Below, one piece after another: positions 1 to 45,337 of a stretch of DNA of 45,337 nucleotides. Source of the stretch: Gemmatimonadota bacterium (GTDB taxonomy: Bacteria > Gemmatimonadota > Gemmatimonadetes > Longimicrobiales > RSA9); NCBI GenBank assembly GCA_040905425.1, contig JBBDRO010000105.1, positions 30,733-76,069 on the forward strand, written 5' to 3'. The notes below the pieces were generated by a model. The model was not told the DNA's origin, made no database searches, and saw only the letters and a list, made by a program, of their open reading frames with translations. The number at the start of each line of letters is the position of its first letter. Positions within the stretch are counted from its first letter, which is position 1. The position numbers were made by a program, and so were the translations under genes.

Positions 1-48
1 CGGTCCCGGTCGCGGTCCCGGTCGCGGTCCCGGTCGCGGTCCCGGTCG
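1..48. repeat. 12-bp tandem repeat (CGGTCCCGGTCG) x4 at the window edge, encoding (TATG)n in the minus-strand CDS
   Basis: Read directly at 1-48; runs off the window start. Confidence 0.9.
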
Positions 49-1834
49 CTCCGGGGTCGGCCGCTCCGGGATCGGCCCGGTGCAGGGGCAGCGCGGGAGG
101 CCCGGGCGTCCGCCAGGCCGCCGGCTCGAAGGGCATGCGGACCAGGTGGAAGCCGTCCGCATGGTACGCGGCATAGACCAGCCAGCGGCCGTCCGGCGCC
201 ACGTCGGGGTGGAAGGCACCGCCCAGCACTTCCGTCACCTGACGGAGCGGAGCGCCCCGATCCGACGGCACGGCATACACGTTGGTGATGCCGGTCCGAT
301 CGGAGCTGAAGAGCAGCCAGGCACCGTCCGGACTCCACGCCGGGGTGCGCAGCAACGCGCCCTCCCCACCCACCACCAGCAGTTCCTCCCCGGCCGCGGA
401 CAGGACCACCAACTCGTGCGCGCCGCCCACGCGCTGGCGCACGGCGGCCACGCGCCTGCCGTCCGGCGACCACCGGGGGTGCGCCCAGTGGACGGCCGGC
501 TCCGGCGCCACCAGTGGCTGGAAGGCGCCGGGGGCGCCCACCGCCAGATGCGTGCTGCCGCCGCCATTGCGGACGGCCACGATGCGGCCGTCGGGAGCCA
601 CGTCGGGATCCTGCAGCCGGGCCTGGCGGGTGAGGCGCGTCTCCCCGCCGTCCGGCGCCACGCGCCACAGGTCGGCGGTGATCCTGTAGGGATCGGCGAA
701 CTCCAGCTGGGAGGTGAGCAGATCACCGTCCGGGAGCCAGGCCAGCGCCGCGCTGCCGTGGCGCCGCGCCGCGCCCAGCTCCGCGCCGGTGCGCGCATCA
801 ATGACGCGCGTGCGCGGGGTGGAGCGGCCGTCGTCCGCCACGTAGGCCAGGCGGCTACCGTCGGGAGCATGCCGCGGGAAGAGCGCCAGCCGGCCATGCG
901 TGGTGAGGCGCTCACCGGTGGTGAGCCCGCGCGCCTCCAGCGTGTCGCGCAGCGCGGCGTAGCGCGCCGTCAGCGCCTCGGCCCAGAGCTCCCAGGCGGC
1001 CGTGAACGAAACGCCGGCCGCGCGCCGCCCGATGCCGTTCAGCACCAGTTCCGGCGGCAGGCTCGAGGAGGCCGTCTCCTCCACCAGCGCGGGCAGCACG
1101 TGCTCCCCCCACCGCCCACGCATGAATTCCAGGAAGAGGGACCCGTAGATGTAGGGCCGCTCCCCCGCCGGCCACACCGCCCACGGGAAGCTCACCCGAT
1201 CCAGGGGCGGCAGCCCCTCCTCCAGGACGGCCATGCGCACCACCGTCTCGTGCCAGCTCCCGTGGATCCGACCGCGGGTGGTGGCGTCCGACTCCACCAG
1301 CACGGCCAGCCCCTCCGTGGTCCAGCGCGGCCCGGCCGCGGCGGGAAAGACGGGCCACGTCCAGGGCACACGGCCGAATACGGCACGGATGACCGCGCCG
1401 AGCGGGCCGGTCCGATCCAGGTGGAAGATGTGCGCCAGCTCGTGCACCATGGCCAGCTCGATCCAGTCCGCGCTGTAGCCCAGCGCCGCGTCATCCACCG
1501 GCGGCCGCGCGTGCAGGACGATGCGGTTGGTGGGGACCGGCGTAGCCGAGGCGTTGCTGTAATCCACTGCGTCGGTGAGCACCACGTCCACGCGCCCGGC
1601 GGGGGCGCGGCCCACAGCCGCCTCGAGGAGCGCCCAGGCAACCTCACCGCGGGCCGCGGCGTGGCGCGCCAGCGGTTCCATACGGGGGTCACCCGCGTCA
1701 AAGGTGACGCGCAGATGGGTGCTCTCGACGGTGCGGTACGATGCGTCGGGCGGCAGCTGGGCAGCCACCGGACCGGACGCCAGCAGGAGCGTCAGCGCCG
1801 CCAGACTGCGAACCGCCCGAATCGGCACGCGCAC
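1..1834 (-). CDS. Secreted protein with an HExxH peptidase-like domain followed by a PD40/TolB-like beta-propeller; 3' end lies outside the window
   Basis: Absent from the ORF track (no stop in the window). Manual translation from GTG 1834 gives a signal peptide (MRVPIRAVRSLAALTLLLASGPVAAQ), HELAH at 1430-1444, a downstream WTTEGLA, and repeats such as PRWSPDG, PAWSPDG and PDVAPDG. Start could be 1828. Confidence 0.8.
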   Translation of the reverse strand, partial: MRVPIRAVRSLAALTLLLASGPVAAQLPPDASYRTVESTHLRVTFDAGDPRMEPLARHAAARGEVAWALLEAAVGRAPAGRVDVVLTDAVDYSNASATPVPTNRIVLHARPPVDDAALGYSADWIELAMVHELAHIFHLDRTGPLGAVIRAVFGRVPWTWPVFPAAAGPRWTTEGLAVLVESDATTRGRIHGSWHETVVRMAVLEEGLPPLDRVSFPWAVWPAGERPYIYGSLFLEFMRGRWGEHVLPALVEETASSSLPPELVLNGIGRRAAGVSFTAAWELWAEALTARYAALRDTLEARGLTTGERLTTHGRLALFPRHAPDGSRLAYVADDGRSTPRTRVIDARTGAELGAARRHGSAALAWLPDGDLLTSQLEFADPYRITADLWRVAPDGGETRLTRQARLQDPDVAPDGRIVAVRNGGGSTHLAVGAPGAFQPLVAPEPAVHWAHPRWSPDGRRVAAVRQRVGGAHELVVLSAAGEELLVVGGEGALLRTPAWSPDGAWLLFSSDRTGITNVYAVPSDRGAPLRQVTEVLGGAFHPDVAPDGRWLVYAAYHADGFHLVRMPFEPAAWRTPGPPALPLHRADPGAADPGATGTATGTATGTATGT

Positions 1835-1873
1835 CGGTGCGCGTGCTGCAGGACGGGCCGTCGCCCGGCGGTG

Positions 1874-1903
1874 CGCCTCCGCCTCCGCCTCCGCCTCCGC
1901 CTC
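1874..1903. repeat. (CGCCTC)5 microsatellite
   Basis: Five perfect hexamer copies read directly. Confidence 0.9.
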
Positions 1904-2008
1904 CCGGATCCGCACCGGTACCCGGAAGGCATCGACTACGTTTTCGTGAACGGCGCCCCCGTGGTGGATGGCGGCGACCTTACCTGGCAGCATCCTGGCT
2001 GCGTACCG
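1904..2008 (+). pseudogene. Remnant C-terminal fragment of an N-acyl-D-amino-acid deacylase-like amidohydrolase
   Basis: Translates as PDPHRYPEGIDYVFVNGAPVVDGGDLTWQHPG, matching the DPxxYPxGIxxVxVNG..V..G...G..PG C-terminal motif of D-aminoacylases. The rest of the gene is absent. Confidence 0.65.
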
Positions 2009-2072
2009 GTGACGTACGCGCTGGCGTCCGCTGCCACCACGACCCCGGACGCCCCTCCTCTGTGGGCATGTT

Positions 2073-2236
2073 TGCACAACGGCGGCTCTGGTGATTGCCG
2101 TTGTGCAGAATGGCCCACTCCGGGCGTCATTCTGCACAATTGCCTCCGACCGGCCGGGGCAAGTGTGCATTCTGGCCCACCGGCAACGCAAAAGCGCAAA
2201 AGCGCTTCTCCAGGCCCGCCGATTGTGCATTCTGGC
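2073..2236. repeat. Array of alternating-orientation TGCACA/TGTGCA motifs with ~30-bp period, forming overlapping inverted repeats
   Basis: TGCA cores at 2073, 2104, 2133, 2166 and 2226 (CGCA at 2195). Perfect inverted repeats at 2073-2083/2097-2107 and 2101-2112/2128-2139; an 11/12 inverted repeat at 2133-2144/2158-2169; a direct repeat TGTGCATTCTGGC at 2164 and 2224. Confidence 0.8.
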
Positions 2237-2475
2237 GCCCCATCAGCGGCGTACCCCCTTCCCGCTTACGCATTTCCAGATACCCGGCACCGCCTTGCCG
2301 GCTGCGTGCCACATGGCGTTCACGCCGGCGCCTCGCCGGCCACGTTTTGATGCGGCCTCCACGCCCCCGCGAGTGCTGCCGAGCGCGCGCGAGCACGTAC
2401 CGCGCGCATCCCTGTGCGACCCCGCGCCGCAGCGCCTCCCCCGCTCCCCCCAGCATCGGGCCGCCGCTCACGCCG

Positions 2476-4608
2476 TCAACGCCGGGCCCGCGCCCGGACG
2501 AAGGCCTCGAGCCCGCGCAGGTGCGCGGCGGCAATGCGCTCCTGCACCGCCGGATCGCGCAGCGCCGCCTCCTGGCGCGGCACCATGAGGAAGGCCGACT
2601 CGGTGAGCACGGCCGGCATCCACTCGGGCCTGGCCAGCGCCAGGTCGCCGCGCGTGAGCCCCAGGTCGCGCAGCCCCAGTTCGGCCAGCAGCTCGCGCAG
2701 GATGGCGCTGGCCAGGTCGGCGGCGTGGGGGTGGTAGTAGTACACGCCCGAGCCGGTGTTCTCGAACGGATTCACGCCGTCCGGGAAGGCGTCATTGTGG
2801 ATGGATACGAGCAGGTGTGCGTCGGCCTCCAATGCCATGGCGGGCCGGGCGCCGAGAGCCACGGCGCCGCTGTCCGTGCGGGTCATGAGCACGCGCGCGC
2901 CCGCCGCCTCGAGCTGGCGCTCGAGCGCTCGCGCGATGCCCAGGTTGGCCGCCGCCTCCGTGTAACCGGTGGGGCCGATGGCCCCGCCCGGCGGATGGCC
3001 GGCGTCCACGGCCACCAGGAGCCCCGCCAGCGGCCGCGCGGGATTCACCACGGGCGGCCGACGAATGCGCACCACCAGCGCCCCGGCAGCGTCGTAGCCG
3101 GCATCCCACCCCCAGAGCGGGTGCGCCAGATGGGCGGTCACACGAAAGACGCTGTCCTCGGGCTGCGTCCACTCCGCCCGCGCCAGCATCGGGTCCATGC
3201 CGCCGTAGCGGAAGTAGTTGGCGGTGCTGACGGCGCCGTAGATGTCCACGGTGAGCGATCCCTCGTCCACGCGAACGTCATAGGGCATGCGCTCCGGCAG
3301 CGGGATGCGCAGCTCGAGCCACTCCGAGCGCGGCGTGAAGCGGACGGCGTCCACCGCGCCACCGGCCCCGGGGTGTCCCTCCGGGAGGATGCGCACGTCG
3401 CCCGCCGGCACCCAGGCCGCCAGCGTGCCTGACATGCGCACGCGCAGCATGCCGTCCCGCTGACCGGTCAGGGTGAGCAGCGTGCCCTCCGGCCAGAACC
3501 AGTGGAAGGGGCCGCTCGTGTTGGGTCGACCCCGGATGCGCCAGGAGGCGTCCGCGTCCGTGGCCGGCGCGGCCACGCCCACGCGGGGGACTTCGGGGTC
3601 CAGCACGGTGAGGGTGAGCGGCAGCGGCACCACGGCGCGGCCGCCGCGGTGCAAGAACTCGAGGACCGCCTCGCCCGGCCGCACCTGATCCTCCGCGGCC
3701 AGGCGTGCGCGCTGCAGAACACCGGCCGGCGGACACGCCAGCCGCCCCGCCGCGCGGCCCGCCACCGCGGCCGCCTCCCGGCAGCGCTCCAGCACGCTGT
3801 CCGCGGGCGTTTCTGCAACGGTCGATCGCGGCGCGCCGAGCAGCGCCTCGGCCAGGGTGGTGTCCCGGGCGCTGAGGCCCTCCGCGGGCACCAGCGCCGC
3901 GTAGCGGGCCACGCGCGCCGGAGCGGCGGTGGCGAGCTCCTCCGTGAAGGAGTCCCGGAAGGAAACCTCCCGCTCCGCGCCGGTCTCATGCAGCTGCACG
4001 CGCCGGCCGGAAGGCAGCAGCACCCACGCCTCCCCGCCCGGAGGCGCGCGGAAGCCCACTTCCACGGCCTGGCCGGCCTCCACCGCCCAGGTACCGCGCG
4101 GGTAGGCGCTCCCCGGCACGATGCCCCCGGCCACCGGGACTGCCGGATCCGGCGGCACGCCCACGGTGCGCTCCACCGTGGCGCTGTCACCGTCAGCTAC
4201 GGCATGCACGCGGTACGTGCCATCGGCTGGCACAGGCAGGAAGGCCAGGAAGGCGCCGTTCGCGGCCACCTCTACGGGCGTGCCGTTCACGCTCACGCGG
4301 GCGCCGCCCGTGCCCGCGGAGCCGAAGACGAAGGTGGAGTCGCGCGCCGTCAGCGTGGCGTCGGGAAAGGGATAGACCAGTTCCAGCGCCAGCGGGCCCT
4401 CCACCGCGGGCACCGGCGGCAGTTCGGGCGTGGGCGGCTCCTGGCCGGGCACGTAGGTGCCCGGCACGGGCGCCTCCGGTGGCGGAGCCTGCGCGCCGGC
4501 GCACGCCGCGGCGAGCAGCGCCAGCGCGGCGGGCAGGACGCGCCGGCGCGCTGCCCGGCAGGGATGGCGACGGCGGTACGGCGGCCGACCCCGCTCGAAA
4601 TCGTTCAC
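2476..4608 (-). CDS. N-acetylmuramoyl-L-alanine amidase (Amidase_3), probable lipoprotein with a long N-terminal region
   Basis: C-terminal VDAGH..E, SIHNDA and AVLTE zinc motifs; lipobox LLAAAC; GTG at 4608 preceded by AGGAGG. Confidence 0.85.
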   Translation of the reverse strand: MNDFERGRPPYRRRHPCRAARRRVLPAALALLAAACAGAQAPPPEAPVPGTYVPGQEPPTPELPPVPAVEGPLALELVYPFPDATLTARDSTFVFGSAGTGGARVSVNGTPVEVAANGAFLAFLPVPADGTYRVHAVADGDSATVERTVGVPPDPAVPVAGGIVPGSAYPRGTWAVEAGQAVEVGFRAPPGGEAWVLLPSGRRVQLHETGAEREVSFRDSFTEELATAAPARVARYAALVPAEGLSARDTTLAEALLGAPRSTVAETPADSVLERCREAAAVAGRAAGRLACPPAGVLQRARLAAEDQVRPGEAVLEFLHRGGRAVVPLPLTLTVLDPEVPRVGVAAPATDADASWRIRGRPNTSGPFHWFWPEGTLLTLTGQRDGMLRVRMSGTLAAWVPAGDVRILPEGHPGAGGAVDAVRFTPRSEWLELRIPLPERMPYDVRVDEGSLTVDIYGAVSTANYFRYGGMDPMLARAEWTQPEDSVFRVTAHLAHPLWGWDAGYDAAGALVVRIRRPPVVNPARPLAGLLVAVDAGHPPGGAIGPTGYTEAAANLGIARALERQLEAAGARVLMTRTDSGAVALGARPAMALEADAHLLVSIHNDAFPDGVNPFENTGSGVYYYHPHAADLASAILRELLAELGLRDLGLTRGDLALARPEWMPAVLTESAFLMVPRQEAALRDPAVQERIAAAHLRGLEAFVRARARR

Positions 4609-4799
4609 AAACCCTCCTGGGCGGCTGCGGATAACTGCGCGGGGTGAGAGACCCGCGCCTGTCGCGCCACGCGGCAAAGCCGGTGCCGCCGCGTCCGCGC
4701 CCACCGGGTGGTGGCCCCGCGCCAATGCCGCCGCGATGACGTGCCGCGTAATGGCCCGCGGGCGGTGGTCCGCGCTGACGCCTGGCCGGGCCGGGCGCC

Positions 4800-6512
4800 T
4801 CAGAAGACTTCGAGCGCCCGCTCCCGCGCCTCCGGCGAGGCGTAGTAGGTGGCGTCGCAGACCGGGAAGGAGACCACGCCCGGCTCCTCCATCAGATCAC
4901 CGTCGGGCGGCACGCCGCGCCGCACCCCGAGAATGGCGGCGCCTTCGGGTCCGCTCGAGCGCAGGATGCAGAAGGCCGTGGTCCGCTCCAGGATGGCCGG
5001 CGTCAGGTAGATGTCCCCCATGGCGTCCACCCGGTCCAGCACCACGTAGCCGGCGCCCGCTTGATCCACGGCGGCGAACAGGTCGTTTGCGTAGGGTGTG
5101 AAGGGGTAGACCTGGCCCGGCCGACCGGATACGAGGTGGAAGAGACGCGGTTTCCGGGACAGCACCACGGCGTCCTCGGGCAACCCGTCCCGCGCCCACT
5201 CGGCCAGGCCCAGGAAATCCCGCCATTCGAGGGGCAGACAGGCCCAGCGATCGCCCGCCCGCCAGTCGGCGGTGCACGCCATGCCGGCCCTGGCCGCGGC
5301 ATTGAGGCCCGGCAGTCCGAGCAGCACCAGGAGCGCCACGGCCACCCCGCCCGCCCAGCGCCCGGCGTCGGGCCGAACCGCCCGTGCGGCCCGCGCGAAC
5401 GCCTCGCCGGCGTAGGCCAGCAGGAGGGGCAGAGCCGGGAGCAGGAAGCGCTCGCCGGACCAGACCTGGGGCCACACCAGCAGCAGCCCCACGTAGAGCG
5501 GCAGGAAGAGTTCCGCCACGGCCGGCCGCCGCAGGCGCGCCACCCACCCGAAGACGGCCAGCACGGCGGTGGCCATTGCCAGCATGGTGAGCAGTGTGCC
5601 GGTCCGCAGCGTAAGCAGGATGGGCAGGTGCAGCGTGAGGTACTTGCGGTCGTTGTCCACCACGCGCTGGATGAAGTCCCCCACCCCCATACGCCCCAGG
5701 TGCGGCTCGTAGGGGTTCACCATCCAGAACTGGCTCACGTAGTCCACACCGCCCGCGCCGCGCGCGCGCAGCCACCAGAGGAACGCGGGCACGCCCACCA
5801 CCGCGGCCAGGATGCCGAGTGCGCGCCAGCGCCCGCGGAGCGCCAGCCACCCCGCGGCCGCCAGCACCAGCGGCAGGCCGGCCGAGCGCGTGAAGTAGGC
5901 CACGAGCGTGGCCACCACGGCCACCGCCAGGCGGCCGCGGTGGCTCGGCGGCAGGCGCTCGAAGGCCCACAAAGCCAGCATGGTGAGCGCCCAGAACGGC
6001 ACGTCGGAGAGCACCCAGTGGGCCTGCTCGAGCACGCCCGGCGCCAGCGCCACGACCGTGGTCACGCCCAGCGCCAGCCCTGGCCGGGTGCGGCGCCGTA
6101 GCCACAGGAAGGTGAGTGCCACGGCGCTGGCGGAGAGCAGTCCGATGACCAGCTTCAGTCCCACCCAGGGCTGCACGCCCAGCAGGAGCGCGGCGGCCAG
6201 GATGAGCGGGAAGCCGGGCGGGTACTGGGTGTGGAGCGGAGCCGCCGGATCCCACAGGGAGAGGTAGGCGCCCCGCTCCAGGAGCGAGCGCGCCAGCGTG
6301 ATGTAGGCGGCGTTGTCCCCGCCGGTGTGGGGCGCGGGCTGCAGCGTGAGCCAGACCAGCGCGAAGTGGACGGCCGCGAAGCCCAGGGCCAGCGCGGCGG
6401 CATGCTCGCGCACCAGCCGGAGGATCACCGGCCTTGTGCGCCGTGGCGCCCTCGCGGCCGCGGGGGCGCGCGGGGGTCGCCCGCCGGCGGGCGTGCGGGC
6501 CCGCGCGCTCAC
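4800..6512 (-). CDS. Multi-pass membrane glycosyltransferase, GT-C fold (ArnT/GT39-like)
   Basis: Many hydrophobic segments; GGDNAAYITLARSL...QYPPGFP early loop; SDVPF and ERFLLP motifs; GTG start overlaps the nagZ TGA. Confidence 0.7.
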   Translation of the reverse strand: MSARARTPAGGRPPRAPAAARAPRRTRPVILRLVREHAAALALGFAAVHFALVWLTLQPAPHTGGDNAAYITLARSLLERGAYLSLWDPAAPLHTQYPPGFPLILAAALLLGVQPWVGLKLVIGLLSASAVALTFLWLRRRTRPGLALGVTTVVALAPGVLEQAHWVLSDVPFWALTMLALWAFERLPPSHRGRLAVAVVATLVAYFTRSAGLPLVLAAAGWLALRGRWRALGILAAVVGVPAFLWWLRARGAGGVDYVSQFWMVNPYEPHLGRMGVGDFIQRVVDNDRKYLTLHLPILLTLRTGTLLTMLAMATAVLAVFGWVARLRRPAVAELFLPLYVGLLLVWPQVWSGERFLLPALPLLLAYAGEAFARAARAVRPDAGRWAGGVAVALLVLLGLPGLNAAARAGMACTADWRAGDRWACLPLEWRDFLGLAEWARDGLPEDAVVLSRKPRLFHLVSGRPGQVYPFTPYANDLFAAVDQAGAGYVVLDRVDAMGDIYLTPAILERTTAFCILRSSGPEGAAILGVRRGVPPDGDLMEEPGVVSFPVCDATYYASPEARERALEVF

Positions 6513-7951
6513 GCGCCCCGTCCGGCCAGCCAGCGGGCGGCGGCGCGCTGCATGATGGCCTCGCCCCCCCACGCCACCAGGAGATGCTGCGCCGCCAGCT
6601 CCGCCGCCAGCCGGGGATGGCCGAAGAGGACCACGGCGGCGTCCGGATGGACGGCCAGCGCCTCGCGGACGCGCGCCCGCGCCGGGTCGGTGATGCGCGG
6701 GCTCCCCTTCCAGGCGCGGATGTCGGCGTAGAGGGCAATCACCAGCGCGCCGCCCGGCTCGGCACGCTGCACCGGCCGGAGGGGGCCACCAGCCGCGGCG
6801 GCAGCCGCGGCGAATTCCGCCCGTGACGGCGGCGCGAAGGGCCCGCCCACATCGTCATCGACCACCAGGAGCTGCGCGTCCGGGCGGAGCGTAGGAGCAC
6901 CCCGCGGCGCCTGCAGGCAGCGCTCCGCCACCTCCTCCGCCCAGGCCCGATCGGCGGCCGCTCCTACGGCTCCCTGCCCACCGACGGGCGCACGGCCCGC
7001 CGCGGCCTCCACCCGCCGCACCGCCTCCGCCACGCGCGCCTCGGACAGCCGCTCGGGGCCGGCGCCGCGGAGCGCCGCGAGCACGGCCTCCACGTCCTCC
7101 GGATAGAGCAGGCAGTCACACCCCGCGGCGGCGGCGGCCACGGCGGCGCCGCCCTCCCCGCCGCCGTCCTCCAGCACACCCTTCATGATCAGCGCATCGG
7201 TCACCAGCAGCCCGCCGAAGCCCAACTCCCCGCGCAGCAGCTCGGTGGCGATCGGCCGGGACAGCGTGGCGGGCCGCCCCGATGGGTCCAGCGCCGGGTA
7301 GGCCACGTGGGCGCTCATGACGCTCTCCACACCCGCCGCGATGGCGGCGCGGAAGGGCATCAGGTCCGCCTCCAGCTCCGCCCGGGACGCCGCCACGCGC
7401 GGCAGCTCCGCGTGCGAGTCCGTTGTGGTCCGGCCGTGCCCCGGGAAGTGCTTCACGCACGCCAGCGCGCCGGTGGCGCGGCACCCCTCCACCCAGGCCA
7501 CCACCCGCTCCGCCACCACGGCGGGCTCGGTGCCCAACGCGCGCGTGCCCACGATGGGATTGGCCGGCTCCAGCTCCACGTCGGCCACCGGCGCATAGAT
7601 CCAGTTCACGCCCAGCGCCAGGCCCTCGCGAGCCGTCAGTTGCCCCGCCCGGCGCAAGACCTCCGTGCTGTCCAGCGCCGCCAGCGCCGCGGCGGGCGGC
7701 AGCGGCGTGGCCCCGGCGAACTGCTGGCCGGCGCCGCGCTCCAGGTCGGCGGAGAAGAGCAGCGGCCGCCCGGCGCGCGCGCGCAGCTCCGCCGTGAGCG
7801 CGCGCACCGCGTCCGCCTCCCCGCCGAAGATGCAGAAGCCGCCCGCGCCGGCGGCCAGCGCCGCCTCCATCATCGGCCGCTGGCCGTCGAAGCCCCGCCC
7901 CACCTCCCAGCGCAGCGCGGGAAAGAGCAGCCGTCCCACCGGCGCGCTCAC
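6509..7951 (-). CDS. nagZ: GH3 beta-N-acetylhexosaminidase
   Basis: ADLERG, KHFPGHG...DSH and TDALIM motifs; sits with anmK and murQ. Confidence 0.85.
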   Translation of the reverse strand: MSAPVGRLLFPALRWEVGRGFDGQRPMMEAALAAGAGGFCIFGGEADAVRALTAELRARAGRPLLFSADLERGAGQQFAGATPLPPAAALAALDSTEVLRRAGQLTAREGLALGVNWIYAPVADVELEPANPIVGTRALGTEPAVVAERVVAWVEGCRATGALACVKHFPGHGRTTTDSHAELPRVAASRAELEADLMPFRAAIAAGVESVMSAHVAYPALDPSGRPATLSRPIATELLRGELGFGGLLVTDALIMKGVLEDGGGEGGAAVAAAAAGCDCLLYPEDVEAVLAALRGAGPERLSEARVAEAVRRVEAAAGRAPVGGQGAVGAAADRAWAEEVAERCLQAPRGAPTLRPDAQLLVVDDDVGGPFAPPSRAEFAAAAAAAGGPLRPVQRAEPGGALVIALYADIRAWKGSPRITDPARARVREALAVHPDAAVVLFGHPRLAAELAAQHLLVAWGGEAIMQRAAARWLAGRGA

Positions 7952-9126
7952 GGCGCGCCTCCCAGTGCGCCCGCACCAGGCCTGCCCTGCGCGCCGGGGG
8001 TGAAGCTGCCGAGCACGCGCCGCCCGCCGGCACCGGTGGCCACCGGCTCATTGGCGGGGACGCCGCGCACGAAGGCCCACGCCAGCACGGCAAAGGCCAC
8101 GGCCTCCTTGGCGTCGGGATTCACACCGAGCGCCGCCTCCGCCGAGTGGACCGCCCGCGGCGCCAACGCGCCGCCCAGGGCGCGCATGAGGGCGGGGTTG
8201 GCGGCCCCGCCCCCGCTCACCAGCACCTCCTCGGCCGGCGGCGTCCAGCGCTCGATGGCGCCCGCGATGCTGTGCGCGGTGAAGGCGGTCAGCGTGGCGA
8301 GCAGGTCGTCCCACGCCGCGTCGTCGGCGGGGGGACGTCGCTTGACAAGGTCTTCGACCATGGTGCGTCCGAACAGTTCCCGCCCCGTGGAGCGCGGCGG
8401 GCGGCGGTTCAGGAAGGGATGGCTCATGAGCTCAGCCAGGAGTTCCTCGTCCACCCGGCCGCGCAGCGCCCGGACCCCGTCCCGATCGAAGGTCTCGGCG
8501 CCGTGGCTGGCCAGCTCCGCGGCGGCGTCCAGGAGGACGTTGCCGGGGCCCGTATCGAAGGCCACCAGCGGCTCATCATGCCCGCGCGGCGGAACCCAGG
8601 TGAGGTTGCCGATGCCGCCGATGTTCTGCAACACACGGGCGCGCTCGGGGTGGGCGAAGAGGGCCCGGTCCACCCACGGCACGAGCGGCGCGCCCTCGCC
8701 CCCGACCGCCACGTCGCGGGCGCGGAAGTCACTCACCACGGGGATGCCGGTCCGTTCGGCCAGCGTGGCCGGGCAGCCGATCTGGAGCGTGGCGCCGCGC
8801 TGGCCCGCCGTTGGCGGCTCGTGCCAGACGGTCTGGCCGTGGGAGCCGATCAGGTCGATGTCCCGGGCCTCGAGGTCGGCCGCCTGCCAGCCCGCGCGCG
8901 CGGCCTCGGCCAGCCATTCGCCGAGCTCGGTGTGCACGCGGCACAGGAGCGCCGCGCTGCCCCCCTCGGTGGCCTGCCGGAGCAGGGCGCGCCGCGCGGG
9001 CGTGTAGGGCACGCTGACGAAGCCCAGCACGCTCCACGTGAGCGCGTCAGCCGACCCGGATAGCTCCACCACCGCGGCGTCGATGCCGTCCAGCGACGTC
9101 CCCGACATGAGCCCCAGCAGCTTCAC
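7948..9126 (-). CDS. anmK: Anhydro-N-acetylmuramic acid kinase
   Basis: GLMSGTSLDGID, GSHGQT, DFR..D.A.GGEGAPL, NIGGIGN, FDTGPGN and KEAVAFA motifs. Confidence 0.95.
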   Translation of the reverse strand: MKLLGLMSGTSLDGIDAAVVELSGSADALTWSVLGFVSVPYTPARRALLRQATEGGSAALLCRVHTELGEWLAEAARAGWQAADLEARDIDLIGSHGQTVWHEPPTAGQRGATLQIGCPATLAERTGIPVVSDFRARDVAVGGEGAPLVPWVDRALFAHPERARVLQNIGGIGNLTWVPPRGHDEPLVAFDTGPGNVLLDAAAELASHGAETFDRDGVRALRGRVDEELLAELMSHPFLNRRPPRSTGRELFGRTMVEDLVKRRPPADDAAWDDLLATLTAFTAHSIAGAIERWTPPAEEVLVSGGGAANPALMRALGGALAPRAVHSAEAALGVNPDAKEAVAFAVLAWAFVRGVPANEPVATGAGGRRVLGSFTPGAQGRPGAGALGGAP

Positions 9127-9142
9127 GCGCGCACCGTCCTGC

Positions 9143-10054
<912 letters not shown>

Positions 10055-10169
10055 GGGACGGGGGTGCGGGTACATTCGCCGTCGGTCGGGCCGCGGTCCG
10101 GGAGCGGACCATGCACCTGTCGTTCCCGGACGCCGATGCGGCCGCTCAACTTACCCGGGCCACCACCGA

Positions 10170-11360
10170 ATGACCACCCTGCTCCAGCGCGCCGCCGAAC
10201 TGGCCGAGGACCTGACCGGTCTGCGCCGGGACCTGCACGCCCACCCCGAGCTCGCCTTCCAGGAGACGCGCACGGCGGCGCTGGCGGCGGAGCGCGCCGG
10301 CGCGCTGGGCTACACGGTACGCACCGGTGTGGGGCGCACCGGGGTGGTGGCAGAGCTGGCGAACGGGGACGGCCCGGTGGTGGCGCTGCGTGCGGATATG
10401 GATGCCCTCCCCATCCAGGAATCAAGCGACGTCCCCTACGCCAGCTCCGTGGCCGGCGTCATGCACGCCTGCGGGCACGACGCCCACGTGGCGTGCCTGC
10501 TGGGCGCGGCGCGCCTCCTGGCGGACGCCCGGGCGGCGGGGACGCTGCCCGCCGGGACGGTGCGCCTGCTCTTCCAGCCCTCGGAGGAGGCCGCCGACGA
10601 GGAGGGCAAGAGCGGGGCGCGCCGCATGGTGGAGGAGGGGGCCATGGCCGGCGTGGACGCGGTCTTCGGCCTGCACGTGGGCGGCGACCTGCCAGCGGGC
10701 ACGGCCTTCTTCAGCCCGGGCCCCATCATGGCCGGCTCGGACTCCTTCCGCGCCACCGTGCGCGGCCGGAGCGCGCACGCTGCGCGCCCCCAGGAGGGGG
10801 TGGACGCCATCGTGCTGGCCGCGCAGGCGGTGAGCGCCCTGCAGCAGGTGGTGGCGCGGCGCACCTCCCCGCTGGACGCCGCCGCCGTGACCATCGGCCG
10901 CATCGAGGGCGGCGTGGCCGAGAACGTGGTGGCCGAGGAGGTGCGCCTGGAGGGCACGTTCCGCTACTTCGAGGGCGCGCTGCGCGAGCGCCTGCATGAT
11001 GAGATCCGCCGCGCCTTTGCCGTGGCCGACGCGCTGGGCGGCGTCAGCCGGGTGGACTTCCGCCCCGGCTACCCGCCGGTGGTCAACCACCCCGGCATGA
11101 CGGCGCTGGCCGAGGCCGCCGCCCGGGAGGCGCTGGGCGCCGATGGCGTGGCGCCCTACGAACCGTGGATGGGCGCCGAGGACTTTGCCTTCCTGCTGGC
11201 GGAGGCACCCGGCTGCTTCTTCTGGTTGGGCGCCGCGCCCGCCGACGGGCCGCGCGCGCATCACACCCCCACCTTCGACATCGACGAGCGCGTCCTGCCG
11301 CGCGGCGCCGCGGTGCTGGCCGCCGTGGCCATGGCCGCGCTGCGCAGCCCGGGCGGCTGA
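10170..11360 (+). CDS. M20 family amidohydrolase (M20D/HipO-like)
   Basis: RRDLHAHPELAFQE, LRADMDALP, MHACGHDAH, FQPSEE, GAEDF and HHTPTF motifs. Confidence 0.92.
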   Translation: MTTLLQRAAELAEDLTGLRRDLHAHPELAFQETRTAALAAERAGALGYTVRTGVGRTGVVAELANGDGPVVALRADMDALPIQESSDVPYASSVAGVMHACGHDAHVACLLGAARLLADARAAGTLPAGTVRLLFQPSEEAADEEGKSGARRMVEEGAMAGVDAVFGLHVGGDLPAGTAFFSPGPIMAGSDSFRATVRGRSAHAARPQEGVDAIVLAAQAVSALQQVVARRTSPLDAAAVTIGRIEGGVAENVVAEEVRLEGTFRYFEGALRERLHDEIRRAFAVADALGGVSRVDFRPGYPPVVNHPGMTALAEAAAREALGADGVAPYEPWMGAEDFAFLLAEAPGCFFWLGAAPADGPRAHHTPTFDIDERVLPRGAAVLAAVAMAALRSPGG

Positions 11361-11385
11361 GGCGCGCATTCCCGACGGAGACACC

Positions 11386-13140
11386 ATGCGAAGTCTGCAC
11401 AGACCGTTCCCCCTGGCGCTGCTGCTGGCGGCCGCCTGCACCGCACCGGCGCCCACCACCACCGCTCCGGACGCCGCGGCGCTGCGCGCGGCCGTGCCCG
11501 CCGCGTGGCCCTACGACCTCGACCCCGAGGTGGCCACCAGTACCGCGGGCATGGTTGCCACCGACGCCCCGCTGGCCACGGAGGTGGGTGCGGCGGTGCT
11601 GCGCGATGGCGGCAATGCCGTGGACGCGGCGGTGGCCACCGCCTTCGCGCTGGCCGTGGTCTACCCGGAGGCCGGCAACCTGGGCGGCGGAGGCTTCATG
11701 GTGGCGCGCATGGCGGACGGCACGGAGGCCGCACTCGACTTCCGCGAGGAGGCGCCCGGGGCCGCCACTGCGGACATGTACCTGGACGCCCAGAACAACG
11801 TCACGGACGCCTCGGTGACGGGGCACCTGGCCGCCGGTGTGCCGGGCTCGGTGGCGGGGCTGTGGGCGGCGCACGAGCGCTTCGGCACGCGGCCGTGGGC
11901 GGAGCTGCTGGCGCCCGCCATCCGCCTGGCGCGCGACGGCTTCACGGTGACCGAGCGCCTGGAGGCCACCGTGCGGGGCGACTCGGCGCGGCTGGCCCGC
12001 TTCGCCGGCTCGGCGGCCCTGCTACTGCCCGATGGGCGCCCGCCGCGGGCGGGCAGCACGTGGCGCAACCCGGAGCTGGCCGCCGTCCTCGAGCGCATTG
12101 CCGAGGAAGGGCCCGCGGGCTTCTACGAGGGGGAGACCGCCCGGCTCATCGTGGCCGAGATGGCGCGCGGCAACGGCATCATCGCCCTGGCCGACCTGGC
12201 CGCCTACGAGGCGCACTGGCGCGAGCCCGTGGCCTTCGACTACCGCGGCCACCGCGTGATCTCCATGCCCCCGCCCTCGTCGGGCGGCATCACGCTGGCG
12301 CTCATGGCCAATATCCTGGAGGGCTGGGAGCCGGCGGACTTCGGCTGGCGCGATGCGCGCTGGCTGCATCTGGAGGCCGAGGCCATGCGGCGCGCCTTCG
12401 CCGATCGCAACCACTACCTGGGCGACTCCGACTTCGTGGACTTCCCGCGCGAACGGCTGGTGTCCCAGGCGTACGCCGACCGCTGGCGCGCGGGCATCGA
12501 TCCCGCGCGGGCCTCGGTGTCGGCGGACATCCAGGCCGGCGGCCCCATCCGCGAGCCCGAGCACACCACCCACTTCTCCGTGGTGGACGGCAGCGGCAAC
12601 GCGGTGGCACTCACCACCACGATCAACAACCTGTACGGCGCCGCCGTGACCGTGAGCGGCGCGGGCTTCCTGCTGAACGACGAGATGGACGACTTCACCT
12701 CCAAGCCCGGCGTGCCCAACATGTACGGGCTGGTGCAGGGGGAAGCCAACGCCATCGCGCCGGGCAAGCGGATGCTCTCGGCCATGACCCCCACCGTGGT
12801 GCTGGATCCGGCCGGCCAGCCGCTCCTGGTGACGGGGGCGCGCGGCGGGCCGCGCATCATCACGGCGGTGTTCCAGGTGCTCTCCAACGTGGTGGACTTC
12901 GGGCTGGACGTGGGCGCGGCGGTCAACGCGCCGCGCATCCACCACCAGCACCTGCCCGACGTGCTCTATTTCGAGCCGGCGGGGATGGACTCCGCCCGCG
13001 TGGCGGCGCTCGCCGCCCTGGGCCACGACGTGCGCGAGCGCTCCGGCACCATCGGCAACGCACCCACGCTACTGCGCACCCCCGACGGGTGGCGCGGCCT
13101 GGCGGACCCCCGCTCGGGGGGCAACGCCATCGGGCACTGA
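11386..13140 (+). CDS. ggt: Gamma-glutamyltransferase, probable lipoprotein
   Basis: GGNAVDAAVA, LDFRE, PPPSSGG, the autocleavage HTTHFS, LNDEMDDF, KRMLSAMTP and DPR motifs; lipobox LLAAAC; GGAGA RBS. Confidence 0.95.
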   Translation: MRSLHRPFPLALLLAAACTAPAPTTTAPDAAALRAAVPAAWPYDLDPEVATSTAGMVATDAPLATEVGAAVLRDGGNAVDAAVATAFALAVVYPEAGNLGGGGFMVARMADGTEAALDFREEAPGAATADMYLDAQNNVTDASVTGHLAAGVPGSVAGLWAAHERFGTRPWAELLAPAIRLARDGFTVTERLEATVRGDSARLARFAGSAALLLPDGRPPRAGSTWRNPELAAVLERIAEEGPAGFYEGETARLIVAEMARGNGIIALADLAAYEAHWREPVAFDYRGHRVISMPPPSSGGITLALMANILEGWEPADFGWRDARWLHLEAEAMRRAFADRNHYLGDSDFVDFPRERLVSQAYADRWRAGIDPARASVSADIQAGGPIREPEHTTHFSVVDGSGNAVALTTTINNLYGAAVTVSGAGFLLNDEMDDFTSKPGVPNMYGLVQGEANAIAPGKRMLSAMTPTVVLDPAGQPLLVTGARGGPRIITAVFQVLSNVVDFGLDVGAAVNAPRIHHQHLPDVLYFEPAGMDSARVAALAALGHDVRERSGTIGNAPTLLRTPDGWRGLADPRSGGNAIGH

Positions 13141-13150
13141 CACGCCAAGA

Positions 13151-13182
13151 GGGCGGGCCGGGAATCGCTTCCCCGCCCGCCC
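13151..13182. terminator. GC-rich hairpin between convergent genes; possible terminator
   Basis: GGGCGGGCCGGGAA-TCGC-TTCCCCGCCCGCCC (13/14 paired); no strong U-tract. Confidence 0.5.
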
Positions 13183-13244
13183 TCCCGCGTCCGGCGGCGG
13201 GTTTTGCACCGCTACCACCGGATGCCGTCCAGCACCGCCGTGAG

Positions 13245-14090
13245 CTAGATGACCCGCCGGACCGTGACCGGTCCGTCCAGCCGGATGACCATCTCCGAGC
13301 CCGCGGGCAGCACCGCGTCCACGTCCGCCGTCCCCATGGCCACGGCCGTACCGGCCACCGCACCGATCACGGCGCCCTTCAGCGTGGACTTCGTGTCCTT
13401 GCCGAGCACCTGGCCCAGGATGGCACCCGCCGCCGCACCGGCTGCCACCTTACCGGCCTGCTGCGCGGTCGAGCTGCCCGACACCTTCTCCGGCTCCGTG
13501 CGTACCACCGTGGCCTGCAGCGGGTAGGTGGCGCCGTCGAAGGAGACCGCCTCGAAAGCCAGGTTCATGACGGCCGTCTGACCCACCCGGCCGGATGGCT
13601 GCACCTGGGTGATGCGACCGCGCACCGTAGCGCCGGCCGGGATGACTACGTTCCCCTCGGAGTCGGTGACGTCCTGGCTCACCCGCGCCGTGAAGGCGTC
13701 ACCCGCCTGGTTGCGGTCCGTGCCGAGCGTCTCGTTCAGCGTCAGCGTAACGCTCGTACCGGTGGAGGCCGTACGGCTGACCGCGCGCGGAGCCGGCGCC
13801 GGGCTCTCCGTGCGGGGCGCCGGCGTGGGCGTCACCGGCCTGGGCTGCGGCTGACGCGGGGCGGGCGCCTGCTGGCGGGGCACATTCTCCGCCGCAGCGT
13901 CCTGGCGGGCCTCCGCGGTGTCCTCAAAAATGGTCATTGCGGTGTCCCCCTGAAGCGCCAGATCCAGCTCGCGGCGGAGTTCGTCCTGCTCGAGGGCGCT
14001 GCGATCGGCCCCGTCTCCGCCGCAGGCGGCGGCCGTCAGCGCCAGCGCCAGGGTAGCTGTCAAAGCGCGAAAAGCGTTGCGCTGTCTCAT
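13245..14090 (-). CDS. Hypothetical lipoprotein with a Pro-rich linker, a TrbI/VirB10-like beta domain and a glycine zipper
   Basis: Lipobox TAAAC; GDAFTARV...VVIPAGATVRGRI; GAAAGAILG...GAVIGAVAG. Confidence 0.7.
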   Translation of the reverse strand: MRQRNAFRALTATLALALTAAACGGDGADRSALEQDELRRELDLALQGDTAMTIFEDTAEARQDAAAENVPRQQAPAPRQPQPRPVTPTPAPRTESPAPAPRAVSRTASTGTSVTLTLNETLGTDRNQAGDAFTARVSQDVTDSEGNVVIPAGATVRGRITQVQPSGRVGQTAVMNLAFEAVSFDGATYPLQATVVRTEPEKVSGSSTAQQAGKVAAGAAAGAILGQVLGKDTKSTLKGAVIGAVAGTAVAMGTADVDAVLPAGSEMVIRLDGPVTVRRVI

Positions 14091-14116
14091 GTTTTCCCCC
14101 TCGGTTGCGCGCCCGC

Positions 14117-14145
14117 TTGAAGCGGCGGGAGCGCGTCGGTATGCT
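14117..14145 (+). promoter_or_regulatory. Putative sigma70 promoter for the ABC transporter
   Basis: TTGAAG-17 bp-TATGCT in the divergent intergenic region. Confidence 0.55.
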
Positions 14146-14297
14146 TAGCGCAGGCTCCCCACCGGGGGGCGCCCGCTGCCCTTATAAGGGCAACGCACAT
14201 GCCACATCGGGCCGCGCCACCGTTGCCGGTGAGCGGCCCCGCTTTTTTGGCTGATTCGGCCGGGCCGCTGGCGCGCGGCCGGGCCCCCGGAGGCGCC

Positions 14298-16076
14298 GTG
14301 AAGCCCCTGATGCACATCCTGCCGTACCTGCGCCGCTATCGCGGCGGCATTGCCGTGGGGCTGCTCATGGTGGTCCTGGCCAACGCCTTCCACGTGCTCT
14401 CGCCCTGGCTGCTCGGGCGCGCCATCGACGCGCTGGGTGAGCCCGGGGCGGGCCGGCGCACGCTGGGCGTCTACGCGGCGCTCATCGTGGGCACCGCCGT
14501 GCTGGGCGGCGCCGCCCGCTTCGGCATGCGCCAGATCCTGAACACGCTGAGCCGCCGCGTGGAGGTGGACCTGCGTGACGACTTCTTCGCGCACCTGGTG
14601 CGGCTGGACGCGCCCTTCTACGGCGCCACACGGACCGGGGATCTGATGAGTCGCGCCACCAATGACACCCAGGCCGTGCGCATGGCCATCGGCCCGGGCA
14701 TCATGTACCTGGTCAACACCTTCGCCATGACCGCGCTGGCGCTCTTCTTCATGTTCCGCTACAGCGTGTCCCTCACGCTCGTCTCCCTGATCCCGCTGCT
14801 GGCGCTGCCGCCCGCCATGCTCCACTTCGGGCGCGTCATCCACCGCCGTTTCGAGCGCATCCAGGAGCACCTGGGCCACCTCTCCACCATGGTGCAGGAG
14901 AACCTCTCCGGTGTGCGCATCGTGCGCGCCTACCGGCAGGAGGAGAGCCAGCAGGCGGAGTTCGAGGAGCTGAACGCCCAGTATCTGGAAAAGAACATGG
15001 ACCTGGCGCGCACCTCAGCGCTCTTCCACCCGCTCATGCAGGTCTTCACGGGGCTGGGCATGCTGGCGGTGCTGTGGGTGGGTGGGCTGCAGGTCATGGC
15101 CGGCACCATCACGGCGGGTGACTTCGTGGCCTTCGGCTTCTACCTGGTCATGCTCACCTGGCCGATGGTGGCGCTGGGCTGGGTGATCAATCTCTTCCAG
15201 CGGGGCGCCGCCTCCATGGCGCGCATCAACCGCATCATGGCAGCGCGCCCGCAGGTGCCCGAGCCGGCGCACCCACGCGCGCTGGAGCGCACGCGCGGGG
15301 AGGTGGAGTTCCGCAACGTCTCCTTCCGCTACCCCGGCACCGAGCGCTGGGTGCTGCGGGACGTCTGCTTCCGCATCCCCGCCGGCAGCACGGCGGCCCT
15401 CGTGGGTCCCACGGCCGCAGGCAAATCCACCGTGGTGCATCTGCTCACCAGGCGCTACGATCCCACCGAGGGCCAGGTGCTGCTGGACGGCGTCCCGCTC
15501 GACGAACTGTCCTTTGCCACCGTGCGCGCCGCCGTGGGCGTGGTGCCGCAGGACGCGTTCGTTTTCTCGGACACCATCGCCGCCAATGTGGGGCTGGGTC
15601 TGGATGGCGGCCCCGAGGACCGGCTCCGTGTGGAGGAGGCGGTGCGCATCGCGCGCCTGGATGAGGCCATTGCATCGTTCCCGCGCGGCCTGGAGACGCG
15701 CCTGGGCGAGCGCGGCGTGAACCTCTCGGGAGGACAGCGCCAGCGCGCCACGCTGGCTCGCGCCCTGGCCATGGATCCGCCGATCCTGATCCTGGATGAC
15801 GCTCTCAGCGCCGTGGATACGCACACCGAAACGGAGATCCTGCGCGGCCTGCGCACCGTCATGGCGGAGCGCACCGCCCTCATCGTGAGCCATCGGGTCA
15901 GCGCCGTGATGGGCACCGATCTGATCCTGGTGCTGGACGAGGGCCGGGTGGTCGAGCGCGGCGTGCACACGGACCTCATCCGCGCCGGTGGACTCTACGC
16001 CACCCTCCTGCGCCGGCAGCTCCTGGCGGAGGGGCTGGAGGAGGAGCCGCTTGCCGGCGCCTCCGATCGGACCTAA
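14298..16076 (+). CDS. ABC exporter half-transporter (TMD+NBD), YheI/BmrC-like
   Basis: N-terminal TMD, Walker A GPTAAGKST, signature LSGGQRQR, Walker B ILILDDALSAVD; GTG preceded by GGAGG. Confidence 0.92.
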   Translation: MKPLMHILPYLRRYRGGIAVGLLMVVLANAFHVLSPWLLGRAIDALGEPGAGRRTLGVYAALIVGTAVLGGAARFGMRQILNTLSRRVEVDLRDDFFAHLVRLDAPFYGATRTGDLMSRATNDTQAVRMAIGPGIMYLVNTFAMTALALFFMFRYSVSLTLVSLIPLLALPPAMLHFGRVIHRRFERIQEHLGHLSTMVQENLSGVRIVRAYRQEESQQAEFEELNAQYLEKNMDLARTSALFHPLMQVFTGLGMLAVLWVGGLQVMAGTITAGDFVAFGFYLVMLTWPMVALGWVINLFQRGAASMARINRIMAARPQVPEPAHPRALERTRGEVEFRNVSFRYPGTERWVLRDVCFRIPAGSTAALVGPTAAGKSTVVHLLTRRYDPTEGQVLLDGVPLDELSFATVRAAVGVVPQDAFVFSDTIAANVGLGLDGGPEDRLRVEEAVRIARLDEAIASFPRGLETRLGERGVNLSGGQRQRATLARALAMDPPILILDDALSAVDTHTETEILRGLRTVMAERTALIVSHRVSAVMGTDLILVLDEGRVVERGVHTDLIRAGGLYATLLRRQLLAEGLEEEPLAGASDRT

Positions 16077-16089
16077 CCTTAAGCGACGC

Positions 16090-16470
16090 ATGACGAAGCC
16101 TACCGCGCCCATCCTCCTCGTCGAAGACGACCCGCTGCTCCGCCACGCGTTCCGGCTGCTGCTGGAAGACGCGGGCTACAGCGTCGTGGAAGCCGGCACC
16201 GCCGCAGCGGCCGTGGATGCCGCGCTCGAGTATACCCCCTCGCTCATCCTGCTGGATCTGGGGCTGCCCGACCGGCCCGGGCTGGAGGTAGCGCGCGAAC
16301 TCTCCGGTCACGCCGCCATGCGGGCCGTGCCCATCGTGGCGCTCACCGGACGGGTGGGCTCGGAGCAGCGCCAGGACTGCCTGGACGCCGGCTGCAGTCA
16401 TTTTCTGGCCAAGCCGATCGAGCCCCGGGAGCTGCTGCGGCGCCTGCCCGAGCTCCTGGCCGCGGGCTGA
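16090..16470 (+). CDS. Single-domain response regulator (receiver)
   Basis: LLVEDD, LLDLGLPD (phospho-Asp), ALTG and AKP motifs. Confidence 0.9.
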   Translation: MTKPTAPILLVEDDPLLRHAFRLLLEDAGYSVVEAGTAAAAVDAALEYTPSLILLDLGLPDRPGLEVARELSGHAAMRAVPIVALTGRVGSEQRQDCLDAGCSHFLAKPIEPRELLRRLPELLAAG

Positions 16471-16480
16471 ACCGCGGTCC

Positions 16481-18277
16481 GTGTCCGCCACCCCCGCCGA
16501 GGCGCCGCGGCCGATGGGCAGGCTGAAGCGCCTGCGGCGGGCGCTCTACCGCTTCTACTACCGCATCAAGTACTTCCCCTTCGCCGCCGAGCGCCGCCAA
16601 CGCAGTGAGCGCGAAGAACGCGGCTTCGTGGCCATCCAGATCGACGCGCTCGCCCACGAGGATTTGGAGCGGGCCATGGCGCGCGGCTATGCCCCCAACA
16701 TGCGCAAACTCGTGGAGCGGCACGGCTGGGAGCTGCGGCGCTACCCCTCTGGCCTGCCCGGTGCCACGCCCGCGTGCCAGGCAGGCATCTTCTACGGCAC
16801 CAAGGAAGACATCCCAGCCTTCCGCTGGTACGACAAGCGCGCGCGGCGCATGGTGATCGGCTCGCGGAGGAGCGACGTCCAGCAGATCCGTGATCGCCTG
16901 CCACGCGAGGGCGTGCTCACCGGCGGCTCCAGCTACGTGAACATCTACGACGGCGGCGCGGAGCGGGCCATCTTCACGCTCTCCGCCCGCGAGGCGCAGC
17001 CGTTGCTGGAGGCCATGGGCGGCGGGCGGGTCCTCCTGCTGGCCTTCCTGCACCCCGTGCGCATGCTGCGTATGGTGCTGGCCAGCGTCTGGGAATACGT
17101 CCGCGAGGAATGGGACCGCCTGGTGAGCCAGGTGAAGGGCCAGTACACCTACTACTGGTGGTACCTGCCCTTCGTGCACATCGGCACCAACGTGATCCTG
17201 CGCGAACTGCAGACCATGGCCGTGCTGCTGGACATCTACGTGGGGCGGCCCGCCATCTACACCACCTACAACGTGTACGACGAGTTTGCCCATCACTTCG
17301 GCCCCGGCTCGGCGGCCGCCTACCGGAGCGTGCGCGCCTGGGACCGACGCCTGGGTGAGATCCTGCGCATGCTGCGCCGCGTGCCCGGCCGGCCCTACGA
17401 CCTCTACGTCCTGAGCGATCACGGCCAGACGCCGTCGGTGCCCTACAAGATCCGCTACGGCGAGACGCTGGGTGAGACCATCGTGGCCGCCGCCAAGGAG
17501 GGCGTGATGGAGGTGGCTGGGCGGGGGGACTACGCCCCCGCGCATCAGGACGTCATGGACTTCCTGATGGAGGAGCTGGAGGAGGTGTCCGCGTCCTCCA
17601 GCCGGCCCGCGCAGGCGGGTGGGCTCCGCCTGGGCCGCTGGCTGCGCAAGCACTACAACCCGTTCCCGCTGGTGGCGGAGACGGTGCGGCAATCGGCCAC
17701 CGCCAAGCTGGCCGTGACGTACTCGTCCTCCCTGGCGCACGTCTACTGGATCGAGCCCGAGGAGCCGCTCACCTTCGACGAGGTGCGCGGAGATCCGGAC
17801 CGGCGGGCGCTCTACTACTTCCTGGTGGCCCACGGCGGCATCGGCGTGGTCATCACGCGCATGCTGGACGGCGCGCACGTGGAGTCGCTACGAGGTCGGG
17901 CCCTCGTCACGCCCACGGGTGACCTGGAGGTGCTGGCGGGGCAGGATCCACTCGCCGACTACGCCGTGCAGCCCGTGGAGCGGCGCGCCATCGCGCGGCT
18001 GGCGCAGTACCGCAGCAGCGGGGACGTCATCCTCTTCAGCGCCTACGATCCCGAGCGGGACGTGTGCGTCTGCTTCGACGATCAGGTGGGCGCCCACGGC
18101 GCCATGGGCGGGCGCCAGTTCTGGCCCTTCCTGCTCACGCCCCGTGGCCTGGTCCCCGAGCGCTACGTCATCGACGACCCCGTGGACCTGCATCCGCTCT
18201 TCGCGCGCTATCCGCTGCATGCCGGGGCGCCGGGCATTCCCGAGGGGGAACGCCGTGCCCCCCTGGCTGAGGTGTAA
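16481..18277 (+). CDS. Alkaline phosphatase superfamily / nucleotide pyrophosphatase-phosphodiesterase-like protein
   Basis: IQIDALAH, GLPGATPACQAG, YDEFAHHFGP, LSDHGQ and GAHG metal motifs. Start may be ATG 16514. Confidence 0.75.
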   Translation: MSATPAEAPRPMGRLKRLRRALYRFYYRIKYFPFAAERRQRSEREERGFVAIQIDALAHEDLERAMARGYAPNMRKLVERHGWELRRYPSGLPGATPACQAGIFYGTKEDIPAFRWYDKRARRMVIGSRRSDVQQIRDRLPREGVLTGGSSYVNIYDGGAERAIFTLSAREAQPLLEAMGGGRVLLLAFLHPVRMLRMVLASVWEYVREEWDRLVSQVKGQYTYYWWYLPFVHIGTNVILRELQTMAVLLDIYVGRPAIYTTYNVYDEFAHHFGPGSAAAYRSVRAWDRRLGEILRMLRRVPGRPYDLYVLSDHGQTPSVPYKIRYGETLGETIVAAAKEGVMEVAGRGDYAPAHQDVMDFLMEELEEVSASSSRPAQAGGLRLGRWLRKHYNPFPLVAETVRQSATAKLAVTYSSSLAHVYWIEPEEPLTFDEVRGDPDRRALYYFLVAHGGIGVVITRMLDGAHVESLRGRALVTPTGDLEVLAGQDPLADYAVQPVERRAIARLAQYRSSGDVILFSAYDPERDVCVCFDDQVGAHGAMGGRQFWPFLLTPRGLVPERYVIDDPVDLHPLFARYPLHAGAPGIPEGERRAPLAEV

Positions 18278-18327
18278 GCGACGACGCCCGTCAGCTCACC
18301 GGCACCACAACACACACCGTCTCGCCC

Positions 18328-19242
18328 TCAGCCCTTCGCGAAGCGGTAGCCGATCAGCTTGTAGACCAGCTTGGCCACCAGGAAGTCCGGGGCCGGGAAG
18401 CCCGGCGTGGGCGCCAGCTCCACCACGTCCGCGCCCACCACCGTGCGCTCCCGGAAGACCCGCCTCAGCAGCTTCAGCGCCGGATACCACTGCAGGCCGC
18501 CCGGCTCGGGCGTGCCCGTGGAGGGCACCAGGGAGGGATCGAACGCGTCCACGTCGAAGGAGATGTAGACCTTCTCTTCGAGGGTCTCCATCACCTCGTC
18601 GATCCACGCCTCGCCGGTGTGGATGTCATCGGCCAGGAAAACGTGGATGTCCTGGCTGGCGCGCGCCAACGCCATCTCCTCCGTGGTCAGCGCCCGGATG
18701 CCCACGGCCGTCATGGTGGTACGCTCCCGCACGCGCGCCATGACGGCGGCGTGCGAGTAGGGTGAGCCCTCGTACTCCGGCCGCAGGTCCGTGTGCGCGT
18801 CGATGTTCAGCACGGAGAGGCGCTCGCCTTGCAGGCGGTCGGCCCAGGAGAGGATCGGCGCGCTGCTCACGGCGTGCTCGCCGCCGAGCAGCACCACGAA
18901 CTTGTCGGGGCCCGCCTCCAGCACCCGGTCGTAGGCCGCGCGCAGCTCGCCGATGGCCGCCTCGGGGCTGGCGTTCGTGAGCGCCAGGCCGGGCAGCGTG
19001 GCCACGCCCACCTCGGCCGGCTCGCCGTCCAGCTCCTGGTCGTAGAGCTCGATGTAGCGGGACGCGTCGATGATGGCCTGCGGGCCCCTGGAGGTGCCGC
19101 CGCCGTAGCTGGTGGTCGATTCGTAGGGCACGGGCAGGATCACCGCCCCGGCGCGCTCGAAATCCGCGCCGTCCTCGTCCAGCCCCAGGAAGGTGTGGGG
19201 CAGCTCCCACGCCAGCTCTCGCAGCCCTTCAGGCACCCGCAT
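18328..19242 (-). CDS. speB: Agmatinase (ureohydrolase family)
   Basis: GGEH, DAHTD, SHA and DVDAFDP..PSTGTPEPGG motifs; ATG 19242 with GGAGGAG RBS. Confidence 0.88.
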   Translation of the reverse strand: MRVPEGLRELAWELPHTFLGLDEDGADFERAGAVILPVPYESTTSYGGGTSRGPQAIIDASRYIELYDQELDGEPAEVGVATLPGLALTNASPEAAIGELRAAYDRVLEAGPDKFVVLLGGEHAVSSAPILSWADRLQGERLSVLNIDAHTDLRPEYEGSPYSHAAVMARVRERTTMTAVGIRALTTEEMALARASQDIHVFLADDIHTGEAWIDEVMETLEEKVYISFDVDAFDPSLVPSTGTPEPGGLQWYPALKLLRRVFRERTVVGADVVELAPTPGFPAPDFLVAKLVYKLIGYRFAKG

Positions 19243-19560
19243 GTCTCCTCCAGCCACGGTTGCATGCACGAGGGCCCCGCGTCCGGGGGCCCCCTCGTCA
19301 CGTCGATTCGGCATTCCGTCCTCCCGCCGCCCATTCTGTTGGTGCGCTGCGCCCCAACGTAACCGCCGCCGCGTCCGTTGCAAGCGACGTCCCCGTTCAC
19401 CTCCCCGGGGGCCGCACGTGTGTTCGCCGCCGCCGCCGCACGACGAGTACGGTGAGTACCTCGATTCTGCGGTATTCGGCCTGAGTCCCTCGGAAACGAT
19501 CCCCGCGCAGACTGGAACCCGAAGGGTTGCCCGCCCGGGCCATTCCGCCGAGCATAACGC

Positions 19561-20559
19561 ATGACGTTCGACCGTCCTCCCATCCTCTCGCGCTGCCACT
19601 TCTGCGCCGCCGACTTTTCTCCCTTCGAGGAGGGCAGCGTGCCGCACGGCGGGCGCACGGCCTTCGATCCATGGCAGGGCAGGCTGTGGCGCATCTGCGG
19701 GCAGTGCGGACGGTGGAGCGCGGCGCCGCTGGACGCGCGCTGGGAGGCGCTGGAGGCGTGCGAACGCGCCGCGCGGGACCGCGGGCGGGTGCGGCTGGAG
19801 ACGCAACACCTCACGCTGCTGCGGGTGGGCGGCGCGGAGCTGGTGCGCGTGGGGCGTGCGCCGCGCCCGGAATTCGCGGGTTGGCGCTACGGGGACCGGC
19901 TGCCGGAGTGCCGGCCGCGCGGCTGGTGGGCCGGCCTGCTGGCCCGTATCACGGCGCTCCCTGGCGCACCGCCGGGCGGCGTGGACTTTCACGGTCAGCC
20001 GCATGGCCACCCGGGCGCCTGGGCGGCGGCGGCGTTCGCGGAGCACGGTGCGGCGCTGGACTACGTCTTCCGCCACGTGCCGATGGCCCCGTCGTGCCCC
20101 GGCTGCCAGGGCCCGCTGCCCCTGGCCGGCACCGCCTTCGCCGATCTGCGTCTGCTGGATGAAGGTTCCGGGCCCGCGGTGACGGCGCCCTGCGCGCGCT
20201 GCCGGACGGAGGTGCTCCTGCCGCTCGCCACGGCCCGGGCGGCGTTACGTCTGGGCCTGGCGGTGGTCAACCGGCCGCTGCGGCGCGTGGCCACGGCGGA
20301 GGCCGCCGGCGTACGCGTGGAGCGCGCGGGCGGCAGGCAGTCGTTCGTGCACGGCCTGGCTCGGGAGCACGTGGCGCTGGGGGAGCTGGAGCCCACGGAG
20401 CGGCTGGGACTCGGACTGGCGCTGGATGAGGAAGCCGAGGCCGAGTTGCTGGAGCAGGAGTGGCGGGAGGCGGAGGAGCTGGCGGCGCTGATGGACACCG
20501 AGTTGAGCCGCGTAGAGGGCTTCGACGCCCTGCGGGACCGGGCCCTCGAGGATGACTAG
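19561..20559 (+). CDS. Hypothetical protein with four CxxC pairs (putative zinc ribbons)
   Basis: CHFC, CGQC, CPGC and CARC; acidic helical C-terminus; fills the gap between flanking genes. Confidence 0.7.
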   Translation: MTFDRPPILSRCHFCAADFSPFEEGSVPHGGRTAFDPWQGRLWRICGQCGRWSAAPLDARWEALEACERAARDRGRVRLETQHLTLLRVGGAELVRVGRAPRPEFAGWRYGDRLPECRPRGWWAGLLARITALPGAPPGGVDFHGQPHGHPGAWAAAAFAEHGAALDYVFRHVPMAPSCPGCQGPLPLAGTAFADLRLLDEGSGPAVTAPCARCRTEVLLPLATARAALRLGLAVVNRPLRRVATAEAAGVRVERAGGRQSFVHGLAREHVALGELEPTERLGLGLALDEEAEAELLEQEWREAEELAALMDTELSRVEGFDALRDRALEDD

Positions 20560-20699
20560 CGTGGCGTTCGGCCGACCGGCAGGGTGGACATTTCGGGAGT
20601 GCGCATGACCGGGCGGGCGCCGACCGGAAGCACGGCCGCGGGCAGGTGCGTAGCGCGCGCGCGGAACCCGGCGCGGCGTCGTCGCTTACAAAACGGGCT

Positions 20700-21179
20700 T
20701 CAGATGGTCTCGATCGGGCAGGTCAGACCCTCCCACTTGAGTTCCTTGCCCTCGCCCTGGCAGGCGCCGCAGATGCCATAGATCTGCAGGCGGTAGCGGG
20801 CCGGGACGAAGTCGTGGCGGCGCGCGGCCTCCTCGTGGAGGCGCACCAGTTCGGGCGAGTGGATCTCCTCCACCTTGCCGCACTCGGTGCACACCAGGTG
20901 CTCGCGGACGGGCTTCTGGCCGAAGAGGTGCTCGTAGCGCTTGAAGCCCTCGCCGAAGTCGTGCTCCGCCACCAGGCCGCTCTTGACCAGCATCTCCAGC
21001 GTGCGGTAGATGGTGGCCTTGCCGATGCGTTCGCCACGCTCGCGCAACAGGGACTCGATCTCCTCCACGGAGAGATGCTCGCTGGAGCCGAAGACCACCT
21101 CGGCGATGGCCTCCCGCTGCTGCGTGACGGGGAGCCCCTGGTCGCGCAGATAGCGGCGAAAGAGGTGGACGAACGTCAT
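20700..21179 (-). CDS. fur: Fur-family transcriptional regulator
   Basis: TQQREAI, HLSVEEI, ATIYRTL, HLVCTECG and GICGAC motifs; AGGAGG before ATG 21179. Metal specificity unknown. Confidence 0.88.
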   Translation of the reverse strand: MTFVHLFRRYLRDQGLPVTQQREAIAEVVFGSSEHLSVEEIESLLRERGERIGKATIYRTLEMLVKSGLVAEHDFGEGFKRYEHLFGQKPVREHLVCTECGKVEEIHSPELVRLHEEAARRHDFVPARYRLQIYGICGACQGEGKELKWEGLTCPIETI

Positions 21180-21289
21180 ACGGCATCCTCCTGCGGCTCG
21201 GCCCGCGGACCGGGCGCCGCGAGCGATACGGATAGGGAATCGATAGCGCATCACCGCGTCGCGGGCAACGCGCTGTGTGCCAGGGTATG

Positions 21290-21832
21290 CTACCCCGGGG
21301 ACGGGTTTTCCATCCCGTCCCCGGGGGGCGGGGCGGCATCCATGGAGGGGTCCGGGGGGCCGGCCTGCTCCGCCGCGGCCTCCGCGGGCGGCTCCGCCGG
21401 GTCCTCGGAGGCAACACTGCCGCCCAGTTCTTCGATCAGCGTGGCCCACGCCCCGGCATTGCCGGCCAGCGTCACCTCCCGCGGCGGCGCGTCCCCCACC
21501 TCGTCGCCGACGCGGCGCACCACGCCCTCCACCACCCGCGGTAGCGCGTCGACCGGCGCCAGCGCGTGTTCGTCCACGCGCTCCTCCACCGTGCCCTGAC
21601 CGCGGTGGTTGCGCGTGACGCGGAAGTGCGCCGTGAGCACGCGCCGCCGCTCCGCGTGCTCGGCGAAGGCGGCCACCACGATCACCGTGCTCTCCACGTT
21701 GCCCGCCCGCCGGGTGGGGAAGAGCCACAGCACGTCCATGGTGTCCACGGGGAGGACGGCCGGCAGGCGTTGCAGGAGAGCGTGGAGGGCGCCCTCGTCC
21801 TCACCCGCGTTGACCCACTTCTCGACGCTCAC
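21290..21832 (-). CDS. Hypothetical protein
   Basis: 180-aa ORF with a GTGA overlap to the upstream DHH gene. Confidence 0.7.
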   Translation of the reverse strand: MSVEKWVNAGEDEGALHALLQRLPAVLPVDTMDVLWLFPTRRAGNVESTVIVVAAFAEHAERRRVLTAHFRVTRNHRGQGTVEERVDEHALAPVDALPRVVEGVVRRVGDEVGDAPPREVTLAGNAGAWATLIEELGGSVASEDPAEPPAEAAAEQAGPPDPSMDAAPPPGDGMENPSPG

Positions 21833-22899
21833 TCGCCCTCCCCGGCACGCACCGCGCGCCGCACGGCGTCCAGCACCCGCGCGCGCGCCTCCTCGAGCGG
21901 CGCACCCATGAGCGCGCCGCTGGCCTTGCGATGCCCGCCGCCGCCGAACTCGCGGGCCACGGCGTTGACGTCCACCGCGCCGCTGGAGCGCAGGGACACC
22001 TTGGTGCCGTCCCCCTGTGTGGGGCGGAAGAGCAGCGCCACCTCGGTGCCGTCGACCGAGCGGGCATGCTCCACGATCCCCTCCAGATCATCACTGTCGG
22101 CGCCCAACCCCTCCATGATGCCGCGCTCGATGGTGATCCAGGTGATGGGCAGCGTGCCGTCTACCTCAAGGTTACCCAGCGCGTGGCGCAGCAGGTGGAC
22201 GCGGCGCAGCGGCACCCTGGCGTAGATGCGGCGGTAGACCGCCTCGGGGTCCACCCCCTGCGCCAGCAGGTCGCCCGCCACGGCGTGGGCCCGGGGACTG
22301 GTGTTGGAGAAGCGGAAGGAGCCCGTGTCGGTGAGGATGGCGGTGTAAAGCGCCTCCGGGATGGGCGCGGCCCACGGCGTCGGGACTGCCGCCACCACGA
22401 ACAGATCGCGAATCAGCTCGCCCGTGGCGCACGCGGTCGCGTCCTGGAAGACGATGCCTTCGAAGCCCGTGGCGGGGGGCGGGTGGTGATCGATCACCGC
22501 CACGGGCACGCCGGCCACGGCGCCGGCCACGCGCCCGATCCGGGACGGCTCTCCGGTGTCCAGCACGAGCAGCAGATCCGCCCGCTTGCACACCTCGGCG
22601 AAGCGTGCGCTGCCGGGCTCCGGCACCTCGGCGCCCTCCCGCAGCAGGTGGCGGAAGAGTTCCGGGAAGGGTGTGCCGTTGGCAATGGCCACCTCCTTGC
22701 CCAGACCGCGCAGCCAGGCATCCATGGCCGCCTCCGAGCCCGCGCCGTCACCGTCCGCGTTGACGTGCGTGGTAAGCACGATGCGCTGTGCCCCGCGCAG
22801 TGCCGCGAGCACGCTGGCCAGCCCCTCGCGCCGCGCCTGCGGGACGGCTGCCACCGTGTCCGCGCCCGGCCGAGCGCCGGCCGCTGTTGATCCGTTCAT
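21829..22899 (-). CDS. nrnA: DHH/DHHA1 phosphoesterase (bifunctional oligoribonuclease/pAp phosphatase)
   Basis: HVNADGD, IDHH, TDTGSF, SLRS and GGGGH..ASG motifs. Confidence 0.88.
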   Translation of the reverse strand: MNGSTAAGARPGADTVAAVPQARREGLASVLAALRGAQRIVLTTHVNADGDGAGSEAAMDAWLRGLGKEVAIANGTPFPELFRHLLREGAEVPEPGSARFAEVCKRADLLLVLDTGEPSRIGRVAGAVAGVPVAVIDHHPPPATGFEGIVFQDATACATGELIRDLFVVAAVPTPWAAPIPEALYTAILTDTGSFRFSNTSPRAHAVAGDLLAQGVDPEAVYRRIYARVPLRRVHLLRHALGNLEVDGTLPITWITIERGIMEGLGADSDDLEGIVEHARSVDGTEVALLFRPTQGDGTKVSLRSSGAVDVNAVAREFGGGGHRKASGALMGAPLEEARARVLDAVRRAVRAGEGE

Positions 22900-23585
22900 A
22901 CTTGCTCCGTTCCCGTCCAGGTAGATTCGCGCGGCAGGCGCTTGCGCACCTTGGCCCAGGTGGACGCCAGGTGGACCAGGCGGGAGGCGGCCACGCCGTG
23001 CAGCGTGGCGTGCGCCAGCGCCGCCAGAAAGGACGCCGGATCCCCGATGTCGAAGTCCGGCAGCCGGATATGGGTCCCGCCCACCTCCGCCAGCGTGTGG
23101 GCGTCCGACCCCGCACCCAGCGGCAGGCCACGCTCCTGGGCCCAGCTCACGGCCCGCTCGTTCAGGGCGGGATCGTGGATGCGCCCGTTGAAGCCCTCCA
23201 CGGCGTGCACCAGATCGGCCACTTCGGGCAGGATGGCGCCGCCGCCACCCTTGCCGCCCGTGAACGGGTGCGGCACGTACACGATGCCGCCCTGCTCGCG
23301 AATGCGCAGACAGGTTTCGCGCGCCGGCGTGCCGCCCGGGATCTCCTCGCGCAGGAAGAGGCCGATGATGTCCACGCGCTCGGCCGTCTTCACCTCCTCA
23401 CCCACGATGACCTGCGCCGGATGGCGGCGCTGCAGCCAGCGCGCCGCGTCCAGCGTGTCATGGTCGGTGACGCAGATGCGCTGGATGCCCCGCGCCACCG
23501 CGGCGGCCAGCACCGCCTCCGGATCGGAGAGGCAGTCGAAGGAGGCCGCCGTGTGCAGGTGCATGTCCAGGCGCAGGCCGCTCAC
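22896..23585 (-). CDS. PHP-domain phosphoesterase
   Basis: DMHLHT.ASFD, TDHD, GEE, PHPF and GSDAH motifs. Confidence 0.88.
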   Translation of the reverse strand: MSGLRLDMHLHTAASFDCLSDPEAVLAAAVARGIQRICVTDHDTLDAARWLQRRHPAQVIVGEEVKTAERVDIIGLFLREEIPGGTPARETCLRIREQGGIVYVPHPFTGGKGGGGAILPEVADLVHAVEGFNGRIHDPALNERAVSWAQERGLPLGAGSDAHTLAEVGGTHIRLPDFDIGDPASFLAALAHATLHGVAASRLVHLASTWAKVRKRLPRESTWTGTEQV

Positions 23586-24235
23586 GGCGCGCCCCGCCGC
23601 TCGCCGTGCGCGGCTGCCTGCCGCTCCACCTGGCGCCAGGCAGCGACGGCGCGGGCGCGCAGCTCCTCGAGCGTACCGTCGTTGGGCACCACCAGATCCG
23701 CGCGCGCGGCCTTGTCCGCCGCCGCTCCCTGGCTGCCCATCATGGCGAGCGCCTCGGCCTCCGGCAGCCCACGCAATTCCACCAGGCGGCGCAGACGCTC
23801 CGCCTCGGGCGCGTCCACGAACACCACCAGGTTCATGTCGGCGTCACGACCCACCTCGAAGAGTAGCGGCACCATGTGCACCACCACGTCGTGGCCCGCG
23901 GCGCCCAGGCGCGCCTCCTCGGTCCGGCGCAGCCGCTCCACCTCGGGGTGCGTGAGGGCCTCCAGCGCCTGGCGCTCCGTGGGATTCGCGAACACGCGCC
24001 GGCGGAGCGCGGCGCGATCCAGCCCGCCATCGGGGGCCAGCACCTCGCCGCCGAAGCGGGCAGCCACCGCCGCCAGCCCCGGCGTGCCGGGCGCCACGGC
24101 CCGGCGGGCAAGCTCGTCCGCGTCCACCACGGCCGCACCCAGCGCGCGCCAGACGTCCGCCACCGCGGACTTGCCGCTGGCAATGTTGCCGGTGAGTCCC
24201 ACGCGAAAAAGGGCGGGTCCGGGAACGTCGGTCAC
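23582..24235 (-). CDS. coaE: Dephospho-CoA kinase
   Basis: GLTGNIASGKS, DAD, LDRAALRRRVF, THP and PLLFE motifs. Start estimated at GTG 24235. Confidence 0.92.
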   Translation of the reverse strand: MTDVPGPALFRVGLTGNIASGKSAVADVWRALGAAVVDADELARRAVAPGTPGLAAVAARFGGEVLAPDGGLDRAALRRRVFANPTERQALEALTHPEVERLRRTEEARLGAAGHDVVVHMVPLLFEVGRDADMNLVVFVDAPEAERLRRLVELRGLPEAEALAMMGSQGAAADKAARADLVVPNDGTLEELRARAVAAWRQVERQAAAHGERRGAP

Positions 24236-24251
24236 GAAGGCAGAGGACGCG

Positions 24252-24653
24252 TCAGAACGTGAGGGTGCGCGTGAGGTCATCCTCCGTACCGATCTCACCA
24301 TCCTCACCCGGCGAGCCGATGGTCACGCCCGTGCGGCTCTGCCTTAGGTAGTAGTCGTTCCCCCAGGCGTCCTTGCCGTCCCGGCCCGAGAGGGTGTTGC
24401 GCTGCACCCACGCCGGGAAGTTGCGCGGCGTCGGCAGCGGGATGAGCGACTTGTGGTCCTGCGAGAGCTCCCGTACGAGCAGGACGATCTCGTTGCGCGT
24501 GTTGTAGCGGCGAATGGGGTTCGCCGCCCACGCCCCCACGGGTCCCAGGCGCACGAAAACGGGCTCGGCGATCCGTGCCAGGCGTTGCCGCGTGGCCGGA
24601 ATGGTCCAGGCCAGGCCAAGGATCACGACCACGATGAGTAGCTTCTTGATCAT
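24252..24653 (-). CDS. Small membrane-anchored protein with a GspG (T2SSG)-like C-terminal motif
   Basis: N-terminal hydrophobic helix; DAWGNDY...IGSPGEDGEIGTEDD resembles the GspG DPWG..Y..S.G.DG..GT.DD motif. Confidence 0.7.
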   Translation of the reverse strand: MIKKLLIVVVILGLAWTIPATRQRLARIAEPVFVRLGPVGAWAANPIRRYNTRNEIVLLVRELSQDHKSLIPLPTPRNFPAWVQRNTLSGRDGKDAWGNDYYLRQSRTGVTIGSPGEDGEIGTEDDLTRTLTF

Positions 24654-24889
24654 TGCTTCTCCACTGCGGACCGCACGCCGTCCGCCAGTGCCCACCGCAG
24701 GTAACGCTCCAACGCGCGGGCCGGAGGCAGCTGGCTGGCGGCACCGTAAGCGGTCTCCAGGCGCCAGGCCACGTACGCGGCCGGCGGCAGGGGCAGAAAG
24801 GGCCAGCGCCGCTGCCAGCCGCGCGCGCGAAAGCGCCAGCTGGCCCGCAGCAGCAGCGGGAGTAATGCCGGACGGCGCACCGCGTACAT
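24650..24889 (-). CDS. Small hypothetical protein (true start may be somewhat upstream)
   Basis: RGWQRRWPFLPLPPAAYVAWRLETAYG; its stop overlaps the ATG of the next gene. Confidence 0.6.
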   Translation of the reverse strand: MYAVRRPALLPLLLRASWRFRARGWQRRWPFLPLPPAAYVAWRLETAYGAASQLPPARALERYLRWALADGVRSAVEKQ

Positions 24890-25100
24890 GGCCAGCGTAC
24901 GGAGCAGGACGGGATAGCGCAGGTCAGTCAGCTTGCCACCCGCGGGCTCGAAGACATGGCCAGCCCGCCGCGGCCCTGGAGCCCCGCGTCGGGCGCGGGC
25001 CGCGTTCGCGACGCCGCAGCAAGAAGATAGACCCCCGCAGGCGAACGTGTAAACCTCTGCCACGGGCCGCGCTCCGCCCGCCCGGGCGCGCCCGCCGGGG

Positions 25101-25129
25101 TGGCCACCCTCCAACCCCGCCGGTATAAT
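25101..25129 (+). promoter_or_regulatory. Putative sigma70 promoter of the E1 gene
   Basis: TGGCCA-17 bp-TATAAT (perfect -10), about 80 bp upstream of the ATG. Confidence 0.6.
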
Positions 25130-25208
25130 ACGACGCTCCCCGGAGGGGGGCCGCGCCCTCCGCAGCAGGACTCCGGGGGCCGCGTCACGACCACCCGCGC
25201 CGCGATCC

Positions 25209-27422
25209 ATGGCAACCAGGTCTCCCGGCTCCAAGCCTCGCAAGAAGAAGCCGTCCCCGGCCAAGGAGAAACCCTCCTCGGCCAAGGAGAAAGCCTCCTC
25301 GGCCAAGGCAAGGCAAGCCGCCGCGGACGGCAAGGGCCCATCCGAGCTGGACGGCGCGGCGCTGCTGGCCTTCTACCGCACCATGGTGACGGCGCGGCGC
25401 ACCGATGACCAGGAGATGAAGCTCAAGCGCCAGAACAAGATCTTCTTCCAGATCTCGGGCGCGGGGCACGAGGCGGTGCAGGTGGCCGTGGCGGACCATC
25501 TGCGCCCCGGCCGCGATTGGTGCTACCTCTACTACCGGGACCGCGCGCTGGCGCTGGCGCTCGGCGTCTCCCCCTACGAGCAGCTGCTGGAGGCCGTGGG
25601 CGCCGAGGCGGATCCGGCCAGCGGCGGCCGCCAGATGCCCTCCCACTGGGGCCACCGCCCGCTGCGCATCGTGAGCGTGTCCTCCCCCACCGGCACGCAG
25701 TACCTGCAATCGGTGGGCTGCGCCGAGGCCGGCTGGCGGGCGCTCCGCGACCCGGCCATGCAGGAGGCCATCGAGGCCTTCGACGAGGACGAGGTAGTGC
25801 TGTGCACCACGGGCGAGGGCCAGACCTCGCAGGGCGAGTGGTGGGAAGCCATGAACACCGCCTGCAACCTGGCTCTACCGGTTGTGTTCCTGGTAGAGGA
25901 CAACGGCTACGCCATCTCGGTGCCCGTGGAGGTGAACACCGCCGGCGGCAGCATCAGCAAGCTGTTCGGCGCCTTCCCGGGCATGCACCTGGAGGAGTTC
26001 GACGGCGGCGACGTGCGCGCGAGCCACGCCGCCGTGGGCCGCGCCATCGAGCACTGTCGCGCGCGCGAGGGCCCCGCCCTGCTGCACGCCCACGTCACGC
26101 GGCCCTATTCGCACTCCATGTCGGACGACGAGCGCCTCTACCGCACGCCGGCGGAACGCGAGCAGGAGGAGCAGCGGGATCCGCTCACCCGCCTCCGCGA
26201 GTTGCTCATCGCCGAGAAGCATGCCACCGCCGAGGAGCTGGACGCGCTCGAGGCGGAGGTGGCGCAGGAGGTCCAGGAGGCCTCCGACCGCGCCCTGGAC
26301 ATGCCGCAGCCGGCGCCGCACACCGCCATGGACTTCCTCTTCTCACCGGACGTGGACCCTCGCTCCGACGAATTTGCCACGGAGCCCGCCTTCGAGGGCA
26401 CCGAGACCACCATGGTGGACCTCATCAACGCCTGCGTGCGGGATGAGATGGAGCGCGATCCGCGCATCGTGGTGTTCGGCCAGGACGTGGCCGACGCCAG
26501 CCGCGAGGAGGCGCTGGAGGAGGTGAAGGGCAAGGGCGGCGTCTTCAAGTGCACCTGGGGGCTGCAGCGGAAGTTCGGCAGCAACCGCGTGTTCAACTCG
26601 CCGCTCGCCGAAGCCAACATCGTGGGGCGCGCCATCGGCATGGCCACGCGCGGTCTCAAGCCCGTGGTGGAAATCCAGTTCTTCGACTACATCTGGACCG
26701 CCATGATGCAGATCCGCGACGAGCTGGCCACCATGCGCTACCGCTCGGGCGGCAACTGGTCCTGCCCCGTGGTCATCCGCGTGGCCTACGGCGGCTACCT
26801 CAAGGGCGGCGGCATCTATCACTCCCAGACGGGCGAGACGCTCTTCACCCACACGCCGGGACTACGCGTGGTGCTGCCTTCCAACGCGCTGGACGCCAAC
26901 GGCCTGCTGCGCACCGCCATCCGCTCCGAGGACCCCGTGCTCTTCCTGGAGCACAAGCACCTCTACCGCCAGGTCCACAACAAGGGCCGCTATCCGGGCA
27001 GGGACTACATGGTCCCCTTCGGCAAGGCGGCCGTGGTGCGGGAGGGCACGGACGTCACCGTGGTGGCGTGCGGCGCGCTGGTGAAGCGCACCATGGACGC
27101 GGCCAGGCTGCTGGAGCAGGAGGGGGTGAGCGTGGAGGTGCTCGACCTGCGCACGCTGAACCCGCTGGACATGGAGACCGTGGCCGCCTCCGTGAAGAAG
27201 ACCAACAGGGTGCTGGTAGCGTACGAGGACAGCCTGTCGTGGGGCATCGGCGCCGAGATCGCCGCCCGCATTGCCGACGACCTCTTCCCCTGGCTGGACG
27301 CCCCCGTCAGGCGCGTGGCCTCACTGGACACCTGGGTGGCCTACGCGCCGCAGCTGGAGGATGCCATCCTGCCGCAGGTGGAGGACGTGCGGCAGGCACT
27401 GGCGGAGCTGGCGGCGTACTGA
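25209..27422 (+). CDS. Fused alpha/beta E1 component of a 2-oxoacid (likely branched-chain) dehydrogenase
   Basis: GAGHEA, YYRDR, GRQMPSH, TPP motif GEG...[30 protein letters not shown] and DPVLFLEHK. Confidence 0.93.
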
Positions 27423-27429
27423 GGCGGTC
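27402..27429 (+). repeat. Left copy of a 28-bp direct repeat (att-like) covering the E1 3' end and stop
   Basis: GCGGAGCTGGCGGCGTACTGAGGCGGTC; 27/28 identical to 29584-29611. Confidence 0.9.
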
Positions 27430-27620
27430 CCTGCGGGGCACGGAGCTCCTGCGCTAGTCGGTCGTGGGCGGACGCGGCCAGTCGAGGATGTCCCCGGGCC
27501 GGGGACCCACGAGGGGTCTTCACTCCTCGCAACATGCGCCGAAACAGCCATGAATGTGCAATCCCCCGACCCCATGCGTATCGCATTCGACGACTCCAAC
27601 ATCCGCGGGCGATAAAAGGC

Positions 27621-27649
27621 TTGACATCCGCCCCCCCCCCAAGCATGTT
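27621..27649 (+). promoter_or_regulatory. Putative sigma70 promoter with a C10 homopolymer in the spacer
   Basis: TTGACA (27621-27626), 17-bp spacer TCCG-C10-AAG, CATGTT (27644-27649); A-rich GATAAAA just upstream. Confidence 0.65.
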
Positions 27650-27702
27650 CTGGATGTAGCACTTCTGTTCGCCCCGGTTGATGCCTACCACCTGGGGGGG
27701 CC

Positions 27703-28785
27703 GTGCAAACGTCCCGGGCCGAAAGCCTCCTGCTGTTGGCCGTTGCGGCGCTCGACTCCAATCTCGCCGCTGGGCAGTCGGCAGCCACGATCGAGGACTG
27801 CGTCCGATGCGACATGCATGTGGAGCGCATCGCCACGTTCGGGGGCGACGAGCGCGACTACGATATCCGGCACGGCGATCGCAAACTCGTTCGCCTCCAG
27901 GACAGCACTTTCCTGGCTGTCCCGTTCACGGCCGACCACATCCTCCGCCTGGACCATCACGGCAACAAGCTCGCGGTGATCGGACGCCCCGGCAGCGGTC
28001 CGGGGGAGTTCCGGAACATTAATACCCTCACGCTCGGCCCTGGCGATAGTATCTGGGTACACGAACACACCCGCCTCCAGGTGCTTGGTCCAGATGGGGC
28101 CTACGTCAGATCAGTTGAACTAGCCGTTACCCCGTTGACCGTACTTCCGGCCGGTCCGGATGCCTACTTGATGGCCGTTGAGATTCTCACGCCGGAACTG
28201 GCCGGATATCCACTTCATATCCTCGACAAGGCTTCGGGCAAGCTCCGCTCCTTCGCTGATGGGCCGATCGTTCGCGATCCTAATCGTCCCACGTCGGTGT
28301 ACCGCACCATCGAGGTTGCTGGCAAAGTTGCCGTTACCAGCAGTTGGAAACGATACGAGTTGACCTACTGGCAACTTCCCGAGATGACGCGTACGCGGGT
28401 GCTGCGGCGCGACGTCGATTGGTTTCCCCCCGACGACTTCACCCCCTGGCCGGGGCCGGCCTCCGCAATGCCACCGAAGCCCAACTTGTTCGCGCTGGAC
28501 ATCGACAACTGGAGCCACACTTGGGTGGTGGTGAACCGGGCAGCGGATGATTGGCGACCGAATCCGGATGATGATACCCATGGTCGCGCTACGGCCAACG
28601 GACATTACAGGAAAGCCATCATCGAGCGGATCGATCCGCAGGAAGGACGCGTTGTCGGCAGGGCCATCCTTCCGAACACGGAAGTGATCGGCTTCGCCGG
28701 AGATGCCCTTGTGTACAGCTACAGGGAATCGCCAGCGGGTGCGATTCTGGTGGATGTCTGGCAGCTCACTCCGAATCCTTCCTAG
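27703..28785 (+). CDS. Secreted 6-bladed beta-propeller (NHL/TolB-like) protein
   Basis: Signal-like N-terminus, CVRC, IGRPGSGPGEF...LGPGDSIWV blade motif, GAYVRS. Confidence 0.75.
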   Translation: MQTSRAESLLLLAVAALDSNLAAGQSAATIEDCVRCDMHVERIATFGGDERDYDIRHGDRKLVRLQDSTFLAVPFTADHILRLDHHGNKLAVIGRPGSGPGEFRNINTLTLGPGDSIWVHEHTRLQVLGPDGAYVRSVELAVTPLTVLPAGPDAYLMAVEILTPELAGYPLHILDKASGKLRSFADGPIVRDPNRPTSVYRTIEVAGKVAVTSSWKRYELTYWQLPEMTRTRVLRRDVDWFPPDDFTPWPGPASAMPPKPNLFALDIDNWSHTWVVVNRAADDWRPNPDDDTHGRATANGHYRKAIIERIDPQEGRVVGRAILPNTEVIGFAGDALVYSYRESPAGAILVDVWQLTPNPS

Positions 28786-28804
28786 CTCCAGCTTGGAGGC
28801 AGCC

Positions 28805-29401
28805 ATGCGGTACTCGAAGGGAAGCCGGAACGCCGTCGCGGCGGGCATCGTGGTGATCGCCCTCTGCGCGCTCATGTATTCCGCGTGGCGGGTCGCGCCG
28901 GTGCAGGCTGGCGAGCCGTCGATCAGCCCGGACATCCAGACCGTCGTCACGTCGCTCGACGTGCTCCCGCGCCCGCTCCTGGCCGGGTGCTGCAAGTGCT
29001 TCCCCTCGAGCGGGCCCAAGCACTACTTCGGCGGTGGCCCCACGTACTGCGAGAATGGCTGCCCCCTCGAAACTGAGTTCCCTGATTACAACTGCTTCTC
29101 CTGTGAGGGCGGCGAGGATCCCCCGTGCCATGGCGAGACCTACGACGGAACCTGCGGCGACAAGCACGACAACTGCTATCTGCCCACCGAGGAGGAGGAA
29201 GTCGAGGAATTCCTGGCGTTGATTTCCGCAGCATCCGCACCGGAGTTCGACCGGCTCGTGTTGGCGGCCATTCCGCTTCAGAGTGTCAGGATCAACTGGG
29301 CCCGGAGCGCAGTGCAGGTAGATGGTTGCCCTGGGTCTGGTGTGGTTGCGCACTACCCGATCAGTGACGCATTGCTTGCGCAGGCGGCAGCTCTGGACTG
29401 A
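28805..29401 (+). CDS. Secreted Cys-rich hypothetical protein (198 aa)
   Basis: GGAGG RBS; signal peptide ending ...PVQA; 10 Cys in a 63-aa core (28988-29176); acidic linker; C-terminal RSAVQVDGC...VVAHYPI domain. Confidence 0.75.
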   Translation: MRYSKGSRNAVAAGIVVIALCALMYSAWRVAPVQAGEPSISPDIQTVVTSLDVLPRPLLAGCCKCFPSSGPKHYFGGGPTYCENGCPLETEFPDYNCFSCEGGEDPPCHGETYDGTCGDKHDNCYLPTEEEEVEEFLALISAASAPEFDRLVLAAIPLQSVRINWARSAVQVDGCPGSGVVAHYPISDALLAQAAALD

Positions 29402-29508
29402 TCGGTGATCGTCCCGGCCGGCCGCCATACAGGTCGAGGCACGTAGCGGACCGGGGTCAATCTGCGGCGCCAAGGCCTGCCATTTCGTGATGGGGCGGCG
29501 CTCCGATC

Positions 29509-29541
29509 GGCGGCGGCGGTGATCTTACGCCGCCGCCATTT
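29509..29541 (+). terminator. Candidate terminator of the islet transcript
   Basis: GGCGGCGGCG/CGCCGCCGCC 10-bp stem followed by ATTT. Confidence 0.5.
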
Positions 29542-29583
29542 GGGATGGCGTCCACGCCGTCATTCATGGCGCTGGTCCGCAGT

Positions 29584-29611
29584 GCGGAGCTGGCAGCGTA
29601 CTGAGGCGGTC
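29584..29611 (+). repeat. Right copy of the 28-bp direct repeat (att-like)
   Basis: GCGGAGCTGGCAGCGTACTGAGGCGGTC; still reads AELAAY*, with one synonymous difference. Confidence 0.9.
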
Positions 29612-29728
29612 GGCCTCGCTGTCGAGCCGTTTCATGTAAGCGACGTCCCCGCGCGGCTTCCACTCGCCAGGCAACCTGCGCCGCCACGTCGGTGTCCCAC
29701 GGGGTAAGCACCCTGAACCGAGGCTGCC

Positions 29729-30763
29729 ATGCCCGCCTTCCCGTTGCGGATCCGCTCCGTCCGTTCCCCGTTCCTGATGGTCGCATTCCTCCTGGCCTGT
29801 GCGGGGGAGGACGGTGCCGCCCCCGAACTGGTCTGGCCGGACTGGTCCGCACCCGCGACGGTGATCGGCGCGCTGGACACGCCCGCGGAGGAGGTGTTCG
29901 GCCGCATCGCGGACGTGGCCGTGGGCCCGGAGCAGAACATCCACGTGCTGGACGACCAGGCATCGGAGGTACGGGTGTTCACGCCCGGGGGGGCGCACGT
30001 GGCCAGCTTCGGCGGCCCCGGGGAGGGCCCGCGCGAACTGCAGCGCCCGGTGTCGCTCACGGTGGACGGCACGGGCCGCTCCCTGGTGGGGCTGGCGGAC
30101 CGGCGAGTCAAGGCGTTCTCCATCAGCGAACCCGACGCGCCGCCCGCCATGGTGGAGCTGAGTGTACTCGGCCGCACCCTGTGTGTGGTCGGAGAGCGGA
30201 TCGTGGCGCAGGGCTCCACGCCGGAGGATACGACCGTGGTCTGGGTCCACGACCTCCAGGGGAATCTGCAGGCGTCCTACGGCGCCGGTCCGCCGGCGCC
30301 GAACGCCATGATCGGCTACGCTATGCGGCAGGGACGGGCCGCCTGCGTACCGCCCGACCTGACGGTCTACAAAGTCGGCAACGACTCCACGCTCACGGCG
30401 TACACGCTGGACGGCCAGCGCCTGTGGTCGGCGGTGATCCCCGCATGGCTAGGCACCATCGTCGAGGCCACGGAGAACGGCTACAGCGTACGCGCGCCGG
30501 AGGATGGATTCACCGTCCTGGAGTCTCTGGTGCCGCTCTCGGCCAGGGCGCTCCTGGCCCAGGTCTCCTTTCGTACTACCGCCTCCCGGGAGGCGGGCGA
30601 ACGCTGGGAGGAGCTCAGGAGCTATCTCATCGATCCGCGGGACGGCAGCGTGCAGCCGCTGGCGGAGGCGCTCCCCCATCTGGTGGGTGCGTCACTGGAC
30701 TGGCTCATCGGCCTGGAGGTGGATCCCTTCCCCCGACTGCTCGTGTGGGAGCGGCCGCGCTAG
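29729..30763 (+). CDS. 6-bladed beta-propeller lipoprotein
   Basis: Lipobox LLAC; FGRIADVAV...IHVLD...VRVF...FGGPGEGPREL..P NHL-like motif. Confidence 0.8.
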   Translation: MPAFPLRIRSVRSPFLMVAFLLACAGEDGAAPELVWPDWSAPATVIGALDTPAEEVFGRIADVAVGPEQNIHVLDDQASEVRVFTPGGAHVASFGGPGEGPRELQRPVSLTVDGTGRSLVGLADRRVKAFSISEPDAPPAMVELSVLGRTLCVVGERIVAQGSTPEDTTVVWVHDLQGNLQASYGAGPPAPNAMIGYAMRQGRAACVPPDLTVYKVGNDSTLTAYTLDGQRLWSAVIPAWLGTIVEATENGYSVRAPEDGFTVLESLVPLSARALLAQVSFRTTASREAGERWEELRSYLIDPRDGSVQPLAEALPHLVGASLDWLIGLEVDPFPRLLVWERPR

Positions 30764-32121
30764 CGCCGTGCCGCCTCGCCGACCAGCGCCAGCACCCGGT
30801 CCAGTTCCGCCTCCAGCACCCACACGTGCGGTGAGAGGCGCATCCAGCCACGCTCACCCTCGGAGATGACCCGCGTGCGGACGTTGGCCGTGCCGAGCGT
30901 CCGCTGCAACTCCAGGCCCTCCAGGCCGTCCACGGTGAAGGAGACCATGCCCGCGCCGAGTTCATCGTCGAGCGGCGAGACGATGCGCACGCCGGGAAGT
31001 TCGGCCAGCCCCTCCAACAGGCGGCGCCGCAGCTCGCGGATGCGGGCATGCACGCGCTCGAAACCGATGGTTTCCAGAAAGCTGAGCGCCGCCACGAGTC
31101 CCGCCATGCGGGATTCGTCGAAGGTGCCCAGGTGGTTGAAGCGGTGGGCGCCCAGAGAGAGATCGTCCCAGCCGCCGGAGGCCAGCGTGGGCCAGAGCTC
31201 CGTGCGCCAGCGCTCGGCCATCCACAGGAAGCCGGTGCCCTGGGGCGCCAGCAGCCACTTGTGGGGCGAGGAGGCATAGAAGTCGGCGCCGGTGGCGCTG
31301 ATGTCCACGGGCATGAGCCCCGGGGGATGGGCGCCGTCCACCACGAAGATGATGCCCCGCTCCCGGCAGAGGCCGCCCAGTTCCCGGATCGGCAGCACAG
31401 CGCCGTTGGTGAAGGTCACGTGGGACACCGAGAGGACGCGCGTGGCCGGCGTAAGCGCTCCCCTGATGGCGTCCAGCAGTTGCCCAGTGTCCGTGGGCGG
31501 CACGGGCAGCGTGGCAAAGCGGAGCGTGGCGCCGTGGCGCGCCGCCACCAGCTCCCAGGGACAGCGCCCGCCGATGTGTTCGTGGTCCGTGGTGACGATC
31601 TCGTCGCCGGGGCCGAGCTCCAGCCCGTTGGCCACGAAGCTCATCCCCTCGGTGGTGTTCCTGGGGAAGACGAAGCCGGCAGGATCGGCGCCGAGCAGCG
31701 CGCCGAGCGGCGCCTTGAGGGCATCCCAATCCACGCCAGGCGGATGGGTCTCCGCTACGCGGCGGGTGTGCTCGAGGAGCGCGTCCACCACCACCCGTGG
31801 CTGTGCGCCGAGCGTGCCCACGTTCAGATAGATGCGGTCGGGCGCCAGGTGGAAAGCAGTGCGCACGGTCTCCCAGAGGCCCTCGCGTGCCCCGCCGTGC
31901 GCGCTGAGGCTGCTGGCCGCGCCATCGCTTCCGTGCGCGCCGTCGCTTCCGTGCGCGCCGAGGCTGGCGTTCGCGCCGTCGCTTCCAGCCGTAGTTTCCT
32001 TGCCGGAAGCGGTGCCGAGCGCCGTCCGGAGGGCGGTCAACTCCCGCGGCCAGGCCAGCCCGGTGGCCGCACCGGCGGCGAGCGTGGCCAGGAAGCCGCG
32101 GCGCGGTAGCGCGTTGCTCAT
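30760..32121 (-). CDS. Class-V PLP-dependent enzyme (isopenicillin-N epimerase/cysteine desulfurase-like) with a Tat signal
   Basis: PRRGFL twin-arginine; YLNVGTLG, RNTTEG, DHEH, DGAH and SPHKW (PLP Lys) motifs. Confidence 0.88.
   Translation of the reverse strand: MSNALPRRGFLATLAAGAATGLAWPRELTALRTALGTASGKETTAGSDGANASLGAHGSDGAHGSDGAASSLSAHGGAREGLWETVRTAFHLAPDRIYLNVGTLGAQPRVVVDALLEHTRRVAETHPPGVDWDALKAPLGALLGADPAGFVFPRNTTEGMSFVANGLELGPGDEIVTTDHEHIGGRCPWELVAARHGATLRFATLPVPPTDTGQLLDAIRGALTPATRVLSVSHVTFTNGAVLPIRELGGLCRERGIIFVVDGAHPPGLMPVDISATGADFYASSPHKWLLAPQGTGFLWMAERWRTELWPTLASGGWDDLSLGAHRFNHLGTFDESRMAGLVAALSFLETIGFERVHARIRELRRRLLEGLAELPGVRIVSPLDDELGAGMVSFTVDGLEGLELQRTLGTANVRTRVISEGERGWMRLSPHVWVLEAELDRVLALVGEAARR
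31919..31986. repeat. Imperfect 18-bp coding repeats (GAHGSD) in the post-signal linker
   Basis: GCGCCRTCGCTTCCGTGC x2 plus a partial third copy. Confidence 0.75.
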
Positions 32122-32205
32122 GGGCGGGCCGGCCGGGAGGGAAGCATGGACCGAACATGCCCGCCACCTCGCGCGCCGCGCAAGGCGCCACGTAGGTTGC
32201 CTGGC

Positions 32206-33300
32206 ATGCGCGCCGTCACCCGCTTCCTGCACGAATACGTGCGCCCCGACCCCGCCCGAGTGCGGCGTGTCGAGGTGACCTACACCCGAGGGCAGGAGCG
32301 CCTGCCGGCCACCATCTACGTGCCCGCGCGCCGGCCCAGGCCGCTGCCGGCGTTCGTGGTCCTGCACGGCCTCACCTGTACGGCACGCGAGCATCCGGGG
32401 CTGGTGCGCTTCGCGCGCGCGATGGCGGCCGGCGGCACGCTGGTCATGATCCCCGAGATCCCGGAGTGGCGGGACCTACGTGTGGCACCGGCCATCACCA
32501 TCCCCACCATCCGCGCCGCCGTGCACGCGCTGGCCGAGCGCACGGATGTGGCGCCGGGCGGCGTGGGCATCCTGGGCTTTTCCTTCGGCGCCACGCAGGC
32601 GCTGGTGGCCGCGGCGGGGAACGGGCTCAAGGGCGAGGTGCGCGGCATCGCCGCGTGGGGCGGCTACCGCGACGTGCGGCGCCTGTTCCGCTTCGGCATT
32701 ACCGGCGAGCACGAGTGGGAGGGCGTCGGCGAGCATATGGACCCCGACCCGTATGGCTGCTGGATCATGGTCGGCAACTACCTGACCGGTATCCCGGGGT
32801 ACGGCGACGCGCACGCCACGGCGGCGGCCGTCCACAGCCTGGCGGTGGAGGCGGGGCGGACCGGCACGCCTTCGTGGGAGCCCACCCTGGACCCCATGAA
32901 GGCACGCCTACGCGCCGGCCTCCCCGCCGCGGAGCGCCCGCTCTTCGATGTCGTGGCGCCGCCGGTCGGGGCCGCCGTAGACCGGGTGGAGGGCGCACGC
33001 ATGGCCGAGCTCCTGGCCACCGCCGCGCTGGCCGCCGATCCGCTGCTGGATCCCGGTCCGTATCTCCAGGAGCTGCGCACGCCCACGCTGCTCGCCCACG
33101 GCAGGGACGATCGCCTGATCCCCTACAGCGAGATGCTCCGCCTGGAGCGGGACCTGCCCGCCGCGGCCAATCGTGGCGGCACCGTGACGGGCCTCTTTGC
33201 CCATTCGGGCGGCACGCGCCGGGAGCTCGGGCGGGTGGGCACGGTGGTGGAGGGCGTGCGCTTCGTGCGCCTGCTCGGGCGCATTCTCGAACGGCTGTAG
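32206..33300 (+). CDS. Alpha/beta-hydrolase fold protein
   Basis: VVLHG, GFSFG nucleophile elbow, HGRDDRLIP, C-terminal His (FAHS). Confidence 0.8.
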   Translation: MRAVTRFLHEYVRPDPARVRRVEVTYTRGQERLPATIYVPARRPRPLPAFVVLHGLTCTAREHPGLVRFARAMAAGGTLVMIPEIPEWRDLRVAPAITIPTIRAAVHALAERTDVAPGGVGILGFSFGATQALVAAAGNGLKGEVRGIAAWGGYRDVRRLFRFGITGEHEWEGVGEHMDPDPYGCWIMVGNYLTGIPGYGDAHATAAAVHSLAVEAGRTGTPSWEPTLDPMKARLRAGLPAAERPLFDVVAPPVGAAVDRVEGARMAELLATAALAADPLLDPGPYLQELRTPTLLAHGRDDRLIPYSEMLRLERDLPAAANRGGTVTGLFAHSGGTRRELGRVGTVVEGVRFVRLLGRILERL

Positions 33301-33439
33301 CGGCCGCGCGCAGGAAGAGACTTGCGCACGGCCATCCCCGGACCCTTATTCGGAGGCACGGGTAAACCCCCTCGAACGCTGCCGCCGGTACGACCCGCGG
33401 CCCTCTCCCGACGTATTTCATGGAGCGCTGGAGCTGCTG

Positions 33440-33871
33440 ATGGACTCCTCGGCGATCCCGGTCTTCCTGGCCGGACCGTTCCCGGTACTGCACACGTGGC
33501 GCATCGACGACGTGGATGCCGAGGTGGAGCTGGACGTGGCCCTGCTCATCGCTGGGCTACCCAACCTGCTGGCATCCACGCAGTTTCCGCTCGACGAGAC
33601 CTGGAACCGCATCCGCGACGCGCTCGGCAGCGGCGACGCCCGGCTGGGCGTGGCGGGACTGCCTCATGAAGGCGAGTCCGTGACGGGCGCCCCGGAGATC
33701 TTCCCGTCGGCCTACATCGGACTCGAATGCGCCAACGGCGAGCGGCTCGTGCTGTCGCACATCCGTGGCATGGACTCCGGACAGCAGGCCGAGGCCTACG
33801 CCCGCGAAGTCATGGACGCGCTGTTGCAGGGGTTGTCACCGGAGGAGCTGGGCGTGGCCGTGGACGACTGA
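33440..33871 (+). CDS. Hypothetical acidic protein
   Basis: Protein-like composition from MDSSAIPVFLAGPFP; start uncertain. Confidence 0.65.
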   Translation: MDSSAIPVFLAGPFPVLHTWRIDDVDAEVELDVALLIAGLPNLLASTQFPLDETWNRIRDALGSGDARLGVAGLPHEGESVTGAPEIFPSAYIGLECANGERLVLSHIRGMDSGQQAEAYAREVMDALLQGLSPEELGVAVDD

Positions 33872-33889
33872 TCTAGTGCGCGGCGTTCT

Positions 33890-35338
33890 TCACGTGGAGC
33901 CGGCGCTTACCTGACTATTCTGTTCGCGGAGCGCCGCCAGTGCGCTACGAATGCGCTCCACGATCCACGCACCCATGGCTTCGGCGCCGGCATCCGAGCC
34001 GCGCGCCGCGGGCGGCGGGGGGAGCACGGCCCGCGCCATGGTGGCGTGTCCCCCGCCCCTCCCGGCACCGGCCACCAGCCGCTTCGCGACGGCGCCCGCG
34101 CCCGGGCCCGGGCCGAGGTGGCGAATGGCCAGCACCAGATCCTCCTCGATGAGCGCGCCGGCCACCCCCCACGACGCCCCCTCCACCCCCAAGCACAGGT
34201 CGGCCAGCTCGGAGAGCATGTGCGCGTCGTCGCCGTCCAGCGCGCCGCTCCACACCGCGGCCACGTCCTCGCCGACGACCACGCCCGCCACGGCGGCGCC
34301 GAACCGGCGCACCAGCGTGCGCGAATAGGCGGGCCGCTCGATGAGGCGGAGGAGCATGGGATCCACCCGCTCCTGGATCCACGCATACGCCGCCACGTCG
34401 GGTGGACCCACACCACGCGTGAGGGCGTCCGTGTCGGTGCGTATGCCGTAGAGGAGGGCGGTGGCCAGGGGCGCGCTCACCGTACGATCCGGCGCCGCGC
34501 GCAGATATTCGCTCAGGATCGTGGCGGTCGCGCCATAGTCGGGACGCACGTCCCTGAGCCCGATCGTCAGGCCGGACTCCAGGGGATGGTGATCCACGAC
34601 GGCCCAACCGGCGCCGCCCCGGGCCCCGGCGTTGTGGGGCTGCGTGTCCACCGCCACCACGCGATCGTAGCGATTCAGTTCGGCGGCGCTCACCTGCACC
34701 ACGTCCAGATTGAGCAGCTCGGCCATGCGGCAGTTCTCGGGGCGCGTCATGGTCCGCAGCGTCACGACCGGCGCGTCATGGGAGTCACGCCCGAGCAATA
34801 CGCGGATGGCCAGCGCGCTGGACAGGGCGTCGGGATCGGGGTCAGGGTGCAGGACGATGGGCAGCGTATCCACACCGCGGGCAAAGTCCCGCAGACACCA
34901 CACGCGGCGCTCGGCCTCCAGCCGCTCCAGTTCCTCCTCCACGTCCACCCGCAGGACGTCACGCAGGGCGCCGGAGCGAACCACGGTGCCATCGCCCGCC
35001 TTGTCCTCCTCCGTCCCGCGCAGCAGGAGCAGGGCGGCATCGGGACGGAGGGCGCGCAGCGTCCCGGCTACCCGGTGCCGGAGGTCGGCGTCGGCCAGAT
35101 CCAGGACGATCGACACGGCCTGCGCCTCGGTGATCCAGTTGTAGGTGTCCGCGGCCGCCGGATCGCCATGGAAGATCCGCTCACCCGCGTGGCGGGGCGC
35201 GCTTTCCAGCGGGTCGTGGCCTGCCCAGCGCAATACCTCGCGGGAGCGCGAGCGCACGGAGGCGGAGGCGTCCACCCGATCGCTGACGATGAGCAGCAGG
35301 CGGGTGTCCGGGCCGATCTCGACGGGGTCCGTTCTCAC
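33890..35338 (-). CDS. DHH-family phosphoesterase with an extra N-terminal, possibly degenerate TrkA-N/RCK-like domain
   Basis: HPDPDPDA, VDT, VDHH, YGATAT, GIRTDT and GGGHATMA motifs; N-terminal HGDPA..D. Confidence 0.8.
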   Translation of the reverse strand: MRTDPVEIGPDTRLLLIVSDRVDASASVRSRSREVLRWAGHDPLESAPRHAGERIFHGDPAAADTYNWITEAQAVSIVLDLADADLRHRVAGTLRALRPDAALLLLRGTEEDKAGDGTVVRSGALRDVLRVDVEEELERLEAERRVWCLRDFARGVDTLPIVLHPDPDPDALSSALAIRVLLGRDSHDAPVVTLRTMTRPENCRMAELLNLDVVQVSAAELNRYDRVVAVDTQPHNAGARGGAGWAVVDHHPLESGLTIGLRDVRPDYGATATILSEYLRAAPDRTVSAPLATALLYGIRTDTDALTRGVGPPDVAAYAWIQERVDPMLLRLIERPAYSRTLVRRFGAAVAGVVVGEDVAAVWSGALDGDDAHMLSELADLCLGVEGASWGVAGALIEEDLVLAIRHLGPGPGAGAVAKRLVAGAGRGGGHATMARAVLPPPPAARGSDAGAEAMGAWIVERIRSALAALREQNSQVSAGST

Positions 35339-35438
35339 GTGGGGGTAGCCTCATCCGGTGAATGGGCCGCGGGCACGCCGCGGGTGCGGCGCCCGCACGT
35401 GCAACCTCCGTACCCCCTGCGGCCTGCTGCCGTCCCGC

Positions 35439-36362
35439 TCAGCGGAAGCAGGAGCGGAAGGTGCCTTCCCCGCCGCCCACCACCCGGAAGCTGCGCCGCA
35501 CCAGCGCACCGAAGACGCCGGTGCCATCGCCGCTCACGCTGGCCACGCGGACGGTTCCGGAGGGATTGAACGTCCCACCCCGCACCCAGTTCACGTAGTT
35601 CGGCTCCGCGGCCGCCACCACCACCTCGGCGGCAGCCCCCCGCGGCAGCCCGCCCTGCAACGCGGCCAGCGTGGCGGCGGCGTCATCGTCGAAGCGGTCG
35701 AACACACCCAGTTCGGCGGGGAAGACGAGCGTGGTATCCGCCCCCCCGACGGACAGCCCCACGGTCCGGAAGGGGATCGGCGGGTTCAGGGCGGGCAGGG
35801 CCTGCGCCAGGGAAGCGCCGAAGTCGGCCTCCACCGCGTAGACCCACGCGCCGGGTGAACGCGTCCAGCGCAGTTCCATGAGCGTCTCCGGCGGGAGGGA
35901 GCAGGTGCGCGGCCCCGGGGTGGGGAGCAGCACGTCGAAGCTGCCGGGCACGAGCGTCGTGGCGTGCATGCGCCCGCCGTCCGCCAGCTCGATCTCCAGG
36001 CGGTAGCGCGCACCGGGCTCCACCGTGAAAGCGGTGCTGTCCACGCTCACGTAGCAGGTTCCCTCCCGGGGGCCGCCGGGTACGGTGCATACACCCGCCA
36101 TCGTGGTGGCCGCGAAGCGCATGATCCGTCCGTCCTCCGTATGCACCTCGACGCGGGCGCCCGGCACAGTCTGCCCGCGGGGACCGAAAGTGCGGTGGAG
36201 AAAAGCGCGCTGCACGGACTGATCGGCCAGGAGCACCACCTCGGCGATCACCATGTCGACTGGCGCGGCGGTGGTTACGTCCCGCAGCTCGCAGGCCGAG
36301 ATCATGCCCGTGAGCAGCGCCGCAGCGAGCAGCCGGCCAGGCACCCCGCCGCACGCGCGCAT
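35439..36362 (-). CDS. Lipoprotein, DUF4249-like TonB-receptor partner
   Basis: Lipobox ISAC; VEPGARYRLEI; C-terminal SVSGDGTGVFG; lies downstream of a TBDR. Confidence 0.7.
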   Translation of the reverse strand: MRACGGVPGRLLAAALLTGMISACELRDVTTAAPVDMVIAEVVLLADQSVQRAFLHRTFGPRGQTVPGARVEVHTEDGRIMRFAATTMAGVCTVPGGPREGTCYVSVDSTAFTVEPGARYRLEIELADGGRMHATTLVPGSFDVLLPTPGPRTCSLPPETLMELRWTRSPGAWVYAVEADFGASLAQALPALNPPIPFRTVGLSVGGADTTLVFPAELGVFDRFDDDAAATLAALQGGLPRGAAAEVVVAAAEPNYVNWVRGGTFNPSGTVRVASVSGDGTGVFGALVRRSFRVVGGGEGTFRSCFR

Positions 36363-37396
36363 CAGTCCGCCACCCCCGCGTCGTCCAGCGGCGGACCCCC
36401 GCGGCGCAGGCCCGCGCCGCCGGCCGGGCCCTCATCACCCCGGAAGAAGCGCTGGGTCGCGTAAGCCAGGGCCACGTCGTCCCGCCCGGCGAAGGCGCTC
36501 AGGATGTCCTCCCAGACATCCTGGGCCGTGCCGCGCCTGCGCCGCGCGTCGCACAGGTAGCGCACCGTCAGCACCACGCCGCTCCCGTCGGCGCTCGTAT
36601 AGACGGTGGGCGTCAGCGTGGAGTAGACGATCATGAACCTGTGGCTGGCCTGCAGCACGCGCTGACGCGCCTCCTCCTCCGACATGCCGGCGCGCCGGGT
36701 GGCGATCTCCAGGAGGATCTCCTTGGCAGCCCGCCAGTCACTCTCGAAGGTGATGCGGACGGGGATCTCGTTCCAGATATAGGGGAATCCACGGGTGTAG
36801 TTGGCCACGGGCTCGGTGAAGACCTTTCCGTTGGGTACATGCACCAGGCGACCCGTGCTCTGGTCGGCTTCGACCCAGTTGCCGATCTCGAGCAGCGTGA
36901 ACTGGAAGAGGCGCAGGTCCACCACATCGCCCGCATGCGTGCCGATCTGGATGCGGTCCCCCACCACGAACGGTCGACGCCAGAGGAGGAACACCCAGCC
37001 CGCCATGTTCACCACGGGGTCGCGGAGCGCCAGCACGATCCCGGCCCCCACCAGCCCGAGGACGGTGGCCAGCGTGGCAAAATTCCCCGACCACAGCGGC
37101 CCCACTAGGAAGATGCCCAGCACCACCGCCGCGTAGGCGGTGCCCTTGCGCCAGTTGTAGCGCATGCGGGCGTCCGGCACGCGGCGCCGCACCAGCGCCA
37201 GGATCAGCCAGCGCAGGACGGCCAGGACCACGATGACGCTCAGCGTCTCCAGCATCAGCCACTCCGTGGAGCCCAGGCTCTCCACCCGCTGCCAGGCGGC
37301 GGCTATCAGCCCGGCCGCGGAATCCGCGGCCGCAGCGCCCGGACTCTGCATCACCATGTCCCCCCCCGCCCACCATGAAGGCATGTGCTGTCCCAT
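36362..37396 (-). CDS. Small-conductance mechanosensitive channel (MscS family)
   Basis: LGLVGAGIVLALRD...N..G, RPFVVGDRIQI, GDVVD and VPN motifs. Start 37396 (TGATG coupling) or 37357. Confidence 0.9.
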   Translation of the reverse strand: MGQHMPSWWAGGDMVMQSPGAAAADSAAGLIAAAWQRVESLGSTEWLMLETLSVIVVLAVLRWLILALVRRRVPDARMRYNWRKGTAYAAVVLGIFLVGPLWSGNFATLATVLGLVGAGIVLALRDPVVNMAGWVFLLWRRPFVVGDRIQIGTHAGDVVDLRLFQFTLLEIGNWVEADQSTGRLVHVPNGKVFTEPVANYTRGFPYIWNEIPVRITFESDWRAAKEILLEIATRRAGMSEEEARQRVLQASHRFMIVYSTLTPTVYTSADGSGVVLTVRYLCDARRRRGTAQDVWEDILSAFAGRDDVALAYATQRFFRGDEGPAGGAGLRRGGPPLDDAGVAD

Positions 37397-39720
37397 CAGA
37401 ACGTCACCTCCAGGCCCACCGTGGGCACCAGGGGGAACATGGAGATGCCGGAGCGCTGCGCGGGCACCCGGCCATATTCGTAGAAATAGAAGAGCGGATT
37501 CCGGCGGTTGTAGACGTTCAACACGTCCACGTGCGGCGTCAGGGTGCCCCAATCCCAGGCGAAGGTGCGTCGAGCACTGGCATCGAGGCGGTGATAGGCC
37601 GGATAACGCGCAGCGTTGCGCGGCGCCAGCACCACGCCCGGGGCGCTGTCCGTGCCATCCGCCGCCATGCCCTGCCGGCGGCCGTCGCCGATGCGGTACT
37701 CGTAGAGTCTGTAGCCCGCCAGCGGCCGCGTGTGGGGGAGACCACTGCCCAGGTTCCAACGCACGGACGTATCCCATCCCGCCAATCGGGTGCCGATCAG
37801 GAATTCCAGGTCCAGGCGCCGGTCAAAGACCGGCGCGTACGTGATCGGCGCTGCGGCTGGCCCGCCCATGGGATCGGGGAAGGTGCGCTCGGCGCGCAGC
37901 CAGGAAACCGCCATGCGCGTGCGCACACGACCGCCCTCCCGTGCCAGCGCCAGATCCACGCCCCGGGCGCGGCCGGTGCCCGCCAGTAGATCGTCCTCCT
38001 GGTCGTTCGGATCGTCGGCGAAGTTGTTGGTGATGACGCCCTCGAAGCTCCGCCAGTACGCCTCCACACTGGCGTGCCAGTCGGCAGCCAGGAAACCCTC
38101 GAGGCCGACCTGAAGCTGATCCGAGACCAGGATCGGCGCGCGCGGGCCCGCCAGCACCCAGATGTCGATCCCCACCGGGATCTCCTCGTCGCGCAGCGAG
38201 TGGAGGTGCTGCGTGTAGCGCCCCGCCGCCGCTTTCAGGGCCGCCTCACCGCCGGCCAGCAGCCGCTTCACCGCCACGCGCGGCGCCACGTGATGGCGGG
38301 CACGCTGGTCACCCGCGTACCAGCCGTCAAGGCGCACACCGGTCTCCAGGCGCCACGCGTCCGCCGGAATCCAGTCCGCCTGCAGGTACGCGCCGGCCAC
38401 CGTACCCTGGCCGCGATTGCGGCGGAAGTCGGTGCCACCGGAGCTGGCCACGTTGCGGTAGCCCAGCGCGCTGGCCTCCACGCCCGTCCGGATGGTCGTG
38501 CCGTGGCCCCGGGGCAGCACCAGGTCCGCGCGCAGCAGCGCCTGGCGGATGGCACTGGCGAAGTGCGTATCCGCGAAGTCCGGAAAGCGGATATCCGTGA
38601 CGAAGCGGGTGAAGCCGCCGCGGGCATCCAGCATGCGCCCCGCTCCGAGCGGTTGGCTCCAGCGCGCGCCGATCATGTCGTTGCCCCAGGTCCAGCGGAG
38701 CCGCAGCGGGAAGTCCACCCCGGTGAGGTCGAGCACGTCCCGTCCCGAGTAGCCGGTGAGGGACAACCGCCCGCCCCCGCCGGTCCAGGCCTCCGCATAC
38801 CCCTGCGCGTCCAGCAAATGGTAGGGAAAGTCGAAGACCGGACGGAAGATCTGGTCGAAATAGGAGCGGCGCAGGGACAGCCGCGCCCGCCCCGCGCGCA
38901 GGCCCACGCCCTCCACCGGCAGGTCGGCACCCACGGCCAACCGGCTGGCCAGGAGCGAGACGCCGCCGTGGCCGTCCACACCCGTCCCGGCGGCGTCACT
39001 CTCCACCTCCAGCACCGAGGATACCCGCCCCCCGTAGGAGGCCGGGAAGCCGCCGGCCAGCAACTCCGCGCGCGCCACCATGTCCGTGTTGAAGACGCTG
39101 AAGAAGCCGCCCAGGTGGAAGGGGTTGAAGATGGGGATGCCGTCCAGCAGGATGAGATTCTGATCGGCGGAGCCGCCCCGCACGTTGTAGGCCGAAGAGA
39201 AGTCGGAGGTGGTCACCACCCCGGGCAGCACCTGGATGGCGCGCAGCACGTCCGGCTCGCCGGCGCCCGGCACACGCTTCAGCTCCCTCCGTTCCAGGCT
39301 CAGGCGGGTCTCGCCCGCCCGCTCGTTCATGCGGGTGCGCGTCCGATCGATTGCGGCGCGCACCTCGTCCAGCGCCACCGGCCGCGGCGTCAGCACCAGC
39401 CGGAGCTCCTGCTCGCCGCCGGCTACGACGGAGGACTCCGCGGCCGCGTCGTCGAAGCCGATGCGCACGACCCGCACCGCCCAGCGGCCGGGGGCCAGGC
39501 CCGCGAAGCGGAAGCGTCCCAGGCGGTCGGTGGCCACCACCCGCACCGCCGCGCTGTCCGGCGGGCGGAAGAGGAGGACCGCCGCATCGGCCACCGGCCG
39601 GCCGGTCTCGTCCACCACCACCCCCGCCACCGCCCCCGCCTGCGCCGCGGCCGCCGCGGGCAGGAGTAGCGCCAGCAGCGCCCCCGCGAAAAGCGCGCGG
39701 CCCCGCCCGCGAAACCGCAC
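37396..39720 (-). CDS. TonB-dependent receptor with an N-terminal carboxypeptidase-regulatory-like domain
   Basis: GVVVDETGRPV; plug GEPDVLRAIQVLPGV...VRGGSADQNLILLDG...HLGG; YGGRVSSVL; NVYNRRN; terminal Phe. Start estimated at GTG 39720. Confidence 0.9.
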   Translation of the reverse strand: MRFRGRGRALFAGALLALLLPAAAAAQAGAVAGVVVDETGRPVADAAVLLFRPPDSAAVRVVATDRLGRFRFAGLAPGRWAVRVVRIGFDDAAAESSVVAGGEQELRLVLTPRPVALDEVRAAIDRTRTRMNERAGETRLSLERRELKRVPGAGEPDVLRAIQVLPGVVTTSDFSSAYNVRGGSADQNLILLDGIPIFNPFHLGGFFSVFNTDMVARAELLAGGFPASYGGRVSSVLEVESDAAGTGVDGHGGVSLLASRLAVGADLPVEGVGLRAGRARLSLRRSYFDQIFRPVFDFPYHLLDAQGYAEAWTGGGGRLSLTGYSGRDVLDLTGVDFPLRLRWTWGNDMIGARWSQPLGAGRMLDARGGFTRFVTDIRFPDFADTHFASAIRQALLRADLVLPRGHGTTIRTGVEASALGYRNVASSGGTDFRRNRGQGTVAGAYLQADWIPADAWRLETGVRLDGWYAGDQRARHHVAPRVAVKRLLAGGEAALKAAAGRYTQHLHSLRDEEIPVGIDIWVLAGPRAPILVSDQLQVGLEGFLAADWHASVEAYWRSFEGVITNNFADDPNDQEDDLLAGTGRARGVDLALAREGGRVRTRMAVSWLRAERTFPDPMGGPAAAPITYAPVFDRRLDLEFLIGTRLAGWDTSVRWNLGSGLPHTRPLAGYRLYEYRIGDGRRQGMAADGTDSAPGVVLAPRNAARYPAYHRLDASARRTFAWDWGTLTPHVDVLNVYNRRNPLFYFYEYGRVPAQRSGISMFPLVPTVGLEVTF

Positions 39721-39757
39721 GGCGCGCCTACGCGTAGAGTGGCACAAGGAGGTACAC

Positions 39758-40027
39758 ATGCTCGGAATCATAACCGTGATCGCCGCCGGCGCGGGTGGCT
39801 ACGCCGCCACGCGCAAATTCGTCACCAACCGTCTGCGCTACGTGGATGACATCAAGCATCCCGCCGCGCCGCTCGTGGCGGCCGGCGTGGCCACCGCGGC
39901 AGCCCTGCCGTTGGCCATCCTGCCCATCATCACCGTGGGTACGGTCATGGTGTTCGGCGGTGCCGTGGGGATAGGGACCTTCGCCGGCGTGCAGACGCTG
40001 CGCAAGGAAGACGCCGGCTGGAGCTGA
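39758..40027 (+). CDS. Small hypothetical membrane protein
   Basis: AAGGAGG RBS; 89 aa with hydrophobic segments flanking RKFVTNRLRYVD. Confidence 0.75.
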   Translation: MLGIITVIAAGAGGYAATRKFVTNRLRYVDDIKHPAAPLVAAGVATAAALPLAILPIITVGTVMVFGGAVGIGTFAGVQTLRKEDAGWS

Positions 40028-40104
40028 CGGGCCGCCGGTCGGCCAGGATGGAGTAGAATGGACCAGGACGGGGTGCCGCCGAGGGGGCGCCCCGTTCTGC
40101 GCAA

Positions 40105-40176
40105 TGGGCCGGGTGGGGATCGAACCCACGACCAAAGGATTAAAAGTCCCCTGCTCTACCGCTGAGCTACCGGCCC
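40105..40176 (-). tRNA. tRNA-Lys (anticodon UUU), CCA not encoded
   Basis: GGGCCGG acceptor stem, GCTC/GAGC D arm, GGGGA-CTTTTAA-TCCTT anticodon arm, GTGGG-TTCGATC-CCCAC T arm. Confidence 0.95.
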
Positions 40177-40295
40177 ACGGAAAACTAGCCGTGAGCGGGC
40201 GATTTCGCACCCACCTGTCCCCGCGCCACGGCGCCGCGCGCTCGCGCGGCATCGTGGGATGGGAGAGAGCCGTGAGGAGAACGGGCGTCGTCGCT

Positions 40296-40727
40296 TCATT
40301 CGGAGAGACCTGGCCGACCCCTGAGTGCCAGGTTATAGCCCAGCAGCGCACCCACCACGGCGGCCACCATCTGCAGGAAGAGCAGCGCGGCGGCCAGCAC
40401 GGGTCCCAGCGCCTCCCAGGCCGCATCGGGCATGAAGGTCACCGCCAGGATGTTCAGCATGAGCCACATCACGAGGGTGGTGATGCCGAGCGCCACGCCG
40501 TGCAGGACGGGCGCCTCCACGCCCCGGAAACCCACGAAGAAGCCGCCCCCGCCGAAGCCGGCCGCCACGGCGATGAGGGTCCACACCGCCTCCGCCACGG
40601 GGCGATCGCCCTCCAGCAGCCGCGCCGCCAGGAAGACCATGAGGATGAGGGAGGTGACGGCCACCGCCACCAGCCACCCGGCGGCCACGCGGCCGGGACG
40701 CACGTTCTGCAGGTGCTCTGTATGCAT
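40296..40727 (-). CDS. Hypothetical membrane protein (about four TM helices)
   Basis: 143 aa, strongly hydrophobic; co-oriented downstream of rnhB. Confidence 0.75.
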   Translation of the reverse strand: MHTEHLQNVRPGRVAAGWLVAVAVTSLILMVFLAARLLEGDRPVAEAVWTLIAVAAGFGGGGFFVGFRGVEAPVLHGVALGITTLVMWLMLNILAVTFMPDAAWEALGPVLAAALLFLQMVAAVVGALLGYNLALRGRPGLSE

Positions 40728-40804
40728 GCCGTAGACTCGGGTGATCGGGACGCGGACGCCAGCCCCACGTGGAAGAGCCGTGCCGTCGGCGGTGAGGCGC
40801 GCGC

Positions 40805-41500
40805 TCAGCCGGGCAGTTCCATGACCAGTTGCTGATTCGGCTCGAAGGAGCGGCGGTGGTGCGGCGTGAGCCCGAGACTAACGATGGCGGCGCGGTGCTC
40901 CTCGGTCCCATAGCCGTTGTTCGTCTCCCAGCCGTAGCCCGGGTAGCGCACGGCCAGGCGTTGCATGAGCCGATCGCGCACGACTTTGGCCACCACGCTC
41001 GCGCACGCAATGCAGTGCACCAGGCCGTCACCACCCACCACGGCCGTGTGCTCCGTCGCCAGCTCCGGCACGGCGTTGCCGTCCACGAAGATGTGCTGCG
41101 GGCGCTGGGACAGGCGCTCGAGGGCGCGGCGCATGGCCAGGTTGGAGGCCCGCAGGATGTTCAGGCGGTCCACCTCGGCGCGGCTGGCCGCCGCCACCGA
41201 GAGACACAGCGCGCGGGCGCGGATCTCCTCGAAGAGCTCCACGCGCACTTCAGGGGTGAGACGCTTGGAATCGTCCACACCCCTGATGGCCTCCCCGGCG
41301 GGGAGGATGACGGCGGCGGCCACCACGGGCCCCGCCAGCGGACCGCGGCCCACCTCGTCCACCCCGGCCACCCGCTCCAGCCCGCGCTCCCAGAGCGCCT
41401 GCTCACGCTCGAGCAGCCGTCCGAGACGCCGCAGTTCGGCGCGCCGGCGCCCGCTGGCCGTCTTCGGGCGCCCGCGCCGCCGGCCGCCAGCCGCCGCCAT
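40805..41500 (-). CDS. rnhB: Ribonuclease HII
   Basis: [32 protein letters not shown] and HHRRSF motifs. Confidence 0.95.
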
Positions 41501-41550
41501 CGGGCGGCTAGCGCGCGCGGAGATGGCGGAGGCGCGGCACGGCCAGCCGA

Positions 41551-41898
41551 CTACTGCCGGCCGCGCTCGCGAATGCGCGCGGCCTTGCCGCGCAGCGCCC
41601 GCAGGTAGTAGAGCTTGGCACGCCGCACGTGCCCGCGCCGCACCACCGTGATGGACTCCACGCTCGGCGAATGGAGGGGGAAGACCCGCTCCACGCCGAT
41701 GCCGCTGGACACCTTGCGCACGGTGAACGTCTCGCTGATGCCGCCGTTCTTGCGCGCGATGCAGACGCCCTCGAACGCCTGGAGGCGCTCCTTGTCTCCC
41801 TCGCGTACACGCACGTTCACGCGCAGCGTATCCCCCGGCGCGAAGTCCGGGACGTCGGAGCGGAGCTGCTCCCTGGAAATTTCCTGCAGGATGTCCAT
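41551..41898 (-). CDS. rplS: 50S ribosomal protein L19
   Basis: GDTLRV...[26 protein letters not shown] and [19 protein letters not shown]. Confidence 0.97.
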
Positions 41899-41948
41899 GG
41901 TTCTCCTCCTATCGGCGGCGGCACCGCCGCGTATGAAGGGTCCGGGCC

Positions 41949-42644
41949 TCAGCCCTCGCCCTGACTGGCTTCCTCGTGTGTCTGCCACAGATCCGGCCGG
42001 CGCTCGCGGGTGAGGCGCTCCGCCTCCGCCCGTCGCCATGCCTCGATGCGCGCGTGGTCACCCGAGAGCAATACCTCGGGGACGGCGTGCCCGCGCACGT
42101 CGGCGGGCCGCGTGTAACTCGGCGGGCTGAGCAACTCCGCATCATAGAACGAGTCGCTGGAGGCGGCTTCGTGCCGCCCCATGGCGCCCGGCAGCAGGCG
42201 CGTCACCGCGTCCGCCACCGCGAGCGCCCCGGGCTCGCCCCCGCTCAGGATGAAGTCCCCCAGGGAGACCTCCTCCGTGGCCAGATGCTCGGCCACGCGC
42301 TGATCCACGTCCTTGTAGTGTCCGCACAGGAGCGTGAGCTCCGGCTGCACCGCGAAGCGCACGGCGTCAGCGTGGCGGAACGGCCGCCCCCGTGCCGACA
42401 GGAGCACCACCGGTCCGGCCGGATCCAGGTGCTCCACCGCCTCGAAGAACGGCTCCGCCTTCATCACCATCCCGGCGCCTCCCCCGAAGGGGTAGTCGTC
42501 CACGGTCCGGTGCCGATCGTGCGCGAAGTCCCTGAGGTCCACCACCCGGAACTCCACCAGCCCCGCCTCCGCGGCCTTGCCGGGAATCGACAGCCCCAGC
42601 GGCGCGAAGTAGTCCGGGAAGATGGTGACGATGTTGATGCGCAT
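41949..42644 (-). CDS. trmD: tRNA (guanine-N1)-methyltransferase
   Basis: [34 protein letters not shown] and VLLSGDH motifs. Confidence 0.96.
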
Positions 42645-42661
42645 CGCCCCTCCCTCCCGGC

Positions 42662-43219
42662 TCACAGCTCCAGCAGCCCGGCCGGCGGCTCGATGACCAG
42701 CCGGCCCTCGGCCAGCGCGATGTCCCGCACGATACGCTCCGTGAAGGGCACCAGGTGCCGCTTGCCGTCGGCCGCCTCCACCTCCAGCAGATGGGCCGGA
42801 TCCGTCTCGTACACCTCCCGCACCCGGCCCACGGCAACGCCCTCGGCGGTTTCCACCTCCAGCCCCAGCAGCTGGTGGTAGAACACCTCACCCTCCTCGA
42901 GGGGGCGCAGCTCGGCGGCCGGCAGGGCCAGGTAGCGCTTCACCAGCACGGCGATCGCCTCCCGGTCCTCGTAGTCCACCAGCTTCACAAGCAGCCCCTT
43001 CTTGAAGGGGCGCGAGCGCTCCACCCGCACCTCGGCCACCTCGGCGGGCAGCACCCCCTCCGTATCGGTCAGGAGGAGGACGCGGCCCTCGGTGAAGTAG
43101 GCCTCCGGTGCGTCGGTGAGCGGCATGACCAGCACCTCACCCTTGTTGCCGTGCGGCTTGGTCACGTGGCCGACCAGCAGGTGCTCCGGCTCGGGCCGGG
43201 CGTCCTCCCGCTCGGCCAC
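42662..43219 (-). CDS. rimM: Ribosome maturation factor RimM
   Basis: VGHVTKPHGNKGEV, FYHQLLGLEV and LVPF motifs; canonical operon position. Confidence 0.92.
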   Translation of the reverse strand: MAEREDARPEPEHLLVGHVTKPHGNKGEVLVMPLTDAPEAYFTEGRVLLLTDTEGVLPAEVAEVRVERSRPFKKGLLVKLVDYEDREAIAVLVKRYLALPAAELRPLEEGEVFYHQLLGLEVETAEGVAVGRVREVYETDPAHLLEVEAADGKRHLVPFTERIVRDIALAEGRLVIEPPAGLLEL

Positions 43220-43223
43220 GGCC

Positions 43224-43829
43224 TCAGGCTTCCCGGGTCTCGCCGCCCTCGTCACCCTCGGACTGCCCGGCGGCCTGGGCCGCCTCGTCCACGGGCGCCA
43301 CCTCACCGGCGGCCTCCGGAGCGTTCTCGACCTTGGCCGCGGGCTCTTCCGTGGCCATGGCCGCGGGCGCCTCCGGGGCCTCCGCGGCGGGCGCCTCGGT
43401 AGCCTCGGCGGCGGGCTCTTCCGTGGCCTGCGCGGCGGGCTTCTCGGCAGCCTTGGCCGCCGGCTCCGCCGCGGCCGGCTCGTCGGCCGCGGCCCCCTCC
43501 GTCGCGGCCTCGGTTCCGCCGGGGCTGGTCCGCGAGCGGATCGAGCCCGTGGCCTCGTCGGGCTGCTTGAGCGCCACCTTGGCGTCCCCGCCACGGCGCG
43601 CCTTGCGCACCAGGGAGGCCACCGTCTCGCTCAGGCCCGCGCCCTCCGAAACCCACTGGTCCACCTTGCCGAGATCCATGCGGAGCTCGGCCGGCTTGGT
43701 CAGCGGGTTGTAGAAGCCCACGATGTCGAGGTACTGGCCGTCACGCGGCGCCGCGGTGTCCGTCACCACGACCCGGTAGTACGGCTGCTTTTTCCGGCCC
43801 ACGCGCCGGAGGCGAATCTTCACTGACAT
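43224..43829 (-). CDS. rpsP: 30S ribosomal protein S16 with a long acidic Ala/Glu/Pro-rich C-terminal tail
   Basis: MSVKIRLRRVGRKKQPYYRVVV.D...PRDG...VGFYNP. Confidence 0.95.
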   Translation of the reverse strand: MSVKIRLRRVGRKKQPYYRVVVTDTAAPRDGQYLDIVGFYNPLTKPAELRMDLGKVDQWVSEGAGLSETVASLVRKARRGGDAKVALKQPDEATGSIRSRTSPGGTEAATEGAAADEPAAAEPAAKAAEKPAAQATEEPAAEATEAPAAEAPEAPAAMATEEPAAKVENAPEAAGEVAPVDEAAQAAGQSEGDEGGETREA

Positions 43830-43848
43830 GTCCGCTGGGGTAAGGGGT

Positions 43849-45195
43849 TCAAAACATTCCGGGAAGTCCTGGCCGGCCACCGCCGAGCAGCTTCCCCATG
43901 CCCATGCCCTGCATGCGCTTCATGAGCTTCTGCATCTCCTTGAACTGCTTCAGCAGCCGGTTGATCTCCGCCACCGGCCGGCCGCAGCCCCGGGAAATGC
44001 GCGCGCGCCGGGAGCCGTTCAAAATCTCCGGCTTCCTGCGTTCCTGCGGCGTCATCGACAGGATGATCGCCTCCACGTGCTTGATGCGCTTCGGGTCCAC
44101 GTTGGCCTGCTTCAGCATCTTGCTGTCGACCCCGGGCACCATCTTCAGGAGCCCTTCCAGCGGCCCCATCTTCTGCATCTGCGTCATCACCGCCAGGAAG
44201 TCCTCCAGATCGAACTTGCCTTCCTTGCGGACCTTCTTCTCGAGGCGCTGGGCCTCATCCTGGTCGAAGGCCTCCTGGGCCTTTTCCACCAGCCCGACCA
44301 CGTCCCCCTGCTGGAGGATGCGGCCCGCCATGCGATGCGGATCGAACACCTCCAGGGCGTCCGCCCGCTCCCCCACACCCACGAACTTGATGGGCACGCC
44401 CGTGACGCCGCGGATGGAGAGCGCCGCGCCGCCGCGCGCGTCACCGTCCATCTTGGTCAGCACCACACCCGTGAGGTCGAGGGCCTCGTGGAACCCCTCG
44501 GCCACGCGCACCGCTTCCTGCCCGATCATGGCGTCGGCCACGAACAGGACCTCGGTGGGGCGGGTCACCTCCCGCACACGCCGCAGCTCGTCCATGAGCG
44601 CGTCGTCGATCTGCAGGCGCCCCGCCGTATCCACGATGAGCACCCGGTGCCGATCCGCCTCGGCCCGCTCCAGCGCCCGGCGCGCGAGCGCCGCCACGTC
44701 CTGCTCGTCACGGTCCGCGAAGACCGGTACGTTCAGCTCGCGCCCCAGCGTCTCGAGCTGGTCGATGGCCGCCGGCCGATAGACGTCCAGCGCCGCCAGC
44801 AGCGGCTGCCTGCCCTCGCGGGAAAGGCGCCGCGCCAGCTTGGCGGCGGTGGTCGTCTTACCCGACCCCTGCAACCCCACCAGCAGGACCACCGTGGGTC
44901 CCGTGGGCGCCACCCGGATCCCCTCGGGCCGTTCCCCGAGCAGCGTGATCAGCTCGTCATGGACGATCTTGACGATCTGCTGGCCAGGCTGCACCGCGCG
45001 CAGCACCTTCTCATCCAGCGCCCGCACTTCCACGCGCGCCAGGAACTCCTTGGCCAGGCGGAAGTTGACGTCCGCCTCGAGGAGGACGCGCCGGACCTCC
45101 CGGAGGCCCTCCTTCACCTGTGCTTCGGTGAGCAGGCCCCGCTGGCGGAAGCGGCCGAGCACGCCGTCCAGTTTCTCTGAAAGCTCTTCGAACAT
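43849..45195 (-). CDS. ffh: Signal recognition particle protein Ffh
   Basis: LLEADVN, GLQGSGKTT, DTAGRL, TKMDGDARGG and M-domain SMT..ER..P...SRR.RI motifs. Confidence 0.97.
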   Translation of the reverse strand: MFEELSEKLDGVLGRFRQRGLLTEAQVKEGLREVRRVLLEADVNFRLAKEFLARVEVRALDEKVLRAVQPGQQIVKIVHDELITLLGERPEGIRVAPTGPTVVLLVGLQGSGKTTTAAKLARRLSREGRQPLLAALDVYRPAAIDQLETLGRELNVPVFADRDEQDVAALARRALERAEADRHRVLIVDTAGRLQIDDALMDELRRVREVTRPTEVLFVADAMIGQEAVRVAEGFHEALDLTGVVLTKMDGDARGGAALSIRGVTGVPIKFVGVGERADALEVFDPHRMAGRILQQGDVVGLVEKAQEAFDQDEAQRLEKKVRKEGKFDLEDFLAVMTQMQKMGPLEGLLKMVPGVDSKMLKQANVDPKRIKHVEAIILSMTPQERRKPEILNGSRRARISRGCGRPVAEINRLLKQFKEMQKLMKRMQGMGMGKLLGGGRPGLPGMF

Positions 45196-45235
45196 GCCGT
45201 GCTTCCGGTATCCGCCGTACGGTTGCGAGCCCACT

Positions 45236-45264
45236 AATCTACGGCATCGGGGCCGGTGGCTCAA
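45236..45264 (-). promoter_or_regulatory. Putative sigma70 promoter of the ffh operon
   Basis: Minus strand TTGAGC-17 bp-TAGATT, about 40 bp upstream of the ffh ATG. Confidence 0.6.
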
Positions 45265-45282
45265 GGGCGGGACATTGGCGGG

Positions 45283-45337
45283 TGTAACGTTGAGGCAGAA
45301 ATGTCCGGGGTCAGCTAAAGCAGAAATGTCCTCCTTC
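45283..45337. mobile_element. Terminal repeat of an insertion sequence (IS1202/ISNCY-like), truncated by the window end
   Basis: Starts 5'-TGT; GCAGAAATGTCC repeated at 45295-45306 and 45320-45331; abrupt AT enrichment. No transposase visible. Confidence 0.7.

Follow-up and report, generated by a model that had tools for sequence, protein, structure and literature searches.

A 2.2-kb islet without an integrase gene, bounded by a 28-bp duplication of an E1 gene 3′ end in a Longimicrobiales bacterium

Results

The 3′ end of the E1 gene is present on both sides of a 2,154-bp insert

The window (the whole stretch of DNA analysed, 45,337 nucleotides) comes from the metagenome-assembled draft genome (115 contigs) of an uncultured soil/sediment bacterium. 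E1, the two repeats, the arms and genes of the insert and the native spacer are all given on the + strand. The E1 gene (25209..27422) encodes a fused alpha/beta E1 component of 2-oxoacid dehydrogenase (737 aa; Pfam E1_dh, Transket_pyr and Transketolase_C). Its last six codons, the stop codon and the following 7 nt form the left 28-bp repeat (27402-27429, GCGGAGCTGGCGGCGTACTGAGGCGGTC). The right 28-bp repeat (29584-29611) is a displaced, non-functional copy of this gene end. Direct reading and a repeat search confirmed the duplication proposed by an earlier sequence-only reading: 27 of the 28 positions are identical and AELAAY-stop is read in each copy, with TGA at 27420-27422 and 29602-29604. 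The sole mismatch, at position 12 (G at 27413, A at 29595), is synonymous as claimed (GCG to GCA, both Ala); because only one site is concerned, this synonymy has little weight. With up to three mismatches, the 28-mer matched the window twice (0.00 expected from 100 shuffles). In the entire assembly of 4,120,607 bases, the 28-mer was again found only twice and a control pattern not at all. Therefore, the 28-mer is not a dispersed repeat. Symmetric arms were not seen in the 28-mer by eye, and a dyad or dif-like reading was dropped as speculation.

The insert (27430-29583) and one 28-mer make up a unit of 2,182 bp. The insert has a GC content of 0.637, as compared with 0.697 in E1, 0.709 in the next gene, 0.722 in the window and 0.706 in the genome; thus, the interior is AT-richer, as had been noticed. 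It should be mentioned that composition alone does not prove a recent foreign origin, because low GC3 is common to all nine propeller paralogues examined from the same genome. Two non-coding arms, both single-copy in the genome, flank the genes of the insert. The left arm (27430..27702, 273 nt) has a GC content of 0.652; neither this arm nor the islet as a whole gave an Rfam match. The right arm (29402..29583, 182 nt) contains a 10-bp G+C stem-loop at 29509-29537, in which 29509-29518 pairs with 29528-29537 (-34 kcal/mol, z -2.9). This hairpin, which had been proposed, is supported and is probably the terminator of orfB. The weaker hairpin expected 3′ of the right repeat is also present (-18.5 kcal/mol, z -2.2). 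In contrast, the proposal that the islet has its own promoter was not supported: a sigma-70 consensus scan of 27300-29800 found no site on the + strand, where the promoters of this phylum may differ from the consensus. Just inside the two ends of the insert, CTGCGG (27431-27436) and CCGCAG (29577-29582) are inverted complements of each other; a terminal inverted run of this length occurs by chance in 1.2% of cases.

Downstream of the right repeat lies the native spacer of E1 (29612..29688). A motif dispersed throughout the genome occurs within it at 29635-29654. The distance of this motif to start codons did not discriminate it from random positions.

Contigs from further sequencing runs bridge the junctions

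We considered whether the repeat and the insert might be an artefact of assembly or binning, in which reads from different strains had been joined. At scaffold gaps elsewhere, the draft does have duplications, such as repeats next to N runs with an offset of 155 nt. However, the longest exact stretch common to both 28-mer copies is 16 nt, which is below the assembly k-mers. Furthermore, the junctions were checked on Logan contigs; all runs are from one study, and the assembly may come from run X1. In three further runs, contigs bridge the junctions: X2 covers 27273-30900 and thus crosses both without differences, X3 extends over 27287-27458 and 27892-30180, and X4 over 27358-27566. Therefore, the locus is not a misassembly, and we regard the artefact as very improbable. 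We interpreted a joint from 27158 to 30133 in X3, with a side of 21 nt, as noise from foreign or repeated sequence. No Logan contig joins 27429 to 29612 or the two insert ends to each other; because contigs drop rare forms, they are silent on excision.

A relative possesses the empty site

By a scan with the 22-mer core of the repeat, we obtained the metagenome contig L024, which is approximately 90.5% identical to the window over 7.9 kb upstream. This contig contains a single 28-mer, which matches the left copy at 28 of 28 positions and the right copy at 27 of 28. The right flank of the window, beginning with the native spacer, follows directly: L024 7819-7919 and window 29584-29688 show 85% identity, and the flanks are collinear. 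Thus, the empty allele that an insertion predicts exists in a relative. The insertion left E1 intact; L024 has the identical C-terminus and 28-mer. In two family-level relatives, only about 100 nt separate E1 from a convergent aminotransferase gene.

The islet is a lineage-specific acquisition of DNA of a foreign type, which entered precisely where E1 ends; the event was a gain and not a loss. The reversed direction, in which the islet is ancestral and L024 lost it, was weighed because recombination between the 28-mers would leave exactly the single-copy site of L024. In addition, L024 does not have the neighbouring propeller gene (29729-30763) yet retains the dispersed motif upstream of that gene, so deletions may have occurred in this region. 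However, the short E1-aminotransferase distance is found in both family-level outgroups, orfB was not found in the 72 genomes of the family searched, and the composition of the islet is unlike its surroundings. Even if L024 had lost the islet, the repeat would still require a prior insertion. We therefore consider a loss improbable.

The insert carries a propeller gene and a Cys/His-rich partner

Both genes claimed for the interior are real, and each has relatives at the protein level. The first, orfA (27703..28785), encodes a six-bladed NHL-like beta-propeller of 360 aa, which is probably secreted. This assignment comes from a search of its own genome, an AlphaFold model (pLDDT 84.9, pTM 0.83) and Foldseek, in which 4raa, 3s9j and NHL domains were the top matches. 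The family to which OrfA belongs, as a divergent member, gave 58 six-frame matches in the same genome, and the best match of OrfA in a search of 5.8 billion proteins was 29% identical. The GC3 of orfA is 0.72 versus 0.94 for E1, and values of 0.57-0.75 were found in 9 of 9 propeller paralogues examined.

The second gene, orfB (28805..29401), has GGAGG 5 nt ahead of its ATG and encodes a small Cys/His-rich protein of 198 aa with an N-terminal hydrophobic segment; the products of both islet genes are probably secreted. The orfB gene is single in its own genome, and no close homologue was found among the 5.8 billion proteins. Among 400 other genomes searched from the order, 23 contain distant homologues: 0 of 72 in the same family, and 20 of 257 and 3 of 71 in two sister families. 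These proteins share the invariant residues C62, C65, H73, H109, C117, H121 and C124. The orfB structure model was partly confident (pLDDT 66.6), and Foldseek with this model returned nothing at E <= 0.001; the ESM Atlas gave no usable match. At all 11 fetched loci, a propeller gene adjoins the orfB homologue, and the GC content of 10 of these 11 loci is 0.62-0.675. Thus, the propeller and its Cys/His-rich partner are a conserved pair, a two-gene module of a type present in other families of Gemmatimonadota. Close relatives of the cargo were not found in viral contigs.

No cognate recombinase or second element was found

Pfam and NCBIfam scans of both insert ORFs detected no integrase, transposase or other recombinase, nor a detectable remnant. 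In the whole genome, PF00589 gave three Phage_integrase matches, two of which are Xer-sized. The third, the only non-Xer integrase, sits in its own 7.8-kb tRNA-Ser island (C94) bounded by a 59-bp tRNA-Ser repeat, which served as a positive control. PF00239 (Resolvase) gave no match and hence no serine recombinase. Thus, the description of the islet as integrase-less holds both inside and beside it. The 22-mer core had no match in the genome contigs of 185,579 species' genomes or in viral contigs. The duplication was absent from all 75 E1 loci of other genomes, and the 28-mer from all 11 family-level E1 ends.

Two further classes of element were rejected. A transposon, IS or MITE does not fit the ends, where only the 6-nt inverted run is found, nor the 28-bp duplication and the single-copy insert. 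An integron cassette was rejected because none of the three tyrosine recombinase matches is near the islet on the contig and because what flanks the insert is a directly repeated coding end and not attC.

Gene-end duplications recur in the genome

When the 3′ ends of long ORFs (n=2842) were used as probes, 30 recurred downstream and 10 upstream. After artefacts and tandem paralogues were removed, 10 further loci were left. At these loci, at least ten in the genome, 27-405 nt of a gene end are found a second time 0.5-6.3 kb downstream, with 82-100% identity and mostly across an insert of lower GC content. Because the probe was anchored at gene ends, the likeness of these loci to the E1 islet is partly built into the search. 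No end motif is common to the further loci, and the ORFs scanned from seven of the other inserts contained no integrase or transposase. Four of the 11 islets in the genome carry a member of the propeller family; in the rest, the cargo is toxin-antitoxin pairs or an HNH nuclease. In the repeats of seven other loci, the mismatches by codon position are 26/22/51, which is compatible both with duplication in situ and with a copy derived from a donor.

For the islet at C30, an empty site was sought in family-level relatives at five loci; L132, from an unpublished genome, was left out. The upstream neighbour was kept, but none of the five loci showed the downstream genes within 1.5 kb, and no empty site was demonstrated. 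Two of the ten further loci, C56 and C74, may be what is left of tandem paralogues. The insert at C56 holds paralogous permease genes, and its 57-bp repeat may have come from gene conversion between paralogue ends.

Discussion

The islet is an insertion, gained by this lineage, with precise borders, two cargo genes and no recombinase gene. Its footprint is real and of a kind already in print, both for the units of Furuta, Abe and Kobayashi (2010, PMC2853133) and for e14 at icd. Integrase-less islets with duplicated gene ends were first described for restriction-modification genes. The units of the 2010 paper are a few kb long with repeats of 26-65 bp, some of which lie over a gene 3′ end (its Fig. 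3 legend), and its Table 3 contains one case of 26/26 bp. The E1 islet resembles these units: it is a few kb long and missing from a relative, and both repeats align with one unique target in L024. Its insert is free of integrases, transposases and other mobile elements, its repeat is unique in the genome and its GC content deviates. At 28 bp, the repeat is below the cut used in the first screen of that paper (>30 bp, chosen to exclude att-type repeats) and above the cut of the second screen (>20 bp). In contrast, its host is an uncultured Longimicrobiales bacterium and its cargo is a beta-propeller and a Cys/His-rich protein, not a restriction-modification system. Therefore, the idea of those authors, that insertion is driven by DNA cleavage from the cargo itself, cannot apply, and we file the islet under this type of rearrangement and not under restriction-modification mobility.

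The sequence-only reading had proposed that the repeats are attL and attR, with a central-metabolism coding sequence as the target. The E1 3′ end is indeed such a target, although this is not new. In passages of PMC13626634 that cite Hill et al. 1989, e14 is described in the icd 3′ end of E. coli; there too, sequence at the edge of the element completes the gene, and the far end keeps icdC, a C-terminal fragment that was displaced. However, the same passages describe e14 as a prophage of 15 kb whose site-specific recombination is its own and SOS-inducible. The E1 islet is 2.2 kb long and duplicates only 18 coding nt; since there is no recombinase gene near either repeat, an integrase-bearing island or prophage of the e14 type was rejected. 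Phage 21 is likewise integrated in the icd 3′ end of E. coli.

As to the repeats themselves, they may be true att sites, made by a small circle or by a larger island since cut to two genes, through a tyrosine integrase that acted in trans or was lost. The last 18 nt of E1 would then have been present in the attP, so that the gene was regenerated, and the islet would be CIME-like and still mobilisable by a cognate ICE or phage. This fits the precise regeneration of the gene end with its stop codon, a 28-bp block of identity such as att cores typically show, the position at a conserved-gene 3′ end as for e14, and the 273- and 182-nt non-coding arms, which in a circular insert would surround the core with room for arm-type integrase sites. 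With a crossover 3′ of the mismatch, the left copy should equal the L024 site and the displaced copy carry the difference, as is found; attP/attB heterology and later mutation explain the G/A difference equally well. Moreover, the tRNA-Ser island shows that the lineage hosts integrase elements, and the CIME definition of ICEberg 2.0 (PMC6323972, as given there: no integration and transfer genes, intact attL/attR) formally covers an islet with direct repeats at a gene 3′ end and small cargo. However, the repeats of a CIME as described there are att sites that function for a cognate ICE, which is known and able to integrate alongside. We found such an element neither in the islet's own genome nor in viral contigs, the 185,579 species' genomes or the 75 other E1 loci. 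The only non-Xer integrase uses a different att site, no integrase or remnant is in or near the islet, and the 28-mer is lineage-specific. The insert is compact and without pseudogene debris, and the ten other integrase-less duplications, which differ in sequence and length, would each need their own lost integrase. Of the original proposal, then, the discrete insertion, the two repeats matching one target, the empty site and the lack of an integrase stand; the att identity and mobilisation in trans did not gain a cognate element, a second att-bearing site or a match of the core. We regard att sites as the less probable explanation, though one with a serious claim.

We instead favour a recombinase-independent insertion with long target duplication, to which we give about an even chance, since the ten other integrase-less 3′-end duplications of varied length point to a general route of this kind. 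Against it, att cores are usually of a size that includes 28 bp, the repeats at the other ten loci have diverged (82-96%), and the 6-nt inverted repeat lies inside both ends. In such an insertion, host recombination or break repair, not a dedicated integrase, would have joined captured DNA to the chromosome and left 28 bp of target on either side. E1 keeps its own last six codons and stop, and the dead copy lies 2.2 kb downstream, ahead of the intergenic spacer that E1 originally had. A staggered break may have been filled in around the captured DNA; equally, a single crossover of a circular molecule bearing the 28-mer may have produced this structure. In Campbell-type insertion-duplication, with which homology-facilitated illegitimate recombination is grouped, a circle recombines with a short identical chromosomal segment by one crossover, and the segment is then found on both sides of the insert. 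A donor variant would be expected in the copy beyond the crossover, like the A at 29595. However, the homology here is 28 nt (16 uninterrupted), at or below the length for efficient RecA recombination, and a foreign circle would have to carry the lineage-specific 28-mer. The islet would now be a fixed, non-autonomous passenger, movable only by ordinary homologous exchange between relatives.

A broader proposal is that gene-end insertion with long target duplication is an active, general and recombinase-independent route of gene gain in this Longimicrobiales lineage and the vehicle that spreads its greatly expanded, low-GC3 beta-propeller family; we consider this rather unlikely as a whole. Because its insert holds no nuclease gene, the E1 islet separates the footprint from restriction-modification cargo. 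In Gemmatimonadota, the propeller and Cys/His-rich pair is flagged as cargo exchanged horizontally. A clean empty site, about ten recurrences and almost no integrases make the lineage suited to testing the origin of such insertions. Short-homology recombination and host break repair are candidate makers to be tested in it; the genome encodes two Ku genes and ComEC.

Structure of the islet and its flanking repeats

The gene for a 737-aa fused alpha/beta E1 component (E1; E1_dh, Transket_pyr and Transketolase_C domains) is encoded at 25209-27422 on the + strand, and the end of this gene occurs twice. The two 28-bp repeats (28-mers; 27402-27429 and 29584-29611) differ at position 12 alone, with G at 27413 and A at 29595 (GCG/GCA, both Ala). 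Both encode AELAAY, followed by TGA and seven bases. Thus, the positions, the 27/28 identity, the AELAAY-stop and the synonymous mismatch described in the sequence-only reading were all reproduced when the sequence was read. At three or fewer mismatches, the window contains these 2 copies, and none is expected (100 shuffles). Furthermore, a search of the whole draft genome (4.12 Mb, 115 contigs, 96.7% complete) found the 28-mer in these two copies only. Therefore, the repeat is neither a chance match nor the dispersed element that the sequence-only reading had considered.

The interior between the repeats (27430-29583, the islet) has a GC content of 0.637, as compared with 0.697 for E1, 0.709 for the next gene, 0.722 for the window and 0.706 for the genome; the interior is AT-richer, as had been claimed. 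It is composed of a non-coding left arm of 273 nt (27430-27702), orfA (360 aa; 27703-28785), a 19-nt spacer that includes GGAGG (between 28785 and 28805), orfB (198 aa; 28805-29401) and a non-coding right arm of 182 nt (29402-29583), all described on the + strand. The right arm contains a stem-loop at 29509-29537 with a 10-bp G+C stem (-34 kcal/mol, z -2.9). Accordingly, the two genes and the hairpin noticed earlier are present. In contrast, the islet promoter noticed with them was not recovered: a consensus scan of the + strand gave no sigma-70-type site, although the promoters of this phylum may differ from that consensus. No Rfam family matched the islet. A 77-nt native spacer (29612-29688) directly follows the right 28-mer; a second propeller gene (29729-30763) lies downstream, followed by a class-V aminotransferase gene in convergent orientation. 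Short in-frame tandem units were observed in both flanking metabolic genes: three Lys/Pro/Ser-rich units of 21 nt at the N-terminus of E1 (25241-25303) and four units of 18 nt in the part of the aminotransferase gene that encodes the N-terminal region (31895-31986).

An empty site and the direction of the change

The metagenome contig L024 aligns with the window on both sides of the islet. Positions 10-7846 of L024 correspond to window 19583-27429 at 90.5% identity, 7819-7919 match 29584-29688, and 7911-10975 match 30751-33871. In the alignment, L024 has a single 28-mer, identical to the left copy, and the native spacer of the window comes directly after it. Thus, the one-copy empty allele, which the sequence-only reading had suggested seeking in relatives, is carried by L024. 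The islet is a gain in the lineage of the window because the E1-aminotransferase spacing in outgroups, the distribution of orfB and the deviating composition of the insert all bear on the direction. In two family-level relatives (L010 and L004), about 100 nt separate E1 from the convergent aminotransferase gene. No gene like orfB was found among the 72 genomes searched in the same family, as compared with 20/257 and 3/71 genomes in two sister families; this tally and two others take in unpublished genomes (G015, G016, G018 and G026), and the locus-level claims rest on none of them. We therefore regard loss of the islet from L024 as the only visible event as quite improbable.

An assembly artefact is scarcely credible. 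Logan contigs from four sequencing runs of one study (X1-X4) were mapped onto window 26400-30900. A contig of X1, which is possibly the source of the assembly, covers 26946-30900, and a contig of X2 covers 27273-30900 with zero differences. Contigs of X3 bridge both junctions (left, 27287-27458; right, 27892-30180), and a contig of X4 bridges the left one (27358-27566). Thus, the islet is not a misassembly. No Logan contig of the four runs represented an empty or circular form; because contigs drop rare forms, this result has no bearing on excision.

There is a second difference between the window and L024. Window 29689-30750, with the propeller-like gene at 29729-30763 (344 aa; weak DUF5128 match; native GC of 0.709; GC3 of 0.89), is missing in L024. 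Microhomology at its junctions is limited to 2-4 nt; the last codons and stop codon of the gene lie within DNA that L024 retains. That L024 also keeps a dispersed motif 75 nt upstream of the gene hints that L024 underwent a deletion, rather than that the window gained an insertion. This motif of about 20 nt (29635-29654) occurs at about 120 places in the genome (17-nt core: 32 exact copies and 121 at two or fewer mismatches, on both strands) and is also found in L024. It is mostly intergenic, often with a start codon less than 100 nt downstream of it, and could serve in the lineage as a promoter or leader element.

Recombinases and putative attachment sites

Pfam and NCBIfam scans revealed no likeness to a recombinase in either islet ORF. 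In a whole-genome search, three Phage_integrase matches were obtained and Resolvase-family matches were zero. Two of the three are frames of Xer size (313 and 368 aa). In the assembly, the only integrase found that is not Xer-sized is the remaining one, a tyrosine integrase of 468 aa that carries an arm-binding domain. It is encoded within a 7.8-kb island (G000:C94:10369-18214) flanked on both sides by a 59-bp stretch from the 3' part of tRNA-Ser(CGA), repeated directly and without a mismatch. This island, a classical integrative element, was taken as a positive control. Hence, the description of the islet as integrase-less holds, and the three integrases of the genome are located elsewhere.

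Neither the viral collection nor the genomes of 185,579 species (one genome each) contained the 22-mer core of the repeat. The 28-mer was common to 0 of 11 family-level E1 ends, and in none of 75 E1 loci from other genomes was the E1 end repeated downstream. Therefore, an attP would have to match a narrow-lineage sequence, and a carrier of such an attP is not in sight.

Gene-end duplications at other loci

The probes, one per long ORF (2842 in all), consisted of the final 48 nt of the ORF and the next 15 nt downstream, and matches with at least 22 identical bases within 12 kb were collected. Probes recurred downstream in 30 cases and upstream in 10. Among the 30, two were runs of N, four were full tandem paralogues and four shared an offset of 155 nt and are probably duplications at scaffold gaps (one has N runs beside it); these were rejected. 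The exact repeats with the 155-nt offset are on contigs C20, C93, C15 and C40, with the N runs beside those of C40.

The repeated segments at nine further loci were defined by blastn: 305 nt (95% identity) on C30, 405 nt (89%) on C80, 403 and 137 nt (93% and 82%) at both ends of a convergent gene pair on C75, 164 nt (89%) on C62, 55 nt (93%) on C95, 128 nt (93%) on C100, 53 nt (92%) on C111, 297 nt (94%) on C74 and 50 nt (90%) on C28. A tenth locus, on C56, has a perfect 57-nt repeat. Overall, at ten loci (L036-L038 and L120-L128) a gene 3' end of 27-405 nt recurs 0.5-6.3 kb downstream at 82-100% identity, and, for most of the inserts, GC content is below that of the gene. In 9/11 entries, the islet included, no more than 30 nt separate the end of the repeat from the stop codon, which is only partly informative because the probe design forces overlap with the gene end. 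The inserts on C80, C30 and C100 encode propellers of the orfA family, and those on C75, C95 and C111 encode an MNT/HepT pair, an antitoxin/ParE pair and a DUF222-HNH protein, respectively; sigma-54 activators and a DsbA-like thioredoxin are also among the cargo of the ten loci. No integrase or transposase was present among the scanned ORFs of seven inserts (C30, C74, C75, C80, C95, C100 and C111), and no terminal motif is common to the duplication loci. Alternatively, the loci on C56 and C74 may be what is left of tandem paralogues.

How the islet may have been inserted

Topologically, all explanations need either a single crossover or the fill-in of a staggered break. In the first case, a molecule bearing the 28-mer would have recombined with the chromosome through one crossover; in the second, captured DNA would have been enclosed as a staggered break of 28 nt was filled in. 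We give roughly an even chance to a host-mediated insertion that is independent of a recombinase. Such an insertion would account for the recurrence of the footprint, the variable repeat lengths and the missing mobility genes, and the two Ku genes and ComEC encoded in the genome are consistent with it. If, instead, the 28-mers are attL and attR of a site-specific integrase, the islet would be a product like a cis-mobilizable element (CIME), which the available part of one paper describes as an integrase-less element with retained att sites (PMC6323972). This att-type recombination explains the precision and the 28-bp length, and the non-coding arms and the G/A heterology fit it. However, it needs an integrase and an attP, of which there is no trace, and would require about ten different lost integrases for the sister loci. 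Therefore, we consider it possible but doubtful.

The footprint is real and ordinary in kind. The end of a central-metabolism gene is a classical insertion target, as in the case of e14, which lies in icd and leaves an icdC fragment (PMC13626634, in the part available). In the accessible text of Furuta et al. 2010 (PMC2853133), an insertion with a long duplication of its target is tentatively ascribed to DNA breakage by its restriction-modification cargo. This idea cannot hold for the islet because its cargo is non-nuclease. What the islet adds is a clean empty site in a contig of about 90% identity, a non-nuclease cargo with a conserved propeller/Cys-His module as passenger, and about ten sister loci in one genome nearly without integrases.

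The cargo of the islet

OrfA matched no Pfam family, and a six-frame search of its own genome gave 58 matches at 31% identity or less. A structural model of OrfA built from 22 sequences (pLDDT 84.9, pTM 0.83) matches exported six-bladed propellers of Bacteroides (4raa and 3s9j) and NHL domains. OrfB is encoded by a single copy in the genome, and a search of 5.8 billion proteins gave no close relative. Near its distant homologues in other Gemmatimonadota, an orfA-like gene adjoins in 10 of 11 fetched loci; at the 11th, the adjoining propeller is of the type encoded beside the islet. The OrfB family conserves C62, C65, H73, H109, C117, H121 and C124 together with a C-terminal domain, and the propellers conserve a CxxC (C36 in all sequences, C33 in 90% or more). 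Thus, the islet carries a complete two-gene module, the products of which are probably secreted, with the signals assessed by eye, and probably depend on metal or disulfides.

The GC content is 0.62-0.675 in 10/11 orfB-homologue loci, close to the 0.637 of the islet. GC3 is 0.57-0.75 in all nine propeller paralogues examined in the same genome (L016-L022, L120 and L124) and 0.94 in E1. Therefore, low GC is characteristic of the family and may also point to a foreign origin. Housekeeping genes beside the propeller paralogues have a GC3 of about 0.9.

The gene pair (window 27703-29401, and L025-L035 from other Gemmatimonadota) encodes an NHL-like propeller of six blades, with a CxxC in its N-terminal part (A), and a small C,C,H,H,C,H,C protein (B), and the order varies among A-B, B-A and A-B-A. 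In L027 (genome G150), the A-B module most like that of the islet is bracketed by a 44-nt palindromic hairpin, at 1398-1441 and 3189-3230, which appears terminator- or REP-like.

Follow-up and report, generated by a model that had tools for sequence, protein, structure and literature searches.

In methylamine dehydrogenase (MauB heavy and MauA light subunits) and quinohaemoprotein amine dehydrogenase (beta and gamma subunits), a periplasmic propeller, seven-bladed in both enzymes, bears a small, very Cys-rich subunit encoded by an adjacent gene. NHLRC2 of animals and SOQ1 of plants fuse a thioredoxin-like domain to an NHL propeller, and CnrYXH-type modules combine an ECF sigma factor with a small membrane-anchored periplasmic metal sensor. 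Propellers of the DUF5128/DUF4221 type are represented by the Bacteroides structural-genomics proteins 3s9j (DUF4221) and 4raa (BF0058); to our knowledge, propellers of this type have been assigned neither a function nor a Cys/His-rich partner.

We analyzed a window of 45,337 nucleotides from a Gemmatimonadota genome (the source genome), in which a propeller gene adjoins the gene of a small Cys-rich protein. This layout is like that of MauB/MauA and of quinohaemoprotein amine dehydrogenase, but the present pair has no sequence relation to them, no conserved Trp, no maturation genes nearby and many copies. Identity with MauA or the QHNDH gamma subunit is disfavored by the lack of a PDB match at E ≤ 1 and of a conserved Trp. 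The propeller has its fold and repeat type in common with DUF5128 (PF17170), 3s9j and 4raa, to which its partner clade adds an N-terminal CxxC and the loop 163-165. By architecture it can be likened to NHLRC2 and SOQ1, in which a CxxC thiol motif likewise accompanies a six-bladed NHL propeller outside the cytoplasm or in a lumen; here, by contrast, the CxxC is placed in a short stretch at the N-terminus that has no thioredoxin fold, and the thiol-rich partner is a separate protein. As in CnrYXH, small proteins that are exported or anchored and have many metal-ligand residues may be encoded after an ECF-type sigma gene, but the scans showed no domain of the CnrX, CnrY or anti-sigma kind, the sigma gene stands by only half of the source-genome copies, and the propeller has no counterpart there. 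Among papers returned by full-text searches outside subscription journals, none described this propeller/small-protein pair in its title or abstract opening, and PMC11316326 has 0 occurrences of propeller, NHL, cysteine or sigma factor.

Layout of the locus and its insertion site

The first-pass annotation had described a two-gene unit with a 19-bp gap, and the ORFs agree, the gap running from the propeller stop codon to the ATG of the small gene (Table 1). Pfam scanning of the flanking genes identified DHH, PHP, CoaE, the fused E1 dehydrogenase, a class-V aminotransferase and a hydrolase. No RiPP-type enzyme was found by Pfam scans among the window neighbors or the 44 ORFs around other source-genome modules, and no exporter or protease accompanied the pair among the window neighbors and the other source-genome modules scanned. 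A promoter/terminator consensus scan of 27300-30900 gave nothing informative. Contigs from three runs of one study cover the arrangement with zero differences, and one contig spans 27892-30180, its run not being flagged as a possible assembly source; the two-gene arrangement is not an assembly artefact.

Table 1. Features of the propeller/small-protein locus, in window coordinates
Feature	Position	Strand	Description	Basis
Fused E1 dehydrogenase gene	25209-27422		5' flank of the unit	
Direct repeat (28 bp), left copy	27402-27429	+	last codons and stop of the fused E1 dehydrogenase gene	
Propeller ORF	27703-28785	+	360 aa; stop codon 28783-28785	ORF list
CxxC motif (C33-V-R-C36)	27799-27810	+	sole two cysteines of the mature propeller	
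Propeller residues 162-195	28186-28287	+	contact segments 162-168 and 188-195; near-invariant G168, H172, S183	complex prediction, conservation
GGAGG ribosome-binding site	28795-28799	+	5 nt upstream of the small-gene ATG	sequence
Small-protein gene	28805-29401	+	198 aa; ATG at 28805	ORF list and sequence
Small protein, residues 1-61	28805-28987	+	putative signal peptide/anchor (~1-35), pro-like segment (36-61)	translation
Cys/His core, residues 62-124	28988-29176	+	63 aa, 10 Cys, 3 His (H73, H109, H121)	translation, conservation counts
Acidic linker, residues 125-135	29177-29209	+	YLPTEEEEVEE	translation
C-terminal alpha/beta domain, residues 136-198 and stop	29210-29401	+	R167, Q171, C175, H183; predicted propeller-docking	
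Direct repeat (28 bp), right copy	29584-29611	+		
Second propeller paralogue	29729-30763	+	344 aa	ORF list, family match 1.1e-29

The unit lies within a 3.3-kb insertion that five syntenic relatives lack. Two copies of a 28-bp direct repeat (27/28 identical, spacing 2182) flank the unit; they share no similarity past the 28 bp and are the sole two copies in the genome. The 2182 bp between them hold two genes only and no integrase-like ORF. Of the marks of an integrative element or integron cassette, the repeats and the empty sites in relatives were seen, and no recombinase ORF was found inside the insert. The second propeller, with a lipoprotein-like N-terminus that lacks a CxxC, is within the 3.3-kb insertion and outside the direct repeats, and it too is missing from the site in the relatives. 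The DNA contigs of the sequencing runs showed no empty-site variant; the sole joint that would skip the unit (27158 to 30133), with just 21 letters to one side of it, was rejected.

The small-protein family and its propeller partners

Translation of the small gene agrees with the parts that had been read from it at first pass, namely the core with its 10 Cys and 3 His, the EEEEVEE linker (residues 129-135) and a compact C-terminal domain, whose sequence includes the motif RSAVQVDGC...VVAHYPI; the proposed signal peptide corresponds to an N-terminal hydrophobic helix (residues 8-29) in the AF2 model. This model is moderate (mean pLDDT 66), with values mostly <70 in the core, <50 at residues 45-61 and 73-89 at residues 160-198 of the C-terminal domain. 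The two absences noted at first pass, of a CxxCH motif and of a RiPP-modifying enzyme, are seen again in the translation and in the flanking-gene scans. The CxxC motifs of the small protein are followed by F and E, and a c-type cytochrome is ruled out by the missing haem-binding motif. A RiPP precursor was likewise rejected, given 198 aa with a folded, conserved C-terminal domain and no RiPP enzyme nearby, and a class I anti-sigma factor, which has a cytoplasmic N-terminal domain ahead of its transmembrane helix, was rejected because only ~10 residues precede the hydrophobic helix. Neither the small proteins nor the propellers gave a zf-HC2 or RskA-type Pfam match. In a few propellers a hydrophobic segment is preceded by 20-75 residues, though their gene starts are uncertain.

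An exhaustive phmmer search of 1.84 billion representatives returned 25 proteins at E ≤ 0.001, the query included, and the family profile matched in 53 of the 401 genomes of the phylum (maximum 9 in one genome); several complete genomes from a sister family have 4-9 copies. Ten segments of the source genome match the profile at E ≤ 0.01. A word-indexed protein search returned the query alone when started from the single sequence and 19 proteins when started from a 57-sequence profile, the sole name given being 'hypothetical protein'. Pfam and NCBIfam scans of all members gave scattered single chance matches only, and the profile had no PDB sequence match at E ≤ 1, which is in line with the earlier description of the unit as a candidate undescribed system. 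Judged by these searches, the small-protein family is real, rare and unannotated. Fused or longer forms were absent among 7996 scored candidates, which is weak evidence, and a related-locus search of genome contigs with the single small protein returned nothing. At the level of fold, VIA-align against 48,161 chains gave a best Z of 3.5, Foldseek against the PDB gave nothing at E ≤ 0.001, and the ESM Atlas gave no usable match; the small protein may still have a known fold, its model being moderate.

Conservation was counted over 57 sequences. The skeleton comprises C62, C65, H73, H109, C117, H121 and C124, with the conserved His falling 7-10 residues past the first CxxC; C124 and C175 are invariant, and C62, H73, H109, C117, H121, R167 and Q171 are each conserved at ≥90%. 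The Cys count is odd in 51 of the 57 proteins. The first-pass annotation had proposed a variable module on a conserved carrier and had suggested checking homologues for divergent Cys cores. The C-terminal part, which is of constant length and is the predicted docking domain, fits the carrier, but the Cys/His part does not vary freely: identity at aligned positions is 28.5% there vs 26.6% in the C-terminal part. Within the core, variation lies in the loops, which are 26-116 aa long, and in how many additional Cys pairs are present; the skeleton C62...C124 is conserved. GC3 of the small genes is 0.51-0.78 vs a genome median of 0.85.

The AF2 model of the propeller has a pLDDT of 85.9 and a pTM of 0.85. 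Its best Foldseek matches were 3s9j (E 5e-11, TM 0.63), 4raa (6e-10) and NHL domains, and the propeller-family profile matched the NHL domains of Thin, TRIM71 and Brat (NHL range 1.5e-43 to 3e-22) as well as 4raa (1.2e-9). Model and profile matches thus identify it as a six-bladed beta-propeller of the NHL/DUF5128 type. The window copy scores 13.2 bits against PF17170, vs a gathering cut-off of 22.9, and 18 of 30 partner propellers, drawn from the source genome and other genomes, match DUF5128 at E ≤ 0.01, the best of them at 1.1e-10, which makes the clade a relative of DUF5128, with the window copy too diverged for Pfam. The profile also matched peptidyl-alpha-hydroxyglycine lyase (PAL; 3fvz) at 1.1e-8, over one repeat. 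The catalytic zinc site of PAL is formed by three conserved His, and a PAL-type enzyme was ruled out here because only H172 is conserved; it is the sole His retained at ≥70% among the 30 partner propellers, and few polar residues are conserved. Both CxxC cysteines are present in 28 of these 30 proteins, and 24 have exactly two Cys.

The source genome encodes 104 propeller paralogues, nearly all with a GxGPGE motif, and thus spends ~100 genes on one propeller family. The tree of these paralogues places 8 of the 9 that are paired within a single clade of 22 (SH-aLRT 100). The CxxC, H172 and the loop 163-165 occur in this clade and are mostly missing from the other 82 paralogues; the loop is present in 13/22 clade members and is a gap in 76/82 of the others. 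Fourteen of the 22 clade propellers have no directly adjacent small gene of the family. Four features had gone unnoticed at first pass: a CxxC on the propeller itself, the ~100-member propeller expansion, linkage to ECF-type sigma genes, and a cassette-like insertion that carries direct repeats.

Homologues of the small protein adjoin propellers, as had been anticipated. In the source genome, 8 of the 10 small-gene copies lie directly downstream of a same-strand propeller gene; at loci in other genomes, 27 of 29 small genes have an adjacent same-strand propeller, the other 2 lying at contig starts. The pairing is more than chance, because it recurs both in the source genome and in other genomes. 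The propeller comes first in 14 cases and the small gene in 15. The pair was present in all 20 wider loci taken from 15 genomes, one of which has three tandem pairs. Small proteins and propellers co-diverge (Mantel r = 0.65 over 25 pairs, with 0 of 5000 permutations as high), although among kin this also follows from co-inheritance alone. By gene order and sequence, the two genes form a conserved unit.

Predicted complex and neighboring sigma-factor genes

Complex prediction for the cognate pair gave ipSAE values of 0.80, 0.83 and 0.80, vs 0.06 for the best of three controls, which supports the earlier suggestion that the propeller is a cognate binding partner and places the predicted contact in the C-terminal domain of the small protein. 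The ipSAE mark was reached by 116/157 solved complexes and 2/215 mismatched pairs, counts that hold only roughly here, the run having used our own alignments. Partner pLDDT was ≥58, and the runs share ≥33% of contacts. The predicted interface joins propeller residues 162-168 and 188-195 to small-protein residues 137-141, 164-172 and 178-185, and the model supports binding of the C-terminal domain to a loop found mainly in the CxxC clade. A joint thiol/metal site is conjectural, because the confident interface includes neither the propeller CxxC nor C175 and represents the core by residue 123 only. We know of no comparable complex, the small-family profile being without a PDB match at the cut-off given above.

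A Sigma70_r4_2 (ECF-type) gene lies directly upstream of the unit in 5 of the 10 source-genome copies; the window copy has none. Across the source genome, 11 of 33 Sigma70_r4_2 genes have a propeller gene ≤2.5 kb downstream. Of the 20 wider loci in other genomes, 3 have a same-strand sigma gene upstream and 1 a divergent one, and the sigma link is accordingly partial. With no classical anti-sigma domain to be seen, a signaling route is not evident. Other sigma-linked propeller operons of the source genome encode unrelated small, predicted-secreted Cys-rich proteins (P0044, P0045), and a gene for a DsbA-like Thioredoxin_4 protein (L059:7660-8325) precedes one of the source-genome modules.

Possible roles of the pair

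We tentatively favor, at a little under even chances, a cognate envelope complex of two exported proteins that would display a metal- or disulfide-held head as a sensing or binding module. Both gene products would be exported and would meet in the cell envelope, where the C-terminal domain (residues ~136-198) would dock on the blade 3 loop region of the propeller (162-195) and hold the N-terminal Cys/His region on it as a compact head. Metal ions, disulfides or both may stabilize this head, whose five-Cys, three-His skeleton would be left with one free thiol by its odd Cys count, and the propeller CxxC may be a redox-active or metal-binding site. Each diverged copy could bind or sense an extracytoplasmic cue of its own, and often a dedicated ECF-type sigma factor, its gene lying immediately upstream, would drive expression of the copy or receive its report; the units would be multiplied and moved in the form of small cassettes. 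Metal sites with Cys ligands are unusual in the oxidizing periplasm, which counts against this explanation. An extension of it, which we regard as quite unlikely, would make the pairs phylum-wide mobile sensor cassettes, in which the lone CxxC of the propeller and the free Cys and His of the small protein form an interprotein thiol/metal site like a zinc clasp that holds the pair together or switches it, each pair has its own ECF-type sigma factor and informs it of a distinct cue with no classical anti-sigma factor in between, and new specificities spread by insertion with unusually long target duplications (~27-70 bp).

The chief competitor is that the CxxC propeller is a dedicated oxidoreductase, foldase or chaperone that matures the small protein, by folding it or making its disulfides, and that the small protein is later released as a secreted signal, adhesin or antimicrobial peptide. 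The predicted binding would fit this equally well, and so would a CxxC that is the propeller's sole Cys pair opposite Cys-rich small proteins with extra Cys pairs in their variable loops; the DsbA-like gene ahead of one module and the P0044 and P0045 operons point the same way. Yet the CxxC lies outside any thioredoxin fold, the propeller conserves one His and few polar residues, conservation in the small protein is highest in a folded docking domain rather than a leader, with an odd number of Cys one thiol stays free even when oxidation is complete, and no exporter or protease stands beside the pair in the neighborhoods scanned. We consider maturation unlikely. Much of the same plan would also suit a two-subunit periplasmic redox enzyme, in which the propeller is the heavy subunit and the small protein a cross-linked, cofactor-bearing Cys-rich subunit: the two are encoded side by side and predicted to bind, and the conserved His and Cys could form a metal or cross-linked cofactor. 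This is nevertheless very improbable. Against it stand the lack of a PDB match to the small-family profile, the absence of Trp from invariant or near-invariant columns and of MauG, MauD, MauE or radical-SAM genes in the window or by the source-genome modules, a six-bladed NHL-type propeller with few conserved polar residues, and ten diverged copies per genome, which is unusual for a catabolic enzyme.

The first-pass annotation had also raised polymorphic antagonism, with the small protein as a secreted toxin or bacteriocin and the propeller as the immunity protein of its producer; nothing was found in support of such a role. Many diverged copies per genome, tandem arrays, cassette-like insertions, a GC3 below the genome median, and tight one-to-one pairing with predicted binding would all be in keeping with it. 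Polymorphic toxins, however, have a conserved N-terminal trafficking part, a variable C-terminal toxin domain and a downstream immunity gene, an architecture that is reversed here, where the conserved, constant-length, partner-binding part is C-terminal and the genes occur in either order. Instead of being swapped, the Cys/His skeleton is kept throughout the phylum; Pfam, NCBIfam and the PDB gave no match to a toxin family, and the neighborhoods scanned contained neither a toxin domain nor a secretion system, a lysis gene or an exporter. We therefore give a toxin role little credence, and the toxin/immunity and RiPP readings have little support.

What is new, as far as sequences and models tell, is a small-protein family with a predicted docking domain and a conserved Cys/His skeleton, together with its cognate propeller clade. 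Gemmatimonadota are abundant in soils and sediments, and few have been cultured. Within the propeller expansion of the source genome, the pair offers a testable unit, with a new family, a cognate clade, a predicted interface, and links to sigma factors and insertion. Should the pair turn out to work as a redox or metal switch, or as a set of receptors, it would be a new kind of envelope module and would provide the first functional handle on DUF5128/DUF4221-type propellers, which are also common in Bacteroidota.

Architecture of the two-gene unit

The first-pass annotation had described a secreted beta-propeller followed by a small Cys-rich protein, and its account of the unit and of the protein's segments proved exact when checked by ORFs and translation (see the table below). 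The small-protein ATG is preceded by GGAGG and lies 19 bases past the propeller stop. Its product has a basic N-terminus, followed in the AF2 model by a hydrophobic helix (residues 8-29) and a low-confidence segment up to about residue 61, then a core of 63 residues (C62-C124; 10 Cys, 3 His), an EEEEVEE linker and a C-terminal part containing RSAVQVDGC and VVAHYPI; no CxxCH motif was present in the translation. G+C content falls to 0.62 at 28001-29000, whereas most of the window's other 1-kb bins lie at about 0.70-0.78. Contigs from three public runs of one study matched the region without differences, and one contig, whose run is not flagged as a possible source, covers 27892-30180, so the gene arrangement is not an assembly artefact.

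Coordinates of the gene pair, its surroundings and related features (window positions unless a contig or locus is named)
Feature	Position	Strand	Remarks
Fused E1 alpha + beta of 2-oxoacid dehydrogenase	25209-27422		737 aa; E1_dh + Transket_pyr + Transketolase_C
28-bp direct repeat bracketing the pair	27402-27429 and 29584-29611		27/28 identical; includes E1 stop codon
Insertion relative to relatives	27423-30759		3.3 kb
Propeller ORF	27703-28785	+	360 aa, ORF listing
GGAGG	28795-28799
Small-protein gene	28805-29401	+	198 residues from ATG 28805
Second propeller paralogue	29729-30763	+	ORF; lipoprotein-like start
Repeat-flanked module, own genome	C9, 721/3848		repeat pair
Repeat-flanked module, own genome	C59, 6978/9420		repeat pair
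Repeat-flanked module, own genome	C100, 161066/164033		repeat pair
Repeat-flanked module, own genome	C105, 58134/60316		repeat pair of the window copy
CarboxypepD_reg-domain protein, C58 copy	L061:4899-6317	-	473 aa
Thioredoxin_4/DsbA-like gene, C100 module	L059:7660-8325	-
P0044	L061:12208-12594	-	129-aa Cys-rich ORF
P0045	L064:11146-11508	-	121 aa; two Cys, several His

The small-protein and propeller families

The small protein matched neither Pfam nor NCBIfam, and among 5.8 billion proteins a word-indexed search returned only the query itself. When 1.84 billion cluster representatives were searched exhaustively with phmmer, 25 proteins, the query counted, came out at E <= 0.001, with lengths of 107-215 aa and 33-41% identity to the small protein. 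Together with paralogues and homologues of other genomes, these formed a family alignment of 57 sequences, in which C124 and C175 are invariant, C62, H73, H109, C117, H121, R167 and Q171 are kept in at least 90% of the aligned members, C65 in 51 and H183 in 39. The only name that sources give to members is "hypothetical protein", one of them being from Candidatus Palauibacter, and comparison of all 57 with curated families produced single chance matches only. The AF2 model is of moderate quality (mean pLDDT 66; residues 160-198 at 73-89) and may miss a known fold; against solved folds it gave a best VIA Z of 3.5 and no Foldseek match at E <= 0.001. Judged by these sequence comparisons, the small protein belongs to a real, unannotated family.

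The minimal set in this family comprises five Cys (C62, C65, C117, C124 and C175) and three or four His. Additional Cys occur in pairs within variable loops, so the Cys total is odd (5, 7, 9 or 11) in 51 of the 57 proteins. At aligned positions the core is conserved to the same degree as the C-terminal part (28.5% versus 26.6% identity over 1596 pairs), but core length ranged from 26 to 116 residues, with an indel fraction of 0.40 versus 0.11 for the C-terminal part.

The AF2 model of the window propeller was confident (pLDDT 85.9, pTM 0.85), and its best Foldseek matches were the uncharacterised Bacteroides proteins 3s9j (DUF4221, TM 0.63) and 4raa, followed by NHL domains. A profile built from 30 partner propellers, from this and other genomes, matched the NHL domains of Thin, TRIM71, TRIM2/3 and Brat, as well as 4raa (1.2e-9) and the PAM lyase domain (1.1e-8); Pfam DUF5128 was matched by 18 of the 30, the window copy falling under the cut-off. 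This family is greatly expanded in the 4.1-Mb genome, with 45 matches to the single sequence and 117 stop-to-stop segments after iteration. Many of these propellers stand in tandem runs (C59, 5.5-14 kb; C32, about 63-72 kb), and at least five occur in a row at a locus of another genome (L086).

In a tree of 104 own-genome propellers, one clade of 22 splits off (SH-aLRT 100) and includes 8 of the 9 propellers that were counted as neighbours of a small gene of the family. The hallmark of the clade is a CxxC at the N-terminus, immediately before the first strand; both cysteines are kept in 28 of the 30 partner propellers and are the sole cysteines of the mature protein in 24. Clade members also have H172 and a short loop (163-165) that is a gap in 76 of the 82 other paralogues, whereas the GxGPGE motif is common to all paralogues, clade or not. 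Taken together, the odd conserved Cys set, the conserved His and a partner whose sole cysteines form a CxxC argue, by inference, for possible metal ligation and/or thiol chemistry over a purely structural disulfide knot.

Genomic linkage, insertion and operon context

The family profile matched 53 of 401 sampled genomes of the phylum, own genome counted, with at most nine matches per genome; within the window's own family, 1 of 7 sampled genomes was matched. A search of the own genome by hmmsearch gave 10 segments at E <= 0.01, eight at 1.2e-7 or better and the others at 6.6e-5 and 0.0048. Homologues adjoin propeller genes as a rule: a same-strand propeller lies directly upstream of 8 of the 10 own copies and adjoins the small gene at 27 of 29 foreign loci, the remaining two being contig starts. 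Gene order varies (propeller-first 14, small-first 15), and all 20 wider loci, from 15 genomes, hold at least one small gene adjoining a propeller. The other two own copies, on C58 and C74, come after a sigma gene and have a propeller further on in the same operon; on C58 the next gene encodes a CarboxypepD_reg-domain protein rather than a propeller, and the propeller further downstream belongs to the clade. Two loci of a sister family hold three small-propeller pairs in tandem (L083, genome G039) and two tandem small genes before one propeller (L080, genome G380), the latter two being 57% identical in the core and 71% in the C-terminal part. Distances among small proteins and among propellers were correlated over 25 pairs (Mantel r = 0.65; 0 of 5000 permutations as high), showing inheritance and duplication of the pairs as units; as kin share history, the correlation alone does not prove physical co-evolution.

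By sequence, the neighbouring E1 dehydrogenase gene is closest to genes of Longimicrobiales and other Gemmatimonadota MAGs (75-79% identity). The fused gene and its neighbours are kept across Gemmatimonadota, and the gene looks ordinary. Related MAGs keep the order DHH, PHP, coaE, E1, convergent class-V aminotransferase and hydrolase. Among the five syntenic Longimicrobiales/Gemmatimonadota MAGs with both flanks close together (L087, L088, L090, L092 and L133), the distance from the E1 stop to the aminotransferase end is 45-162 bp, against 3.3 kb in the window, which thus carries an insertion relative to them. No propeller or small-family gene was found in the 16 relatives' loci examined. At this spot two further relatives (L093 and L094) carry different, unrelated inserts, about 1.6 and 3.0 kb long, so it may be an insertion hotspot.

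The repeat bracketing the window pair shows no similarity past 28 bp and has no further copy in the genome; the 2182 bp between repeat starts hold only the two genes, without a recombinase. Exact flanking direct repeats of at least 16 bp occur at 4 of 10 own modules versus 39 of 1500 size-matched random windows. The four repeats measure 28 bp, 55 bp (93%), 27 bp (palindromic) and 70 bp (87%, with a terminator-like hairpin), and no recombinase lies inside any of these modules. The palindromic repeat, that of C59, may instead be a regulatory site. GC3 of the small genes is low (0.51-0.78, versus a median of 0.85 among the long ORFs of the genome).

A Sigma70_r4_2 gene, in some cases also with r2 or ECF matches, lies directly upstream of 5 of the 10 own copies, in the order sigma-propeller-small at three and sigma-small at two; no sigma gene lies near the window copy, and no anti-sigma domain was detected. 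The own genome has 33 such sigma matches, 11 of them with a same-strand propeller within 2.5 kb downstream. The link is weaker at foreign loci, where a same-strand upstream sigma gene was found at 3 of 20 and a divergent one at 1. In the C100 module, a Thioredoxin_4/DsbA-like gene lies directly upstream, and the propeller there has C-x4-C, not CxxC. In two other sigma-linked propeller operons, small secreted proteins unrelated to the family (P0044 and P0045) are encoded between the sigma gene and the propeller(s). In the own genome, the propeller at C63:14329 is preceded by a gene for a secreted mini-protein of 80 aa, which resembles the core in its GDCDVHDN motif and has no docking domain.

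Predicted complex and possible roles

Complex prediction with the mature propeller (27-360; 30-row alignment) and the small protein (55-198; 57-row alignment) gave scores of 0.80, 0.83 and 0.80, the best of three controls reaching 0.06. In calibration, 116 of 157 solved complexes attained the mark, as did 2 of 215 mismatched pairs, a guide that is rough here because our own alignments were supplied. Partner pLDDT values were 58 or higher, and the runs share at least 33% of contacts. With no PDB sequence matched by the small-family profile at E <= 1 and no comparable complex known, it is unlikely that the pass reflects a solved structure memorised by the predictor. In the confident contacts, propeller segments 162-168 and 188-195 meet small-protein residues 137-141, 164-172 and 178-185, so that the predicted interface falls on the conserved C-terminal domain and takes in R167, Q171 and H183; the best pairs (190-193 with 180-185) look like strand pairing in the model.

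We consider it very likely that the propeller and the small protein act together. How they do so is less certain, and we tentatively favour, at a little under an even chance, a stable complex in the envelope, with the C-terminal domain anchoring on the propeller a Cys/His head held by metal or disulfide; it would serve binding or sensing and would often be tied to an ECF-type sigma factor. The confident predicted contacts exclude the CxxC, C175 and all core residues except 123. That the propeller is a dedicated folding or oxidation factor and the small protein its secreted substrate seems unlikely, and we give still lower probability to a two-subunit redox enzyme and, equally, to a toxin-immunity pair. 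The remaining probability falls to some explanation beyond those conceived so far.

Neither the small family nor its docking domain nor the pairing occurs in Pfam, NCBIfam, PDB or the literature searched, as far as titles, the openings of abstracts and one term search cover the latter. The propeller fold is already known, in a family without known function; the small-protein family and its pairing with the propeller are an undescribed kind of module.
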